The notes under the pieces: model-generated
What the model was told of the DNA's origin: nothing
Seen by the model: the letters and a program-made list of their open reading frames with translations, nothing else
The model's database searches: none
Assembly: GCA_963811985.1 (NCBI GenBank)
Contig: CAWEUH010000059.1
Span: 21,989-85,988, forward strand
DNA: 64,000 bases
Direction of reading: 5' to 3'
From: an uncultured delta proteobacterium
Lineage (GTDB): Bacteria > Myxococcota_A > Polyangia > Polyangiales > Polyangiaceae
Part shown: one piece after another, positions 1 through 64,000 of the stretch
How the letters are laid out: every line of letters starts with the position of its first letter
How positions within the stretch are numbered: the first letter of the stretch is position 1
Made by a program: the position numbers and the translations under genes

Positions 1-554
1 AGCTGAAATAGCCGACAGGGCCTGACATCAATTTCTTTTTTTGTTGTTACGGCACTCGCCACTTCGGTTGGCCTTCAGCGCGCGTGCCGCGCCAGCCGAT
101 CGCTGTCTGCCACCAGCCGACGCCGAAAGCCGAAGCCCGACCCCGACGCGGCCGTCTCCGATCGACTTTCCTGCGTGACGGGCAGCAAGTTTGCCCTTGT
201 TAGGTGTGTTTGCGGCTAGTCAGCCGAAACTGTTGGCATAACGCGGCGAACCTGTCTGCGACTGCTGCCGACCTCACAATAAGTGCCGATGGATGTCTTG
301 GTCAGAACTAAGCGCCTCGTGGTTCGTGGTGCCGTGCGCTTCACTGAGAAAGCTCGCCTTGAACTCGAAGCGGACGCTCTGGAACCCGAAGACGCTTTGG
401 AGGCAATCCTATCCGCCCCAAGCGATGATTAGGTTCTGAACCGCGACGGGCGACGACGAATCCGTCGTCGTCCCGTTGCCGAGCTGGCCGGAGTAGTTGG
501 ACCCCCAGCACTTCAGTGCGCCGTCCCGTCGAGCGGGTGGGGATGAAATTCGTT

Positions 555-2201
555 TCAGAAGCTGCGGCTCGGGCCGGTCTTCAAAGCCTCGCGCGTGATC
601 ATCAGAACGATGACGTCACTTCGCGCTAGTCGGGGCACACGCCCGCGCAGCCAGATTGCGGCGTCGTGCACGACGGTTTGCCGCACCGGCCCTGTCCGAG
701 CTGTTCGAAGGAGAAAGTCAGTGAGCAACTCAACATCCAGTCGCGCCTGTGTGCCATTGTCGATGCCGGCACTGCCGATAACCAGGCTCTCACCCGGTCC
801 AAGTTGAGCTTCGAACCGTTGAAGCGGCCCCACCAAGCCCGCTAGTACGGCCGGCTCGACCATTGGCAGCAAAGGCCTCGAAGAACCGTCGGCGATCACG
901 GCGAGGCCACCGAGCGGCCCCGTGAGTGCACTCACGGCTCCCCCAACCTCCACATGCACGAGCATGATACCGAGCCGGCGGCTGAGGGGTATCTGTGCAC
1001 CGGCCTGGCCAAGCGAAGTGAGCTCTTCCAGCAAATCCGTCACTGGCCCCTTGCTGCGTCGCTCGCGGAACACTCTGCGAACCTGCAGCGCTATGGTCGC
1101 GGCCTCGATCCCTACCCCATCCGGGTCGAGCACTAGCAGATCGACGCACTCAGAATGCGCAGAGAGCTCGAAGAGCTGACCGTCAACCATGCCCTGGCTT
1201 TGGTTGAGCACTCCAAACGCCGACAGATCACCCACTTGAATAACGCCTGGCAATGCCTCGCGGATTGCTAGCTTGGCCTCCGCATAACGTCGCTCGAGAT
1301 CGAGCAGGCGCAACTTGTCCTGCCTTGAAGTGACATTCTGAAACAGAATGAGGCCGACGAAAAAAAGGACCATCCCAAGACCCTTCAGGTACTTTTTGTG
1401 GATGGCATCGTTCGTCGTATCCATGTCGAACGCGACCAGCACCGCTCCGACATCGCCGGCTGCTCCGGCAACGGGACCGAAGGCCCAAGTAACCGTTGGA
1501 TCCCGCTCGTGCTGTTCGGTTCGCACTGCCTGCTGATACAACACCAGGTCGCTGTCTTGCTTGACCGGCGGCGACGCTACGAACCTTGCCGTGAGCGCAC
1601 TTATCGCATCGGTCCAGCGCTGTGGGAAGTCGCGATACCGACTCTTGGCCATGCGTTCGCGCTGCCCATCCGGGTCGTGCATCACGCCCGAGACATCTCG
1701 CAACAACTGCTTGGCGTAGTACTTGGTGAACGGCGCCAACCGACGGCGCTGAAACTTCGCTGCGTAGGACGGCTTGAGCTGTTCGTAGAGCACGGTGGCG
1801 TTTCTGTCCACGAAACGCACGAAACTGACTTGTTCGTCCGCAAACAGGCCTTCACTCAGATGGGCGAGAATCGTCGCGTCTCTGTGCTGCATCGCCTCGT
1901 CCGAAGCACCCGCGAGGATGTGTACGTAGCTAATGCCCCGCTCGCTGACGCGTCCCCGCAGGACGTTGATCTCGAACAACGTCGCGTTCCAATCCACGAC
2001 GACCTCGATCCCGCAAGCGATGATGAGACTCATGAGAAACACACGACGACTGCGGGCGAATCGCTCTCGCAATCGCTGGGTCCACGTCACTCCACTTGAC
2101 GTCTTGGTCGAGGGTCGCTGAATCACGCGGGTATTCTGGCGCTTCAGCGCGCCGATGGGCACGTAAATAGGAAGAACGGGCGGTGATTGCGTACGGTCCA
2201 C
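555..2201 (-). CDS. hypothetical membrane protein with two predicted TM helices; no family recognised
   Basis: 548-aa ORF with protein-like composition and hydrophobic segments ([26 protein letters not shown]). No motif I can name. Confidence 0.45.
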
Positions 2202-2344
2202 TGTGCTCCGCTTCGACGCTCGCCTCGCCCGCTCCGGCGGGTCGAGTTCGCGGGGCGGGCAAGGTGAAGAGTGGACAGTAGTGTTGGGCTTCTGCTGGAG
2301 GCGGTTCTCTTCGCCGCCAGCAGAATGGCGTATTGCCGCGGTTC

Positions 2345-2674
2345 TTAGCGAGTGACGATACTGAACTCGATGCGGCGATTCTTGGCACGCGCCGCGGCCG
2401 TGTTCTCGTCGCTGAGCGGTTTGTCCGGCCCCGCACCTTCCGCCTGAATTCGTGACGCATCAATCTTCTTGCCAACAAGGTAGGCCTTCACTGATTCGGC
2501 ACGCTTTAGCGACAGCTCGATATTGCGCTCACGGGGTCCCACATTGTCAGTGTGGCCGACGATCTTGATCTTGACCTCGGGATACGTCGTCAAGGTTTCT
2601 ACGGCCTTGTCCAAGATTGCGTAGGACATGGGCCGTATGGTGGCTTTCCCAAATTCAAACTCGATTCCAGGCAT
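2345..2674 (-). pseudogene. OmpA-like C-terminal peptidoglycan-binding domain; 3' part of an IS-disrupted TSP3-OmpA gene
   Basis: FEFGKATIRP...VKIKIVGHTDNVG...RNIELSLKRAESVKAYL...NRRIEFSIV is a classic OmpA/MotB C-domain. It has no signal peptide or N-terminal part of its own. In the same frame an upstream stop lies at 2789-2791. Confidence 0.7.
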
Positions 2675-2775
2675 GACGCCCGAGAATCGCTTAACGAGCT
2701 TGTAGAAAAACCCATTCGAAGAACGAGCGCAAGCCCCGCGTTCCGCCAGTGTATAACTTTCTAATAGAAATCCCG

Positions 2776-4487
2776 TTGGTTGCAGATTCTAGCTCAGAAA
2801 CGCTACGTTGTCCGAGAGGCGCTCGCTGGCCCTGCTGGCCCTCTCCCGGCTAGTGCCGCATGGCGGCACCCGCTACCTTCTCGATGTTGTGCACCATCGT
2901 GAAGAGCTTCCACTGGGCGCTCACCTTCTTCTGACCACGGAGGGTGAATCGTCGCATGCCCTTGTTCTGAATGTTGCCGAACACCGGTTCGACGGTGCCC
3001 ATGCGTTGACTGTAGAGCTCACGCCCGAACGGCGTATCGAACTTCCATCGCATGCGTTCGGTTGCACCATTGCGCTTGCTGCGACGTCTTGGTGCAGGCC
3101 CCTCTTGATGCTTGATGATCGTGAGTTGACGCTGAGGTGTGCGGTCGGGATGGCGGAGACACTGCTCCCGTAAGTGGCATCCACTGCAAGCCGTTTTCGG
3201 TGCTTTGAAACTGGCAACGCGATAGCCGTTGAAGAGCATGTTCTTGCCGGAGCGATAAAGCTTGTGCCCCGCAGGACAGATGCAACGGGCGTTTGCTTCG
3301 TCGTAGAGAAAGTCCTGCACGGTGAATAGTTTGGGCTTGGTGGTAACGCGAGTCTCGCGTTCACGCCTGCGGCGGAGAGCCCTCTCTTTCTTGTCGCGTT
3401 GCTTGTATCGCTCTGCCCCTGCAAACGCTGGCTCGCGCCGTCGGTAGTCACGGTCTGCAATGTAGGCATCAGCGCCAGTGGCTTCCACAGCAGCCACCAC
3501 CACGTTGCTGTGAAAGCCGCTGTCGGCGCTTACTTTGGCCTGCGCGAAGACGTCCTTGGCTAAGTCCAACTCAGTAAACCTTTGCCGTGTTGTCTCGATG
3601 AGGGGTGCCAACAGGTGCGCTTCGTATCCCGAGCCATGGGCCTCGGCATGCACGACGATTTGGGCTCGGTCATCGACGACCGCCAGCCCGTTGTAGCCCT
3701 GAATCACGCCGCGAGATGAAGTCATCTTCGCGCTCTCTGGGTCGGTCAGGTTGCTCTTCTGCTCGTTGCCGGTCGGCCCGAGCTTCTTCTCGTTCTGCTC
3801 CAGGAAGGCCTTGATCTCGGCGACCTTTCGTCGATAGTACTGGGCCTTCTCGGGCTCGCCGCAAGAGCCGGCGCTCTCGCGTTCCTGCCCATCACGCTCA
3901 CGATGGCGCTGCACTATACGCTCGGCAACCCGCTCTAACTTCTCGCGCTTCTCCTCGAGCTCCTTGTGGGTGCCGCTCCATTTCTTGGAGGCATTCGAGG
4001 GCAGTTTGCATCCGTCAATGGCAAAGTGCTCCTTGCCGATGAGGCCTAGCTCCGAGGCATAGAGCAACACGTCGCCAAACAGGCTCGCAATCTCATGCTC
4101 CAGGCTGCTGACGAAGGCCGCAATGGTCGTAAAGTGCGGCCTGGAATCTGCCGACAGCGCCATGAACACAACGTTGCGGCGGCATGCCTCGGCGATCCGT
4201 CGGCTCGAGACGATCCCGCGGTAGTAGCCATAGAGCACCACCTTCAGCAGCACCTTGGGGTCGTAGGCCGATCGCCCTGTCTCGTCGTTACGATAGCGGT
4301 GTTCGAAGACGGACAAGTCGAGATGCTCCTCCACGATCTCGTTGAGCGCATGCTCGAACGAACCCTCGACAATCTGGTCGGCATATGACAACGGAATCAT
4401 CTTCGATTGATTCAAGTCGTAGTGTTTGTATCTTGCCATCGAGCGCTCCAGTAACCTGTCTTGGCGCCCTTTGTATCCATCCCGATC
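2776..4487 (-). mobile_element. IS1182-family insertion sequence (boundaries approximate), inserted between the N- and C-terminal parts of a TSP3-OmpA gene
   Basis: A single 529-aa transposase is flanked by ~50-70 bp. The host ORF 4488..5639 stops immediately at 4488 and the OmpA domain resumes at 2674. Terminal IRs and TSD are not confidently resolved by eye. Confidence 0.65.
2850..4439 (-). CDS. IS1182-family DDE transposase
   Basis: N-terminal InsH-like region (YDPKVLLKVVLYGYYRGIVSSRRIAEACRRNVVFMAL) plus a C-terminal DDE domain. The ~530-aa size is typical of IS1182. Confidence 0.85.
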   Translation of the reverse strand: MARYKHYDLNQSKMIPLSYADQIVEGSFEHALNEIVEEHLDLSVFEHRYRNDETGRSAYDPKVLLKVVLYGYYRGIVSSRRIAEACRRNVVFMALSADSRPHFTTIAAFVSSLEHEIASLFGDVLLYASELGLIGKEHFAIDGCKLPSNASKKWSGTHKELEEKREKLERVAERIVQRHRERDGQERESAGSCGEPEKAQYYRRKVAEIKAFLEQNEKKLGPTGNEQKSNLTDPESAKMTSSRGVIQGYNGLAVVDDRAQIVVHAEAHGSGYEAHLLAPLIETTRQRFTELDLAKDVFAQAKVSADSGFHSNVVVAAVEATGADAYIADRDYRRREPAFAGAERYKQRDKKERALRRRRERETRVTTKPKLFTVQDFLYDEANARCICPAGHKLYRSGKNMLFNGYRVASFKAPKTACSGCHLREQCLRHPDRTPQRQLTIIKHQEGPAPRRRSKRNGATERMRWKFDTPFGRELYSQRMGTVEPVFGNIQNKGMRRFTLRGQKKVSAQWKLFTMVHNIEKVAGAAMRH

Positions 4488-5639
4488 CTAAATGCCAAGA
4501 GCAAAATGGACTTTTTCTACGGCCTCAACGGCTTCGGGAACCTCGTCGGGACAGCCGTCATCATCCTGATAACCATTTACGGTTTCCGGTTGATTGGGGC
4601 ACTTGTCCTGATCGCCGACAACGCCATCATGATCCGGATCCGGATCAGGGCAGCCGTTCTTCATGGTTCCCGCCACGCTCGGGCACTCATCGGCAGTATC
4701 GAGCACACCGTCACCGTCGGAGTCCGGCGGCGGCGGGCAGCCCGTTGGAGCGGGTCCCGCTAGATTGGGACATTGGTCATTGGCATCAATGATGCCATCT
4801 TTGTCCGTATCCGCTGGACAGCCATCGGGAGCGACCCCCTTATCGTTGGGGCACTTGTCGGCCGTGTCCGGGATGCCGTCGCCGTCCGAATCGGGGGGCG
4901 GCGCGCTGGCGGGTTGGGGCCTTGACCTTCCCAATGTGAATGTCAGTCCAAGCAACAGTTCCGGATAGTGAGCAAGCGATGCATTCGTTTGAGCCGAATA
5001 CTTGCCCAAGGTATCTCGCACGTCTAGGCGAGCTGAGATAAAATCATCGAAGGGAATTTTGACGCCCGCCCCGAAGTGGAAGCCGAGATCAGTGTCCCTG
5101 CCCAGTTCCTGGCTGTTCGCGCCAAGAGCGCCCGCGCCAACCAGCAAAAAAGGCGTTATGCTCGACGAGGTCAGTTGCCCAATCAGGTGCCCCCTTCCCG
5201 CCCATATTCCCGCGCCGCCGCCGTTCTTAACGGTAGCCGCAACCGAAGCTGCCTCGGCCTCAACTCCGAGAAAATCTACGGGAAAGTACGCCAGCCGCAG
5301 GCCGAGCTCGCCTCCGGTTCCGAATTCGCGGTGAAGCGTTCCGGAAGCTTCCAGCCCGTGTGAAGCCGAAGGGAACATGACCCCGCCAAAAATTCCCATC
5401 TCCACCATGCCGGCTTCGGGTCGATAGCGGGTCATATAGCCGTCGTCCGACTTGGGGGTTAGCGTGCCGCTAAGATTTACATCCGCAATTTGGATGTTGT
5501 TGGACGCGGAGGTAGTTGCTGAACTAGTATTTGCTGAAGTGGACGTCCCCGCGGGTGCGGCCTGCGTTGACTGAGCCAGCGCGGGAGAAACGGTTACGAT
5601 CGGAAGAAGCCACGTTAGCCAGAATCTGCTTGATTTCAC
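4488..5639 (-). pseudogene. 5' part of the TSP3-OmpA outer membrane protein gene: signal peptide, beta-rich N-domain and thrombospondin type-3 Ca-binding repeats; truncated by the IS
   Basis: Signal peptide MKSSRFWLTWLLPIVTVSPALAQ. Repeated DxDxDGxxDxxDxCP motifs. It ends ...KVHFALGI-stop right at the IS boundary and lacks the OmpA domain found at 2345..2674. Confidence 0.7.
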
Positions 5640-5664
5640 GGTAATACCTCGGGTGTGGATGCAG

Positions 5665-6564
5665 TCATAGTAGTGTATAGACCAGGTTCACGGCCGTGAT
5701 CGTGTCAGTGTTCTTGACACCGGGTAGCGGTGCGTGGTCGTAGCGAAGACTAAACGTCGTTGCGAATGAGAACCGGCCCCCGATGGACGAGTTGATTGCA
5801 GCGTCCCAATTGAAGCGCCAGTACTTCGTATCACCGAGCCCTTGTAGATATTCCGTGCCGGTCAATAGCGATACAGCCTTGTTGATGCTTCCACTATAGC
5901 CGAGGAACACGCGCGAACTATGCCTTGTGTCAGTTTTGTTCAGTACTATGCCCTTTGCCGCCGCTGTCTCGATATTCGCCTGACGCCGCAAGTCGTGCTG
6001 AAGATCGTAACCAAGTTCTGTCCATAACTGGTGGGGGCTCGTGTCGATGAAGTAGTAAGCAACACCAGGGTCCAAGTTCTCGCGCAAAATTAGCCCTTGG
6101 AACCGATCGTTGCGCCCCGAAAGCGACAAGAACACGGCAAAGCCACTGCCCAAGAACCTGTCGTAGCGCGCTTTGCCTTGCACGTTCTCCAATGTGGTTT
6201 GCATCGGCACGTCGGGCGTCGAGGCAGAACTGGACTTGTTACCCGCCAAGGCGAGGGTCAACTAGTTATCTTCACGGCGGGCTCGGAACCGACTTGTTCC
6301 CGTAAATGCCAAGAGGCGAGCATTGCCCGAACTGGTCAACGCCCCTGCCGACAATTGCAGTTCGGTGGCATCGTTTGCCTTCGCATCCTTCTTGACGTCG
6401 ATCTTGTCAAACCCTTCTGTTGTGACATCCGTCGAGCCGGCAGTAGCTGGCTTCGTCGTCATCAGGCCTTTGGCGGGTTCCTGCGCATTGGCCGCGGCAC
6501 TTGCGAAGCAAATGCCAAATAGTGCCAGCGCGGACGAGTTTAACCATATCCGTAGCTTACACAT
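5665..6564 (-). CDS. DUF481-family outer-membrane protein with an in-frame TAG stop at 6262-6264 (pseudogene or sequencing error)
   Basis: Signal peptide MCKLRIWLNSSALALFGICFASAAANAQ at 6564. The reading frame is continuous across the TAG (…RARREDN*LTLALAGNK…). The C-terminal half has a DUF481-like beta-strand pattern. Confidence 0.5.
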
Positions 6565-6844
6565 AGCGTAACATCCTTTGTTAGCGAAGAGATTTGCCTG
6601 TTGGGAACAACGCAGAGTGAACTCGACATCGAGGTCTTTACTCTGCGAGTGCGAATGACTTTCGCAGCCGTCGTACCGAATGTATGAAACTTGTAGCAAA
6701 TACCCGGCTTCCCTTGCGTGTTCGATCACCAAACGTCGCCCATTTACTCCCAAAAAAAAATCGGAGCAACGAAGAACCACGATTCGAAGAGTGTGAGTCA
6801 ACTTACGGGCCGAACGGGGGTTTCCGCCGGACATTGTTAGTGCT

Positions 6845-9079
6845 ATGGACGTCAGTGTGAAGAACAAGAAGCAGTGGGCGTTCTTTCGAGCTGGAGGCTT
6901 TGACCAGGTCAAACTGGAGACGGGAGCCGACCTGCTTGCTCTAGAGCAGTTGGATCAGAAGCTATGGGTCGCTCTAGCTTGCCCGACGAGCGGGCTGGAG
7001 GTGGCTCCTCGCACATTGGAATTGATCGACACAGATAAGGACGGGCGAGTGCGGGCGCCTGAGCTGATCGCTGCCGTCAAGTTCGCCTGTTCGAATCTTA
7101 AGAATCCGGATAACCTTTTGAGGGGCGAAAAGGAACTTTCACTCAGTGCCATCAATGACAAGACGGACGAGGGCAGGACTTTGCTCGCCTCTGCCAAGCA
7201 GGTGCTGGTCAATCTCGGCAAGAAGAATGACGTAGCAATATCAGCCGATGACCTAACGGATCCCGCTCGAATTTTTGCCGATACCCCGTTTAACGGCGAT
7301 GGAATCATCACGGAATTGTCAACGGACGATGAATTCATTCGCTCGGTGATTCGAGACATTATGGAATGTGTCGGCAGCGTTCTGGACCGTTCGGGCAAGC
7401 AAGGGATATCTGCCGAACAGACCGAAAGTTTCTTTGATGAGGTCAAGGCATACGCCGATTGGCAGGAGGTCATTCGATCCAATTCCAGCATTTTGACTCT
7501 TGGCCGAGAAAAAACGGCCGTGGCAGCCGTTGCAGTATCCGCAATCCGAACCAAGGTGGACGACTATTTTGCCCGCTGCAGGCTCGCGGCTTTTGATACT
7601 CGCATATCCCAACTACTCAACCGCAAGGAAGAAGAGTATCTTGAGGTTGCGGCGAAGGACTTGAGCCTTAGCGTCACCGAAGTGGCAAGCTTCCCATTGG
7701 CACAAGTGGCTGCCGGCAAAAGTCTACCACTGTCGGGCCCAGTGAACCCAGCCCACAGTGCCGCCCTCAAGACGCTCCAAGAGGCCGCGGTGGGCCCACT
7801 GCTCGGGCAGCGTGAGTACTTGACGGAGGCTGATTGGATAACACTGACGGAGCGACTAGCCGCCTATGATGCTTGGTTTGCCAGCAAGCAATGTCCGCGC
7901 ATCGAGAAACTCGGCGATGCGCGAATTGTGGAAATCCTTGAATCGAAGGCACATCAAAGAATCGATGAACTCATCGCCAAAGACAAGGCCCTGCAAGCCG
8001 AAGCCGCAAGCATAGAAAATGTCGAACGTTTGGTGCGCTACTATCGCGATCTCTTTCTGATTTGCACCAATTTCGTGAACTTCAAGGACTTCTACGACGG
8101 CGATGCCCCTTCGGTTTTTCAGTGTGGAACATTGTACCTCGACCAACGCGCCTGTCGGCTTTGCATGCGGGTGGAAGATCCTGCGAAACATGCGCTAATG
8201 GCTGGCCTGGCCGGAGCTTACCTTGCCTACGCGGACTGCACGCGGCCCGGAACGGGTGAGAAAATGCACATAGTGGCCGTCTTTACGGCAGGGGGTAGCG
8301 ACAACCTGATGGTTGGCAGAAATGGCCTATTTTACGACCGCCAGGGCCGCGACTGGGACGCGACGATTACGAAGATTATCGACAACCCGATTAGCATTCG
8401 TCAGGCATTCTGGGCCCCCTACAAGAAGTTCGTGCGAATGATTGAAGAGCAGGTGGCAAAACGTGCCGCCACTGCCAATAGTGATTCGACCGGCATGCTT
8501 TCATCAGCGGCCAGCAGTGTTGCGAATGTGGACAAGGCGGCAGCGCCCCCCGAACCGAAGAAGATTGACGTAGGTTCCGTCGCTGCATTGGGAGTAGCCG
8601 TGGGCGCCCTCGGTGCGTTCCTAACGGCGGTCGTTGGGTACGCCACGGGCATCATCAAGTTGGGCCCATTGGCGATTGCGGGCGCCGTATTGGGCGTCAT
8701 GTTGCTCATTTCGCTGCCGTCCGTCGTCTTGGCGTACATCACATTGCGCAAGCGAAATCTGGGGCCAATTCTCGATGCCAACGGCTGGGCCGTCAATGCG
8801 AATGCCAGAATCAACGTAGCCTTCGGTACCACATTGACGGGTTTGGCGAAGCTGCCTGCTGGTTCAAGACGCGATTCAAAAGATCTCTACGTGGACAAGG
8901 GGATTCCTTGGAAGCGCGTTGTGTTCATCCTTGTCATCGGAGTCATTGCCTATCGCTGGTACGAAGGAGAATTTGATCGTTTTCTGCCTCGCCACCTGCA
9001 TTCAGATAGCGTCCTCGGCAAGTTTGCGCCAGAAAGGCCGTCACCACCAGTGACACCGACGGAGAGCAGTGCGCAGTAG
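6845..9079 (+). CDS. large hypothetical protein (744 aa) with an EF-hand-like loop (DTDKDGRV) and a C-terminal cluster of 3 TM helices
   Basis: Long ORF with good composition. Hydrophobic helices are at aa ~570-640 and ~700-720. No known family recognised. Confidence 0.6.
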   Translation: MDVSVKNKKQWAFFRAGGFDQVKLETGADLLALEQLDQKLWVALACPTSGLEVAPRTLELIDTDKDGRVRAPELIAAVKFACSNLKNPDNLLRGEKELSLSAINDKTDEGRTLLASAKQVLVNLGKKNDVAISADDLTDPARIFADTPFNGDGIITELSTDDEFIRSVIRDIMECVGSVLDRSGKQGISAEQTESFFDEVKAYADWQEVIRSNSSILTLGREKTAVAAVAVSAIRTKVDDYFARCRLAAFDTRISQLLNRKEEEYLEVAAKDLSLSVTEVASFPLAQVAAGKSLPLSGPVNPAHSAALKTLQEAAVGPLLGQREYLTEADWITLTERLAAYDAWFASKQCPRIEKLGDARIVEILESKAHQRIDELIAKDKALQAEAASIENVERLVRYYRDLFLICTNFVNFKDFYDGDAPSVFQCGTLYLDQRACRLCMRVEDPAKHALMAGLAGAYLAYADCTRPGTGEKMHIVAVFTAGGSDNLMVGRNGLFYDRQGRDWDATITKIIDNPISIRQAFWAPYKKFVRMIEEQVAKRAATANSDSTGMLSSAASSVANVDKAAAPPEPKKIDVGSVAALGVAVGALGAFLTAVVGYATGIIKLGPLAIAGAVLGVMLLISLPSVVLAYITLRKRNLGPILDANGWAVNANARINVAFGTTLTGLAKLPAGSRRDSKDLYVDKGIPWKRVVFILVIGVIAYRWYEGEFDRFLPRHLHSDSVLGKFAPERPSPPVTPTESSAQ

Positions 9080-9429
9080 TGCGGCTGGCTTGGTGGGCTA
9101 GCTTGCCGCTGGCTTGACATCCCAGACGAACAGGTTGAGGAGATGCTAAAGCAGCACGAGGACGCGTTGTTGGCGACGATGCTCGTGCGAACCCTGATGG
9201 CTGCGCGCAAACTGCAGGATGCGACAAAGGTTGGAGGTCTCCGACCAAAAGGACTAGCCATCACCGTAGGAATATCGCCATCGGTGGTCGTAAAGTTCGG
9301 ATAATGCTAGATGATTTTATCCCCGTCGTGTGAACCGGCGTGGAGATTTCTCGACGAATCGCTCTCAGACGCCTATTGTCCCGGCATGGGCGATCACAAT
9401 TGGCCGTATCGAGAATGGAGGAGGAGAAC

Positions 9430-10122
9430 GTGAGAAAATATGCTGCTGAATTCATTGGAACGTTTTGGCTAGTGCTGGGCGGGTGCGGCAGTGCAGTCCT
9501 TGCGGCGGCGTTTCCCAATGTCGGCATTGGGCTTCTCGGAGTGGCGCTGGCATTCGGTTTGACCGTATTGACCATGGCCTACGCTATCGGTCACATTTCT
9601 GGCTGTCACCTAAATCCAGCCGTTTCGATTGGATTGTGGGCGGGCGGGCGCTTCGAATCCAAGTACTTGATGCCGTATATCGTTGCGCAGGTTCTTGGTG
9701 GGCTGGCAGCTGGCGGGGTGCTCTATCTTATCGCTAGCGGCAACGCGGATTTCAATGTTGCAGCCGGGTTTGCATCAAACGGTTACGGCGAACATTCGCC
9801 GGGCGGTTACTCCATGGTTGCCGCCGTTGTATGTGAAGTGGTGATGACACTGATGTTCCTGTTCGTCATCATGGGAGCCACGGACAAGCGTGCGCCGCAA
9901 GGATTTGCGCCAATCGCGATCGGCTTGTGTTTGACGCTGATTCACCTGATTAGCATTCCCGTTACCAATACGTCAGTGAATCCCGCTCGGAGCACCGGCG
10001 TCGCTGTATACGTTGGAGGCTGGGCACTTTCACAATTGTGGCTGTTTTGGGTCGCACCGATAGTCGGAGCCGCAGTTGGCGGGCTTCTATACAAATCCGT
10101 AGTGGGCGAGAAACAAGAGTAG
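9430..10122 (+). CDS. aqpZ: aquaporin Z (MIP-family water channel)
   Basis: Two NPA motifs (HLNPAVS, SVNPARS). GTG start is preceded by the RBS GGAGGAG. The N-terminus matches AqpZ ([18 protein letters not shown]). Confidence 0.9.
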
Positions 10123-10378
10123 TTGGTCGTGCTCTACAACACAATGTCATCTCGCAGGTGACAGGCGGTTGCCGACTGCTCCTTGTTGTTCCGGCGTCCG
10201 GTAGCGAACCAGACCGAAAGGAGGGCTAGACGAATCAGTACACTGTACCCCGGTCCATGGTATCGTTGTCCGAGGTCAAGTCAACGCACGTGCTGGTGCA
10301 GTCGGACTGGCTCCCCTCGTGGCACTCGCAGTCGAACAATCTGCACTCGCGCACGTCGCAAAAGGGGCTCCGACGAGT

Positions 10379-11075
10379 TCAGTTGAATGTCGCCGTCACC
10401 ATCAGACTCGGCACGTAAGCATGTACATCGACGTCAAGGTACCCCGCCGCATCGGGTGACAGTCGTGACGATACGTAGATGAGTCGCGCCATGCCGCCCA
10501 GGCTCGCTTGTTGACCCACCCACGCTTCGTAACCAATGCCAGCGACGAGTCCAAGGCCAGTCCCTCCATAAGAAGCACCAGGCGCGGCTACAGCCACGCA
10601 TATCCCGTTGAGAGACGCCGGACAAACTGTCTTGCTGTCACCGTTGCCTGCCGACACGAACGCCGCCCCCGCCGAAAGCTCGATGTGAAAGCCGTGCTGC
10701 AGGTTTGGATACAGGTCGATGAACGGCCCCAAGATTTCCGACGCAAAGGTTCCGCCGTCGAGGTTGAACTGTTCCCCTGCATACGGCACGGAATAGGTAG
10801 GCGAGCCGCTCACGAATGCAAATAGACCTGCTCCAAGCACTAGCCCGCGCGCTGGCGTGCCGCCCAGAGAAAACTCCAGTTGCAGCGGCGTGCCGGACAT
10901 ATCGACCGAAGTTCCACCTTGTGGCGTGACGCTGCCGGTGAGCACGCCAACGCCCGCTCCGAATCGCAGAAAGAAACCATCGTGGAAGTACGGCATTGAA
11001 TGCCTATGCTGCTCCCGCGCTGGCCTCGATCGAACTTGGGTTGCGCCGCTTCCCGCGGGCGACGTCAGCTCTTGC
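10379..11075 (-). pseudogene. 3' part of an outer-membrane beta-barrel-like protein gene split by the IS66 element
   Basis: The frame is continuous through the left TSD copy into the 5' part at 14689..14906. The product is Gly/Ala/Ser-rich with alternating aromatics and a C-terminal beta-strand. Confidence 0.55.
11068..11075. repeat. 8-bp target-site duplication GCTCTTGC (left copy) of the IS66 element
   Basis: Identical octamers at 11068-11075 and 14681-14688 directly abut the terminal inverted repeats. Confidence 0.85.
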
Positions 11076-11165
11076 GTGTCCTTTCCGCAGCCGTGCGTGA
11101 CGAGCGCGGCGGCATCGAGCTAGGGTCCGGACCAAGCAACACATCCAACAGGAGCAAGCCGGTCC

Positions 11166-11588
11166 ATGGGACGACGAGGGCTATTGGTGAAGTCCGCTGC
11201 GGGTTTGGACGAGGTTCGGGCACGAATCGAGCATTGGCGTAAGACGCGACACAGTCGTGGCAGGATGCCGGCCGAATTGTGGGAGGCAGCCGCAATGCTG
11301 GCGCGTTCGCACGGGATCTATGCTGTGTCGCAGCACCTGCACGTGAGCTACGACTCGTTGAAGGCCCAAGTACGCGGCGCGGCCAGGGCAAAGGCGAAGA
11401 TCGTCAAAGGGCGAGTCGCACCGCAATTCGTCGAGCTTGGGCCGCTTGGGCGCCCGGCATCGGTGCTGGACGGGACAGTCATGGAGCTGGTGGGGGTAAG
11501 TGGAAACCGATTGATCGTGCGAGTGGCCGGTGCAGCTAGCACCGATGTCGTGGCCCTCGTCCGAGAACTGTACGGGAGAATGTCGTGA
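11166..11588 (+). CDS. tnpA: IS66 Orf1 (TnpA-like) protein
   Basis: 140 aa and helix-rich. It sits first in a three-gene IS66 arrangement and overlaps tnpB by 4 nt. Confidence 0.8.
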   Translation: MGRRGLLVKSAAGLDEVRARIEHWRKTRHSRGRMPAELWEAAAMLARSHGIYAVSQHLHVSYDSLKAQVRGAARAKAKIVKGRVAPQFVELGPLGRPASVLDGTVMELVGVSGNRLIVRVAGAASTDVVALVRELYGRMS

Positions 11589-11947
11589 TCCAAGTCACGC
11601 CCCAGATGCGAATATTGGTGGCCATCGAACCCGTCGATTTTCGAGCCGGGATCGACGGCATCGCGCGGATGTGTCGCGAACGCATGCGGGCAGATCCATT
11701 CTCGGGCACAGCGTACGTATTTCGCAACGGCCGGAGTACGGCGATTAAGGTCCTAGTATACGATGGGCAGGGTTATTGGCTGTGTCACAAGCGATTGTCG
11801 AGCGGGAAATTTCGCTATTGGCCGACAAGTGAGGGCAAAGGCGCGGCGCGGCTGGCGGCACATCAGCTGCAGGTGCTGCTATTCGGAGGAGACGCGATGG
11901 CAGCCAAGGCGGCACCGCAGTGGCGCCCCGTGAGCCCGGAGAACTGA
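11585..11947 (+). CDS. tnpB: IS66 Orf2 (TnpB-like) protein
   Basis: IS66 Orf2 signature (VDFRAGIDGIARMCRE...YVFRNGRSTAIKVLVYDGQGYWLCHKRLSSGKFRYWP). Confidence 0.85.
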   Translation: MIQVTPQMRILVAIEPVDFRAGIDGIARMCRERMRADPFSGTAYVFRNGRSTAIKVLVYDGQGYWLCHKRLSSGKFRYWPTSEGKGAARLAAHQLQVLLFGGDAMAAKAAPQWRPVSPEN

Positions 11948-11984
11948 AGGAAAGTCGATTTTCGTTCTTGCGTTCCATGGGCTG

Positions 11985-12875
11985 TTGTGGCAGACACGGC
12001 TCATGGCCGAAGTTCTGCGACACCGAGGGCGCATCGTCAGCGATACGGACGTGGCGTTTATCTGTGAGCTCATCGCTCGAGAGCCGCAGGCGACGCGACG
12101 GCAGCTGAGCAAGTTGCTATGCGAAGCCTGGGACATGCGACAACCCAACGGGGCGTTGCGGGATATGGTGTGTCGCGGTTTGATGCTGGCGTTAGATCGA
12201 GCCGGGCATATCCAGTTGCCACCGGTCAGTAGACGACCCCCGAATCCATTTCTTACGCGGGCCCGGCCTGAGCGGGTCGAGGTGGACGAGAGCCCGATCG
12301 AGTGCAGTCTGAGCGAGCTAGGAGAAGTGAGCCTGCGCGAGGTGCGGCGGACCGACGAGGAGAAATTCTGCTGCAGTCTGATCGAGACGTACCATTATCT
12401 CAAGTACACGCAGCCAGTCGGCGAGCACCTCAAGTACCTGGTGTACGCGCAGAATCGACCGATAGCATGCTTTACCTGGTCGTCAGTTCCAAGACATCTG
12501 AAACCCCGTGACCGCTACATCGGGTGGTGCTTGGCAAAGCAGCGACAGAATCTGCGGCTGCTTGCGTACAACAGCCGATTTCTCATTGTGCCATGGGTCA
12601 AGGTGCCGCACTTGGCGTCCCATCTATTGGGGAAAGTGACGCGAACGCTGTCTGGGGATTGGCAGCGCAAGTACAACCATCCGATCTACTTCGTCGAGAC
12701 GTTTGTGGACCCCGAGCGCAACCGCGGAACTTGTTATCGGGCTGCCAACTGGGTGCCGCTGGGCATCACGACCGGACGCGGCAAGGATGCGCCAACCTGG
12801 GAACAGAATCGGAGCAAGAAGCTGGTGTTGGGGTTGGCATTGGTGCGTGACTTTCGTGAGCGGTTGGCAAAGTAG
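11985..12875 (+). CDS. accessory/passenger ORF carried inside the IS66 element (296 aa, unknown function)
   Basis: Intact ORF between tnpB and tnpC that ends 2 nt before tnpC. Composition is protein-like. It is not part of the minimal IS66 set. Confidence 0.55.
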   Translation: MWQTRLMAEVLRHRGRIVSDTDVAFICELIAREPQATRRQLSKLLCEAWDMRQPNGALRDMVCRGLMLALDRAGHIQLPPVSRRPPNPFLTRARPERVEVDESPIECSLSELGEVSLREVRRTDEEKFCCSLIETYHYLKYTQPVGEHLKYLVYAQNRPIACFTWSSVPRHLKPRDRYIGWCLAKQRQNLRLLAYNSRFLIVPWVKVPHLASHLLGKVTRTLSGDWQRKYNHPIYFVETFVDPERNRGTCYRAANWVPLGITTGRGKDAPTWEQNRSKKLVLGLALVRDFRERLAK

Positions 12876-12877
12876 TC

Positions 12878-14527
12878 ATGACTGGACTGCCACAACGTGT
12901 AGAACTCGACCTCGACGAACTCAAGCGTATCGTGGCGAAAGACACGTTGAGCGCAGCTGATCGCGAAAAGCTGCTCTGTGCGGTCGAGACACTGGCGTTT
13001 GTAACGCAGGCTCTGGAAAACAAGAGCATCTCGCTCGGGCGCATGAGAAAGATGTTGTTCGGGGCCAGCACGGAGAAGATGAGTCAAGTATGCGTGCAGA
13101 GCGAACCGGCCGCATCCGACGCTTCGACAAGCGCGGACACAGAAAACGAAGCGCTCGCAAACAGCGCTGCTGGCGAAACGCGCAGCGAGGAACAAGCGAA
13201 GCCCAAGCGCAAAGGTCACGGCCGCAACGGTGCCGACCGCTACCGCGGCGCTCAACACATCCCCGTGCATCACGCATTGTGTCCCGGCGACGGCTGTCCG
13301 CTGTGTCACGCGGGCAAGGTTTACCCGATGGCGGTGCCGCGCAAACTGGTGCGCCTCACGGGGCAAGCGCCGATCATTGCAAAGGTCTGGGAGCTGGAAC
13401 GTTTGCGTTGCAATGCCTGCGGGGAGGTGTTTACCGCGCAAGCGCCCGATGATGTTGGCCCTGATAAGTATGATGCGTCAGCCTCGGCCATGGTTGCGAT
13501 TGCCAAGTACGGTACAGGACTGCCCTTTTATCGACTTGCAGGGCTCGAGCAAGGGATGGGGATCCCACTGCCGCCAGCAACGCAATGGCAAGTGGTGACG
13601 GCGCGCATCACGGCTCCCCAGGCCGTGCACGGTGAACTGATTCGAATCGCAGCGCAGGGACAGGTGCTGCACAATGATGACACGGGGGCAAAGATATTGG
13701 CGCTCATGAAGGAGGGCAAAAAGGCTGTCGCGACGGACGATGCCGCGAACAGCGACAAGCGCAGTGGAATCTTCACTTCCGGCATTGTTGCCCTGCACGA
13801 CGATTGTCGTATCGCTTTGTACTTCACGGGTCATCAGCACGCTGGAGAAAATCTCGCCGACGTGCTCAGGCTTCGTCCAACGACGCTGGGGGCGCCCATT
13901 CACATGTGCGATGCTCTGTCACGCAACTTGCCCAAGGACTTCGAGACCATCCTGGTACATTGCATGGCCCACTGCCGACGCAACTTCGTGGATGTCTTCG
14001 ATAACTTCAAGACAGAGTGCCGCCATGTCCTGGAAGTGTTGCGCGACGTGTATCACAACGACGCGATTGCCCGCGAGCGCAACCTGTCCGCTGAGCAACG
14101 CCTTGCTTGGCATCAAGCCGAGAGCAAGCACTTGATGGACGGCCTGGAAAAGTGGCTCGAGGCTCAGTTGAAAGAAAAGAAGGTCGAGCCCAATAGCGGG
14201 CTCGGACAAGCCATCAAGTATATGCAGAAGCACTGGCATGCGCTCACGCAGTTTCTTCGTGTTCCAGGGGCGCCATTGGACAACAACGTGTGCGAGCAAA
14301 TCTTGAAAAAAGCCATTCTGCATCGCAAGAACGCCTACTTTTTCAAGACTCAGCGAGGAGCCGAAGTCGGTGACATCTACATGAGCCTCATCCGTACCGC
14401 CGAGCTCAGCGGCATAAGCCCTTTTAACTATCTGTGTGCGTTGATGCTGAATACCGAACGGGTCATCGCGCGTCCCCACGACTGGCTGCCCTGGAATTAT
14501 CACTTGGTGCTTATACCCACCGTGTGA
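12878..14527 (+). CDS. tnpC: IS66-family transposase TnpC (zinc-finger + DDE)
   Basis: CxxC...CxxC zinc-ribbon (CPGDGCPLCHAG...CNACGEV), a DDE core, and the conserved C-terminal region of IS66 transposases. Confidence 0.9.
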   Translation: MTGLPQRVELDLDELKRIVAKDTLSAADREKLLCAVETLAFVTQALENKSISLGRMRKMLFGASTEKMSQVCVQSEPAASDASTSADTENEALANSAAGETRSEEQAKPKRKGHGRNGADRYRGAQHIPVHHALCPGDGCPLCHAGKVYPMAVPRKLVRLTGQAPIIAKVWELERLRCNACGEVFTAQAPDDVGPDKYDASASAMVAIAKYGTGLPFYRLAGLEQGMGIPLPPATQWQVVTARITAPQAVHGELIRIAAQGQVLHNDDTGAKILALMKEGKKAVATDDAANSDKRSGIFTSGIVALHDDCRIALYFTGHQHAGENLADVLRLRPTTLGAPIHMCDALSRNLPKDFETILVHCMAHCRRNFVDVFDNFKTECRHVLEVLRDVYHNDAIARERNLSAEQRLAWHQAESKHLMDGLEKWLEAQLKEKKVEPNSGLGQAIKYMQKHWHALTQFLRVPGAPLDNNVCEQILKKAILHRKNAYFFKTQRGAEVGDIYMSLIRTAELSGISPFNYLCALMLNTERVIARPHDWLPWNYHLVLIPTV

Positions 14528-14680
14528 CACCCAGTTGATTCGACAACCGGCGGGCAACGCGAGCTGCGCAGGTCACGTCGAGGTCGACTGGCCGAAACTT
14601 CGCCGTATCGCGATTGATGGCGTGTGGGATTGAGGTGGACCCAGGAAAATTCGGGTTACGCATGCCGACAGAAAGGACAC

Positions 14681-14688
14681 GCTCTTGC
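14681..14688. repeat. 8-bp target-site duplication GCTCTTGC (right copy)
   Basis: See the left copy. Confidence 0.85.
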
Positions 14689-14906
14689 CCTGGGGCCGCG
14701 GGCACGACGGCTGCAGACTTCTGTGTGGGATCTTGAGCAATGACTCCGGGGTTGGAAACCGCCGCGTCCGGCGCATCCGGCAACGCGGACTCACCAAGCG
14801 CGCCGCTGACACGCATGAACAAGACGCCAAACAAAACCCATGTTGAGCAGCCAAGATTGATACGACGCAACATACTTCTCTCTTTAAACCTTCGAACGTA
14901 GTGCAA
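14689..14906 (-). pseudogene. 5' part (signal peptide and N-terminus) of the IS66-disrupted outer-membrane protein gene
   Basis: MLRRINLGCSTWVLFGVLFMRVSGALG signal peptide. The frame through the TSD (…APGQE) matches the frame of 10379..11075 on the other side of the IS. Confidence 0.6.
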
Positions 14907-15219
14907 TCAAGGGACATGTCCGCTCGCATCGAGACCAGGCACTGCAGCCCTGGCGTCGCGTGCGGCGAGATCGTGGGTTCGTCGGCGGTAGGCCGTCATT
15001 GCGTTCCAGTGACGACGTTCTTGCGAACCCATGTTCAATCCCGCGCGCAACGGACGGCATTTCCGGGTACGTTCTGCGCCCGTCTTGGCGCCGTCCTCCC
15101 TCCGGTGCTCGTCTAGGGTGAGTCCGTTGTGAGTCCGATCATCCTCTACCCCTCTGGTTGTCCGGGTAGGGGCATCTGGGCAAACCCCTAGCACTACTGC
15201 CGTAGGCTTCCCATCCGGC

Positions 15220-15669
15220 ATGATCGGCAAGCAGCTTGTCGTGCGGCGCATGAAGAATGGGCAGTATGTGCTGTCCGCGGCGCCCAATCATAAGCCGCGG
15301 GAATTGACGGGTGCCCAGAAGGAGCATTGTGAGAAGTTCCGCCAAGCGGTTCTGTTCGCCAAGACCGCGCAGAACACGCCCGAATACAAGGACGCGGCCG
15401 CCACACGCGGCCTATCCGCTTACAACGTTGCGGTTGCCGACTTCATGCACCGGCCGCAGATTCAGAAGGTCGACACGTCCGCGTACCAAGGCCATGCCAA
15501 CGAAACCATCACGATTACCGCTGTCGATGATGTCAAGGTCAAGACGGTTGGCGTTAGGATCGTCAATGATGATGGCACACACGTGGAAAAGGGCACGGCC
15601 GTTGTGCCGACGCCAGTACGAACGGTTGGCTATACACGACCAAGAACGCCGCAGATTCGGCTTCAGTGA
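15220..15669 (+). CDS. hypothetical protein (149 aa)
   Basis: ORF with balanced, Lys-containing composition unlike the surrounding GC-rich noise. No family recognised. Confidence 0.4.
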   Translation: MIGKQLVVRRMKNGQYVLSAAPNHKPRELTGAQKEHCEKFRQAVLFAKTAQNTPEYKDAAATRGLSAYNVAVADFMHRPQIQKVDTSAYQGHANETITITAVDDVKVKTVGVRIVNDDGTHVEKGTAVVPTPVRTVGYTRPRTPQIRLQ

Positions 15670-15768
15670 AGGTCGTCGTGGACGTTGCTGACTTGGCGGG
15701 ACAAGTTGCTGAAGTGACGGAGCACACTTAGGCTTCTGTTCAAGAAATCTCCAAATTGGCGACGCCAG

Positions 15769-15933
15769 GGCATCAGGCTCTTCTTCGCGCACGATCATCC
15801 TGAAGATTGTGCTCTTGCCCGATCCGTTTGGACCCACCAGGCCAATCTTCTCACCGTGATTGATCGCAAAGGAAGCATCCATGAACAGAATTTGCCGTCC
15901 GTGCTGCTTGGTCACCGAATCCAGTCGAATCAC
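15769..15933 (-). pseudogene. N-terminal ~55-aa remnant of an ABC-F-type ATPase (Walker A only)
   Basis: MIRLDSVTKQHGRQILFMDASFAINHGEKIGLVGPNGSGKSTIFRMIVREEEPD is followed by non-protein-like sequence. No Q-loop, signature or Walker B follows. Confidence 0.6.
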
Positions 15934-15952
15934 GGGACGCGACTTAGCACAA

Positions 15953-16640
15953 CTAGTGGGGCGACAGCCACTCGGGCCCCGCGCATTTTTCGCCTTCGGC
16001 CGCTACACCTTTGAGTGTCGCAACGACATCGAAGTCAACTTCCGGATCACCGTCTTGCGTGACTTCACTGCGGTCGGAGTTGAGCGCCATCACGTGAGTG
16101 CCGTCGAGCGGATCGATGAACAAATCGCGTCGGCGATAGGTGTCAATCATGCAGCCCAGGCACTCGGGCGCGCCGTGCTCAGCGCAATCCGGAGAGAACT
16201 CGCGGAAAAGGACTTCGTCGGTCACGATGACATGGAGCCAGGCGCCGCGCCGCGCCATCACGCTAGCCGTGGGGCCGTTACAGACGCCGCTCCCCATCTC
16301 CAACCCAAGCTCGTAGACGTCTAGCCCACCGTTACCAACGCGCGGCAGCACGACGAAATAGGCATCCTCGATGACGGCCAAGCACAGCGCAGGAGGCAAA
16401 ATCCGAACCGCCGTTGAAATCATCCGGTGCGTTCTGCCCGCCTTGCGGCGCTCCGTGCCACGCTGCCCAATCGGCAAAATGGCGCGGCACAATTGGCTTG
16501 GTTTCGACGTGAATCGGGCATAATGGCAGATTCGGGCGCGCAGGTTGCGTGCTCAGCTTCTCGTCGTGTGCCTCGGGCGACTTCATAATGGCGAATTCGG
16601 GCAACACGTTCGCGCGCGCACTCGCGTCCGGCGTGTTCAA
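15953..16640 (-). CDS. hypothetical protein, possibly frameshifted near ~16430 (ORFs 16332..16640 and 15953..16492 may be one gene)
   Basis: Both ORFs are protein-like on the same strand and their reading frames overlap. No family recognised. Confidence 0.3.
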
Positions 16641-17104
16641 CTACGGCGCGCCATGGCGCAGGCGGCGACGCCACAATGGTGCGGGGCTTGCAACTGCCAA
16701 CAGCCAGCAATCCTGCGGCCGCGAGCCAGCCGCGCCGCTGGTAAAAGCTCAGCATGCTACGTTTTCCCGTTCGAAGGGCGGTCATGACAGTCCATGCGAC
16801 ACTACTACCTGCGGCCGTCGCGCTCCAACGCAACCGCTGTTTTGATGTCGTTACGGCGCGCAAAGCCTGTTTGAGCTTGCTGGCGCCCCGTAGCGTGGCG
16901 GACTCGACGGCGGTTCGCCGTACCGATTGCGCTCAATCAGGATCCGCGGGGGATAGACGTTGGTCATTGGGCCTGCGTAAACGCCCGTACGCGTGCCGTC
17001 ACGCCATACCCAAAAAAGAGCTTGCCCGTCATGACCGCGCGTCTTTGGCAAGCCGAGAAGGTCATAAGGAAAGCGTCGGTCGTTTAATGCTAGCCTAGCC
17101 TGCC

Positions 17105-18457
17105 ATGACGGACCCGAACGCGTCGGCCGAACCTCCACGCACGGAACGCAATTCTCTCGATTTGGCCTTGGAGCAAGCGTGGGATGGGCAACGGGAACAA
17201 CCGTTGCGATGGATTGCCGCGGTATTGGAGCAGGATCCAGAACGTGTCATGGCCTATTACTTGGCGGGCTATCTGCTGCGGGAGGCGGGGCAGCAACAGG
17301 CTGCAGCCGACGCGTGGCGTGTGGCAGTCCAGTTCAGTATCCGCGAAGGCTCGCTCGCTCGCGCGGCAGCTGCCGTATGCGAGCTTCGCACGCTGGACCT
17401 ACCCGTCCAGGATGAAATAGCGCAGATTGCAGCAGTCTTTTCCGCTGAGTCCAGTCGTCTTTTGGACCACGGTGCCGCACCGCCCGCGCTTGTCAAAACC
17501 AGGCTCAGTATCAACCCAGCGCCAATGAATTCAAGCGAAGCCGAACTCCTTGAACATGTCAAGAGTGCCGTCACTGAGTCACTGACGCTCCTTTCTCAGG
17601 ACGAAGCCGCACAAGCGTTGAAAGTGCCTCGCCAGGCGTTGTTTTCGAGTCTTGACGAGCCAGGATTGCGCGCGTTGCTCGCCATGCTCGAGTTGCGCAC
17701 TGTTCGCTCTGGCACGCCCGTCGTAGTTCAGGGCGAGCCCGGTGACGAGGCCTACGTTCTGGCACGGGGAGAGGTCAAGGTATCCAGGAAATCCGAAACC
17801 GGGGACGAAGTTGCATTGGCTCGGCTTGGCAGCGGGTCCTTGTTTGGTGAAATGGCGTTGCTCTCTCAAACCCCGCGCGCAGCCCAAGTCGTGGCGCTTC
17901 GTCCCAGCTTGCTGTTGGTGCTTCGAAAAGATGCGTTGGATGCGTTGGTCGCCGACGAACCTGAGCTTGGGCTCGCGATTGCGTCGTATTGCCGCAGGCG
18001 CATGATTGACAACTTGATACGAACGAGCGCCGTTCTCAAGAGCGTCAACCCAAGGGAGCGCCCGGCGCTCGTGCAGCGGTTCGTTACGTGCGCCTACGAG
18101 GCGGGCGAACCTATCATCGTGCAGGGCGAAGAACCTGAAGGGCTGCACTTGATCGCGTCGGGCAGCGTTGTCGTTGTCCACCGCGACGCCGGGGAGCGGA
18201 CCGTGATCGCTACGCTGGGCGTTGGAGAAGTCGTCGGCGAAATGTCGCTGGTGCTGCGCCGGCCGTCTGGCGCGGACGTCGTTGCCACAGTGCCAACCGT
18301 GACGTTGCACCTCACGAGTGAGCAGTTCCTGGAGATCATTCGCGCCTATCCGGGCGTGCTGTCGCACTTGTACGAACTTGCCGTGACCCGAGACACAGAA
18401 ACCCAAACGGTTCTCGTCAGTGAAGCGCAGAGCGCCGACGACTGCATCTTGCTGTAG
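17105..18457 (+). CDS. protein with two tandem cyclic-nucleotide-binding (cNMP/CAP-type) domains and an N-terminal helical region
   Basis: Two copies of the cNMP-binding signature (…GSLFGEMALL…, …GVGEVVGEMSLV…) with conserved G-E and R-A positions. Confidence 0.8.
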   Translation: MTDPNASAEPPRTERNSLDLALEQAWDGQREQPLRWIAAVLEQDPERVMAYYLAGYLLREAGQQQAAADAWRVAVQFSIREGSLARAAAAVCELRTLDLPVQDEIAQIAAVFSAESSRLLDHGAAPPALVKTRLSINPAPMNSSEAELLEHVKSAVTESLTLLSQDEAAQALKVPRQALFSSLDEPGLRALLAMLELRTVRSGTPVVVQGEPGDEAYVLARGEVKVSRKSETGDEVALARLGSGSLFGEMALLSQTPRAAQVVALRPSLLLVLRKDALDALVADEPELGLAIASYCRRRMIDNLIRTSAVLKSVNPRERPALVQRFVTCAYEAGEPIIVQGEEPEGLHLIASGSVVVVHRDAGERTVIATLGVGEVVGEMSLVLRRPSGADVVATVPTVTLHLTSEQFLEIIRAYPGVLSHLYELAVTRDTETQTVLVSEAQSADDCILL

Positions 18458-18577
18458 TCAGCCCACTGGCCGACTTCCCACAATGCCGCCGATTCGAGAT
18501 CCTCTTCGATCCGATTCGAATTCAGCGGCTACATACGAGCTTGCGCGGCTTGACAAGCCCGGCTACTGACGGGAGTC

Positions 18578-19198
18578 ATGAATTTCGCCCGCTCCGTCCG
18601 TTATCGCCTGTTTGCAATTTCAACGCTTCTGCTGGCAACGTGCGCCACAACGGCCAGGGCAGAAATAAAGATCGCTGTCGTGGATACCCAGCGAGCGATC
18701 ATGGAGACTGAGGAAGGCCTGCGCGCTCAGGCCACGTTGAAGAAGCTTTTTGATAGTCGTCAGCGAGAACTCGACAAGAAACAAGAACAGCTTCAAAAAG
18801 AGCGTGAGGACATCGAAAAGCAGCAGGGGATTCTCAGCAAAGAGGCGCTGGCCAAGCGGCTCGAAAGCTGGCAGCGGGACATGTCGCAGCTTCAAGCGAC
18901 GTTTCTCGAATACAATAAGGAACTTCAGAAGAAGCAGGGTGAGCTCACGCAGCCCATCTACCAGCGTACGATGTCTCTGATCCGGCGTATGGCCACCAAC
19001 GAGGGCCTGGACATCGTAGTGGACAGACAAGCCGTACCGTACGTTCGAGGCGATCTTGACCTAACGGACAAGATCATCCAAATGGTCAATTCGGGCAGCG
19101 GCAGTGGCGACTCCGGCTCCGGCAAATCGAGCAAAGCGACGGACTCAAAGAAGGCACCCAAAGAAGCGCCCAAGCTGGTACCCTCTGCGAAACCATGA
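18578..19198 (+). CDS. skp: periplasmic chaperone Skp/OmpH family
   Basis: Signal peptide, then the IAVVDTQRAIMETEEG... coiled-coil OmpH signature. Lies immediately upstream of fabZ as in the conserved skp-(lpxD)-fabZ cluster. Confidence 0.85.
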   Translation: MNFARSVRYRLFAISTLLLATCATTARAEIKIAVVDTQRAIMETEEGLRAQATLKKLFDSRQRELDKKQEQLQKEREDIEKQQGILSKEALAKRLESWQRDMSQLQATFLEYNKELQKKQGELTQPIYQRTMSLIRRMATNEGLDIVVDRQAVPYVRGDLDLTDKIIQMVNSGSGSGDSGSGKSSKATDSKKAPKEAPKLVPSAKP

Positions 19199-19680
19199 GT
19201 CGCAGGGCTGGGCAGGGCGATCGAGCGGAACGCGCGCCTGTTCGGCTCGAGACCGGACGAATCCTAGAAATTCTTCCGCATCGCTTTCCTTGCCTGCTCG
19301 ACCGCGTGACGGACGTCGTAGCGGGTGAAGCGATTTGCGGGCAGAAAATGGTCACATTCGGGGAGTTCTGGTGTACCGGCAGCTTCCCACACACACCCGT
19401 GATGCCCGGCATCCTTGTCATCGAGGCCCTGGTACAGATTGCGAGTGTTTTGGCGTATGTGTCGGAACCTTTCGACCCCACGCGTTCGCAACTGTATCTA
19501 CTAGGAATCGACAAAGCCAAGCTGAGACACCGCGTGATTCCCGGAGACCGCCTCGACTTGACGGCGTCGGTCGTGCAACATCGGTCCAACACGTGGAAGT
19601 TCAGTGCCGAGGCAACGGTTGACAACACGCTTTGTGCGCAAGCCGAACTACTGGCTTCCGTGATCGACCGAGACGCCTGA
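19195..19680 (+). CDS. fabZ: 3-hydroxyacyl-ACP dehydratase FabZ
   Basis: LPHRFPCLLDRV...FPHTPVMPGILVIEALVQ hot-dog-fold active-site region. The true start may be internal to the listed ORF. Confidence 0.85.
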   Translation: MSRRAGQGDRAERAPVRLETGRILEILPHRFPCLLDRVTDVVAGEAICGQKMVTFGEFWCTGSFPHTPVMPGILVIEALVQIASVLAYVSEPFDPTRSQLYLLGIDKAKLRHRVIPGDRLDLTASVVQHRSNTWKFSAEATVDNTLCAQAELLASVIDRDA

Positions 19681-19688
19681 CGGTAGGG

Positions 19689-22236
19689 CTACTTGCTGCC
19701 AAACAATTCCTCGAAGACCCTCTCGAATTCGTCCTCTTCCCCCACAGGACGCTTGGACGAATTGGCCGTTTCGTTGAGCGCCTGTTCAATCGCCATCAGT
19801 CGTTCTCTGATGTCGCGGTAGGCGGGATCCTTGCGTGCTATCTTCTTGAAGTAGTAGGCGGCTTCCGGGTTGGCGCCTTTCATCTCATTGACGACGCCCA
19901 AATCGTAATAGAGATTCATTTCCCTGATCGACCGACTTTCGAGGCGCCTCCAGCCCGCGAATGTAGGCCTTTTCGGCGGCCGCAAGGTCATCTTGCTCCA
20001 GATGCACGAGCCCGATCATGGCGTAGCACATGCATTCACGCGCCGGATCGCGGGCAGCAATCTCAAGTTCCTTGATAGCGTCCCATACCAGACCCATCTC
20101 CTTGTACGCAACGCCCAAATCGTAGTGGGTCGCGCTGTCGCTTTCTTCCACTTGCGCGCGAACGCCTTCCTTGAATTTCGCAAAGACCTGGTCGATATCG
20201 ACGTCGGCATTGGCGGACTTGGGTGGCGCCGGTGAGATTTCCAAACTTTCGAGAGCACTCAGCGTAGCCGAGAACTCGTCGTCGTCTTCGGGTGGGTACT
20301 GCGACGGGATCACATGCGATTGTTCGGCGCCATCCTGAGCGGGTGACACGCCTGCCGAAGCCTGCAACACTTCGCGCAGTTTTTCTAGAAGCAATGGGTG
20401 ATTGGGACTGCGCGTCAGCTGATCTTCGAGAATCCCACGCGCATCGTCGTACAGGCCTCGTGCCGCGAAGAACTCAGCCTCATCGAGCACTTCTTCCAGT
20501 CCGAAACCTGTGTCGTTGCCACGACCTTTCGACTGCGATTGTACGCCTGTGGATTGGTCGTGGATCTCGTCGTCAGGGGCTTCTTCAATTGCAAAACTTG
20601 GCAATTCGGATTGACGAGCAGCTTCCTCCCTGAGGTCGCTGAACGGGTCGTCAACCTCATCCAGTGGAGCCGCACTCTGGACATCACGTCGCGTGTAGAT
20701 CGCATCATCGTCGTCGAAGCGAGGCAATGGTTGCCTCGAGTCCGCGGCCACTCCACCCGGGATTGAAACGGAGGGAGCGTGTCCGTAAATGCGTGTGTAT
20801 AAGGCAATTGCTTCGGGATTCCGGGGCTCCTCGGCCAGCACCTCCGAAAGAAACGGCACGGCCTCGGCAAGATACCCGGAGTCGGCGAGCAGCGTGGCAA
20901 TCTTCAATGATTCGGCACGCATGGCGCCGTAGTCCCCGACTTGCGCAAGGACTTCCCGCAGCTTGTATCGAACCGCCATGTTGCCGGGGTCGAGTTCGAT
21001 AGCAAATCGCAGAGGCTCGATGGCCTTGTGATGGAGGTTGAGACGACTGAATGACTCGGCGTCGGACAAAGCCTTGTCGGCGTATGACGTGGCATCGAAG
21101 TCCGCGTGATCGACGACCTCCTCGTCCAGGTCCACCGGCGCGACGCTGCCACGCTGGCGACTACCCGCGCTGAGCGCTTCGGCGTCCTCGACGAAATCGT
21201 CGTCTCGTAGCTCGATCACGGCCTCGTCGGGATGAACCGAAGGCGGCGGCGCTTGCGACGGCTGTTGCAGCAGTCGCATAGCCCTAATCTGATCGTCCTG
21301 CGGCGCCACCTGCGCCAGATAGTTGACAATCTGTGCAAAGAGTCCCTGATCGCCCTTTTCACGCGCGATCAGAGCCATCTGCTTGTAGACTTCGATGGAT
21401 TTCTCTGGCTGCTCGATGAGCGTAAATGCCTGAGCCAGCATTCCAAGCACCGTGAGGTCCTTGGGATCCGACTGGAAGCTTATTTGCAGTTTGGAAAGCG
21501 CCTGCAGCCCGTCGGCCCGATTGCCCCGGGCTAGCAGTATTTCAGCGGCAATTCGCGCTAACGTCGGTTCGTTGGCAAAGTGCAGTGCGCGATCGACCAC
21601 CCGCAATGCATCGTCGTCGCGACCCGCTTTCCGGAGGAGGTCTACAGCCACAGAAAACGATTGCTGCCCCGATTCGATATCTTGGATCTGGCAATAGGCC
21701 TCCGCTAGCCTCACGTACGAGAGCGGGTTGGTCGGGTCCAGGTTGACCATCTCGCGAAACGTATCGATTGCTTCGCGGCGGTTGCCCACCAGCAACAACC
21801 GCGTCGCCGCCTCGTCGTAGGCTTGTATGGCGTCGCTCTTGAGACCAAGCTGGGTGTAGATACGGGCAAGATGCTGGGTTATGTGCGCGAATCGATCAGC
21901 AAGCTCGGGGGACCGTTTCTGAATGTGTTCGCGAATTTGCTTGTATACAGCCAACGCTTTTACGGCAAAGCCCTGCGCCTCATACAATTGCGCCACTCTG
22001 TCGTAGGTCTGCATGGCGTCAGCCGACAGCTCCATCCGCACTTGCAAGTCTCCGAGCTTCAGCAGGGTGCGCGCATCGTTCGGATCATCCTGGACAAGCC
22101 GTTGGTATTCCTCCAGCGCGCGATCGAAACGCCGTTTTTCGATCAGCTTCTGGGCAGATTGGAGGATTTTTCTCGATCGATGGCCACCGGAAATTTCGTT
22201 GGGCACGCACATTAGCCGAATTGGCCCTTGGCGCAC
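19689..22236 (-). CDS. large TPR-repeat protein. The last TPR unit is in a different frame (ORFs 19885..22236 and 19689..19991 overlap by 107 nt), giving an apparent frameshift
   Basis: Multiple TPR motifs throughout. The 100-aa downstream ORF encodes a further TPR (NLYYDLGVVNEMKGANPEAAYYFKKIARKDP) with no start context of its own. Confidence 0.7.
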
Positions 22237-22412
22237 CTATCATCCGTCAGCACGATGATCGGGGCCAAAGTCATCCGGAGACACGTGTCCTTGCAGGACT
22301 AGGCTAATGATACACCGTAATATGTGCGTCTGCGGCATTGGCTTTCCAAGCCGACGCCTGGGCCAGAGTGGTCCGTTGTAGACGGCAAGGCGCATTATCC
22401 CACGGTGTGGCA

Positions 22413-22874
22413 TCAAAAAGGTCTGACCACCCCGAATACCGTCGCGCCGCCCGCAAAAACCAGCAAAAGGACAAGAGCCCAAATAGAGCCTTGGGTGCTC
22501 TTTGTTCCCGATGCCATGCGACGGGCGGTACTGCCAATCCAGTGATGAACCGCAATCACCCCGACGGCCAGCGTCAATTTGGCGTGCATGCTGGGAATTC
22601 GTAGGATCGATCGGGTGGGATCCAGGATCAGCATCAGGCCACCCAACAGCAATGAGAGCACGAAAGCCGGAACCGCCAGGTGGCGATACGTCCAAAATGC
22701 GTACTTTGCCCGATCAGAGGTTGAGTCCCGGAGGGCCAATAACGCCGATGCGGCGGACAGAGACCCAATCCAAACCATGTTGGCCAATACGTGAATGGCC
22801 ACCAGAAAGCGGTAGGTGAGCACTGGAAGTGAATTGCGCCAGACCCGCACGGGGCGCAAGTGGCTGGCTGGCAC
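22413..22874 (-). CDS. small 4-TM membrane protein, possibly protoporphyrinogen oxidase HemJ family
   Basis: Four hydrophobic helices with conserved His positions (IHVLANMVW, HAKLTLAVGVIAVHHWIG) that resemble HemJ/UPF0093. Assignment is tentative. Confidence 0.45.
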   Translation of the reverse strand: MPASHLRPVRVWRNSLPVLTYRFLVAIHVLANMVWIGSLSAASALLALRDSTSDRAKYAFWTYRHLAVPAFVLSLLLGGLMLILDPTRSILRIPSMHAKLTLAVGVIAVHHWIGSTARRMASGTKSTQGSIWALVLLLVFAGGATVFGVVRPF

Positions 22875-22911
22875 AACCTGAGCCCGCTTGCGGAATATTT
22901 TCGTTTAGCCC

Positions 22912-24369
22912 ATGGTGTCGGCCATGCACGTTGATCCCAGGCTGACAGCCCCATTCTTTCCCGGCGGATCGTTCGGCCTGCAAATGAGCGACCTTGAGGC
23001 GCTGTTGTCCAACGCTTTGGATCGTGGCGGAGATTACGCCGATCTCTTCTTCGAGCGCCACATGGCAAGCAGCCTCTCCTACGAGGAGGGCATTACGCGC
23101 TCCGCCACGAAGGGGGTTTCGATGGGGCTCGGTGTACGCGTGTGCCGCGGGCAAGCCACTGGATACGCACACACCGAAGATCTCGATAGGGCTGCCATGC
23201 GTCGGGCTGCTTCGACCGCCGCGAAAATTGCGACGTTAGGGCCCGAAGGTGCGCGCGAGCCGCTCAGGAGCGTTGCGATTCCAAAACGCTACGATCTAGA
23301 CAGACCGACGTTCGAAGAACCGGGACTCGCAAAGCGCGAGCTGCTCGAACGGGCGAGCGCCGCTGCATTTGCCGCGGATTGTCGCGTGAAGAAGGTTGAA
23401 GTCCACTTCGTGGATGAAGTCCGCGAAGTGTTGATCGCCAATAGCCTGGGGCGGTACGTCGCGGACAGCCGACCTTTGATGCGGTTTGGCGTGCGCGTCG
23501 TTGCCGAGGACAAAGACCGAAGAGAATCTGGGTTCAGCGGTGGCGGCGGACGGGTGACTCTTGGCTACTTCACCGATCGCACTGCGGAGTGGCACGCGAG
23601 ACAGGCCGTGCGCCAAGCGCTAGTCATGTTGGATTCGCGAACAGCACCGGCAGGGCAATTTGAAGTCGTGCTTGCGCCCGGCGACAGCGGCATCTTGCTG
23701 CACGAAGCAGTGGGCCATGGACTGGAGGCGGACTTCAATCGCAAGAAGACGAGCAACTACAGCGATTGCATCGGCCAGCTGGTCGCAAGTCCACTTTGCA
23801 CGGTCGTGGATGATGCCACGTTGATTCAAGGTCGCGGCTCGTTGAATGTGGATGACGAGGGCAGCGTCCCGACCAAGACCACCCTAATCGAAAACGGAGT
23901 CTTACAGGGTTATCTGCACGACCGCTTGTCTGCCCGGCACTTTGACACGGTGCCAACAGGAAACGGCCGGCGCGAAAGCTTTTCGAGCCATCCCATGCCC
24001 CGAATGACCAACACTCTGTTATTGTCGGGAACGGACGACCCAGAATCTATCATCCGAAGTGTGAAAAATGGGGTCTATGCCAAAGCGTTCGGAGGCGGCC
24101 AGGTTGATATCTCAAACGGTGATTTTGTTTTCAGTCTCACTGAATCCTACTTGATCGAGGACGGCCGAATAACGGCGCCTCTGAAAGGTGTGAATCTTAT
24201 TGGTAACGGTCCGGAAACATTACGCGGGGTAACGATGCTCGGCAATGACGTGCAGGTTTCCGATGGCATTTGGACCTGTGGCAAGGACGGCCAAAGTGTT
24301 CCGGTGGGTGTCGGATGTCCTACGGTTAAGCTCTCACGGATAACTGTCGGTGGAACTGAGATCGGTTGA
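22912..24369 (+). CDS. tldD: TldD/PmbA-family metalloprotease
   Basis: Full-length similarity to TldD, including HEAVGHGLEADFNRK (zinc-binding HExxxH-like) and the C-terminal GG...DGIWTCGKDGQS region. The start may be at 22984 (MSDLEALL). Confidence 0.9.
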   Translation: MVSAMHVDPRLTAPFFPGGSFGLQMSDLEALLSNALDRGGDYADLFFERHMASSLSYEEGITRSATKGVSMGLGVRVCRGQATGYAHTEDLDRAAMRRAASTAAKIATLGPEGAREPLRSVAIPKRYDLDRPTFEEPGLAKRELLERASAAAFAADCRVKKVEVHFVDEVREVLIANSLGRYVADSRPLMRFGVRVVAEDKDRRESGFSGGGGRVTLGYFTDRTAEWHARQAVRQALVMLDSRTAPAGQFEVVLAPGDSGILLHEAVGHGLEADFNRKKTSNYSDCIGQLVASPLCTVVDDATLIQGRGSLNVDDEGSVPTKTTLIENGVLQGYLHDRLSARHFDTVPTGNGRRESFSSHPMPRMTNTLLLSGTDDPESIIRSVKNGVYAKAFGGGQVDISNGDFVFSLTESYLIEDGRITAPLKGVNLIGNGPETLRGVTMLGNDVQVSDGIWTCGKDGQSVPVGVGCPTVKLSRITVGGTEIG

Positions 24370-25123
24370 AATCAGTAAGAAGCGGCCCAAGACCTTTGTG
24401 GGGGTTTTGGGTCACGTCCAGCACCTCGAAAGGGAGGACGGTGCGGCCGCGACGCTGCGCCAGCTTGGCGCCGTGGTCAGAACGCTTGACCTTTGGGATG
24501 ATCCCGTGAATTTGATCGAAGAGGGCGACGATGAGCTGGACGTAAGACCAAGAGCCCTCATCTTCGAGGCGCTGGACCGACCAGACCTCGCCATCGCAGC
24601 CCTTCGGTCGATTCGGCGGGAACCATTTTTCGACAACGTCGGCGCCATGATAACCGTCAGTGTCGGGCAAATCGCCCGCATTGAACCTTGGAGTGGCTTC
24701 GACGACTTCTGTTTGCACCCGTATGTGGCAGAGGAGCTCTATGCCCGGATCCGGGCGCTTGAGTGGCGACGGAGCGAATTTGCAACGGAAGAACGCCAAA
24801 AAATCGGGGGGATCGTAATCGACAAAGCCGGCCATGAAGTCGTCGTCAACGGCAGACCGGCGCAGCTGACGGCCAAGGAATTCGCATTGTTGTCGTACCT
24901 TTGCGAAAGGCGGGGCAAAGTCCTGTCGCGCGAGCACTTGTTGGCGCGCGTTTGGGGCAGCCGCTACGAAGGCGGACCTAGAACAGTCGATATTCACGTT
25001 CGAAGACTGCGTGCGAAGCTCGGGGCCGCGCTGCCGCTGGAAACGCTGCGTGGTTCGGGCTACAAGCTTCGCGCACCGGACAGCGACTCGCGCGCCGGTG
25101 ACGCGGAGCTCGACGAGGAATGA
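24350..25123 (+). CDS. winged-helix transcriptional regulator with an OmpR/PhoB-type C-terminal DNA-binding domain and an atypical receiver-like N-domain
   Basis: The C-terminus (LTAKEFALLSYLCERRGKVLSREHLLARVWG...VDIHVRRLRAKLG) is a canonical trans_reg_C domain. Confidence 0.7.
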   Translation: MELRSVEISKKRPKTFVGVLGHVQHLEREDGAAATLRQLGAVVRTLDLWDDPVNLIEEGDDELDVRPRALIFEALDRPDLAIAALRSIRREPFFDNVGAMITVSVGQIARIEPWSGFDDFCLHPYVAEELYARIRALEWRRSEFATEERQKIGGIVIDKAGHEVVVNGRPAQLTAKEFALLSYLCERRGKVLSREHLLARVWGSRYEGGPRTVDIHVRRLRAKLGAALPLETLRGSGYKLRAPDSDSRAGDAELDEE

Positions 25124-26106
25124 TCGTTATATCCACTGGATGCCCCGCCGGCATCGGTCCTGAAATCTCCGTCACAGCCGCCTCGCGCGTTCGTTTCCCT
25201 TGTCTGTTGGTCGGCGACCCCTCGACCTTGCTCGCAGCGGCCAAGTTGGTTGGCGTCGCTCCCAACCGCTTGGTGCCGTATCGGGGTCAGCGACTCGCGT
25301 CCAATGAGATTGGCGTGATAGAGGCGGGGCCAAAACTCACCCTGCGCGATCGCCGTGCTGGTAAGCCCACGGAGCGCGCGGGCGCGGCCCAGCTTGCGTA
25401 CATCGAAACGGCCTTCGACTGGGTCAAAAGTCACGCCGGCAGCGCATTGGTGACGGCACCAGTCAGCAAAGCGGTTATTGCGAAGTGTGGCCTGGCACGG
25501 GCGAAAGACTTTTTGGGTCACACGGAGTGGTTGGAAACGCGCGATGGGGCGAAAGTAACGACGATGTGCTTCGCGACGCGCCGCTTCGTGACAAGCCTGG
25601 TGACGACCCATTTGCCGCTGACCAAAGTCCCGCGTGCCGTCACGCCAAAGAAAGTCACCACAGCCATTGTGGCGCTCGCAGAATTGCTCACGAGTTTGGG
25701 CGCTCGATTGCCGAAAATCGCCGTCTGTTCGCTCAACCCGCATGCCGGTGAGAGCGCGCTGTTGGGCGGCGAGGAAGACAAGTCGATTGTGCCCGGCATC
25801 GAAGCCGCCCGCCAGCGTCTCGGCAAGACCGTCGAGTTGATCGGGCCAATCGGGGCGGAGACCGCGTATCGAAAAGCGCAGGGGCGAGTTTATAACGGCG
25901 TCGTCGGGATGTACCACGATCAAGCGACGATTCCGACCAAACTCATCGCGTTTGGCGAGGCCGTGAACGTGACCTGGGGTTTGTCGATCATTCGCACGAG
26001 CGTTGACCACGGAACGGGTTATGACATCGCGTGGTCCGCAAAGGCCGATGCAAAGGGCATGCTCTCGGCCATTGCACTAGCCAAACGCTTAAGCAAGAAA
26101 TCATGA
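25120..26106 (+). CDS. pdxA: 4-hydroxythreonine-4-phosphate dehydrogenase PdxA
   Basis: PdxA signatures (GDPxG-like N-terminus, VSLVTTHLPL, HDQATIPTKL, GLSIIRTSVDHGTGYDIA). Confidence 0.9.
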   Translation: MIVISTGCPAGIGPEISVTAASRVRFPCLLVGDPSTLLAAAKLVGVAPNRLVPYRGQRLASNEIGVIEAGPKLTLRDRRAGKPTERAGAAQLAYIETAFDWVKSHAGSALVTAPVSKAVIAKCGLARAKDFLGHTEWLETRDGAKVTTMCFATRRFVTSLVTTHLPLTKVPRAVTPKKVTTAIVALAELLTSLGARLPKIAVCSLNPHAGESALLGGEEDKSIVPGIEAARQRLGKTVELIGPIGAETAYRKAQGRVYNGVVGMYHDQATIPTKLIAFGEAVNVTWGLSIIRTSVDHGTGYDIAWSAKADAKGMLSAIALAKRLSKKS

Positions 26107-27074
26107 TAAGTTCAGACGTTCAGGCCGCCGCAACGCTGCTCAGAGCGGGGCAAGTCGTCGCATTTCCAACCGAAACGGTGTACGGGTTGGGCGCGATTGC
26201 TCATCACGCGCAGGCCGTCGCGCGCATCTTCGAGATCAAAGGGCGACCGCGCTTCGATCCATTGATCGTGCACGCAGCGAATGCTGACCTTGCGTTAGAT
26301 TTGTGCAAAGAAGTGCGGTCGCAAGCAACTCGCCTTGCTGCGGCATTTTGGCCAGGTCCGCTAACGCTCGTGTTGCCCAAACGCGCGTCGGTTCCTGACA
26401 TCGTCACGGCGGGACTTACGTCGGTCGCTGTTCGCGTGCCCGCCCATCCAATAACCCAACGGCTACTGGTTGCCGTTGGCGCGCCGCTAGCGGCACCTAG
26501 CGCCAACCGATTCGGCAGAGTAAGTCCCACGACCTCAGCGCACGTAGCCGACGATTTGGGCAACGACGTGCCGTTCATTCTTGAGGGCGGCGCCTGTGAA
26601 CGTGGCATCGAATCGACAATACTATCGCTGCTCGACGACCCGCCCCGGCTCTTGCGACCGGGGGGCATCGCCATCGAGGACATCCGCGCATTGATTGGCG
26701 ACATTGACACGAGTACGGACGTGCCAGCAACGCCGCTGAGCCCGGGCCAACTGCGTTCCCATTATGCTCCAAAGACTCCGATGCGGCCGCTAGGGCCGCC
26801 CTCGCATCCGGTTGCCGCAGAGCGCGTGGGGCTGCTGTCGATAGGTCCGGCCGATGCGGGCGCCTACGCAGCCGTGGAGGTCCTAAGCCAGCGCTGCGAT
26901 TTGCTTGAAGCGGCCAGCAACCTGTTTGCCGCGCTGCGACGGCTTGACGCCCTTGGATTGGATCGCATCGTCTGTGAGTTTGCGCCCCGCACGGGCTTGG
27001 GCATCGCGATCAACGATCGACTTTGGCGCGGGTGTGAGGCGTCGCCACCGGAGCGTCCTGAACGTCCCGTATAG
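26103..27074 (+). CDS. tsaC: L-threonylcarbamoyladenylate synthase (TsaC/Sua5/YrdC family)
   Basis: YrdC domain (VVAFPTETVYGLGA...KGRPRFDPLIVH...WPGPLTLVL...SANRFGRVSPT) plus a Sua5-like C-terminal extension. Confidence 0.85.
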   Translation: MISSDVQAAATLLRAGQVVAFPTETVYGLGAIAHHAQAVARIFEIKGRPRFDPLIVHAANADLALDLCKEVRSQATRLAAAFWPGPLTLVLPKRASVPDIVTAGLTSVAVRVPAHPITQRLLVAVGAPLAAPSANRFGRVSPTTSAHVADDLGNDVPFILEGGACERGIESTILSLLDDPPRLLRPGGIAIEDIRALIGDIDTSTDVPATPLSPGQLRSHYAPKTPMRPLGPPSHPVAAERVGLLSIGPADAGAYAAVEVLSQRCDLLEAASNLFAALRRLDALGLDRIVCEFAPRTGLGIAINDRLWRGCEASPPERPERPV

Positions 27075-29388
27075 GCGAGATACCACTTACCGAACGTCGC
27101 TCGAGCACGCTGCGCACCAGGTTCGAGAAGTCTTCGATGCGAAATGGTTTCTTTAGGAACCCATCGATGGTGACATTCGAAAGCCGCTCCAGCACTTCCT
27201 CCTCGCCAAAGCCGCTTGTCAACACAATCGGAACATGCGGTCTGATGCTACGAATCTCAACGAGCGCCTGGTCGCCGGTCATTTCAGGCATTGTTAGATC
27301 CAAAATGACGAGACTGATCTCGTCGGCGCGTCGCGCGAATTCATTGACGGCGATGCGACCATTCTGGGCCAAAACAACCTGAAACCCCAACCGCTCCAAG
27401 AAGCGACGGCCTACCGTGCGCACGGGCGGTTCATCGTCCGCAAACAGGACACAGCCACGCCCAATCCACAACGTTTCCGAACTTCGCGGTGCCGCCGACG
27501 CGCGGCGCCGGTTGATGGGCAGCAGAACACGAAACACGCTACCGTGGCCCTGGTTACTCACGACGCGAATCGCGCCGCGATGACCGCGCACGATGCCCAG
27601 CAGCGCTGGCAACCCAAGGCCGCGACCCGCAAATTTCGTCGTGTAAAACGGTTCGAAAATCCTCGATAGCGTCGATTCGTCCATGCCGCTGCCGTTGTCG
27701 ATGACTTCGAGCGCGACATATCGGCTCGCAGGGAGTTCGTCGCCCAGTAGACAACCCGAGAGTTCTTCGCGGCTCACGTCCGTCACACTCGACCGAACGA
27801 TCACATGGCCGGAGCCCGATGCCGTTGACTCCGCGGCGTTCATGACGAGGTTGAGTACCACCTGACGAATCTGCGCCGCGTCAACTTCAACAAGCGGCAA
27901 TGACGGCTCGAGTTCGAATGTCAGTCGCGGCTTGTTGACGAGGGAAACCTCCAGCAGTGGCCGCAGCTCTTCCACCAGCGTCGTCAATGACACGGGCTCA
28001 ATGACAAACCGCCCTCGACCCGAGTAGGCAAGCAGCTGGTCACAGAGCACCGATGCACGCTCGGCGCATTGGCGGGCCAGGACGAGCGACTGACTGAGGC
28101 TCGAGTCCGGCACGAGTTCCGTGGCCGCCAGGTCGATGCTGCCCAGAATTCCAGAGAGCAGGTTGTTGAAATCATGGGCAATACCGCCCGCAAGTACGCC
28201 TAGGCTCTCCAGCTTTTGGGCCTGCTGCATGCGCGCTTCCAATTGAAGCTGTTCGCGCTCGGCGAGCAGCCGCTCTGTAACATCGCGAATCGTGCTAACG
28301 ACGATGACTCGCCCATCCAGCAAGAAGGAATTCTCCTTTGCTTCTACTGGAAAGACGGTGCCGTCGGCTCTTCGATGATACGTGTGCGTCACGCCCGTTC
28401 CTGTCGGCGTGCGATGCGTAAGCGCGCAGTCCGCCGGCGGAGCGATCAAGTCGTCCCAATAGAGTTTCAGAATCTCCTGCCGAGGCCACCCGTAGACGCT
28501 AATCGTTGCTGGATTGATATCGAGCAACCGTCCGGTTTCGCCGTCGGCCACGATCACGGGGTCGGAAACCGCTGCAAAAAGCAGGTCGAAACGCCCCGGG
28601 TGGTTACCTGTTACCGAAACGACTTCGACAGCGCGTCGGCACACTTGCCCAAGTACAAGGACCTCCGACGTGGGCGAACCTGGGATGTCCGGTACCCAAT
28701 GCAACGTCAAGACAGTGTCCGACCCGGGCAATTGCACGAGACGCGACACGGGCGCTCGCTTCGCGTGGATCTCGGCGAGGCCACTTTCGATGATCTCCCT
28801 GATGGGCGATGCAAGGGTGTGCAGGTTCACCGGATCAAACGGTTGCCCCCGGTCGGCAATTCCAAGGATGCTTCGCGCAACGTCATTCGCGAATGTAGCA
28901 CGTTTGACTGAATCGAGGCGCGCGACAATGGCTGGCGTTCGTTGGGCCAATTCAGTCCACGCGATCGGGCCGTCGGGATACGCCATCCCATTGATGTCAA
29001 GCGTTTGATCGATAGGGGTGATAACCCCGAGTCGGACTCGATTGAGATGCGCTTCGTCCGTCGCGTAATCTGCTTCAATGCACCGCGCAGGCGCCGATTG
29101 CCCGGAAGAGTTCTTCAGTTGAATGTCAAACGCGTGAAATGCACTAGCCGGTTTCGCTGCCCCAATCATCCCAACCGACGACCGTGTCGCCGAGTCACAG
29201 GGTTCAATGTGAGAGTCAATCGGCTCCCACTGTGTCACGTCGGGAGCCTCGCTGGCGCCGTCGATCAATTCGCACAGCCCCATTCCGACGCACTGCTGCC
29301 GCCGCGCGTCGATGTAACGCAGGTAGACGCAACATTTGGTTTTGGGGAGCACGCGCTCAAGTTTCGGCGCAGACATGAGCCCAGCCAT
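27010..29388 (-). CDS. hybrid sensor histidine kinase / response regulator with PAS domain(s)
   Basis: HisKA H-box (IAHDFNNLLSGILG). HATPase_c N, G1 and G2 boxes (NLVMNAAES, IDNGSGMDE, GRGLGL). C-terminal receiver (LFADDEP...ILDLTMPEMTG...KKPF). The 3' end overlaps tsaC by 64 nt convergently. Confidence 0.85.
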   Translation of the reverse strand: MAGLMSAPKLERVLPKTKCCVYLRYIDARRQQCVGMGLCELIDGASEAPDVTQWEPIDSHIEPCDSATRSSVGMIGAAKPASAFHAFDIQLKNSSGQSAPARCIEADYATDEAHLNRVRLGVITPIDQTLDINGMAYPDGPIAWTELAQRTPAIVARLDSVKRATFANDVARSILGIADRGQPFDPVNLHTLASPIREIIESGLAEIHAKRAPVSRLVQLPGSDTVLTLHWVPDIPGSPTSEVLVLGQVCRRAVEVVSVTGNHPGRFDLLFAAVSDPVIVADGETGRLLDINPATISVYGWPRQEILKLYWDDLIAPPADCALTHRTPTGTGVTHTYHRRADGTVFPVEAKENSFLLDGRVIVVSTIRDVTERLLAEREQLQLEARMQQAQKLESLGVLAGGIAHDFNNLLSGILGSIDLAATELVPDSSLSQSLVLARQCAERASVLCDQLLAYSGRGRFVIEPVSLTTLVEELRPLLEVSLVNKPRLTFELEPSLPLVEVDAAQIRQVVLNLVMNAAESTASGSGHVIVRSSVTDVSREELSGCLLGDELPASRYVALEVIDNGSGMDESTLSRIFEPFYTTKFAGRGLGLPALLGIVRGHRGAIRVVSNQGHGSVFRVLLPINRRRASAAPRSSETLWIGRGCVLFADDEPPVRTVGRRFLERLGFQVVLAQNGRIAVNEFARRADEISLVILDLTMPEMTGDQALVEIRSIRPHVPIVLTSGFGEEEVLERLSNVTIDGFLKKPFRIEDFSNLVRSVLERRSVSGISPIRDVQDAPVATPHTRAKVDR

Positions 29389-29641
29389 AATTTATAGCGC
29401 AGTTTAGCGGGAAGCGTTGTTCAGCAATTCCTCAACTCAATCGACGTGAATGTCCGGTTGAACGGTCGCACGCCCGCGTCACGCTCCGAGCGGAATAGTG
29501 CCGAAAAACTGTGCCTTGGTCTGGACTTGCAGCCCTGAATCACCTCGCGTGAACCTTCTGCAAGCATCGCCCACATTGTGCGCAAGTCCTCTGTGACTGC
29601 CCGCAACGGCTGGTTCCAGCCGGAGTCTTCGGCGAGCAGAA

Positions 29642-30184
29642 CTATTCCTCGGCTTCGTCACCTTCTACTAGTGCCGCGTCCAGTTCTTCGACGAAACCGA
29701 ATTGGCGAAGGTCCTTGATTCTCTGCGGGTATAAGATTCCATCAAGATGATCAGCCTCGTGCTGGACGACCCTAGCGTGAAAGTCTCCCACGGTGCGATC
29801 GATCGTGTTGCCCTGGACGTCGAAACCTTGGTAGCGCAGCCGCACGTAGCGCGGCACCAAACCACGCATCCCCGGTACCGACAGGCAGCCCTCCCAATCT
29901 TCCTCCATTAAATCGCCTATGGGAGTAAGGTCGGGATTGATCAACACGGTGAACGGCACTGATTCCGCGTCTGGGTAGCGCGGGTTCTGTTCGAACCCGA
30001 ATATGACGATGCGCAACGGCACGCCGATCTGCGGCGCAGCAAGCCCAGCGCCGTTGAACTCGCGCATGGTGTCGATCATGTCCGCGACCAAGCCATGTAG
30101 CTCGGGTGTGTCGAAATCGCGCACGGGGTCGGAGACTTCGAGCAACTGAGGGTCACCCATGCGAAGCACCGTTCTAATTGCCAT
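29642..30184 (-). CDS. def: peptide deformylase
   Basis: [18 protein letters not shown] and QHEADHLDG motifs (Def motifs I-III). Confidence 0.9.
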
Positions 30185-30366
30185 ATTGATTGCCCAACCA
30201 TGCCAGATAGGCCCAAGCCGTTCCAGCGAGGGTCCCGGCCGGCTATTTTTGCGCTGGTGCCGAACCGACCAACACAAGCGCAGTCCCGGTAGGCCCTATT
30301 GGCGGCAAACCTCGGGGTTCAAAGAGCCGTGTTGATGTCGTGCCACAAATCGTGCGAGGCTGAACC

Positions 30367-31803
30367 TTGACGCAAATGGGGTCTCAGGTTCTCGCTGATG
30401 GTAATTCCCAATGGGCAACGCTTATGCGCGAGGCCTTTCCGGGCGACACTTGGGGTTGGATTCTTCTGGCACTCGGCGTAAGCCTCGTGTTCGCGGCGTT
30501 GCTCTCGGTCGTCCGTCGCGTGTCCGTGCAGTCGAAGGGCAGCGATCAGGCCCCGCTCGGCGATCTTGACTTCGAGACTTTGCAGAAGGTGGTCTACCAA
30601 GTGCGGGAGCGCATCGCTACATGCTTGGCCCGTTCGCAGCCCGACATCGTCACGGCAGTGCATGAACTCTTTCGCGGTGCGGTCACGCTGCACGCGAGTG
30701 ACATCCACTTTTCCCCGTTGGCAGCGGGTCTGCAGGTAACGTACCGGGTGCACGGCACGTTGCGCGAAGTGACGACCATTTTGCCCGAACTTGCCCCACG
30801 CATCGTCAATCGAATCAAGGTCATGTCGCGCCTTGATCTGCACGTGCGTTCGACGCCGCAAGACGGTCGCCTGGTGACGACCGTGGGCCAGAGTACCGTC
30901 GAAGCGCGCGTCTCGACGTTGCCGACGGAAAGCGGTGAACGCGTAGTGCTGCGGCTGGTGCGGGGCGGACGCAGTGTTCCCGAGCTCGAATCATTGGGGT
31001 TTTCGGACCTTGTCACCCAAGGGTTAACGCAGCTTCTCGTGCGACCCCAGGGCCTTGTTTTCGTGACGGGTCCCGTCGGTAGCGGCAAGACGACGACACT
31101 GTACGCCGCCCTCGAACACATCGCGCGTTCCCGGGGGAGCACGACATCGCTGGTTACATTGGAGGACCCCATCGAGCTCGAGCTACCCTTTGCCACGCAG
31201 ACGCAGATGCGCGCCAAGGCGGGGATGAATTTTGCCAGCGCTCTGCGCAGCGTGTTACGCCAGGACCCCAATGTCCTCATGCTGGGGGAAATTCGCGACC
31301 CTGAGACAGCCGACATTGCCATGCAGGCGGCCCTCACCGGTCACTTGATCTTGACGACGGTCCACGCCGATGGCGCGGCTGGCCCCTTTGCGCGCTTGAT
31401 TGACATGAAGATCGAGCCATTTTTGCTGGCGAGCGGCACCATTGGGAGTTTGTCGCAGCGGTTGGTGCGAACCCTGTGCCCCGCGTGCAAGGTCAAAGCC
31501 GAACCAGAATCGATCCATCGCGAGCGGCTGACTCGCCTGGGTCAACCGTTGCCACCGGGCGAGTACTATGAACCCAAAGGCTGCGAGCTCTGCGAAATGC
31601 AGGGTTTTGTCGGTCGCGCGCCGATTGCAGAACTTCTGGTCATGTCAGGGCCACTACGTGACGCGGTTCATGAATGCCAGCCTACGGAATCGATTCGCAG
31701 CGTGGCGTTCGATCACGGCATGGTGTCTCTTTTGGGCGATGGGTTGCGTTTGTCTCGATTGGGTGAAACTTCGCTGACTGAAGTGTTGCGGGTGGCAGGA
31801 TGA
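30367..31803 (+). CDS. GspE/PilB-family secretion ATPase with an unusual N-terminal TM helix and no N1/N2 domains
   Basis: Walker A GPVGSGKTT, Asp box, Walker B LMLGEIRD, His box LTTVHAD, and a C-terminal tetra-Cys (CPACK...CELCEM). Preceded by the predicted TM helix WGWILLALGVSLVFAALLSVV. Confidence 0.85.
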   Translation: MTQMGSQVLADGNSQWATLMREAFPGDTWGWILLALGVSLVFAALLSVVRRVSVQSKGSDQAPLGDLDFETLQKVVYQVRERIATCLARSQPDIVTAVHELFRGAVTLHASDIHFSPLAAGLQVTYRVHGTLREVTTILPELAPRIVNRIKVMSRLDLHVRSTPQDGRLVTTVGQSTVEARVSTLPTESGERVVLRLVRGGRSVPELESLGFSDLVTQGLTQLLVRPQGLVFVTGPVGSGKTTTLYAALEHIARSRGSTTSLVTLEDPIELELPFATQTQMRAKAGMNFASALRSVLRQDPNVLMLGEIRDPETADIAMQAALTGHLILTTVHADGAAGPFARLIDMKIEPFLLASGTIGSLSQRLVRTLCPACKVKAEPESIHRERLTRLGQPLPPGEYYEPKGCELCEMQGFVGRAPIAELLVMSGPLRDAVHECQPTESIRSVAFDHGMVSLLGDGLRLSRLGETSLTEVLRVAG

Positions 31804-32288
31804 CTCGACTTCGAAGCATCGAACGCATGGCATACCGACTGGCGTTGTTGCTGGGTTTGGCGGCCGCAGGCCGCCTTGGGTGGGTCTTGGCGCGCCGCGG
31901 CGCCAACCGCCTGACCGCCGAACGGTCCCTGGAGACGACTCACCCGAGTGTGCTGTCGTTGGCGGACCTGCAGCGACAGCTCGCCATGCCAGTTCCGAGC
32001 GTTCCTCCGCTTGATTCCGCCATTGCCGAGGCCGTGGGCTCCGCCAAGAGTGCGCCCGTCGCGCCCGCACGGGATTTCGTCAAGAGCTATCTGTCCGTTC
32101 AAGCAGGCCCTGCGCGTTCGGAGGTTCGCGTGGATGGTTTGCTCGTCGGCCGCACGCCTTACGTCGGTCAGATTGGGTGTGAGCGGGGCAAGACCGTCAA
32201 GATTGATCTGTTGCCGCCGACAGGCATGCCCAAGCACTATCAGGTTCCGTGCCTCGAAGGCGAAATGACTCTGCGCGACGAGCCTTGA
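31800..32288 (+). CDS. PEGA-domain-like protein, translationally coupled (ATGA overlap) to the GspE-like ATPase
   Basis: Signal-anchor-like N-terminus. The C-terminal VRVDGLLVGRTPYVGQI...GKTVKIDL resembles a PEGA beta-sandwich. Confidence 0.5.
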   Translation: MTRLRSIERMAYRLALLLGLAAAGRLGWVLARRGANRLTAERSLETTHPSVLSLADLQRQLAMPVPSVPPLDSAIAEAVGSAKSAPVAPARDFVKSYLSVQAGPARSEVRVDGLLVGRTPYVGQIGCERGKTVKIDLLPPTGMPKHYQVPCLEGEMTLRDEP

Positions 32289-32342
32289 GTCCAGGTATTT
32301 CAAACCTTGCGATGCTATCCGCGAAAAGGCTATAAAGCCGGC

Positions 32343-33192
32343 ATGTCACAGACTGGTTGCGTGTACCTACTCGCGTCGTTGGCATCGCTCGTTGCCTGCT
32401 CGAAGCACGACATTCCCCGCGATTTTCGTCTGGAACTGGCGGGTGTCGTCGAGTTAACCGATCCCGCCAAGGTAACGGTGCGAACCTACGACGCGCAAGG
32501 GGCCAATGCCGTTGCCGATGGCGAATACGACTTCGTCGCGCAACCATCCGATTTGGCATCCATCGACCCTCACGGTACCTTGGCATGTAAACGCAGCGGC
32601 GACGGAACCGTGGGTCTCACTCTGGGGTCGAATCGGCGCAGCGTGCCGCTCAAATGTCGCCTTGTCGCGCGCATTGATGCTTCTGACGTGGGGCGCGTGG
32701 AACTCACCGCAGGGCTCATCAAACCTAAGATACGAGTCTTGGGAAAGAACGGCGAAGAACTCGACGGCGTCCAATTGTTGCTGAGCTCCCGAAACACCGA
32801 AAATCCTGGTGCCTCACGGCAGCGAGCTTTTGCCCAAAAATGTCGGCACCGCCACCATCTTGGTGAGCGCAGGCCAAGCATCACAAACCTTCAAAGTGGA
32901 CGTGATCCGCAAGCTGACGCCCGAAGCCTTGCCGCTCGAGCAAAACCACAAGATCTACTTTTCACTCGAGCCGGGAAAGTATGAACTCAGGGTCGTGCTG
33001 CCGGAATCTAAACGGCTAACCGCCGAGTGGCGCAGCGCACCGTACTGCAACTATGCCGCGACCTCGAAGGAACACGTGTCCGTGTGCGTGCTGCGCGCCA
33101 AGGGCGGCGTCGTGTTCGACAGCCCTTCGTACTTGATGGGCGGATCAACGGAGATTTCCACGAACGGAGTGACTATTGCGGAGGTACCCTAG
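32343..33192 (+). CDS. lipoprotein with Big-like beta-sandwich segments, carrying an apparent 1-nt frameshift near 32785-32795
   Basis: Lipobox MSQTGCVYLLASLASLVAC. ORF 32307..32984 becomes Arg-rich junk after ...LLLSSRNTENPG, while the overlapping ORF 32809.. reads a plausible continuation (ETPKILVPHGSELLPKNVGTATILVSAGQASQTFKVDV). Confidence 0.55.
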
Positions 33193-33584
33193 CCTCGCGT
33201 TGAGCAGTTTCTTGGGGTGGTTCACAAGGCGGCGCAACCAATGCGCTGCGTGTGACGAGTTGAATTTGCTTGCTGGAGACGCGCGGCATCTTCGATGAGC
33301 CAGGTTGACTCGGTGAGGTCAGCCGGGGCGCGCGGTCAACTCGCGTGCTTCCGTTGACGCAAAAAAATTCCTGGTACAAATTTCGTCGCCTAGGAATCAA
33401 CATTATTGCACCAAAAATCCCGGTGTTTTCACCCTGCGATCGGCAACCTCAATGTTAATGGGAATCCCAGTAGTCGGCGAAGCCATACTTATGGTGCCAA
33501 CTTGGCACGTCGGTGACCCATGCCTTGCCGCTACCCAAGCTACCTGCTCGTCCGTTGCGACACCTTTGACGTTTCTGTTGTTTT

Positions 33585-33612
33585 GGTCGTTTGGGTCCCG
33601 GCCCAAACGACC
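33585..33612. repeat. hairpin GGTCGTTTGGG-TCCCGG-CCCAAACGACC (11-bp perfect stem); its second copy is at 57611-57638
   Basis: Identical stem arms occur at both loci, with loops TCCCGG here and TTGGGG at the second. Both copies are intergenic. Confidence 0.55.
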
Positions 33613-33735
33613 GCGTTCCCGAAACGTGACTCAAGATCGACGAGTTTTTCGCTTTTCGCTCGCTAAGCTTGTGCCATAAGTCGTGGTGCGCTACCTCCAA
33701 GGCTCGTTGTTTTTCACCTAGCAGCGCGGTTATTC

Positions 33736-35982
33736 ATGACAAACTATTCAATTCGATCGATCTCATTGGTGGCGTTGGCTGGCGCAGTCGCGTCTTGCAG
33801 TGGCAACTCGGCTACTACTCCCGTAGACAATTCGAGTGTGGGGGGCGCGGCGTCAACTGGTGGTACCGTTACCAATGGCGGCAATTCTGCAGTAGGTGGC
33901 GCGCTCAACACGGGCGGCACAATGTCGGATGGCGGCGCTGGCGCGAGTGGCAACGTTTCGACAGGCGGTGTCATCGGCACCAATCCGCCTGCAACGGGTG
34001 GCCGCACGGGAAGTGGCGGCGCCAATCCGACCGGTGGCAGCGCAGCCACTGGCGGCTCGACCAAGATAACGACGGGCACTGGCACGGGTGGCTCGGGCGC
34101 CGGTGGCGTGGCCACGGGTGGTGCAGCGGTCGGCGGCAACGGTGGTCAAAAAAATACGGGTGGCACGACAACGGCTAGCACCGGCGGCAGCACGGCTTGG
34201 CAACCTTCGGCGGCTTGCGTGCAACAAGCCTCCACGCTCGCCAGCCAGATGACGCTAGCGCAGCGCATTGGGCAGATGACCATGGTTGACAGCGGCAGCC
34301 TCACGACTAGCCTTGCCAGCCAGTACTTCCTCGGCGCCGTACTGACCGGTGGCGGCACGCATCCAGGGGGTTCGGCCAACCCCGACAACAGCATCTCGGG
34401 TTTTGCCAATTTGATTTCGTCGTACCTCAATGTGGGCAAAAATTTCTCGCCGCACGCCGGAATGCTCTATGGCTTGGATGCCGTTCACGGAAACGGCAAG
34501 GTCGTCAATGCGGTCATCTTCCCGCATGCCATCGGCGTTGGCGCTACGCGAAACACAACGTTGGCCCAGCAACTGGGGAACATTACCGCGCAAGAGATGC
34601 TCGGTGTAGGCGCCAATTGGGCCTACACTCCGACGCTGGCAGCGACGCGCGACATCCGTTGGGGCCGCACGTACGAAACGTATAGTTCCGAGCCGGATCT
34701 CACCAGTCAAATGGGTGCCGCGGTCATCCAAGGGCTGCAAAACTCGAAACTCGGCAGCTCGCAGAGTGTGCTCGCGTGCGCCAAGCATTTCGCGGGTGAC
34801 GGGGCCACAGTCGGCGGCACGAATGCGGGCAACTGCACGCTCAGCGACGCAGACTTCAGGTCACTTGCCGTTGAGCCTTACCGCGCCTCGATCGATGGGG
34901 GCGTAGGTTCCATCATGGTTAGCTACAGCAGCTACCAAGGCACCCCGATGACAGATTTCAAGCACTGGCTCACGGATGTGCTCAAGGGTGAACTCGGTTT
35001 CCAGGGCATTGTGGCTTCTGACTGGGACGCTGTTGGGCGTCTAACGGATCAATCAGGATGGAACAATCAGGTTACTGCTGCCGTCAACGCGGGCATCGAC
35101 ATGATCATGCTGTCCGGCTCAACATCGACGACCGACAACACAGTGCACACAGCTGCCGATCTGGCCACGGCTTTGACGAACCTGGTAAATTCGGGCGCAG
35201 TGGCTAGTTCCCGCGTCCTGGACGCGGTGACGCGCATCCTTACAGTCAAGTGCGAGACGGGTCTGCTCAGCGGCGACACCTCGGTCGACACCTCGCTGCA
35301 GTCGCAAATCGGCTCGGATGCGCACCGGCAGGTGGCGCGTCAGGTGGTTCAGCAGTCGCTCGTGCTGCTCAAGAACGACGGCCTTTTGCCGCTGTCAAAG
35401 TCAGCCGCCAAGATTCTCGTTACCGGTAGCGGCGCTGACTCGCTCGCCAAGCAGTGTGGCGGGTGGACGATCGGCTGGCAGGGCCTCAATGACAAGGGCG
35501 CGACCGCCACAGCGGGCACTACGGTGCTGGCTGCGGTCAAAAAGAAGGCCACTGGCACCGTTACTACTTCGAGCGACGGTAGCGGTGCTTCAGGCATGAC
35601 GTTCGCCATTGTCGTCGTGGGTGAGGCGCCTTACGCCGAAACCCAAGGCGATAGCACCAATCCAACGCTCACTGCCGCCGATTTCGCCACGATTTCCGCG
35701 GTGAAGTCCGCTGGCGTGCCGTTCGTCGTCGTGCTCTTCTCGGGGCGTCCGCTCATTCTAACAAACGGCGGCACTTCGGCCCTTGACCAATCCAATGCGT
35801 TCATTGCCGCATGGCTGCCGGGCACGGAAGGCGACGGCATCGCCGATGTGCTGTTTGGTGACTATAAGCCCACGGGTAAGTTGAGTTTTGAATGGCCGTC
35901 GAGTGTTTCGCAGCTGCCGCTCAATGTCGGCGACGGCCAGACTCCGCTGTTCGCGTATGGGTATGGGTTGACGTATCCGTAG
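33736..35982 (+). CDS. glycoside hydrolase family 3 lipoprotein (beta-glucosidase-like) with an N-terminal Gly/Thr-rich linker
   Basis: Lipobox LVALAGAVASC. ~150 aa of TGG/GGS linker. GH3 catalytic region (KHFAGDG, GFQGIVASDWDAV with the nucleophile Asp) and a GH3 C-terminal domain. Confidence 0.9.
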   Translation: MTNYSIRSISLVALAGAVASCSGNSATTPVDNSSVGGAASTGGTVTNGGNSAVGGALNTGGTMSDGGAGASGNVSTGGVIGTNPPATGGRTGSGGANPTGGSAATGGSTKITTGTGTGGSGAGGVATGGAAVGGNGGQKNTGGTTTASTGGSTAWQPSAACVQQASTLASQMTLAQRIGQMTMVDSGSLTTSLASQYFLGAVLTGGGTHPGGSANPDNSISGFANLISSYLNVGKNFSPHAGMLYGLDAVHGNGKVVNAVIFPHAIGVGATRNTTLAQQLGNITAQEMLGVGANWAYTPTLAATRDIRWGRTYETYSSEPDLTSQMGAAVIQGLQNSKLGSSQSVLACAKHFAGDGATVGGTNAGNCTLSDADFRSLAVEPYRASIDGGVGSIMVSYSSYQGTPMTDFKHWLTDVLKGELGFQGIVASDWDAVGRLTDQSGWNNQVTAAVNAGIDMIMLSGSTSTTDNTVHTAADLATALTNLVNSGAVASSRVLDAVTRILTVKCETGLLSGDTSVDTSLQSQIGSDAHRQVARQVVQQSLVLLKNDGLLPLSKSAAKILVTGSGADSLAKQCGGWTIGWQGLNDKGATATAGTTVLAAVKKKATGTVTTSSDGSGASGMTFAIVVVGEAPYAETQGDSTNPTLTAADFATISAVKSAGVPFVVVLFSGRPLILTNGGTSALDQSNAFIAAWLPGTEGDGIADVLFGDYKPTGKLSFEWPSSVSQLPLNVGDGQTPLFAYGYGLTYP

Positions 35983-36115
35983 TGGCTATACGGCGTTAAT
36001 GGGAGTTCTTTCCAGCCTCTGAAACCATGTTTGCTATGCCAACCCGGCGCGTCGGTGCTGACTGCGCAATTGCAGTGAGGTTGGTTCCGGTATTCCCATG
36101 TCGAGCCGAAGGCGT

Positions 36116-37057
36116 CTAAAGATCACACGGGCTGGCAAGGGGCGGATTCGCCGACGGAACCGTGTCGCGGAAGAGTGCTGACTGGGCGCGCAATCCGTCG
36201 ATGATTTGGGCGATATCCTTCGATGCTATCAGCACGTCCTTGGCATAAAAGACCCAGTCAACGTCCTCGACATAGCGCCGTGGTTCGCTCTTTGGAAGTG
36301 TTTCGCTTCTCTTGATGAACCAAAGATTGAAGTTGAGTGACATGGGCGCGTCGGGGTAGTTGGGCTTGTGATGTTGGGCCAAGAGTTTGCAGTCCGCGTA
36401 ATAGCTCACCTCGCCGCCAACAGCCTGGAACACGAGAGTGTGCCAACCCGCGTAGTCGCCCGGCCGAGCGGAGATCGCGTTCAAGTCCTTCGGGGGTTCC
36501 ATTTGCGTTGTGTCCCAAGTGGTCGTTACCAGCGTTCGGGGAGCGTTGCCCCAGCCGCCGCCGGGAAGGTACTCAAAATCGATTTCGCTGTATGCGGGGT
36601 CCAGCGGCTGACGATAGGGCGTGATGGCATAGAAACTCTGCACCAACTCGTCGCCGCTCCGTCCCTCGACAGGAAAATTGGTAAAGCGGACGCGGGCGGC
36701 GTAGGTTCCTTCGAAGAACTTGCGCTGCTGGCAGACTTGCGTCTGCCTCACGGTCTCTGCGATCATGGATGTCATCCGCATCACCCGATTGCCTGGCCTA
36801 ACCGGATCGTCAAGAAAGCTCACGTTCTCGCTGCTCCAGACAGCACCCGGAATCCCCGGCCAACCCGATACCGTGCGCACGATCCACCCGTTAGACTCCA
36901 AACCATCGCGGGACGCGTAGCTGAAGTCATCGAAGAAGATCATAGGCGCTGCAGGTTGCGCCTCGGCCGTGTTCGGTGTCCGGCGTGAACAACTCCAACA
37001 AAGGCACGTGGCGGAGACGGTTGTCAGCAGGATGGCAACTTCTAGCTTCATGGCCAT
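36116..37057 (-). CDS. glycoside hydrolase family 16 (laminarinase/beta-1,3-glucanase-like) secreted protein
   Basis: Signal peptide MAMKLEVAILLTTVSATCLC. GH16 catalytic motif EIDFEY. Concanavalin-like beta-sandwich composition. Confidence 0.8.
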   Translation of the reverse strand: MAMKLEVAILLTTVSATCLCWSCSRRTPNTAEAQPAAPMIFFDDFSYASRDGLESNGWIVRTVSGWPGIPGAVWSSENVSFLDDPVRPGNRVMRMTSMIAETVRQTQVCQQRKFFEGTYAARVRFTNFPVEGRSGDELVQSFYAITPYRQPLDPAYSEIDFEYLPGGGWGNAPRTLVTTTWDTTQMEPPKDLNAISARPGDYAGWHTLVFQAVGGEVSYYADCKLLAQHHKPNYPDAPMSLNFNLWFIKRSETLPKSEPRRYVEDVDWVFYAKDVLIASKDIAQIIDGLRAQSALFRDTVPSANPPLASPCDL

Positions 37058-37362
37058 TCGGAAGCGCTCGAAGCAGCTGCTTGTTGGATGTGCCATTGCA
37101 TACAGGAAAGCCTCGCCGACCCTTGAACTGAGCGCAATCAGTTTCGCGTGCGCCCAAGTGCTGTCGAGATCTGCCATACAGAGCCTTGAGTGCTGGGCTC
37201 CACTCCGTTGAAACGCGCTCTAAGAATGACTACGACGAACGACACCAAACGTCGTGGGCCTGGGAGCCAACCACTGCGAAACGAGGAACATTCTTAGACA
37301 ACTATGGTAGCCTCAGGGTGCGCGTTTAGTCCAGTGAATCGTTCTTCGAAGCGGACGGTGGA

Positions 37363-39471
37363 ATGAAAATGGGAAATCTCATGCCAGTTGATCTGTCGTC
37401 AACCATCTTGATTGGCGTTGCGGCTTTGGTGTTGCTGATTATCATCGTGAAATCGTTCGTCGTAGTGGGCGGCACTGAGATTGCGGTGTTGGAACGTAAG
37501 TATCTCGGCCGCCAGCTACCCCAGGGCCGAGTGGTCGCCATGAGCGACCAAGTGGGCATTCAGGCCCGCACGCTCGGGCCAGGTCTTCATTTCTTGATCC
37601 CCTTTCTGTACCGGGCCAAAAAACAGCCCTTCGCGGTGATCGGCGAGCTGGAGGTTGGCATTGTTGAATCGATCGATGGCGACGCCATTCCTCCCGGCAA
37701 GATCTTTGCCCAGGTGGTACCCTTACACAATTCATTTCAAGACGGTGAAGCCTTCCTTGCCAATGGCGGTCAGAAAGGACCCCAAATTGAGATCTTGCCG
37801 CCCGGTAACTACCGAATCAATCCCGTACTGTTTCAGGTGCGCAGGGTGCCAGCCACCATGATTGACAAGGGGAAGATCGGCCTGGTTTCGGCCACTGACG
37901 GTGCGCCCATCGCCACAGGCCGCCTGCTGGCACAGCAGGTTTCTGGCCACGGACGCTTTGAGAACGGCGAGGCATTTCTCGCGAACAGCGGCCAAAAGGG
38001 GCCCCAAATCGAGATCCTGCTTCCGGGTACGTATCGCATCAACACGGATCTATTTCGCGTAGAGATTCGCGATGCCACCGTCATACCGCCCAACAAGATT
38101 GGCCTAGTCACGGCGCTGGACGGCGACCCTTTGCCCGAAGCCGAATACGTTGCCAAGCCTGTTACGGGCCACAATGACTACCAGGATGCTTCCGCATTTT
38201 TGCGCGCGGGTGGGCAACGCGGTCCGCAGTTTGATGTGGTCAGACCCGGCACCTACTACATCAATTCTCAGATGTTTCAGGTGGAGCTCGACAGCGTGGC
38301 TGTGGTGGAACGCGGTCAGGTTGCCGTCGTGGTTTCCAATGTTGGTCAAGAGCCCAAAGCCATCAAAGATTTGGTGGACGCCATCGCCAAGCAGGAGGGG
38401 ACCGCGATTGGATCTGAAGCCTACCGCGCGATTGAGAAGCGGTTCGAGAGCGGAATGGAGCGTTACGTGGTCCCCAAGGGGTACCGCGGTGTCCAGCAAG
38501 AGGTGGCGGGGCCTGGAATCTACTATCTGAACCGTCGAGCCTACATCGCCTATATCGTCAACACGACCAATATCACTATCGACTGGGACGAGTCCAAAGA
38601 AACTCGATTCGATCCACTGCGCGTCATTTCACGAGACGGGTTTGACATCAACGTGTCGGTAAAGGTGATCATTCGCGTTCGCCCCGATCAAGCCCCCTAT
38701 ATGGTGGCCAAGATTGGGTCCATTGAGAACCTGATCAATCACGTGATTCATCCGATGATCGATTCATCGTTCCGCAATCAGGCCTCTTCGACCTCAGCCA
38801 TGAACTTCATGCAGGACCGCCAACAAGAACAACAGAAGGCAGAGGAACGTGCCCGAACGGAGTTGGAACGCTACCATGTTGAGTGTGTCTCGGTCCTGAT
38901 TTGCCAGATCAAGTTACCCCAAGAATTGATGGACACTCAGACCAAGAAGATCATTGCGCAGCAGCAATTGGCGATGTACGAGGAACAGCAGAAGGCAGAA
39001 CAGACCCGTATTGCCACTGAGAAAACTCGCGCTGAGGCGGATCAACAAAAGAACTTGGTGGAAGCCGAAATTGGCGTCAAAATAGCCGAGCAGAACAAAC
39101 AGAAAGCAATCCGGGCAGCGGAAGGTGAAGCAGAGTCAATCCGCCTTCGGGCGGAAGGTGAGGCCAAGGGAATTCGTGCCAAGGGTGACGCCGAAGGGTC
39201 GCGAATCCTAGCCATGGGAGAGGCCACGGCCAAGGCTTACGACCTACAGAACAGAGCCGTTGGGGCACAGGGGGTCACCGCAATTGAGATTGCCAAGCAG
39301 GTGGCGGCCGGCAACATCAAGGTCACACCCGACATGTTGGTCCAAGGCGGCGACCATCTGGGCGGGCTGCTCTCGGCATTCTTGCTGCGAATGATGACAG
39401 CGCAAGCCAAAGTGCCAGCCCAATCTGACGCCACCGCCGGACCCGCTTACGGTAGCGAACCGTCACCCTGA
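37363..39471 (+). CDS. flotillin-like SPFH/band-7 domain membrane protein with internal repeats and a C-terminal Ala/Glu-rich coiled coil
   Basis: N-terminal TM helix. Repeated GEAFLANGGQKGPQIEILPPGNYRIN units. SPFH-like core. The EA-repeat coiled coil (AEGEAESIRLRAEGEAKGIRAKGDAEG) is typical of flotillins. Confidence 0.85.
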   Translation: MKMGNLMPVDLSSTILIGVAALVLLIIIVKSFVVVGGTEIAVLERKYLGRQLPQGRVVAMSDQVGIQARTLGPGLHFLIPFLYRAKKQPFAVIGELEVGIVESIDGDAIPPGKIFAQVVPLHNSFQDGEAFLANGGQKGPQIEILPPGNYRINPVLFQVRRVPATMIDKGKIGLVSATDGAPIATGRLLAQQVSGHGRFENGEAFLANSGQKGPQIEILLPGTYRINTDLFRVEIRDATVIPPNKIGLVTALDGDPLPEAEYVAKPVTGHNDYQDASAFLRAGGQRGPQFDVVRPGTYYINSQMFQVELDSVAVVERGQVAVVVSNVGQEPKAIKDLVDAIAKQEGTAIGSEAYRAIEKRFESGMERYVVPKGYRGVQQEVAGPGIYYLNRRAYIAYIVNTTNITIDWDESKETRFDPLRVISRDGFDINVSVKVIIRVRPDQAPYMVAKIGSIENLINHVIHPMIDSSFRNQASSTSAMNFMQDRQQEQQKAEERARTELERYHVECVSVLICQIKLPQELMDTQTKKIIAQQQLAMYEEQQKAEQTRIATEKTRAEADQQKNLVEAEIGVKIAEQNKQKAIRAAEGEAESIRLRAEGEAKGIRAKGDAEGSRILAMGEATAKAYDLQNRAVGAQGVTAIEIAKQVAAGNIKVTPDMLVQGGDHLGGLLSAFLLRMMTAQAKVPAQSDATAGPAYGSEPSP

Positions 39472-39675
39472 CTCGACTGCGCCCAGCCCGACCAGCAACG
39501 TCCTGGCGGCTGAAGCGGCCGCGCCGAACGTAAGTGTGTCGGCCAAGGGCTCCCTCCTACGAAAGACACCTTACTTGAGGTATGTTCCTGTTATGGAATT
39601 ATGGCAAGAACTGAACCGTGCGGTGACTTTGCCGTGCCGACATGCCAAGAAAACGAACCCCCACTCGCCCGGTTT

Positions 39676-41190
39676 CTATGCACGCAGGGCGCTGTGAGAA
39701 CGGGTGTTTCTAACGACGTACTGCACATCCGGTGTACTGTCAGCTTCAACGTAGATCTGATAGGAAAAAAGCGTCTTGCTCACGTGAATGAGCATGACGT
39801 TGGCCAACGTTGCGGTGCGCCCTATAATCCCGTTACCTAGTACCAGAGGGAATGGCACTGGGACACCTTGGATCTTTCGGATTCGAAAGCCGGCATCCGT
39901 CAGCAAGTACTTGGTCGAACGAAACGTGAAGAGGCGTCGATGGGTGAGGTCCAAAATGCCCGCTTTGCCGTAATTGAACTGCCCCAAGAGCAACATGATG
40001 CGCGGGATAATAAACGCAATATTGGGCGTTGTTAGCACCAGTCGCTTCGGAGTGTAGTCAAAACGCGCGCGGATTCTTTGCAGGAATTGCTCTGGATTGC
40101 GCAGATGTTCAATCACATCGAGCATGACTAGGTATTCGTATTGGTTTGGATCGAATTTTGGTTCCTCATTCAGATCCTGCACGATCACTCTTAGCGCCGG
40201 GTCGGCGTCCTTCGGAGCAGACTGATCGACAAGCGTGGTCTCACAACCTTTCTTGACCAACTCACCCGCAAGCCCGGTGGGGCGTGAACCCATGTCGAGC
40301 ACCGTGGCCCCTGCCGGAACCGCATCGAGCGCGTATGAGTGACTGCTCGGGAAGCCGAGCTTGAGCTCGTAGTGGGTATCGTCGGCGTCCAGATTGGGGT
40401 CGAAACGCCGCTGGTAGAATATTCCAGAACGATGCGCGACGTTCAGCAGTGTGGCAAAGATGACGTCTTTTGCGTACTTCATGCCGTTGACGCGGCTGAT
40501 CTCGTCGCCGTAATGCGTGGGGATCGGCAACTCGACGATTCGCATGCCGGCGTTGAGTAATTGCAGAATAATCTCCGTATCGAAATGGAATTCATTCGTG
40601 TTCAGCGTAAAGGGGATGCGAGCCAGCGCGGCGACCGAGTACAATCGGTAGCCACTGTGGAATTCCGAGAATCGCGTGCCCAGTAACGTGTTCTGTACGC
40701 GCGACAAGATCCGGTTGCCCAGGAACTTGTACAGAGGCATGCCACCGCGCAGCGCCGCGGTGCCTTGGAGCATACGGCTACCGAATACGGCGTGTGCGCG
40801 CCCGTCAAGCAGGGGTTGAAGTAACCGAGGCATTTCCTCGGGCGCATATTGACCATCGCCATGCAGCAGCACCACGCAATCAAAATGCTCTTCGATGGCG
40901 TAGGTGTAGCCAACCTTCTGATTGCCACCGTAACCCTGGTTTAGTTCGTTGCGCAGTACGTTCATCCGAATCTCGGGGTGCGCTAGACGATATTCGCGGC
41001 CCAGCTGGAACGTCCGATCCTCGGAAGCGTCATCAACTACGAGCACTTCACACTCGAAATTATCGAAAATCGATCGGGGAATACGCTCGAGCACCGCGGT
41101 CAGAGTCGATTCGGCATAATACGCAATGACGAAGATGAGGATTCTGGGTCGGTGGGGCAAGGCGGATCGCCATAGCACCGCTGTACTCAA
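39676..41190 (-). CDS. bifunctional family-2 glycosyltransferase / class I SAM-dependent methyltransferase
   Basis: GT2 motifs (VLVVDDASEDRT, DxD in LLHGDGQY). The C-terminal half has a methyltransferase fold (VLDMGSRPTGLAGELVKKG...MLDVIEHL). Confidence 0.85.
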   Translation of the reverse strand: MSTAVLWRSALPHRPRILIFVIAYYAESTLTAVLERIPRSIFDNFECEVLVVDDASEDRTFQLGREYRLAHPEIRMNVLRNELNQGYGGNQKVGYTYAIEEHFDCVVLLHGDGQYAPEEMPRLLQPLLDGRAHAVFGSRMLQGTAALRGGMPLYKFLGNRILSRVQNTLLGTRFSEFHSGYRLYSVAALARIPFTLNTNEFHFDTEIILQLLNAGMRIVELPIPTHYGDEISRVNGMKYAKDVIFATLLNVAHRSGIFYQRRFDPNLDADDTHYELKLGFPSSHSYALDAVPAGATVLDMGSRPTGLAGELVKKGCETTLVDQSAPKDADPALRVIVQDLNEEPKFDPNQYEYLVMLDVIEHLRNPEQFLQRIRARFDYTPKRLVLTTPNIAFIIPRIMLLLGQFNYGKAGILDLTHRRLFTFRSTKYLLTDAGFRIRKIQGVPVPFPLVLGNGIIGRTATLANVMLIHVSKTLFSYQIYVEADSTPDVQYVVRNTRSHSALRA

Positions 41191-41500
41191 TCGGGAATCG
41201 AGGAATCAGTGTACATGGGGCCGGTTCCGTGCCGTAACGGCATCAAGACCATGCTGCGAGGGTGCCCGCGGCGCATCCGTCTCAGCCAGAAACCGGCAAT
41301 GCGACGATCTGACCGGCAAAGCGAACGGGACCCCTGCGTTCACGAATGGGGACAACAGCCACCGCAGCGACTGGGAGAGAGTCCCGTTAATTACTTATGG
41401 AGTGACGGCACGTGGCCAAGGGCTGCGTTTGAAGCTAACGTTGCCTTCAGGTGGACACGTTCTCTCGGATCGGCCCAAACTTGACTCAAAGGAGAGCGCC

Positions 41501-41629
41501 GTGAACTCCAGGATGCTGCTAGTAAGCTCGCTGCTGTTGTCGAGCGCATGCGCAAAAGGGAACCCTCCACCCAACGGCGCGCCAGCTCCCGGCCACCCGC
41601 CGCACACGCCGCCTCGGACGTTTCTGTAG
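41501..41629 (+). CDS. candidate small Pro-rich lipopeptide (~42 aa)
   Basis: RBS AAGGAGAG lies 4-6 nt before a GTG. Signal peptide with lipobox (VNSRMLLVSSLLLSSAC), then AKGNPPPNGAPAPGHPPHTPPRTFL. Sits in an otherwise unannotated 540-bp gap. Confidence 0.35.
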   Translation: MNSRMLLVSSLLLSSACAKGNPPPNGAPAPGHPPHTPPRTFL

Positions 41630-41733
41630 CAAACACTACACCACAAGACTGCGAATGCGCTTTTGGAGATCTCTGTTGCACACTGCGGCACACGGCAGCG
41701 CCCACCCAGTGATGCCGGCAGGCGGTCTGCGGG

Positions 41734-42741
41734 TCAACCGCTAATGCTATTGAGGCAGAAACTGTACGGAACCGAGTATAGGTCATCTCCTGGCACCAAT
41801 ATCATTACCTCCTGTAGCGGCTGACCCGAGTACCGCGTTCCCAGGCCGTCCCAGCAACTGGTGTTGAAGTTGGACCAAGGAATTGTCACTGCTTGATTAA
41901 AGGTGGTCATCGTCGCGCACCAACGATCCGTCGCGTCGGTGGCGGCGTTGGGCCCCTGGATTTGAACTCGCAACACCGAAGTGCCGTTGTTGCTCACGTT
42001 GACCGTCACACCGCCGGAGGATACTGAAGCGGGTGTCCAGGTTCCCTGTGCGGTGGCGCCCTTTGCCTGATTGATATTGTACCCAACGACAGCGATGCCA
42101 CTGTAGTCCAGCATGGGCCCAACGCTACCGGACACGCAAAAAGGCGTGCCTGGGGTATGCGATGTGAAGTCAATCGGAGTAATCGTCGATCCCGTGCCCG
42201 TTGCCAAATCCCACATGGTTCCGTTCCAGACGCCGCCAACGTAATACGCGCCGTCGCCCGAACTGGAACCACCAACGGAATCGGCTCCACCTACCGCTGG
42301 CGCACCCCCCGCGGCGTTGAGCGTTGTTGCACCGCCTGTCGCAGGCGGGACAAAAGTCGTGCCTCCCGTGGCTTGCTGGTTGGGTACGCCACCCGTGTCA
42401 CCCACGTTGGACGCGCCGCCCGTGACCGCTGCAGGCGCACCCCCCGTGGCCAGTTCATTCGGCGAGCCACCGGTGGCCTGCTGGTTCGGCGCGCCACCCG
42501 TATTCATGGCTGTAGCTGAGCCTCCGGTAGTGTCGCTGCTTGAATTGCCACCGACCTCTGACGCGGCGCCTGCCAGCGACGAGTTTCCGCCATTCGACGC
42601 ATTGCCTGCCGTACTGCTTGAACCCGCAACACCCAATACTCGATTGGCATTGCCGGCGTCACAGCCGCCCAGGGCAATGGCCATGGCCGAGCCGCTGATG
42701 AACGCGTTGAACCGAACGATCGTGCATATTGACATCATAGC
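41734..42741 (-). CDS. secreted lipoprotein with a Gly/Thr/Ala-rich linker and a C-terminal beta-rich domain (possible carbohydrate-binding module)
   Basis: Lipobox MMSICTIV...ALGGC. TGG/ATGG linker repeats. The C-terminal ~170 aa are rich in W/Y/N and Cys pairs. Confidence 0.6.
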   Translation of the reverse strand, partial: AMMSICTIVRFNAFISGSAMAIALGGCDAGNANRVLGVAGSSSTAGNASNGGNSSLAGAASEVGGNSSSDTTGGSATAMNTGGAPNQQATGGSPNELATGGAPAAVTGGASNVGDTGGVPNQQATGGTTFVPPATGGATTLNAAGGAPAVGGADSVGGSSSGDGAYYVGGVWNGTMWDLATGTGSTITPIDFTSHTPGTPFCVSGSVGPMLDYSGIAVVGYNINQAKGATAQGTWTPASVSSGGVTVNVSNNGTSVLRVQIQGPNAATDATDRWCATMTTFNQAVTIPWSNFNTSCWDGLGTRYSGQPLQEVMILVPGDDLYSVPYSFCLNSISG

Positions 42742-43038
42742 CATCGACAAAGCACGGTCCGTGCCGACGCTGAGAGCCACCGGAAACGGCAGATTTTAGC
42801 CCTCCGCGGCGTGCGCACACGGGCCCGCACACTGCGCGCACAGGTATCAAGGTAGGGAGACTGATGGGCAAGCCAGAAGCCCGATGGGATCAACGCCGCT
42901 TGATCCCGCTCTGTTGATCACTCGCGGCGGCTTTGGGATAGCCATAAGCCTGACGGGGTGGACGTCCGGCAACTGCCCATTGGATCCTACCCACGGTTCG
43001 TCTATCCTCCCAGACCATCATGACGCTCAACCCAGAGC

Positions 43039-44093
43039 TTGTCTCCAAGCTCGCAGCCAATTCGCGATGCGCTGTGGGAACGTCCCCATGCATTCTTGCC
43101 TGTGGTGGGCTCCGGGTTGTCGCGGCCTTGGCTCAAGTCTTGGGTCGAACTACTGGACCTGCTTGCTGCCGAATTGCCGCCGGACATGCAGAAGGAAGTC
43201 GCGAGCGAGATGGCAGCGCAGCGCTATCTGAATGTCGCGTCTGTCCTTGAGAGTACGTGCCCGGTGGGCGTTCGCGAGTGTAGTCGATTATCCAGCAACT
43301 TTACCAGCGTCCGAAGAGGCTGCGGCCGGCAGTTTACGATGCGTTGGTAAAGTTGCCAATCGAGCAATACGTCACTACCAACTACGACCCTTGGCTCAAG
43401 TGCGCTCTGCCGATGGCGCCCTGGTAACACTCCGCGAATCTACGCGCCACGCTTCAGGGTAGCTTTCCCGATACGCTCGCAGGTACTGCGCCGCTCGTAC
43501 TCATGGTGCACGGTGACGCTGACGAGCCCAGTACTTGTGTACTGAGCATGCGTGGCTATCGCAATTTGCTTTACGGTGCGCAGGCCTGGCGGGAAGGCAT
43601 GAAGCAACTGGTTGGGCAGCGAAAGCTTCTGTTCTTTGGGCATTCGCTTGCGGATCCGGACCTGACTGCGCTGCTCGATGAATGGCAGGCCGTGTTTGCG
43701 CCGAATAGTGGCCCGCCTCGACACTACCTATTCGGCGCGGGCATCTCTATCGTACGGCGGGAGCTCTTGATGGATCGCGGCGTCGAGCCCATCGACCACA
43801 ACGACCACGCGCTGCTACCCGAGATACTCGAATACCTCGTCAAACCCCCTGCCGGTCACGTGGCGGCGGTTGCCAGCGGCGTGCAAGCGGATATCCAAAA
43901 GTACTTAGTTCGCCTGATTGACGACACTCGCTATATTGACATTCAAGGGATTGGCACGCGGCATGGCCAGGGCAAAACCGCGCTCAGCTACCCGATTGAG
44001 GAGCTTTACACGCCGCTTCGCACGCGCGCCGGGCGCGACAGCGCGGGCACGCCGGGGCTCGAGTGCTTGGCTGAGCCCGCGATGAACTCGTGA
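43039..44093 (+). pseudogene. SIR2-like (defence-type SIR2_2) domain gene split into three frame segments by a frameshift (~43284) and an in-frame TAA (43425-43427)
   Basis: Segment 1 (frame 1): AFLPVVGSGLSRPWLKSWVELLDLLA, the GxGxS NAD-site start. Segment 2 (frame 0): RLRPAVYDALVKLPIEQYVTTNYDPWLK-TAA. Segment 3 (frame 0): APLVLMVHGD...LLFFGHSLADPDLTALLDEW. Together these make one SIR2-family domain. Confidence 0.7.
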
Positions 44094-44105
44094 GTCTCAT
44101 CGGAC

Positions 44106-46251
44106 GTGTTGCCCGGACATCGGCTGCTGTTGATTCAGGGCCAACCGGGAGCGGGCAAGACGACATTCTTACGGCTCGTGGCCTGCATGTTGGCCCGCGA
44201 CGCGCTCGGCATACCCGATCCTGAAGGCCAAGCCTGGGCTCAGCGAGTCTTGGGGCTCGAACCGGTCACGCCCGCGCCGACGCCCATCTTCCTGCGTGCG
44301 TCCCTGCTGGTGCTCCTGTTGAAAGCAATGCCATGCCCGCACGCCTTTGACCGCAGCGCGCTTGCGGCGTTCATCGAGCAGCTTTGCTGCGTGAATGACA
44401 GCGCGGTTCCCAGGCGCCATTGGGAGAAACTCCTCGAATCCGGGCAAGCACAATTGCTGCTCGACGGCGTCGATGAAGTCGCCGATCCTGAGTTGCGCAA
44501 CCGGCTTTTCGATTCGCTGCGCGACGCGGTTCGTCATTGGCCGTGCCCGGTCATCGTCAGCAGTCGCCCGCTTGAGACCGAGCGGCTTCTTGATATTGGG
44601 TTTTTTGGCGTCACGGTGGAGCCATTTCGGCGGCAAGAAATCGAAACCTTCGTGGGGCGTTGGGTCAAAGGCCTGCGCGCCACCGAAGACTTGGCGTTCA
44701 TCTCCGACAAAGCCGGACGCCATCGCACTGAGCTCGTCTCGGCCATTTTGCAGAGTCCGCAGATCCGCAGGCTTGCGGAAAACCCGGTCATGCTCACGTG
44801 CCTGTGCGTCGTGCACTTCAATGAAGGCAAGTTGCCGGACGGGCGCGCGCGCCTGTACAGCGCTGTCATGGAATGGCTCCTGAAGGCGCGAACCGAACGC
44901 CGCAAAGCAGCCGGCTACGGCGACGAGTTTGCGCGGCGCGCCTTTGCGCGCCTGGCGCTCGGCATGATGACCACAGCGCAAGGCAAGCGCAGCAGTAGCA
45001 GTTTCGGCGAGGCAACCCGCCTGCTATGCGCGGACTTGAAACGGCAGTTTCCCGATGAAGCTGAAGACCAAATCGGACGCACCGGCGAGCTATGGCTACA
45101 ATTCGAATGCGAGGCGAGCGGCATCATTCAAGAGCTGCCCGGGCGGCAACTGCGGTTCTGGCACTTGACGTTTCAAGAATACCTGGCAGCCCTTCAACTC
45201 AGTTGGCAATCATCCAGCAGCGACGGATGGTGGACAGACATCGTGAGCCAACACCTGCAAGACGCGCAATGGCGCGAGACCATCGAGGTGTTACCCGGTT
45301 GCCTGCTTGACGGACCGGGAATCGACTCGGTCGATGACTTGCTCAATCGGGTTGTGGCGCTCCTAGGCACGCGCGATGACTTGCCGAGCCAAGCGCGCCT
45401 AGCCGCGGTGCTGTCGCGCTTGCTCTTGCCGCTCAATGTGTACGAGTACAAGGTGCCACCCAGAATCAAGGCGGTATACGATGCGGCGCTCGAACGCTCG
45501 ATGGCGATATTCACGCTCGAGGGTGCCCGGCAGGTGCCCGTGAAAACTCGCATCGAAGTTGCCGAGGCGCTGGGGCGCGCCGGAGATCCGCGCCTGACGC
45601 CGGACAAAGACAATTTCATTTTGGTGCCGGGCACATCCGTGAGCCTGGGCAAATACCCCGTAACCGTCGAGGAATACCAGCGCTTCGTGGACGCGCGCGG
45701 CTACGAGCAGAGCAAGTATTGGTCGCCAGAGGCTTGGGCCGCGAAGACCGAGGCCCAATGGGTTGCACCCGGCGAATGGGAGCATCAGCTCCGCGCTCCG
45801 AATTGCCCCGTGGTAAACGTGTGCTTGGTATGAGGCGCAGGCCCATTGCGCCTGGCAGAGTGATCACCTAGGGCGAGCCATTCGACTGCCTACGGAACAG
45901 GAATGGCAAGCGGCGGCTGCCGCAGAAAAGGGCGAATACCCCTGGGGCGAACCAGAGCCCAACGAGGAGCTAGCCAACTTTGCGCCGAATTTCAAACCCA
46001 ACGTCGGACATCCAACACCCGTGGGCATCTACCCTGCAGGCAACGGTCGACATGGTCACTGCGACTTGGCGGGCAACGCACTCGAATGGTGCGAAGACTT
46101 GTACGACAGCAATGACGCAGGCCTCGTGCGTGTCGTTCGGGGTGGCGGTTGGTACGGCAACGCCCAGCTCTGTCGCTCTGCCTTCCGCGTCAGGGGGCAA
46201 TCGTCGCTCCACGCTGGTAACCTCGGTTTCCGTCTTGCCGCAGGTCAGTGA
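44106..46251 (+). CDS. NACHT/STAND NTPase with a C-terminal FGE-sulfatase (FGS) domain, frameshifted (+1 T) at ~45826. Starts 12 nt after an in-frame TGA that separates it from the SIR2 segments
   Basis: Walker A GQPGAGKTTFL at residues 11-21. Walker B LLLDGVDEV. The C-terminal FGS domain in frame 0 (YEQSKYWSPEAWAAKTE...NCPVVNVC) continues in frame 1 (WYEAQAHCAW...RLPTEQEW...YPWG...GNALEWCEDLYD...RVVRGGGWY...GFRLA) up to the stop at 46251. Confidence 0.75.
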
Positions 46252-46340
46252 GCAAGGGGCGCAGGATTGCGCCGTGGAAGGACCAAGGGCCGTCGTCGGC
46301 GGCGCGACGAGGGACGAGGAGCGCAAGCAAACGACGGCGT
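46240..46340. repeat. ~100-bp imperfect direct repeat, copy 1; copy 2 is at 47049..47147. Together they flank the DUF433/DUF5615 module
   Basis: Shared blocks are GGGGCGCAGG(G)ATTGC(G/A)CC, ...TGGAAGGA..., ...GGCGGCG...GCGCGA(CGA)GGGACGAGG(A/G)GCG(C/T)AAGCA...GCGGCG. Each copy begins immediately after a stop codon (46251, 47036) and contains a short GC hairpin. Confidence 0.55.
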
Positions 46341-46437
46341 TGTTTGTGAGCAGTGAGCAGTGTGCAGGGGCAGCGCAAAAAGGGTTGCCATCCGCGTCGT
46401 GTTGCAGCGTGCCAGATAGCGGACTATCCTAGGGGTC

Positions 46438-46674
46438 ATGGCCTACTTGGTGTCGCGCATCTCGGTAGATCCGCAGATTTGCGGGGGGCAACCGTGCGTG
46501 CGCGGGTTACGAATTCCCGTATCGGTGGTGCTGAAGTACCTGGCGGCAGGAAAATCAACAGCGGATATCATCGACGAGCTTCCTGAACTCGAGGCAGAGG
46601 ATATCAACGATTGTCTCCGATACGCTGCCTGGCTGGCGTCAGGTCGCTCAATCGTACTGCCACCGGCTGCGTAA
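46438..46674 (+). CDS. DUF433-domain protein (antitoxin-like partner of DUF5615)
   Basis: DUF433 signature (PCVRGLRIPVSVVLKYLAAGKSTADII...NDCLRYAAW). Its stop overlaps the next start (TAATG). Confidence 0.8.
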   Translation: MAYLVSRISVDPQICGGQPCVRGLRIPVSVVLKYLAAGKSTADIIDELPELEAEDINDCLRYAAWLASGRSIVLPPAA

Positions 46675-47036
46675 TGAAGTACATCGCAGACGTAAACGTA
46701 TCTCGCAGGGTTGTTGAAAGCCTGAGAGCCTTGGGGTTTGACATAATCCGGGTGACGGAACTCCTTGATGCAAGGTCATCAGACCAAACGATTCTCTCGG
46801 AGGCAGCCAGACTCCACGCGGTTTTAATCAGTCACGACCACTTCGGTGCACTGCTTGCCATCACCGGCGCGACGTCACCTTCATTTGTCAATCTCCGTCT
46901 GTCCGAAGTTGACGCGACCCGGCTGGCGGCGAGCATTGAGCAGGTGCTCCGAGCAACGCATGAAGAGCTCTCTTCAGGCGCGGTGGTCACGTTGGACGAC
47001 AACGGCGTCCGTGTGCACCTCTTGCCATTAGCTTGA
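46674..47036 (+). CDS. DUF5615 (PIN-like) domain protein, toxin-like partner of DUF433
   Basis: MKYIADVNVSRRVVESLRALGFDIIRVTELL... is typical of DUF5615. The ATG overlaps the upstream stop by 1 nt. Confidence 0.8.
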   Translation: MKYIADVNVSRRVVESLRALGFDIIRVTELLDARSSDQTILSEAARLHAVLISHDHFGALLAITGATSPSFVNLRLSEVDATRLAASIEQVLRATHEELSSGAVVTLDDNGVRVHLLPLA

Positions 47037-47048
47037 TGCCACTCGACT

Positions 47049-47147
47049 GAAGTCAGGGGCGCAGGGATTGCACCCTGGAAGGAAGGGTCAGAAGCCGGCG
47101 GCGGTGGCGCGAGGGACGAGGGGCGTAAGCAGACTGCAGCGGCGCCA
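47049..47147. repeat. copy 2 of the ~100-bp direct repeat flanking the DUF433/DUF5615 module
   Basis: ~75-80% identical to 46240..46340. Starts right after the DUF5615 stop codon. Confidence 0.55.
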
Positions 47148-47494
47148 CGGATCCAGACTTTGAAGTTACACAACTGTGCTTTGAAGTTGCACAACCGTCC
47201 CGCGAAGCTTCGTTTTCCAATTCGGAAGCTCCGTTGCCGACTTTCGAAGCGCTGCACCGGGTTTTGAGTCGAAACCTCGCGAAAATCGGGTTCAGCAAGA
47301 GTGGAATCTGGCTCTTGGCGAATGGACCAGGCTATTTCTAGCGGGATCCAAGCGCTGGGCGCCGGGAAAGGACCTTCAAAACCCGGCGCGAAGGTTCTGT
47401 TGACTCGCACTCCCGTTCCAGCCCGGGGGGTGTCAGAATTTCCGTGTAATTTGACTTGGACAGACTACCGAACCTGACACCCCGAAACCGATTA

Positions 47495-48577
47495 ATGCGA
47501 TCACCGATTCCAATTCTCGGAGTGGTTTGTGCCACGGGATGGTCGTGTTCACGGGAACGCAATCCCACCCCAGCCTCGACGTTTTCGAGCACGACGAAGA
47601 CTCTCCCTTCCGCAACTGAACTGAGTAACCGCAAAGGTGATGCCGCAGCTCTCAGTGCAAGTGCTCGCCAGGCCTCGAGTGAAACGGACTTGGGCAAGAC
47701 GGCCGAGCCGAACGTATCTCACCTTCGCGCAGCACTTCTTGCCTCAGATACGAGGAAATTCGCTTCACTACTGACGTATCCAGTACAGGTGAACACGGGT
47801 TCACTCTGCACGGCATCCATCCCGAACGCAAAAGCATTCATCGCCAACTTCAATCAGATTGTTCGGGGCAAAGGGGAAACTGCACTCAGGTCAACGGACC
47901 CGGATTACTTCGCTACCTGGCAAGGCATTACTTTGGGAAATGGAAGCGTGTGGTTTGACGCGTTTGGCGACGGGGGAGTCACTCTATCCGTATTCAACTC
48001 CGACGCATGGCGCATTGGCGCCTTCCCCTGCGACGGAGAACCGGAGCAAGCCCCGCCAAAATGGATTGCCGGGACGTGGCGAGTTACCTCGGTCGCAATC
48101 CTTCAGGGTGGACAACTCATTCCGAAATCCCCAACCACTTGGATTGGCAAAAGCATCGACATTGACATGCGGACGCGGAAAGCCAACGTAAGTCTGCGAG
48201 AAGGCTCCGCCCGCGAGTGCTCAGTCGGCAGGCATGCTAGTCGCCGTTTCGAAAACGCCCGGGAAATGGGTGCTTCGTTTGCGGGTCTGTCTCTTGACAA
48301 GAGCAGTGGCTTTCTCGATCTTGAGTGCAGCGAGGCGGGTGAGCGTTACGTCGAACGCATAGACATAATCGACAAGACGGCACTAGCAGTTGTGGGTGAT
48401 GACAGGTATCTGCTGGTGCTCAGGCGCGAGGCGCGTACGGCAGCGAAGTCCATGGGGTTGTTGAAACCCGATGAACCGTGCGGACAATTCAATGATCAAT
48501 GCTCGATTGGTTACGTTTGTACAGCGTCGCGAAATGGCGAAGGCAAGCTACTCGAATCATGCCGCGAGATCGACTGA
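47495..48577 (+). CDS. hypothetical lipoprotein
   Basis: Lipobox MRSPIPILGVVCATGWSC. A 360-aa soluble domain with no recognised family. Confidence 0.55.
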   Translation: MRSPIPILGVVCATGWSCSRERNPTPASTFSSTTKTLPSATELSNRKGDAAALSASARQASSETDLGKTAEPNVSHLRAALLASDTRKFASLLTYPVQVNTGSLCTASIPNAKAFIANFNQIVRGKGETALRSTDPDYFATWQGITLGNGSVWFDAFGDGGVTLSVFNSDAWRIGAFPCDGEPEQAPPKWIAGTWRVTSVAILQGGQLIPKSPTTWIGKSIDIDMRTRKANVSLREGSARECSVGRHASRRFENAREMGASFAGLSLDKSSGFLDLECSEAGERYVERIDIIDKTALAVVGDDRYLLVLRREARTAAKSMGLLKPDEPCGQFNDQCSIGYVCTASRNGEGKLLESCREID

Positions 48578-48602
48578 AGAACTGAATCTGTCCAACTCCG
48601 AT

Positions 48603-49058
48603 CTATTTCTTTTCCAAGACAATGGTAAAGGCCGCCGGTTCGCCCTTCGGGGCGCCAAAACCGATTTGAAGTGTCCCAGTCTTGAGTCCGAACACCTTGC
48701 CAAGGGCGGCGCTATCTTGCACGGGTGCCCATTGCTTCCCGTCGGGACTTAAGAGCATGCCGGCTGAACCAAAGTACATATAGGTATCCTGCGAAAAGAC
48801 GAGATAGTCCTGTCCGGGCTGCAGTGCGATGGGGCCGAGGGAAGCGTGCAGGTTGACGGGAACCTTGTCTCCTTTTCTCAGTAACACGACGAAGGCCTTT
48901 GGACCCGTGGTCATGAGCTTACTCAGAGTTTCCTCCGGCGCGGCGTTGATTGTTGCGATGGTGAAATTCGGCACCTGCGATAGGTCCATGGTACGTACCG
49001 AAGCGCCGCACCCGGTGGTAAAGCCAATGATGAAGAGTAGAGTGAATGAAATACGCAT
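48603..49058 (-). CDS. hypothetical small lipoprotein
   Basis: Lipobox MRISFTLLFIIGFTTGC. 150 aa with beta-rich composition. Confidence 0.6.
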   Translation of the reverse strand: MRISFTLLFIIGFTTGCGASVRTMDLSQVPNFTIATINAAPEETLSKLMTTGPKAFVVLLRKGDKVPVNLHASLGPIALQPGQDYLVFSQDTYMYFGSAGMLLSPDGKQWAPVQDSAALGKVFGLKTGTLQIGFGAPKGEPAAFTIVLEKK

Positions 49059-49243
49059 GAATTATTGTTCCTCGTTCAGCCGGCGTCACGATCACGAGGG
49101 GCCGCCGGCTTGCGAATGTGGACTCTATCACAGACCTTGGCACGTGATGGCAAGCAGGGATCAACTGATGCGCAAGCGTTTCGGCGTCAGGAGTGCCTGC
49201 CCGCAGTCCTTGGCGCGCCCGAGCACGCCCTTGCACGCCGCCC

Positions 49244-51049
49244 CTACGGAAACTGTACCAGCACCGGGACCCAACTTTCCACCGTTGAATTGTCGCCCAG
49301 CTGTCCGTAAGTGTTGTCACCCCAACATTGCACACCGCCGTGGACCAGCGCGCAGGCGTGCGTATTGCCTGCTGCGACGGCTGTCACACCAGAGGACAGG
49401 CCTTGGACCTGCACCGGCACTGAACTGTTTACGTTGCTGTTGTCACCCAGCTGACCGTTGGTGTTGTAGCCCCAGCATTGCGCTCCGCCGTTGACTAGCG
49501 CGCACGTTTCGGCACTACAGGCGGCAATGGCTGTCACGCCAGAAGTCAGACCCCAAACTTGAGTCGGAACCATTCTGTTTATCGTTGAATAGTCGCCTAG
49601 CTGACCGAAATCGTTTAGCCCCCAGCATTGCAGATCACCATTCGCTATTGCGCACGCCACGAAATAGCCGACAGCGATGGCCGAGACACCTGACGTGAGG
49701 CCCTGGACCTGAACCGGTACCATACTGATGGTTGTACTGTTGTTTCCGAGTTGGCCCATGTCGTTGTCGCCCCAGCATTGGACGCCGCCGTTGACGATTG
49801 CGCAAGTATTGAAGTACCCGGCCGAGATCGCGGTTACGCCTGAGGTGAGACCTTGGACCTGGACTGGTACCATACTGCCGTGCGTACTGTTGATGCCGAG
49901 CACACCATAACCGTTAAAGCCCCAGCATTGAGCGCTGCCGTTCACCAGTGCACACGTATGGTAAGCACCCGCCGCCAAGGCCGTCACCCTCGAGGAGAGG
50001 CCTTCTGCCTGAACCGGCACCAAGCTGTCGAGCGTACTGTTATTGCCGAGCTGACCGTTACCGTTACCCCCCCAGCACTGCACTCCACCGTTTGCCAACG
50101 CGCACGAGTGCGTGTAGCCAGTAGCGACAGCCGTCACTGAGGAGAGGCCTTTTACCTGAACCGGCACCAAGCTGTCGAGTGTACTGTTGTTGCCGAGCTG
50201 ACCGTACTGATTGTACCCCCAACATTGCACGCCGGATTCGAGCAAGGCACAACTGTGGTCACCCCCGCAGGCCAGGGCAGCTACGCAGCGCGCCGTTGGT
50301 ACGTCAGACCAACTGCTCAGCGAGAGGGCGGGCTGGCAGCTCTGGCAGGGATTGTTCGGGTTGGCAGCTCCAGCAATGTAGGCGACCCCGGCAATCGTGC
50401 AGATGGGCGAAATCGCAGACGTACCCCCTGCGCTGGTGGTACCGCCAGCCAAAGTGGCGCCGCCTGTTGACGGCATCCCCGCCGTGCCCCCTACGGCCGC
50501 ACTACCTCCGGTCGTGCTGCCCGCGTTGCCCCCTGAAGGTGATGTTCCTCCCGTAGCCCCACCGGTTGATTGGGTGCTGCCATTAGGCTTGGTCCCACCC
50601 GTGGCGACCGTGCCTCCAGTCGTTAACGTTCCGCCTGTCGCAACAGTGCCTCCAGTCGCAGACGTTCCGCCTGTCGCAACCGTGCCTCCAGTTGCCGGCG
50701 TTCCGCCTGTGGGTCTGTTTCCACCTGTCGCAACAGTGCCGCCGGTCGCCGTCTTGCCGCCTGTGGGTCTGTTTCCACCTGTTGCAACAGTGCCGCCGGT
50801 CGCCGGCAAGCCGCCCAAGTTCGGGTACCCACCTGTGCTCGCAATACCACCGGTAGCCGAGCCGCCTGTGTTGCTGGTGCCCCACGTGGACACGGTTCCA
50901 CCCGTTGCCCGCAAGTCCCCGGTGCCTTCAGAACCTCCGACAGGTGCAACACCGCCCATGCCAAGGTCAAACACGTCAAGCTCAGAGCGTGCGCCGCAAG
51001 CCATTGACGACAGGATTGCACAGAGGAACCACAGTTTGTGCCTAAGCAT
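49244..51049 (-). CDS. secreted RCC1-repeat (seven-bladed beta-propeller) protein with an N-terminal Gly/Thr-rich linker
   Basis: Lipoprotein-like signal. Long ATGGT/TGG linker. At least 7 RCC1-like repeats (CALxNGGVQCWGxNxxGQLG...VPVQVQGL). Confidence 0.8.
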   Translation of the reverse strand: MLRHKLWFLCAILSSMACGARSELDVFDLGMGGVAPVGGSEGTGDLRATGGTVSTWGTSNTGGSATGGIASTGGYPNLGGLPATGGTVATGGNRPTGGKTATGGTVATGGNRPTGGTPATGGTVATGGTSATGGTVATGGTLTTGGTVATGGTKPNGSTQSTGGATGGTSPSGGNAGSTTGGSAAVGGTAGMPSTGGATLAGGTTSAGGTSAISPICTIAGVAYIAGAANPNNPCQSCQPALSLSSWSDVPTARCVAALACGGDHSCALLESGVQCWGYNQYGQLGNNSTLDSLVPVQVKGLSSVTAVATGYTHSCALANGGVQCWGGNGNGQLGNNSTLDSLVPVQAEGLSSRVTALAAGAYHTCALVNGSAQCWGFNGYGVLGINSTHGSMVPVQVQGLTSGVTAISAGYFNTCAIVNGGVQCWGDNDMGQLGNNSTTISMVPVQVQGLTSGVSAIAVGYFVACAIANGDLQCWGLNDFGQLGDYSTINRMVPTQVWGLTSGVTAIAACSAETCALVNGGAQCWGYNTNGQLGDNSNVNSSVPVQVQGLSSGVTAVAAGNTHACALVHGGVQCWGDNTYGQLGDNSTVESWVPVLVQFP

Positions 51050-51068
51050 GGGACTGCCCGATTATACA

Positions 51069-51182
51069 CCACACAACCCTCCACGCCCGCCCCGCACCAC
51101 TCCCCGCGCGACCCTTTGACCCTGCCCCCTGCACACTGCACCTCGATCTCCAGTCGCGCAGGGAACCTGCAGTGCCGTCGCG
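51069..51182. repeat. copy 1 of a ~115-bp C-rich repeat (CACCACAC(A/G)ACCCTCC...TGCACACTGCAC...AGTCGCGCAG...TGCAGTGCCGT); copy 2 is at 55557..55668
   Basis: ~75% identity over ~115 bp by manual alignment. Copy 1 lies just upstream of the RCC1 gene start. Copy 2 lies just downstream of the beta-helix gene stop. Confidence 0.45.
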
Positions 51183-51541
51183 CCAAGAACGAGCGATGGG
51201 AAGAGTCGCCGCGGCGGGGGCCCGTGGGACTTGGCAAGCGTCATGGCTGCTTCTCGCCGAGCTGACCCGAGTTCGAGAACTCAAACAGATAAGGTGGCTG
51301 CTTTCGCCGGAAACCCGGAGGCGTTGGAAGCGAGAGGAAGGTAGAACTTGCGCTCGTCGGTGACTTACTGGGGCTGCAAGCTGTGCGCAGTCCGTTAGGC
51401 GCACCAGCGAGACCGTGTCGTTGATGCTCTGTAGAGGAGATGAGGCGCACGGACCTACGCCATCCGCTGATAATTCGGCCAGATGTCGGCCTCGTGCCCA
51501 CAGACCCTTGCCATCAGAAACCATTATGGTACTTTTCTGGT

Positions 51542-51814
51542 GTGACTCGCACAGCCCTCGCCCAGGACAGTACCGTTGCTCGGACAATTCGCTTCCCCTC
51601 TGGTCTTCGCGAGCGTATCGCAAGCGATGCCGACCGGTGTGGGCGTAGTTTCGAAGGTCAGGTGTTGGCTCTGCTACGGCGTCACTACGGAGAAGATGTC
51701 GATATAGCGCCAAGCCCGCAGGATGTTCTGGCGCTGGCGACTGCGAGTCTTGCTGATATTCCGGCCGCAGATGCCCGGACACTTTCCCGCCGACTCAAGG
51801 AAGTTAAAAAGTAG
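51542..51814 (+). CDS. vapB: ribbon-helix-helix (Arc/MetJ-type) antitoxin, VapB-like
   Basis: RTIRFPSGLRERIASDADRCGRSFEGQVLALLRRHYG is a canonical RHH N-terminus. It directly precedes the PIN toxin gene. The start is likely GTG at 51542. Confidence 0.7.
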   Translation: MTRTALAQDSTVARTIRFPSGLRERIASDADRCGRSFEGQVLALLRRHYGEDVDIAPSPQDVLALATASLADIPAADARTLSRRLKEVKK

Positions 51815-51823
51815 GCCGCCGTA

Positions 51824-52291
51824 ATGACCATCGGACCCGTTCTTCTGGATACCGATACGTTGTCGGAATTGAGTCGTGCAAACCCCGACGTGGCCGTTCA
51901 CGCTCGAGCGTACTTGCTCGAGTTCGGCCGACTTACCATCACTTCGATCACCGTTTTCGAGCGACTGCGTGGCTATCGCCAAGCATTGCGTGCGGGGAAG
52001 CCGTATCATAAGCAGATGCAAGCGTTTGAGGCGCTCGTCCAAACTTGCATTGTCCTGCCGTTTGACGAAGATGCCGCCGATGTGGCCTCAACTATCTGGT
52101 CCGCGTGCTCACGAAGCCAACGTCAGCGTTTAGGCGACATCCTTATTGCCTCTGTGGCCCTCGCACGGCAACTCCCCTTGGTCACGCGCAACCGGCGAGA
52201 CTTCGAAGCTCTGGGCACGGCATCCGATGTGGATCTTCGTCTGCTGGATTGGACGATCGCCGCCAAAACAACGGCGAAGCGAATTCAGTGA
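51824..52291 (+). CDS. vapC: PIN-domain toxin VapC
   Basis: Conserved PIN acidic residues (LLDTDTLSE..., ...FDEDAADV..., ...GDILIASVAL...TRNRRDFE). Confidence 0.85.
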   Translation: MTIGPVLLDTDTLSELSRANPDVAVHARAYLLEFGRLTITSITVFERLRGYRQALRAGKPYHKQMQAFEALVQTCIVLPFDEDAADVASTIWSACSRSQRQRLGDILIASVALARQLPLVTRNRRDFEALGTASDVDLRLLDWTIAAKTTAKRIQ

Positions 52292-52303
52292 GGGCGCCAT
52301 AAA

Positions 52304-52403
52304 GCGCTTGCAGTTGGCGGCTAGGCCTTCTTATGGGTCTGTCTCAGCGGCGGCAGTGGCTACGCCACAACTATACTGCCGCCGCTGGTTGCTGCGTTAT
52401 GAT
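52304..52403. repeat. copy A of a ~100-bp conserved element (second copy at 54947..55046), containing a 12-bp perfect inverted repeat AGCGGCGGCAGT / ACTGCCGCCGCT
   Basis: Shared blocks are CGCTTGCAGTTGGCGGCT, a ~41-nt variable segment of equal length, GGCAGTGGCT.CGC.ACAA.T.TACTGCCGCCGC and TGCGTTATGATG. In copy B the stem carries a U-G-compatible change. Confidence 0.5.
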
Positions 52404-52547
52404 GATATCCACTCGACAACCGAGGATCGCTACTTTGCGCTGGGACGCACGAACCCAGGGCGGCAATCGAGGTCAGAGTGTAGCGTGCAGTGGCGTCACC
52501 CGGTTCACTTCTGCAACGCCAAATTGGTCACCGTCAGGCTCGCCAAT

Positions 52548-52790
52548 TCACGGCTGCAACGTCGAATTGGTCACCGTAGCGCTCAGTGCATTGATCCCAA
52601 ATGCCGACCCAAGGTTCGTCACGCTCCCCTGTTGCAACTGAGTCCAATGTCCGCCCGTATTGCCGGTAATCGTCGTATCCCGAATCGTAATGGTGCCGGT
52701 CCAGTCGTTGCTGGTCATGAACACGCCGCCGCCGAAGGCGTTGGTGCCCGCAGCATTTCCGGTGCTTTGGTGCCCCCAGTGTGTGGGAGT
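52548..52790 (-). pseudogene. 3'-terminal fragment paralogous to the C-terminus of the beta-helix protein gene at 55674..57269
   Basis: It encodes ...SNDWTGTITIRDTTITGNTGGHWTQLQQGSVTNLGSAFGINALSATVTNSTLQP, near-identical to the last ~65 aa of the 55674 gene. It has no upstream N-terminal or central region. Confidence 0.6.
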
Positions 52791-53086
52791 TGATTGACGG
52801 CCGCGGGTGCTCGCTTCGCTGCGCGCCCGCGCGGCCCCCCAAATCTGTGCTCGCTCCGCTTTGCTCCGCTGCGCAGATGGGGGAGCCTCACCAACTTGGC
52901 GGCAATCTGCGAGTTTCGACCGGTCGAGCCGCATGTACCGATCTGCCACGCGAGCGGAGTTCTTCACGTGTGATTGTGCGAGGCAACTCGAGACCCAGCA
53001 AATCAGCCGGTCTCCGCTTGGCAGCGCAACCATCGCGCCATGCGCCGGCGAGGCACGATGGTCCCGGCTAGCGCCTGTCACGCTGC

Positions 53087-53545
53087 TTGCGCAATGGGTC
53101 GCGAAGCCCAGCTGATTTGCTGGGCCCCGGAGGTGCCAAGTCAGCTCAATCACGCAAACATTCGAAGACTCAAGCGCTCCTAGCCGAGCGTGCCTACGTT
53201 TTGCGGTGCAACCCTACCCGCTCGGAGCAGGTTCTCTGGCAAGAACTTCGCGCTAATCGGTTTGGAATTGCCTTTCGCCGGCAAGTGCCAATCGGCGGCA
53301 AGTACATTGCAGACTTCCTAGCCCCGTCAATCCGGCTGGTCATGGAAGTGGATGGCGGCGTTCATCGTCAGCGGCGTATTGCTGACGCCAGGCGTGATAG
53401 GAATATGAGGCGCCTGGGGTATTATGTCCTTCGTTTGGATGCGGAGGTTGTGCTCCGGAATTTGCCCGTTGCGGTCGAAATTGTTCGGGTGGCTGCCGCA
53501 GGGGCGGCACGGTCAGAACGGCTCGGCAATTGCCCGTCGCCGTGA
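53087..53545 (+). CDS. DUF559 domain protein (Vsr-like endonuclease fold)
   Basis: SEQVLWQELRANRFGIAFRRQVPIGGKYIADFLAPSIRLVMEVDGGVHRQ... is the DUF559 signature. Confidence 0.7.
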   Translation: MRNGSRSPADLLGPGGAKSAQSRKHSKTQALLAERAYVLRCNPTRSEQVLWQELRANRFGIAFRRQVPIGGKYIADFLAPSIRLVMEVDGGVHRQRRIADARRDRNMRRLGYYVLRLDAEVVLRNLPVAVEIVRVAAAGAARSERLGNCPSP

Positions 53546-53853
53546 CACAGCTCTACGGCATGAGGTCTTCGCGACTCGATGCGAACCACGCTCCCAACTG
53601 TGGCAGTTATTGCCTTATGCGGACCTGGATTTATCGAGATATGCCGCGATTGGGATCGGAGAATGTGCGAAGACATGGCACGGTGCGCGCGGCCAGTATT
53701 CGGATATACAGACCGGGGATTCTTGGGATAGGCTGATCGGGTCAATTACCAGTTGGGCAGACCGACGACTTGGACACAGTTCGACCTAGCACAACAGGGC
53801 CTAAGATTGCAATCTCGCAAGGCCAAACGCAGAGGAAACTGAAAGGGCTTTCG

Positions 53854-54212
53854 ATGTCAATCGGCGATAACGCTAAGGGCTTCCACGATGTGACCATAGT
53901 TGCAAGTAACGTTGACGAACTCCGTCGTTTCTACGGCGAGCTAGGATTCAGGCAAGTCGTCGATCGCGGTAATGACCTCGCCGTATTCCTCGTAGGTGCG
54001 AATGAGCTCGCTATTCATACTTCACCTACACGACCTACCAAGGCACTCGTGCTTTCTGTCCTCGTAGATGATCTGGAACCCATTCAACGCCAAGCCGCAG
54101 AACTTCGGGATCCAATTCGAAGGTCCCGCACCAACGCGACCTGGACTAATTGGAATCGCACTGCTCGATCCCAACGGAAACAAAATTGAGTTCCTGAAGC
54201 CCGACGCTAATT
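53854..54212 (+). CDS. VOC-family (glyoxalase/bleomycin-resistance fold) protein with an apparent 1-nt frameshift near 54103-54108
   Basis: The N-terminus is FHDVTIVASNVDELRRFYGELGF. The expected C-terminal motif ...GIALLDPNGNKIEFLKPDAN* is encoded in the +1 frame and ends at 54212. Confidence 0.65.
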
Positions 54213-54264
54213 GAATCCGCGTCCACGTGAGCCGCTTCATTGGGCGAACGATGGGACCAGCGCT

Positions 54265-54552
54265 CTATGCCGCAGAGTCGATGTTCTCGCGCACGATTCG
54301 CGGGTGACGTGCGGCGATGCGTAGCAAGGCTAGTCCAGGACCGTCCGGCTTCACCCTGTCCTGCTCCCAGTTGCGCAGGGTGTGAACACTGATACCGAGC
54401 GCCTCCGCGAATTGCTCCTGTGTCAGACAAATAAATCGTCGCAGCGCGGCTACATCGCCTGGCTCGAGGTTGCCCGCAATAATTCGCCTTCGTTGTGCTC
54501 GAGTCAGGGCTCGACTGAGTTCTTCTCGAGTTAGTTCTTCCCGGTCGTTCAT
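54265..54552 (-). CDS. brnA: BrnA-type antitoxin (HTH)
   Basis: MNDREELTREEL...LEPGDVAALRRFICLTQEQFAEALGISVHTLRNWEQDRVKPDGPGLALLRIAARHP. Overlaps the brnT stop by 4 nt. Confidence 0.8.
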   Translation of the reverse strand: MNDREELTREELSRALTRAQRRRIIAGNLEPGDVAALRRFICLTQEQFAEALGISVHTLRNWEQDRVKPDGPGLALLRIAARHPRIVRENIDSAA

Positions 54553-54839
54553 CGTAGACTCTCCACGTATTCGGCGTACAATTTCTCTTCGGTTTTGGTG
54601 GCCCACCAAGCGCTGATGATCCGTACGAGGTCGTCCGCGCGCTCCGTCCAGACAACCAATACCAACCCGCGCCTTATCGGTCCGATGGATTTGAACCTAT
54701 CCTCTGTCTCGCTGTGGTTGACGTCGTACACTTCCAAAACGGGTGCATCCGTGGTGAAAAGCTCGCTCGCTTCCTCGAAGGACACGTCGTGGAGGCGCCT
54801 GTTCCGCTCGGACTTCTCTGGGTCCCATTCGAAACGCAC
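54549..54839 (-). CDS. brnT: BrnT-type ribonuclease toxin (DUF497)
   Basis: MRFEWDPEKSERNRRLHDVSFEEASELF... is the DUF497/BrnT signature. Toxin-first BrnTA gene order. Confidence 0.85.
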   Translation of the reverse strand: MRFEWDPEKSERNRRLHDVSFEEASELFTTDAPVLEVYDVNHSETEDRFKSIGPIRRGLVLVVWTERADDLVRIISAWWATKTEEKLYAEYVESLR

Positions 54840-54946
54840 GCGTCATTATAAGCTATTAGCTTACATCGTCAAGTCACGCGGTGGACCGTGCCTACGGTTC
54901 CGGGAGAGCGCTCTTCCGAAGCTATGGCGCAGAGCCGCCCAACAAA

Positions 54947-55046
54947 CGCTTGCAGTTGGCGGCTTTGCCTGCTGGGGGGTCGTGGTCGTCGGTGGCAGTG
55001 GCTTCGCAACAATTGTACTGCCGCCGCCTGCTCTTGCGTTATGATG
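54947..55046. repeat. copy B of the ~100-bp conserved element (see 52304..52403)
   Basis: ~75% identical to copy A, with a conserved stem-loop and the conserved terminal TGCGTTATGATG. Confidence 0.5.
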
Positions 55047-55114
55047 GGTTTGGCCCGACTTGATGGGCCGCAACTGAGGCGCAAAGTCGTTATGCCTCTT
55101 TGCTGCCCCGGCCG

Positions 55115-55402
55115 TCACCGCTTACCCTCCACCAACCGCACCAAGGTGCCCGTGATGCGATTGACCCGATTGAGCGTCGAGCCGTCAAGCGCATGAACGT
55201 AACCAAAGGCCTGAGCCACCTCCAAACAGGAAAAACTCTCCCGCATGGAGCCAAGAGCGGAGTGGTAGCGGGCTGTGCGCAGCTCACCGCGGGAATACAT
55301 GCCTTCGGCCAAGTTCAAGGCGACGCTGCTGGAAGCGCGGCGCAGTTGCCGCCCGAGATCACGGTCACGACGCTCAACTTGAGCCAGCAAGGGCCGTAGC
55401 AC
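55115..55402 (-). CDS. four-helix-bundle protein (TIGR02436-like, '23S rRNA intervening-sequence protein' family)
   Basis: RQLRRASSSVALNLAEGMYSRGELRTARYHSALGSMRESFSCLEVAQAFGYV is characteristic of this family. Confidence 0.75.
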   Translation of the reverse strand: MLRPLLAQVERRDRDLGRQLRRASSSVALNLAEGMYSRGELRTARYHSALGSMRESFSCLEVAQAFGYVHALDGSTLNRVNRITGTLVRLVEGKR

Positions 55403-55467
55403 GCTGGTAGACTGGACAACGACGAGCAGAGGCAGGTCGCAAACTCGAAGTGACGACGAGAATTGTG

Positions 55468-55635
55468 GTCAGCGTGCAGAGTGCAGAGTGCAGCGTCAGG
55501 GTGGCACGGGTTGGGTGTTGTGGGGCGGGCATGGGGTGGAACGCGGGGCGTGACTCACCACACGACCCTCCCCACACAAGCCGCGCCACCCCCCACACGA
55601 CCCTCTGACGTTGCACACTGCACTCTGCACGCTGA
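55468..55635. repeat. large imperfect palindrome: 31-bp arms (55468-55498 and 55605-55635, 29/31 complementary) around a ~106-bp G-rich/C-rich spacer
   Basis: The left arm is TCAGCGTGCAGAGTGCAGAGTGCAGCGTCAG. The reverse complement of the right arm is TCAGCGTGCAGAGTGCAGTGTGCAACGTCAG. The right arm belongs to the 55557..55668 repeat copy. Confidence 0.5.
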
Positions 55636-55668
55636 TCTCAGTCGCGCAGCGACTTTGCAGTGCCGTTA
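55557..55668. repeat. copy 2 of the C-rich ~115-bp repeat (see 51069..51182)
   Basis: Manual alignment gives ~75% identity. Confidence 0.45.
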
Positions 55669-55673
55669 CCCGG

Positions 55674-57269
55674 CTACTTCTGCAATGTCGAGTTAACCAC
55701 GGTGGCACTTAGCGCATTGATCCCAAACGCGCTTCCAAGGTTCGTGACGCTGCCCTGTTGCAGTTGAGTCCAAGATCCGCCGGTGTTGCCCGTGATCGTC
55801 GTATCCCGAATCGTGATCGTGCCGGTCCAGTCGTTACTCGTCATGAACACGCCGCCGCCAAAGGCGTTGGTGCCCGCGGCGTTGCCAGTAATTGTGTCGC
55901 CACAAAGAATGATGTTTGTTGAGGAGCCGCCGTCTTGGTAAATGGCGCCGCCGTTGCCTCCGGAGCCGATTTCATTTTGGCCGTTGTTGATGACGGAGCA
56001 TTGCGTTGCGTCGTCGTTGTTGGCGTCATGCCCGGTGGCTTTGTTGTTTTGAAAGACACTGTTGTAGATGTCAAGTTCGGCGAAGAGGCCCCCGAGGGCA
56101 CCGGCGTTGGCGGCTTGGTTGCTGGTGAACGTGCTGCCGACAATGAGGGCACCGTGCTTGCTGCCAAGGATGTAGATGGCGCCGCCACCCGTGTCGGGCC
56201 CGAGAAGCGCGGCCTGGTTGTTCGAAAATGTGCAGTCGATGACCGTGAGGTTGCCATCGCGCATGTAAAGGGCTCCGCCCTCTCCGTCGTCGTAGCCTTG
56301 GGAGCACGGTGCGGGCGCCGTGGGAATCGCCTCTGTGGGCGTGGTCTTGCCGTTGACAAGCGTCAGATGTTGCAGGGTGACGCGTGTCTCGGTCGCCATG
56401 AAGTTGGCGCTGTTGTAGTTTAGAATCTGAACGCTCCCGCCGCCGTCGAGTGTGATCAAGTTGCCGCCGTCAATCACCGTGTTCTTGGTCGTCGGCAGAT
56501 TCATCGTCGCCGTTATTGCGATGGTTTTTGGTGCCGTGCCGCAGTTGAATGTGATGATGCCGCCCTTGGTCACGGCCGTGTTGAGCGAGCTGAATGTGCA
56601 ACTGTCCGCGGTTCCCGTACCAATCACAGACGTTGGGCTGGATACGTCAACCAGGGCGGCGCCTGCCGGCAAGGCAATCGAGCATTGGCCGGGGCTTGAA
56701 GAACCCGCCGTGCCGGTTGCGCCCCCTGTCGAAGACTTGCCTCCGGTCGTTTGAGTGCCGCCCGTCGCGTTCGCGCCCGCCGCCGCGGACTTGCCTCCGG
56801 TCGCTTGCGTGCCGCCCGTTGTATTCGCGCCCCCCGTCGCGGACTTGCCTCCAGTCGCATTCGCTCCGCCCGTCGATGGCTTGCCGCCCGCGGCATTAGC
56901 GCCACCGGTGCCAGACTTGGAGCCGCCGGTGGCATTAGCGCCGCCGGTGCCTGCGCCGCCTAGGCCTGCCTGGCCTCCAGTTGCCGCGTTGCCACCTGTG
57001 TCAGCGATCGAAGTCGTTGACGAGCTGCCACCCGTCGCTTCAGCGCCCCCTGTCGTACCTGACGAAGTCCCGCCCGTGTCGCCTGTGCTCGCGCCGCCCG
57101 TGTCACTGCCCACTGCGCTTGTGCCGCCCACTGCGCTTGTGCCGCCCACTGCGCTCGTTCCGCCCGCTGCGCCGGTGCCGGCGGGTGAGCCAGAACAGCC
57201 AGCCGTCAAGAGCAGTACTGCGAACGATACGGACCCGAGCTTTGGATGGACGGAGAGTGTGCTTTGCAT
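55674..57269 (-). CDS. secreted lipoprotein with a Gly/Thr/Ala-rich linker and a right-handed parallel beta-helix (pectate-lyase-like) domain
   Basis: Lipobox ...AVLLLTAGC. TGG/ATGG linker. Repeated NxxxGGxxxxxG and TITGN beta-helix rungs. Its C-terminus is duplicated at 52548..52790. Confidence 0.7.
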   Translation of the reverse strand: MQSTLSVHPKLGSVSFAVLLLTAGCSGSPAGTGAAGGTSAVGGTSAVGGTSAVGSDTGGASTGDTGGTSSGTTGGAEATGGSSSTTSIADTGGNAATGGQAGLGGAGTGGANATGGSKSGTGGANAAGGKPSTGGANATGGKSATGGANTTGGTQATGGKSAAAGANATGGTQTTGGKSSTGGATGTAGSSSPGQCSIALPAGAALVDVSSPTSVIGTGTADSCTFSSLNTAVTKGGIITFNCGTAPKTIAITATMNLPTTKNTVIDGGNLITLDGGGSVQILNYNSANFMATETRVTLQHLTLVNGKTTPTEAIPTAPAPCSQGYDDGEGGALYMRDGNLTVIDCTFSNNQAALLGPDTGGGAIYILGSKHGALIVGSTFTSNQAANAGALGGLFAELDIYNSVFQNNKATGHDANNDDATQCSVINNGQNEIGSGGNGGAIYQDGGSSTNIILCGDTITGNAAGTNAFGGGVFMTSNDWTGTITIRDTTITGNTGGSWTQLQQGSVTNLGSAFGINALSATVVNSTLQK

Positions 57270-57610
57270 GGTTCTCAAATGACCCCCCATCCGAGCAGAC
57301 GGCTCACTCAGGGCGCGTTCAGCCTGAAAAGCCCCGCGTTTCCGTGCCGCCGTGCCAAAAAGCAACCGGGGGCGCGCCACTGAAAACGATGTCGCACCGA
57401 GCCAGCACTTGGAATCGCTGGCATGGCCGGATGCGAATCGACGAGGTCGCGTCGATTTGGCGATCGGGCCTGCAGGGTTGCGGTTGATCGAATCCGTTGC
57501 GTCGCCACACGTGGCACTGACGTAATCGTTGATGCGGCGTTGAAGTATCGTATGTTCGCGCCGTGGCTAGCGACCCTAACGCACGAGACTTGTCGATCTC
57601 GAGACGAGCT

Positions 57611-57638
57611 ATGGATACGCGGTCGTTTGGGTTGGGGC
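57611..57638. repeat. second copy of the hairpin GGTCGTTTGGG-N6-CCCAAACGACC
   Basis: See 33585..33612. Intergenic, upstream of the Cys-rich lipoprotein gene. Confidence 0.55.
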
Positions 57639-57757
57639 CCAAACGACCAACGCAATCAAGAAAATCCCGGATCAACGTGCAGTCGCGCGAAATCCTTGGC
57701 AGTTTGGCACCTGTTTCGGGCACGCAGGCGGGTACAGGCTCAGACACAGCACGCACG

Positions 57758-58288
57758 GTCCGATTCAGACCGATCGTCGCGGTCGCGCTGATGGCTGCGA
57801 TCGGCGCGCTCGGGTTTGGTGGCTGCAGCAGCCACTCGGGGCCCTATTGTCAGGGTGGGCAGTACTGCGCCTGTGCCAACGGCGCCGAATGCTACCTTGG
57901 CTGCGAAGCAGACGGCTGCAACCTCGAGTGTTCGAACACGGCGCATGCTTGCGGAACCGTGTGCGGCAACCAATGCACCGCCGTGTGCCATGACACGAAT
58001 GATTGCAGCGCCTCGTGCGGCGATGGCTGTAACCTCGATTGCCACAATACGGCCTCGTGCGGTGCCCAGTGCGGCGCCAATTGCACGTACAGTTGCCACG
58101 ACACGACTCGCTGCGGTGTGCGCGTCGGCCCCGAGAGCACCGTCACCTGCGATCACTTGCCCACGTGCATCGTCGAATGCGCGGGCACCTGTACCGTGAC
58201 GTGCACGAACGTCGATAGTTGCTCGGTAACCTGCGCGTCCGGGGTCGCCGCCTCGGACAATGGTAATGGTACGTATGTGTGTAGCTAG
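57758..58288 (+). CDS. cysteine-rich repeat lipoprotein (Myxococcus-type cysteine-rich repeat)
   Basis: Lipobox ALGFGGCSS, then ~10 tandem repeats of C-x3-C-x3-C-x5-C type (CEADGCNLECSNTAHACGTVCGNQCTAVCHDTNDCSASCGDGC...). Confidence 0.65.
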   Translation, partial: VRFRPIVAVALMAAIGALGFGGCSSHSGPYCQGGQYCACANGAECYLGCEADGCNLECSNTAHACGTVCGNQCTAVCHDTNDCSASCGDGCNLDCHNTASCGAQCGANCTYSCHDTTRCGVRVGPESTVTCDHLPTCIVECAGTCTVTCTNVDSCSVTCASGVAASDNGNGTYVCS

Positions 58289-58334
58289 GAATTCTTTTTG
58301 GCCCCCGCCCTTGGATTTGCTTGGTCGCGTTGGC

Positions 58335-58943
58335 ATGGCGCTCGCAATCGCCCTCTTCGCAGTTTCTGTGACGCGAACCGGACTTGCGCAGGGAATCATC
58401 CGAAACCCGGGGGATCACATCGATTACGTGGCGGAACTCGAACCACACTTCTTGCTCAGCCCCTTTGACCCGCCCGGCGACACGAGTGGAACTGGCTTTG
58501 GCCTCGGCCTGCGCGCGACGATTCCGATCGTCAAAAATGGCTTCATCAGCAGCATCAACAACTCTATCGGCATCACATTCGGGCTCGATTGGTTGCGCTA
58601 CTCGGGGCAAGACGTCACCTACGGCCCGTGCGTGCAATGGGTTCCTGGCCTCAACGGCACATCCATTTGCACGCAAGTTGGCAGCCCGTACGGCGGCTCC
58701 GCGGACTACTTCTATTTGCCGGTTGCCATGCAGTGGAACTTCTGGTTGCACCCGCAATTCAGCGTGTTCGGCGAACCGGGCCTCGTCATTTACGACAGAC
58801 GCCCCAGGGACTACGGGAACTCGAACGTCGGGCTCATACCTATGCTCGACCTCGGCGGCCGCTGGCATTTCGCAAAACCCGCCGCCCTCGTGTTTCGCTT
58901 CGGCTACCCGACATTCTCACTCGGGGTTTCGTTCTTTTTGTAG
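58335..58943 (+). CDS. hypothetical outer-membrane beta-barrel-like protein
   Basis: Signal peptide MALAIALFAVSVTRTGLAQG. Alternating hydrophobic beta-strand pattern. C-terminal ...FSLGVSFFL. Confidence 0.6.
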   Translation: MALAIALFAVSVTRTGLAQGIIRNPGDHIDYVAELEPHFLLSPFDPPGDTSGTGFGLGLRATIPIVKNGFISSINNSIGITFGLDWLRYSGQDVTYGPCVQWVPGLNGTSICTQVGSPYGGSADYFYLPVAMQWNFWLHPQFSVFGEPGLVIYDRRPRDYGNSNVGLIPMLDLGGRWHFAKPAALVFRFGYPTFSLGVSFFL

Positions 58944-59042
58944 TGCACTCACGGAACACCCTTTGGCGTCGAGAGTTGCGTGACGGAATTTCGCCGGGTG
59001 TGCCGACTCCTGCCCGGCCGCGAAAGCGCCGGTTGACAGAGT

Positions 59043-59357
59043 ATGTGTTTGAGCACATACTTCATCCAAGTGGCAACTGTCATCTACGGTGATTTCGAGT
59101 GGGACGAGGAAAAAGCCGTCCCAAACTTGGCGAAACACGGCGTAGCGTTCGAGGAAGCGACTACGGCAGTCGTGGATCCTAATGCTGTGTTTCTGTCAAA
59201 CGATGCCGACGCGGAGGGTCGCCTTATGGCAATTGGAATGTCTCAACGACTAAATGCTCTGCTTGTTGTCTTTGTCGAGCGCGGCACACGCGATCGCCTA
59301 ATAAGTGCCCGCTATGCGACTCGAGAGGAGGAGATTTTGTATGAACAAGGCAATTAA
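59043..59357 (+). CDS. second BrnT-like toxin (DUF497)
   Basis: GDFEWDEEKAVPNLAKHGVAFEEATTAVVDPNAVF... is the DUF497 signature. Confidence 0.75.
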   Translation: MCLSTYFIQVATVIYGDFEWDEEKAVPNLAKHGVAFEEATTAVVDPNAVFLSNDADAEGRLMAIGMSQRLNALLVVFVERGTRDRLISARYATREEEILYEQGN

Positions 59358-59662
59358 GAGAGGAGAGCCGAGCAACCAATCGCTACTGGAGATGCCGGAA
59401 CTGGACTTGACAAAGGCGAGAATACTAGGCCGAGGCTTGAAGAAGGATAGGCGTCTACCTTTGCGCGCCATGCGTGAGGCAGTTGGAGCAACTCAAGAGG
59501 ATATTGCCGACAAATGGGGATGGATCAGAGCGAGATTTCACGGATTGAGCAACGAGACGACCTGAAGGTCTCTACATTGCGTCGATACGCGCAGGCACTG
59601 GGCGCTGAGATTGAAGTGACCGCCGTACTCGGCACCGGGCGCCGAATTCGGTTGGAGATTTA
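59341..59662 (+). CDS. second BrnA-like HTH antitoxin, with a 1-nt frameshift (A-run AAAA to AAA) near 59510
   Basis: The N-terminal part is MNKAIKRGEPSNQ...EDIADKW. The HTH C-terminus (MGMDQSEISRIEQRDDLKVSTLRRYAQALGAEIEVTAVL) continues in the -1 frame up to the stop at 59660-59662. Confidence 0.65.
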
Positions 59663-59689
59663 GCGGGATTGTCGCAATGGATTCGGCTT

Positions 59690-60007
59690 TCAAACCTTCC
59701 GGGGCTTTGAAGCTTCGGTCCCACCAGGTCTCGCTTTGCCCGGAACGGATAGAATTTCTACATTGTACTTCACCAATCGTTGCTTCATCACCCTTTGCGA
59801 TAGCGGATTGTTGTCAACGAGGATGAAACTACGATTGAGCTTTGCACATGCCTCGCCGACCGTGCCGCTGCCGGCGAAGAAGTCGAGGACCGTCTCGCCG
59901 GGGTTGCTGTGCACTCGCACGATGCGTTCGATGATGCCGAGCGGTTTCTGCGTTGGGTAACCGGTCTTCTCTTTGCCCGTCGGGCTCACGATCGTGTGCC
60001 ACCACAT
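59690..60007 (-). pseudogene. C-terminal fragment of a beta-class N6-adenine/N4-cytosine DNA methyltransferase; the N-terminal catalytic half (DPPY) is missing and the break coincides with the low-GC junction
   Basis: TQKPLGIIERIVRVHSNPGETVLDFFAGSGTVGEA is the C-terminal AdoMet-binding region of PF01555-type methyltransferases. The ORF begins abruptly at 60007, where GC content collapses. Confidence 0.7.
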
Positions 60008-60187
60008 GTCCGTCGGAGCACAGCGGATATATTCATTCCCGTAAGCATCATCTGCCCTGTATCAGTAGACTGAACCCACCCAAATGTGGAAAATGCCGAA
60101 GAAATCCCATTTATGTGTATTAAGTAACTGGTTAATGTAGTAGCATCCCAAACAAGATTTTGTTGTAGTGTAGCCATGTTTACCCTC

Positions 60188-62498
60188 CTACCTTAATTGA
60201 ACAGTCCCTGACCATGAAGTTGACCCACTTGATATACTTAGTACCAACTTATCATCAGCGGCTACTGCTAGTGGGCTAGAAACTAATGATGTAAATGTGC
60301 TCACAGTTCCAGCGGCAGTTCCAGCCAACAGAGTTATGGGGGCTGTAAAAATTGAAACCCCGTTCTTCAATATGTTGAACGTAAAATTGATACTTGGGTC
60401 TGAAGTTATTGTGTACATTTTACATGTTGTCAAAATATTGCTAGCTCTCGGAGCAAGCGCCCAACAAGCTGTGGTACTTACAGTACCATTACCTATAACA
60501 AATGTTACCAACGCCCCTTGGGACGCCAAAGTAATCCGCCCTTTAATATCCACTGTGAGATTAGGGTTTGCATAACTTCCTGCTGTAACACCCGATACAG
60601 CAAGCGTAGCTTGTTGACTTCCCGTGCCCGGTCCAGCTATAACATCACCTGTAAGTTGAGTGATACCCGCTGTGCCAGCTATAGCTGAAAGCACACCACC
60701 CACAACTGTAGTAGTTGTGCCGTCTGGAACCACCGCACCCACTGTACTGTTTGTAGCAAGAGGAAGGTCTGGAGCTTCAAGACTTCTAAAAGTAGGGGCT
60801 GTAGCAGCCCCTGAAACAGGACCTGCATAAATCAAGTTTGCAGATTGAGCTAACTTTTGTATGGTTAACGTTCCAGATTCTGTAAGGGGAGAACCTGTTA
60901 CAGAAAATTCACCTGGAACCACAAAAGCAACACTACCAATACCATTCGAGGCCGATGTAATTCTCCCCTTGTAATCCACAGTAATGTGAGCACCCACATA
61001 GCTCCCTGCTGCGACGCCTGTATTTGCTAACGTTGTACTCTGACTACCTGAACCTGGACCAGCACTAATGTCCCCTGTGAGTTGAGTAATACCCAGTGAA
61101 CCGCTTGCTACGCTTATAACCCCATTGGAAATAGAAATAGTCGTACCATCTGGTTGTACAATACCAGAGGCATACGTTGTAGCATTTGGTAAATCAGACG
61201 AAACAAGCGTTCTAAATGCTGGAGAAGCCGACGTACCACTTGAAGGCCCTGCATAAACAGTATGAGAGTTTTGACTAATGGCTGTAACTACAAAAGTACC
61301 TGAAGATGTTATAGGAGTACCAGATACAACAAATTCGTTAGGCATACTTAGTGCTACGCTAGTTACTGTTCCTCCACCAACACTTCCATTTGAAGCGGCA
61401 GTAATGCGACCCTTGGAATCAATTGTAATATCAGCAAGCGTGTAGCTTCCAGCCGTAACTCCAGTTGCTGATAAAGTATGACAACTTCGCTACCTACGCC
61501 CGGTCCAGCTATAACATCACCTGTAAGTTGAGTGATACCCGCTGTGCCAGCTATAGCACTAATAACCCCATTGGCAACTGTAGTTGTTGCGCCGTCTGGA
61601 ACTACTGCACCTGCTAATAAAGATGTGGCTAATGGTAAATCACTATTGGTTAAGCCACGAAACACCGGAACAGCATCTGAGCCTGATGCCGGACCAGCAT
61701 AGATTGTATTAATCTTTTGCAATGCCTTAGAAAATGCTAGCGTTCCATTGGAGGTTGGAGACCCGGTTACGGTGAACTCAGATGGTGCTGACAATCCAAC
61801 GCTTACTGTATTATTGGAAGCTGAAGTGATACGCCCTTTAGCATCCACAGTCAAAGTGGGAGTATAATATGTTCCTGCTGTAACACCTGATGCAGCAAGT
61901 GTGGCTTGTTGACTTCCTACACCTGGACCAGCAGTTACATCGCCTTGCAATTGATTAATAGCGGCAGCACCTGCTACCGCAATTCCTGATGTTACTATGA
62001 TGGTCAACCATCAGGTATGATTGCACCTGCAAGGCCAGAAGTTGCCAATGGCAGGTCCGCTGAGGTTAAAGCACGAAATGTTGGTTGAGCTACAAAACCT
62101 GCTAACGGTCCGGCGAACACAGTAAGAGCAGGTTCATCTGGAAATCCTTCTTGACCAATAGTTGCCGTGATTACACCATCAACTACTTTAGTGGTAGTCC
62201 CATCAGGTTTAACAATACCGGCGATTAAGTTGGTTGCAAGAGCAGCGGTTCCAAATGAGGTTGTCATGACCCCTGAAGTGCTTACAGGAGATGTAACCAC
62301 TCCTTCCACTGACACTGCAGTAATGGCCCCCGTGCCAGGACCCCCAACAGGAACAAAGGCTGACCCATTCGCGATAAACACTTGTTGGGAATCTTCATCC
62401 CATACCAGCAACCCCTCCAAAGCCTTGAAACTGGTTGGGAGGTTAGCTATATTTCCATGCGGTATTTGGAGTTTTCCCGTAAGGCCAGACAGACTCAT
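60188..62498 (-). CDS. phage tail-fibre-like repeat protein, split over three ORFs (62004..62498, 61363..62007, 60188..61345) by two frameshifts; lies in the low-GC block
   Basis: Recurrent unit ...ITQLTGDVxAGPGxGSQxATLAxSGVTAGSYxxPxLTVDxKGRITxAS... in all three ORFs, typical of phage tail-fibre repeats. ORF 2 ends in junk after GPGVGSE. Near-identical intragenic repeats are at ~60600 and ~61500. Confidence 0.7.
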
Positions 62499-62776
62499 CT
62501 ATAATTCCTTTTCCTACTAAGGAAAGTGGCAGTCAAATAACTTGGGGGAGCCCTAAGCTCCCCCAAGTTATTTATATTTTCTTGTATTTATACTGCTATT
62601 CATCCTCGAATAGCCCAGCTTCCTGTTTATCTAGAACATCAAGGAGCTCTGAAATATGGGGTGTTGTAGCTGTATTCTCAGGAACTTCATCCAATTGCAT
62701 CTCTACAGTGCCCCCACTCGTGTGCATGGGGGCTGCACTGCCCTTGCAGACTGTTCTGGGCTCCGTTGTATAGTCT

Positions 62777-63213
62777 TTATACCCGGCGGCTTCTCAGGGC
62801 GCTGGCGTTTGGCACAGCAGCAGGGCGAGCTATACGAGCCATTGTTTGCACGTTTTCACAAATTGCAATAACACCCCCAGTATCCCCTTCTTCAATTTCA
62901 CCACCACTATCTTCAAAACCCCCACCCCTAACACCAGGAGGATAATGAAAATGAACCGGAGCCTTTTGAGCCTCCATAATCGCTTCTTCCAAACGCTCTC
63001 CGATAATAAACTTCAATAGGGACAAACCGGCATCTTGATGGTGAGCCTCTCACAAGCGTGAAACACCCTTTCTGAAATCTCATCTTTCACCAGTGCTTCT
63101 TTGCATTGAATATCCTTGAATTCAGAATACATCGAACACCCACAGGACATACTTACTTCAAGCCGTGTAATGGTGGTCTTGTTTACCTTCATTGCCATAT
63201 GTTTCTTCCTCAA
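62777..63213 (-). CDS. hypothetical small protein, apparently frameshifted (ORFs 63013..63213 and 62777..63025 overlap by 13 nt)
   Basis: Low-GC ORFs with a CxC...C-containing N-terminal part and a Gly/Glu-rich C-terminal part. No family recognised. Confidence 0.3.
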
Positions 63214-63319
63214 AAAGTTGCTGACGCTGGTTAATCATATCGTCAGAAAGCATTACTCCTGATTTTCATCTTTCACTAATTCAGGAATCAAAGGCAGCTC
63301 AGGTGTTGAAACTCCACTA

Positions 63320-64000
63320 TCATCCGTTCCGACTATGAGTGTAGGTGCAGATTCTCGGTGCTGGGCTGGGAGCCATGAGAACTACCGGATAAGTTACAAG
63401 TGGGCGGAAAAGGTCATCTCCACTCTCATTCTTTCCCGCTGGAATAACAAGAGCAGCAGTTTTGACATCAATCTGCCTAAGCTGAACCTCTTTTGGGTCA
63501 CTAACGAGCACCCACCCGGCTCGCGGCGCCGTGACGATGCCCGTGGCGCGCAGTTTCCTTACGATCTCCCCGGCCTCGAGCGGCGGCTTGCGGAAGCTCA
63601 CAATGCCCGCGCCCGTTTCCGGCGTTCGATCTCCCAACAGCTCATATCCACGCGCCTGGACGCCCTCGGCAATGCGATCGCCGAGACTCTGCACAGCCGG
63701 GGCGATTCTTCGATGCCGACTTCAAGTAAAAATTCAATTGAAGCCTTTAATCCGAAGCATCCAATGGTATTTAGAGTTCCACACTCATAGCGGCCGGCAT
63801 CCGGCCTCAAGGTCATATCGCGGGAGGCATAGTCGTCGTACCGGGCCACGTTGGTCCAGCCGAATTCCACCGGCTCGACGCGCTCCTGAAGGCTTGGTTT
63901 ATGTAGAGGATGCCGCATCCCTCCGGCCCCAACATCCACTTGTGACCGTCGGCTGCCAGCGCATCCACCCCGCAGGCGCGCACATCGATAGCAATACATT
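63320..64000 (-). CDS. aminotransferase class V / cysteine-desulfurase-like protein, 3' part (gene continues beyond the window end); apparent frameshift near ~63650
   Basis: A PLP-fold C-terminal domain is spread over two overlapping ORFs (63598..63999, 63320..63694) with class-V-like segments (…ECGTLNTIGCFGLKASIEFLLEVGIE…, …GIVSFRKP…). Confidence 0.6.

What the first reader, a model, noticed from the sequence alone, without database searches (positions are those of the whole stretch)
60008..63300. Sharply low-GC block holding a frameshifted phage tail-fibre gene, inserted next to a truncated DNA methyltransferase
GC drops from ~65% to roughly 45% between ~60.0 and ~63.3 kb. The block encodes a ~770-aa tail-fibre-like repeat protein (GPGxGSQ...SGVTAGSY...LTVDxKGRIT units) broken by two frameshifts, plus a small frameshifted ORF. 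Its left edge coincides exactly with the abrupt N-terminal truncation of a beta-class N6/N4 DNA methyltransferase (59690..60007). This looks like a remnant of a foreign phage or phage-like element from a lower-GC donor that destroyed a methyltransferase gene, possibly a restriction-modification system.
Basis: partly seen in the sequence, partly recalled or inferred. Interest (0 to 1): 0.6.

Follow-up and report, generated by a model that had tools for sequence, protein, structure and literature searches.

The report
Dead phage tail-fibre fragment in myxobacterium
A 3.5-kb low-GC stretch in this myxobacterial genome is a broken, non-functional piece of an uncultured phage's tail-fibre region, wedged between two truncated bacterial genes; this is an ordinary kind of genomic debris, and an assembly artefact is not excluded.

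Summary
GC is 0.459 in 60,016-63,511 against 0.591 elsewhere (not 65%), and the right edge is at about 63,511, not 63,300.

On the minus strand the block is collinear with a gene run found on uncultured phage contigs of 31 to 435 kb. In order it holds:
- the 3' part of a 90-aa gene;
- a remnant of an 83-aa gene;
- a 183-aa gene in three frames;
- a complete 770-aa fibre gene in three frames, with four ~145-aa repeats and a C1q/TNF-like head;
- the first 52 codons of the next gene.

Both ends fall inside phage genes. Both flanking bacterial genes are cut: a PF01555 DNA methyltransferase lacks its N-terminal part, and a class-V aminotransferase lacks its last 22 codons. There is no integrase, no tRNA and no att repeat longer than one 6-bp hexamer.

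The best reading is an inert phage DNA fragment fixed by illegitimate recombination together with a host deletion, not a simple insertion into the methyltransferase and not a classical prophage.

Two caveats remain. The contig is probably from a metagenome-assembled genome, so a chimeric join (about 0.2) or consensus indels could explain the junctions or the frameshifts. No independent assembly covers the junctions. Interest is low.

The parts
59043..59357 (+). BrnT-family toxin gene, intact ORF (context on the left flank)
   Evidence: PF04365 match, E = 1.5e-21. The Logan short-read contig L165 is identical to the window up to 59,175.
59341..59663 (+). XRE-type HTH antitoxin-like gene with a 1-nt frameshift at about 59,510 (GACAAA|TGGGG)
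   Evidence: Two overlapping ORFs.
59690..60016 (-). C-terminal fragment of an N6/N4 DNA methyltransferase; motif I (FAGSG) is kept, the N-terminal catalytic part is missing
   Evidence: PF01555 at 73.4 bits, profile positions 143-213 of 221. Homologues read ...GKT|PTDVWWHTIV, and the window's homology begins at PTD.
60016..60021 (.). Left junction; hexamer GAGCAC on the + strand
   Evidence: GC step. Phage homology runs to at least 60,022 and methyltransferase homology starts at or before 60,016. The hexamer was found.
60022..60177 (-). First 52 codons of the phage gene that follows the fibre gene, cut at the junction
   Evidence: 52% identity to residues 1-52 of the 377-aa protein of L001, and 50% to the protein encoded at 11989-13146 of L006.
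60188..62498 (-). Tail-fibre-like gene, complete from start to stop but in three frames (frameshifts at about 62,005 and about 61,485); 770 aa once repaired
   Evidence: ORFs and translation. Alignment to P0001-P0007 at 53-57% identity. PHROG and tblastn hits. Four repeats. Predicted model and fold matches.
62514..62573 (-). Fibre-gene leader GACTGCCACTTTCCTTAGTAG, conserved in phage relatives, preceded by a perfect 17-bp hairpin (62535-62573)
62596..63198 (-). Homologue of a 181-183-aa phage protein, read in three frames (frameshifts at about 63,047 and about 62,790)
   Evidence: tblastn of the three pieces against L001, L002 and L006.
63164..63253 (-). Remnant (last ~30 codons) of an 83-aa phage gene; stop codons lie upstream of it
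   Evidence: 53% identity to residues 51-80 of the 83-aa protein of L001.
63323..63511 (-). 3' part (from codon 12) of a 90-aa phage gene, fused in frame to the aminotransferase ORF
   Evidence: 48-58% identity to the corresponding proteins of L001, L002 and L006.
63506..63511 (.). Right junction; the same hexamer GAGCAC on the + strand
63509..64000 (-). Class-V aminotransferase / cysteine-desulfurase-like gene that runs off the window. It lacks its last 22 codons and carries two frameshifts (about 63,885 and about 63,700).
   Evidence: Sequence. Homologues continue ...AGWV|RTSPHFYNSPSEIDRLLEALP.

Best explanation
The block at 60,016-63,511 is an internal 3.5-kb fragment of the virion-structural region of an uncultured tailed phage. 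It lies in an accessory, rearrangement-prone part of a Myxococcota chromosome.

It carries one complete gene, a tail-fibre or receptor-binding protein. That protein has an N-terminal anchor, four ~145-aa shaft repeats and a C1q/TNF-like head. It also carries pieces of four neighbouring phage genes. It does nothing now: every gene is truncated or out of frame, and no promoter-to-stop reading frame survives.

Inferred route. A linear piece of phage DNA was joined into the chromosome by illegitimate recombination (end joining or microhomology-mediated). This replaced the host DNA that once lay between the end of an aminotransferase gene and the middle of a methyltransferase gene. The fragment was then left to decay.

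Shown: the phage origin, the fragment's limits, the truncation of both flanking genes, and the absence of integration machinery.

Inferred: the joining mechanism, its timing, and that the frameshifts are real mutations.
For: - Composition is foreign: GC 0.459 against 0.591, z = -8.1, and third-position GC 0.26-0.34 against 0.64-0.70.
- The gene order (90-aa, 83-aa, 183-aa, fibre, next gene) is collinear with L001, a 102-kb contig. It is largely collinear with L002-L004, from 16- to 405-kb contigs. All of these genes also occur on the IMG/VR contig L006.
- Those contigs carry a phage clamp loader, primase, endonuclease VII, HNH endonucleases and virion structural proteins.
- Fibre relatives occur in 182 IMG/VR stretches.
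- The fibre matches proteins annotated as tail fibre or minor tail protein in Ralstonia phage phiRSL1 and Achromobacter phage Motura.
- The predicted head domain (pLDDT 82-93) matches C1q/TNF-like trimers and phage tail-fibre models.
- Phage homology stops inside genes at both ends.
- The aminotransferase lacks 22 C-terminal codons and the methyltransferase lacks profile positions 1-142.
- There are no tRNA genes, no flanking repeat longer than 6 bp, and no phage-like sequence elsewhere in the window.
- The neighbourhood at 43-59 kb already holds toxin-antitoxin genes, broken defence-type genes and a truncated gene copy, so it tolerates such debris.
Against: - No independent assembly covers either junction. 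Identical short-read contigs from run ERR11594402 support 35,356-40,107 and 58,159-59,175 only. Every ORF of the block is on record from the source contig alone.
- The right flank is closest to Acidobacteriota-labelled proteins, while the rest of the window resembles Myxococcota metagenome-assembled genomes. This would also fit a chimeric contig.
- There are 7 frameshifts and no nonsense codon in 59.3-64 kb. One frameshift lies in an antitoxin beside an intact toxin gene. That pattern would also fit consensus indels in a Nanopore-only assembly (for the method used for the sister genomes).
- No empty site was found, so the order of events is unknown.
- The block's GC is well below that of its known phage relatives, whose fibre genes are 0.53-0.59. 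The donor therefore remains unidentified.
Confidence: 0.6

Rival explanations
1. Assembly artefact. The contig is a chimeric join in a metagenome assembly. A phage-derived stretch sits between DNA of a myxobacterium and DNA of another organism, and the local frameshifts are consensus errors caused by very low read support.
For: - The source is an 85,988-bp contig held only by NCBI/ENA.
- The closest genomes are Microflora Danica metagenome-assembled genomes, which are Nanopore-only, assembled with Flye and polished with one round of Medaka.
- The right flank is closest to Acidobacteriota-labelled proteins.
- Frameshift density is about 1.5 per kb in 59.3-64 kb, against about 0.05 per kb elsewhere. 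All look like 1-nt deletions and none is a nonsense codon.
- The break points look random, falling inside genes on all four sides.
- No other assembly confirms the junctions.
Against: - Two independent false joins 3.5 kb apart would be needed.
- The junctions are seamless, with no adapter-like sequence (the adapter sequence was taken from memory).
- Both junctions carry the same hexamer, with 3-4 nt of plausible microhomology. A random chimera would not be expected to show this.
- Frameshifts, plus an in-frame TAA, also occur at 43-46 kb inside clearly myxobacterial context. Broken accessory genes are therefore a property of this genome or assembly in general.
- About 45 kb of long ORFs in the same contig are intact, and 5.8 kb are identical to short-read contigs.
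Confidence: 0.2
2. Decayed prophage. A temperate phage integrated here by site-specific recombination, and later deletions removed everything except 3.5 kb, along with parts of the neighbouring host genes.
For: - The content is phage structural genes in native order.
- The region is deletion- and rearrangement-prone.
- The pseudogenisation suggests age.
Against: - The window has no integrase, excisionase, repressor, att repeat or tRNA target.
- The relatives examined carry their own replication genes on contigs of 102-435 kb. In the stretches read, these show no integration module.
- The GC gap of 13 points to the host is large for a resident temperate phage.
Confidence: 0.15
3. Functional fibre gene. 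The tail-fibre gene is expressed, for example for a tailocin or a phage-like particle, and the two frame changes are programmed or are sequencing errors.
For: - The gene is complete from start to stop and has no in-frame stop codon once repaired.
- Its conserved leader and upstream hairpin are retained.
Against: - No sheath, tube, baseplate or other particle gene is in the window.
- The neighbouring phage genes are truncated or degraded.
- The frameshift sites carry no slippery-sequence pattern and lie at non-equivalent positions of the repeats.
- Homologues are single ORFs.
Confidence: 0.03

Closest known systems
Cryptic phage remnants and horizontally acquired pseudogene blocks in bacterial chromosomes
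   Same: Foreign base composition, phage structural genes, disrupted reading frames, and a location among toxin-antitoxin, defence and IS-related accessory genes.
   Different: It has no integrase, att site or tRNA. It is only 3.5 kb long and both ends lie inside phage genes. It is flanked by two different truncated host genes, so it looks like a captured fragment plus a deletion rather than a worn-down prophage.
Tail fibres and minor tail proteins of large phages (Ralstonia phage phiRSL1 tail fiber protein; Achromobacter phage Motura minor tail protein), and fibres with C1q/TNF-like heads
   Same: Sequence similarity of 32-38% over 20-48% of the protein. A repetitive shaft. A C-terminal jelly-roll head that matches C1q/TNF-like trimers and predicted phage tail-fibre models.
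   Different: No Pfam family and no solved structure matches by sequence. Only three database proteins share the head domain. The gene here is frameshifted twice.
Uncultured phage contigs L001 (Logan SRR404151, 102 kb), L002 (JGI 3300072491, 405 kb) and L006 (IMG/VR UViG_3300010379_000031)
   Same: All five genes of the block occur on L001 and L006, and three of them on L002. L001 and L002 keep the window's gene order; L006 does not. All share a conserved leader upstream of the fibre gene. Protein identity is 45-65%.
   Different: Their GC is 0.51-0.57, and 0.53-0.59 in the fibre gene, against 0.46 in the block. None is close enough to be the donor. In L006 the small genes lie 7 kb away on the other strand.
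Beta-class N6/N4 DNA methyltransferases (Pfam PF01555)
   Same: The flank fragment keeps the PTQKP region and the AdoMet-binding motif FAGSG, and is 65-80% identical to many such enzymes.
   Different: Only the last third is present. The catalytic N-terminal part is absent, so it cannot be an active enzyme.

Membership tests
Phage tail fibre / receptor-binding protein | Sequence similarity to proteins of phage virions annotated as tail fibre or tail protein | tested here: met
   PHROG phrog_27494, virion structural protein, E = 5e-12. tblastn hits to the phiRSL1 'tail fiber protein' and the Motura 'minor tail protein'. 182 IMG/VR stretches carry relatives.
Phage tail fibre / receptor-binding protein | Encoded within a virion structural module of a phage genome | tested here: met
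   Met in the relatives. In L006 the fibre gene is preceded by a phrog_1645 virion structural protein (E = 2e-65) and followed two genes later by a weak tail-protein match. Not met in the window itself, where no other virion gene exists.
Phage tail fibre / receptor-binding protein | Modular build: N-terminal anchor, repetitive shaft, distal head domain | tested here: met
   Four repeats of 141-149 aa. The N-terminus aligns with those of homologues, one of which carries PF18454, Mtd_N. The C-terminal ~110 aa are modelled at pLDDT 82-93 as a C1q/TNF-like jelly roll. The shaft was modelled poorly, since only a monomer was predicted.
Phage tail fibre / receptor-binding protein | One intact open reading frame | tested here: not met
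   Three frames, with frameshifts at about 62,005 and about 61,485.
Prophage / cryptic prophage (site-specific integration) | Integrase or other recombinase belonging to the element | tested here: not met
   All coding capacity of the block is accounted for by five phage genes or fragments. The ORFs of at least 110 aa at 51-55.7 kb, some of them scanned with Pfam, include none. The ORFs at 55.7-60 kb scanned with Pfam include none either.
Prophage / cryptic prophage (site-specific integration) | Flanking att direct repeats, often at a tRNA or tmRNA gene | tested here: not met
   The window has no tRNA or tmRNA gene. The only repeat at both edges is the hexamer GAGCAC.
Prophage / cryptic prophage (site-specific integration) | Other phage modules nearby (capsid, terminase, lysis, regulation) | tested here: not met
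   tblastx of the whole window against L001, L002 and L006 gives only noise outside 60,000-63,530. The part of the source contig beyond 64,000 could not be read.
Beta-class N6/N4 DNA methyltransferase (PF01555) | Match to PF01555 above the gathering score, with the AdoMet-binding motif I (FxGxG) | tested here: met
   73.4 bits against a cut-off of 26.7. DFFAGSGT is present.
Beta-class N6/N4 DNA methyltransferase (PF01555) | N-terminal catalytic motif IV (D/S-PP-Y/F) and full domain length | tested here: not met
   Only profile positions 143-213 of 221 are present. The sequence upstream of PTDMWW is phage DNA.
Restriction-modification system | A restriction endonuclease gene adjacent to the methyltransferase | tested here: inconclusive
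   Downstream lies a convergent BrnT/XRE pair. The upstream side is replaced by the block. The contexts of intact homologues were not examined.
Jumbo (>200 kb) phage as donor | Relatives lie on phage genomes larger than 200 kb | tested here: inconclusive
   P0004 lies on contigs of 405 and 435 kb that show phage-type genes in the 23 kb read. Other relatives are on contigs of 31-102 kb of unknown completeness. No capsid or terminase gene was examined.

The most novel reading that the evidence does not exclude
The block may be a physical record of phage DNA captured at a chromosome break in a predatory myxobacterium. In this reading, a fragment of a large, low-GC phage, perhaps one that infects prey rather than the myxobacterium itself, was cut and ligated into the chromosome at GAGCAC sites. 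The same event would have removed the catalytic half of a DNA methyltransferase. That would link self-restriction, loss of the methylase and uptake of foreign DNA in one event, and would give a contact record for an uncultured clade of large phages.
Probability: 0.08. Interest if true: 0.5.

Novelty: new member of a known kind. Interest (0 to 1): 0.2.

Why it matters
If real, this is one more example of how bacterial chromosomes pick up and keep dead phage DNA without any integration machinery. It also gives a weak clue that an uncultured clade of large phages met this myxobacterial lineage. Its practical value is mostly cautionary: in metagenome-assembled genomes, a sharp GC island with frameshifted genes and truncated neighbours needs read-level checking before it is read as biology. 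It opens no long-standing question.

Tried and rejected
- **DNA search of cultured phages.** blastn of the block against INPHARED found nothing.
- **Searches for close relatives of the fibre.** Single-protein searches of IMG/VR and of JGI metagenomes found none.
- **Exact-sequence searches for the source or an empty site.** A 41-mer from 63.9 kb gave no match in the GTDB representative genomes. A 30-mer from the host side of the left junction gave no match in JGI metagenomes.
- **Look-ups of block and junction ORFs in other assemblies.** They are on record only from the 85,988-bp source contig. No independent confirmation and no access beyond 64,000 was therefore possible.
- **Restriction-fragment capture.** The hexamer at both junctions fits GWGCWC. 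Such sites are not depleted inside the block, with 3 seen and 3.4 expected, so complete digestion is not supported.
- **Simple insertion with a target-site duplication.** Rejected, because the flanks are two different truncated genes and the aminotransferase should continue RTSPHFY....
- **Sequence match of the fibre to solved structures or to Pfam.** None.
- **Nanopore adapter remnant at the junctions.** None.
- **Frameshift detection by third-position GC.** Too noisy at 59% GC.
- **Search for a paper naming run ERR11594402.** None found.
- **Short top hits to the methyltransferase fragment.** I first took these as a family of conserved fragments. The alignment shows they are partial or split gene calls of ordinary full-length enzymes.
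Full report
**Observation.** The window averages 0.59 GC. Every 1-kb bin from 1 to 59 kb lies between 0.54 and 0.64. Between 60,016 and 63,515 the GC is 0.459. The lowest value for any other 3.5-kb window is 0.548, giving z = -8.1. In 30-nt steps the change is abrupt at about 60,015 and about 63,515. One codon position of the fibre gene has GC 0.26-0.34, against third-position GC of 0.64-0.70 in host genes.

**Anatomy.** All coding sense in the block is on the minus strand.
- The ORFs 62498..62004, 62007..61363 and 61345..60188 join into a 770-aa protein. It aligns from its first to its last residue with intact homologues of 887-1079 aa at 53-57% identity.
- The frame changes are at about 62,005 (PDG|LTIIV) and about 61,485 (GSEVV|TLSATGVT). 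Each is explained by a single lost base.
- Upstream, 63198..62596 is a homologue of a 181-183-aa phage protein read in three frames. 63253..63164 is the tail of an 83-aa gene. 63511..63323 is a 90-aa gene lacking its first 11 codons.
- Downstream, 60177..60022 encodes the first 52 residues of the next phage gene.

**Where it comes from.**
- The best fibre homologues lie on metagenome contigs of 102 kb (L001) and 405-435 kb (L002 and its siblings). These contigs consist mostly of unannotated genes. They also carry a phage-type clamp loader, a primase, an endonuclease VII, an HNH endonuclease and a virion structural protein.
- tblastx and tblastn show that window 63,511 to 60,019 is collinear with L001 positions 8,930 to about 14,137.
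- An IMG/VR contig, L006, carries all the same genes. There the fibre gene sits behind a phrog_1645 virion structural protein.
- A 21-nt leader just upstream of the fibre start codon is conserved between the window and these phages.
- Cultured phages give only distant protein hits: the Motura minor tail protein and the phiRSL1 tail fiber protein. They give no DNA hit.
- A structure model of the last 385 aa is confident only for the C-terminal ~110 residues. These form a C1q/TNF-like jelly roll and match predicted phage tail fibres and minor tail proteins.
- The relatives have GC 0.51-0.57, and 0.53-0.59 in the fibre gene. The donor was therefore a lower-GC member of the clade and has not been found.

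**The host and the flanks.**
- The window is bacterial chromosome. It carries a GH3 glycosidase, a hybrid histidine kinase, TldD, a type II/IV secretion ATPase and insertion sequences.
- The secretion ATPase is 81-83% identical to that of uncultured Myxococcota metagenome-assembled genomes.
- To the left of the block lie the last 105 codons of a PF01555 methyltransferase, profile positions 143-213 of 221, with homology starting at PTDMWW. Beyond it lie a convergent BrnT toxin gene and an XRE-type antitoxin gene with a frameshift.
- To the right lies a class-V aminotransferase gene that stops at ...AGWV. Homologues continue for another 22 residues (RTSPHFYNSPSEIDRLLEALP). This gene also has two frameshifts.
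- Because the two flanks are different genes, a simple insertion into the methyltransferase is excluded. Host DNA was lost or rearranged as well.

**How it got there.**
- The window has no tRNA genes and no flanking repeat beyond a hexamer. It has no integrase and no further phage-like sequence.
- Both ends of the fragment lie inside phage genes.
- At the right junction the codon GTG could belong to either parent. The same hexamer, GAGCAC, sits at both junctions. I estimate a 3-7% chance of that by accident.
- This fits joining at short microhomologies better than site-specific integration.
- A restriction-fragment origin was tested and is not supported, because GWGCWC sites are not depleted inside the block.
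- I therefore favour capture of a linear phage DNA fragment by illegitimate recombination, with loss of the intervening host DNA. That Myxococcota possess end-joining enzymes is my own background knowledge and was not tested here.

**Caveats.**
- The window's ORFs are on record only from one 85,988-bp NCBI/ENA contig.
- Short-read contigs from run ERR11594402 are 100% identical to 35,356-40,107 and 58,159-59,175, but stop 840 nt short of the block.
- The nearest genomes come from a project that used Nanopore-only Flye assemblies with one round of Medaka polishing. Whether this contig comes from the same project is not known.
- Seven frameshifts lie in 59.3-64 kb. At least two more, plus an in-frame TAA, lie in a SIR2-NACHT-FGE-sulfatase gene at 43-46 kb. 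About 45 kb of long ORFs are intact.
- This pattern fits either real decay of accessory DNA or locally poor consensus.
- The aminotransferase flank is closest to Acidobacteriota-labelled proteins. That could reflect horizontal transfer or a chimeric contig.
- I put the artefact reading at about 0.2. Reads are needed to settle it.

**Verdict.** The feature is a non-functional phage-derived fragment, a new member of a known kind, and of low interest unless read-level data show something unusual about the junctions.

Noticed in passing
window 43,039-46,330 (+ strand): A large defence-type gene (SIR2_2 domain, NACHT/STAND ATPase, FGE-sulfatase domain) is broken. The SIR2_2 domain is split between frames near 43.3 kb. 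There is an in-frame TAA at 43,425-43,427 and a stop before the NACHT ORF at 44,094. A frameshift at about 45,830 splits the FGE-sulfatase domain (Pfam positions 38-97, then 98-254).
   Followed up: partly
window 60,016-60,021 and 63,506-63,511: The same hexamer, GAGCAC on the + strand, sits exactly at both junctions of the low-GC block. The estimated chance of this is 3-7%. It cannot be a simple target-site duplication, because the flanks are different genes. GWGCWC sites are not depleted inside the block.
   Followed up: partly
window 62,514-62,573 (minus strand); L001 9,979-9,999; L006 8,711-8,731: A 21-nt leader, GACTGNNNNTTTCCTTAGTAG, lies immediately upstream of the fibre start codon. 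It is conserved among phages whose proteins are only about 55% identical, and it occurs once per locus. In the window a perfect 17-bp hairpin lies just upstream of it.
   Followed up: partly
window 59,341-59,663: The XRE-type antitoxin-like gene next to an intact BrnT toxin ORF carries a 1-nt frameshift inside its HTH domain. A broken antitoxin beside an intact toxin is biologically awkward and may point to a consensus error.
   Followed up: partly
window 51,000-55,700: This stretch is rich in toxin-antitoxin genes and fragments. It holds a PIN toxin (51,824-52,291), a DUF559 protein (53,087-53,545) and an MqsA/XRE-like protein (54,265-54,609). It also holds a 210-nt, 84%-identical truncated copy (52,554-52,763) of the 3' end of the lipoprotein gene at 55,674-57,380. 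In addition there are dispersed repeats of about 105 nt (51,067-51,178 ~ 55,556-55,666; 52,302-52,404 ~ 54,944-55,046) and two palindromic stretches (52,970-53,153; 55,469-55,635).
   Followed up: partly
window 63,516-64,000: The aminotransferase fragment is 90% identical to an unnamed JGI soil protein cluster with 58 members. It is 70-77% identical to proteins labelled Bryobacteraceae, Solibacter or Sulfopaludibacter (Acidobacteriota). The rest of the window resembles Myxococcota genomes.
   Followed up: partly
window 2,850-4,439; 11,985-14,527: Two transposase genes, DDE_Tnp_1_6/DUF772 and IS66 family. The IS66 gene is directly preceded by an ORF with a DruA (Druantia) domain match.
   Followed up: no
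window 41,734-42,780; 49,244-51,049; 55,674-57,380: Three predicted lipoproteins share long Gly/Thr-rich 'GGT.ATGG'-type repeat linkers ahead of different C-terminal domains: an RCC1 repeat in one, and a region with Gly/Asn/Thr-rich repeats but no Pfam match in another.
   Followed up: no
L001 12,816-16,029: In the phage relative L001 the fibre gene is followed by three paralogous genes (388, 377 and 304 aa). They share an N-terminal ~50-aa segment (consensus roughly D.ST...F..W......GW.Q..DTGQV), followed by divergent sequence. These may be interchangeable receptor-binding proteins that dock through a common N-terminus. The block keeps only the first 52 codons, the shared N-terminal segment, of one such gene.
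   Followed up: no
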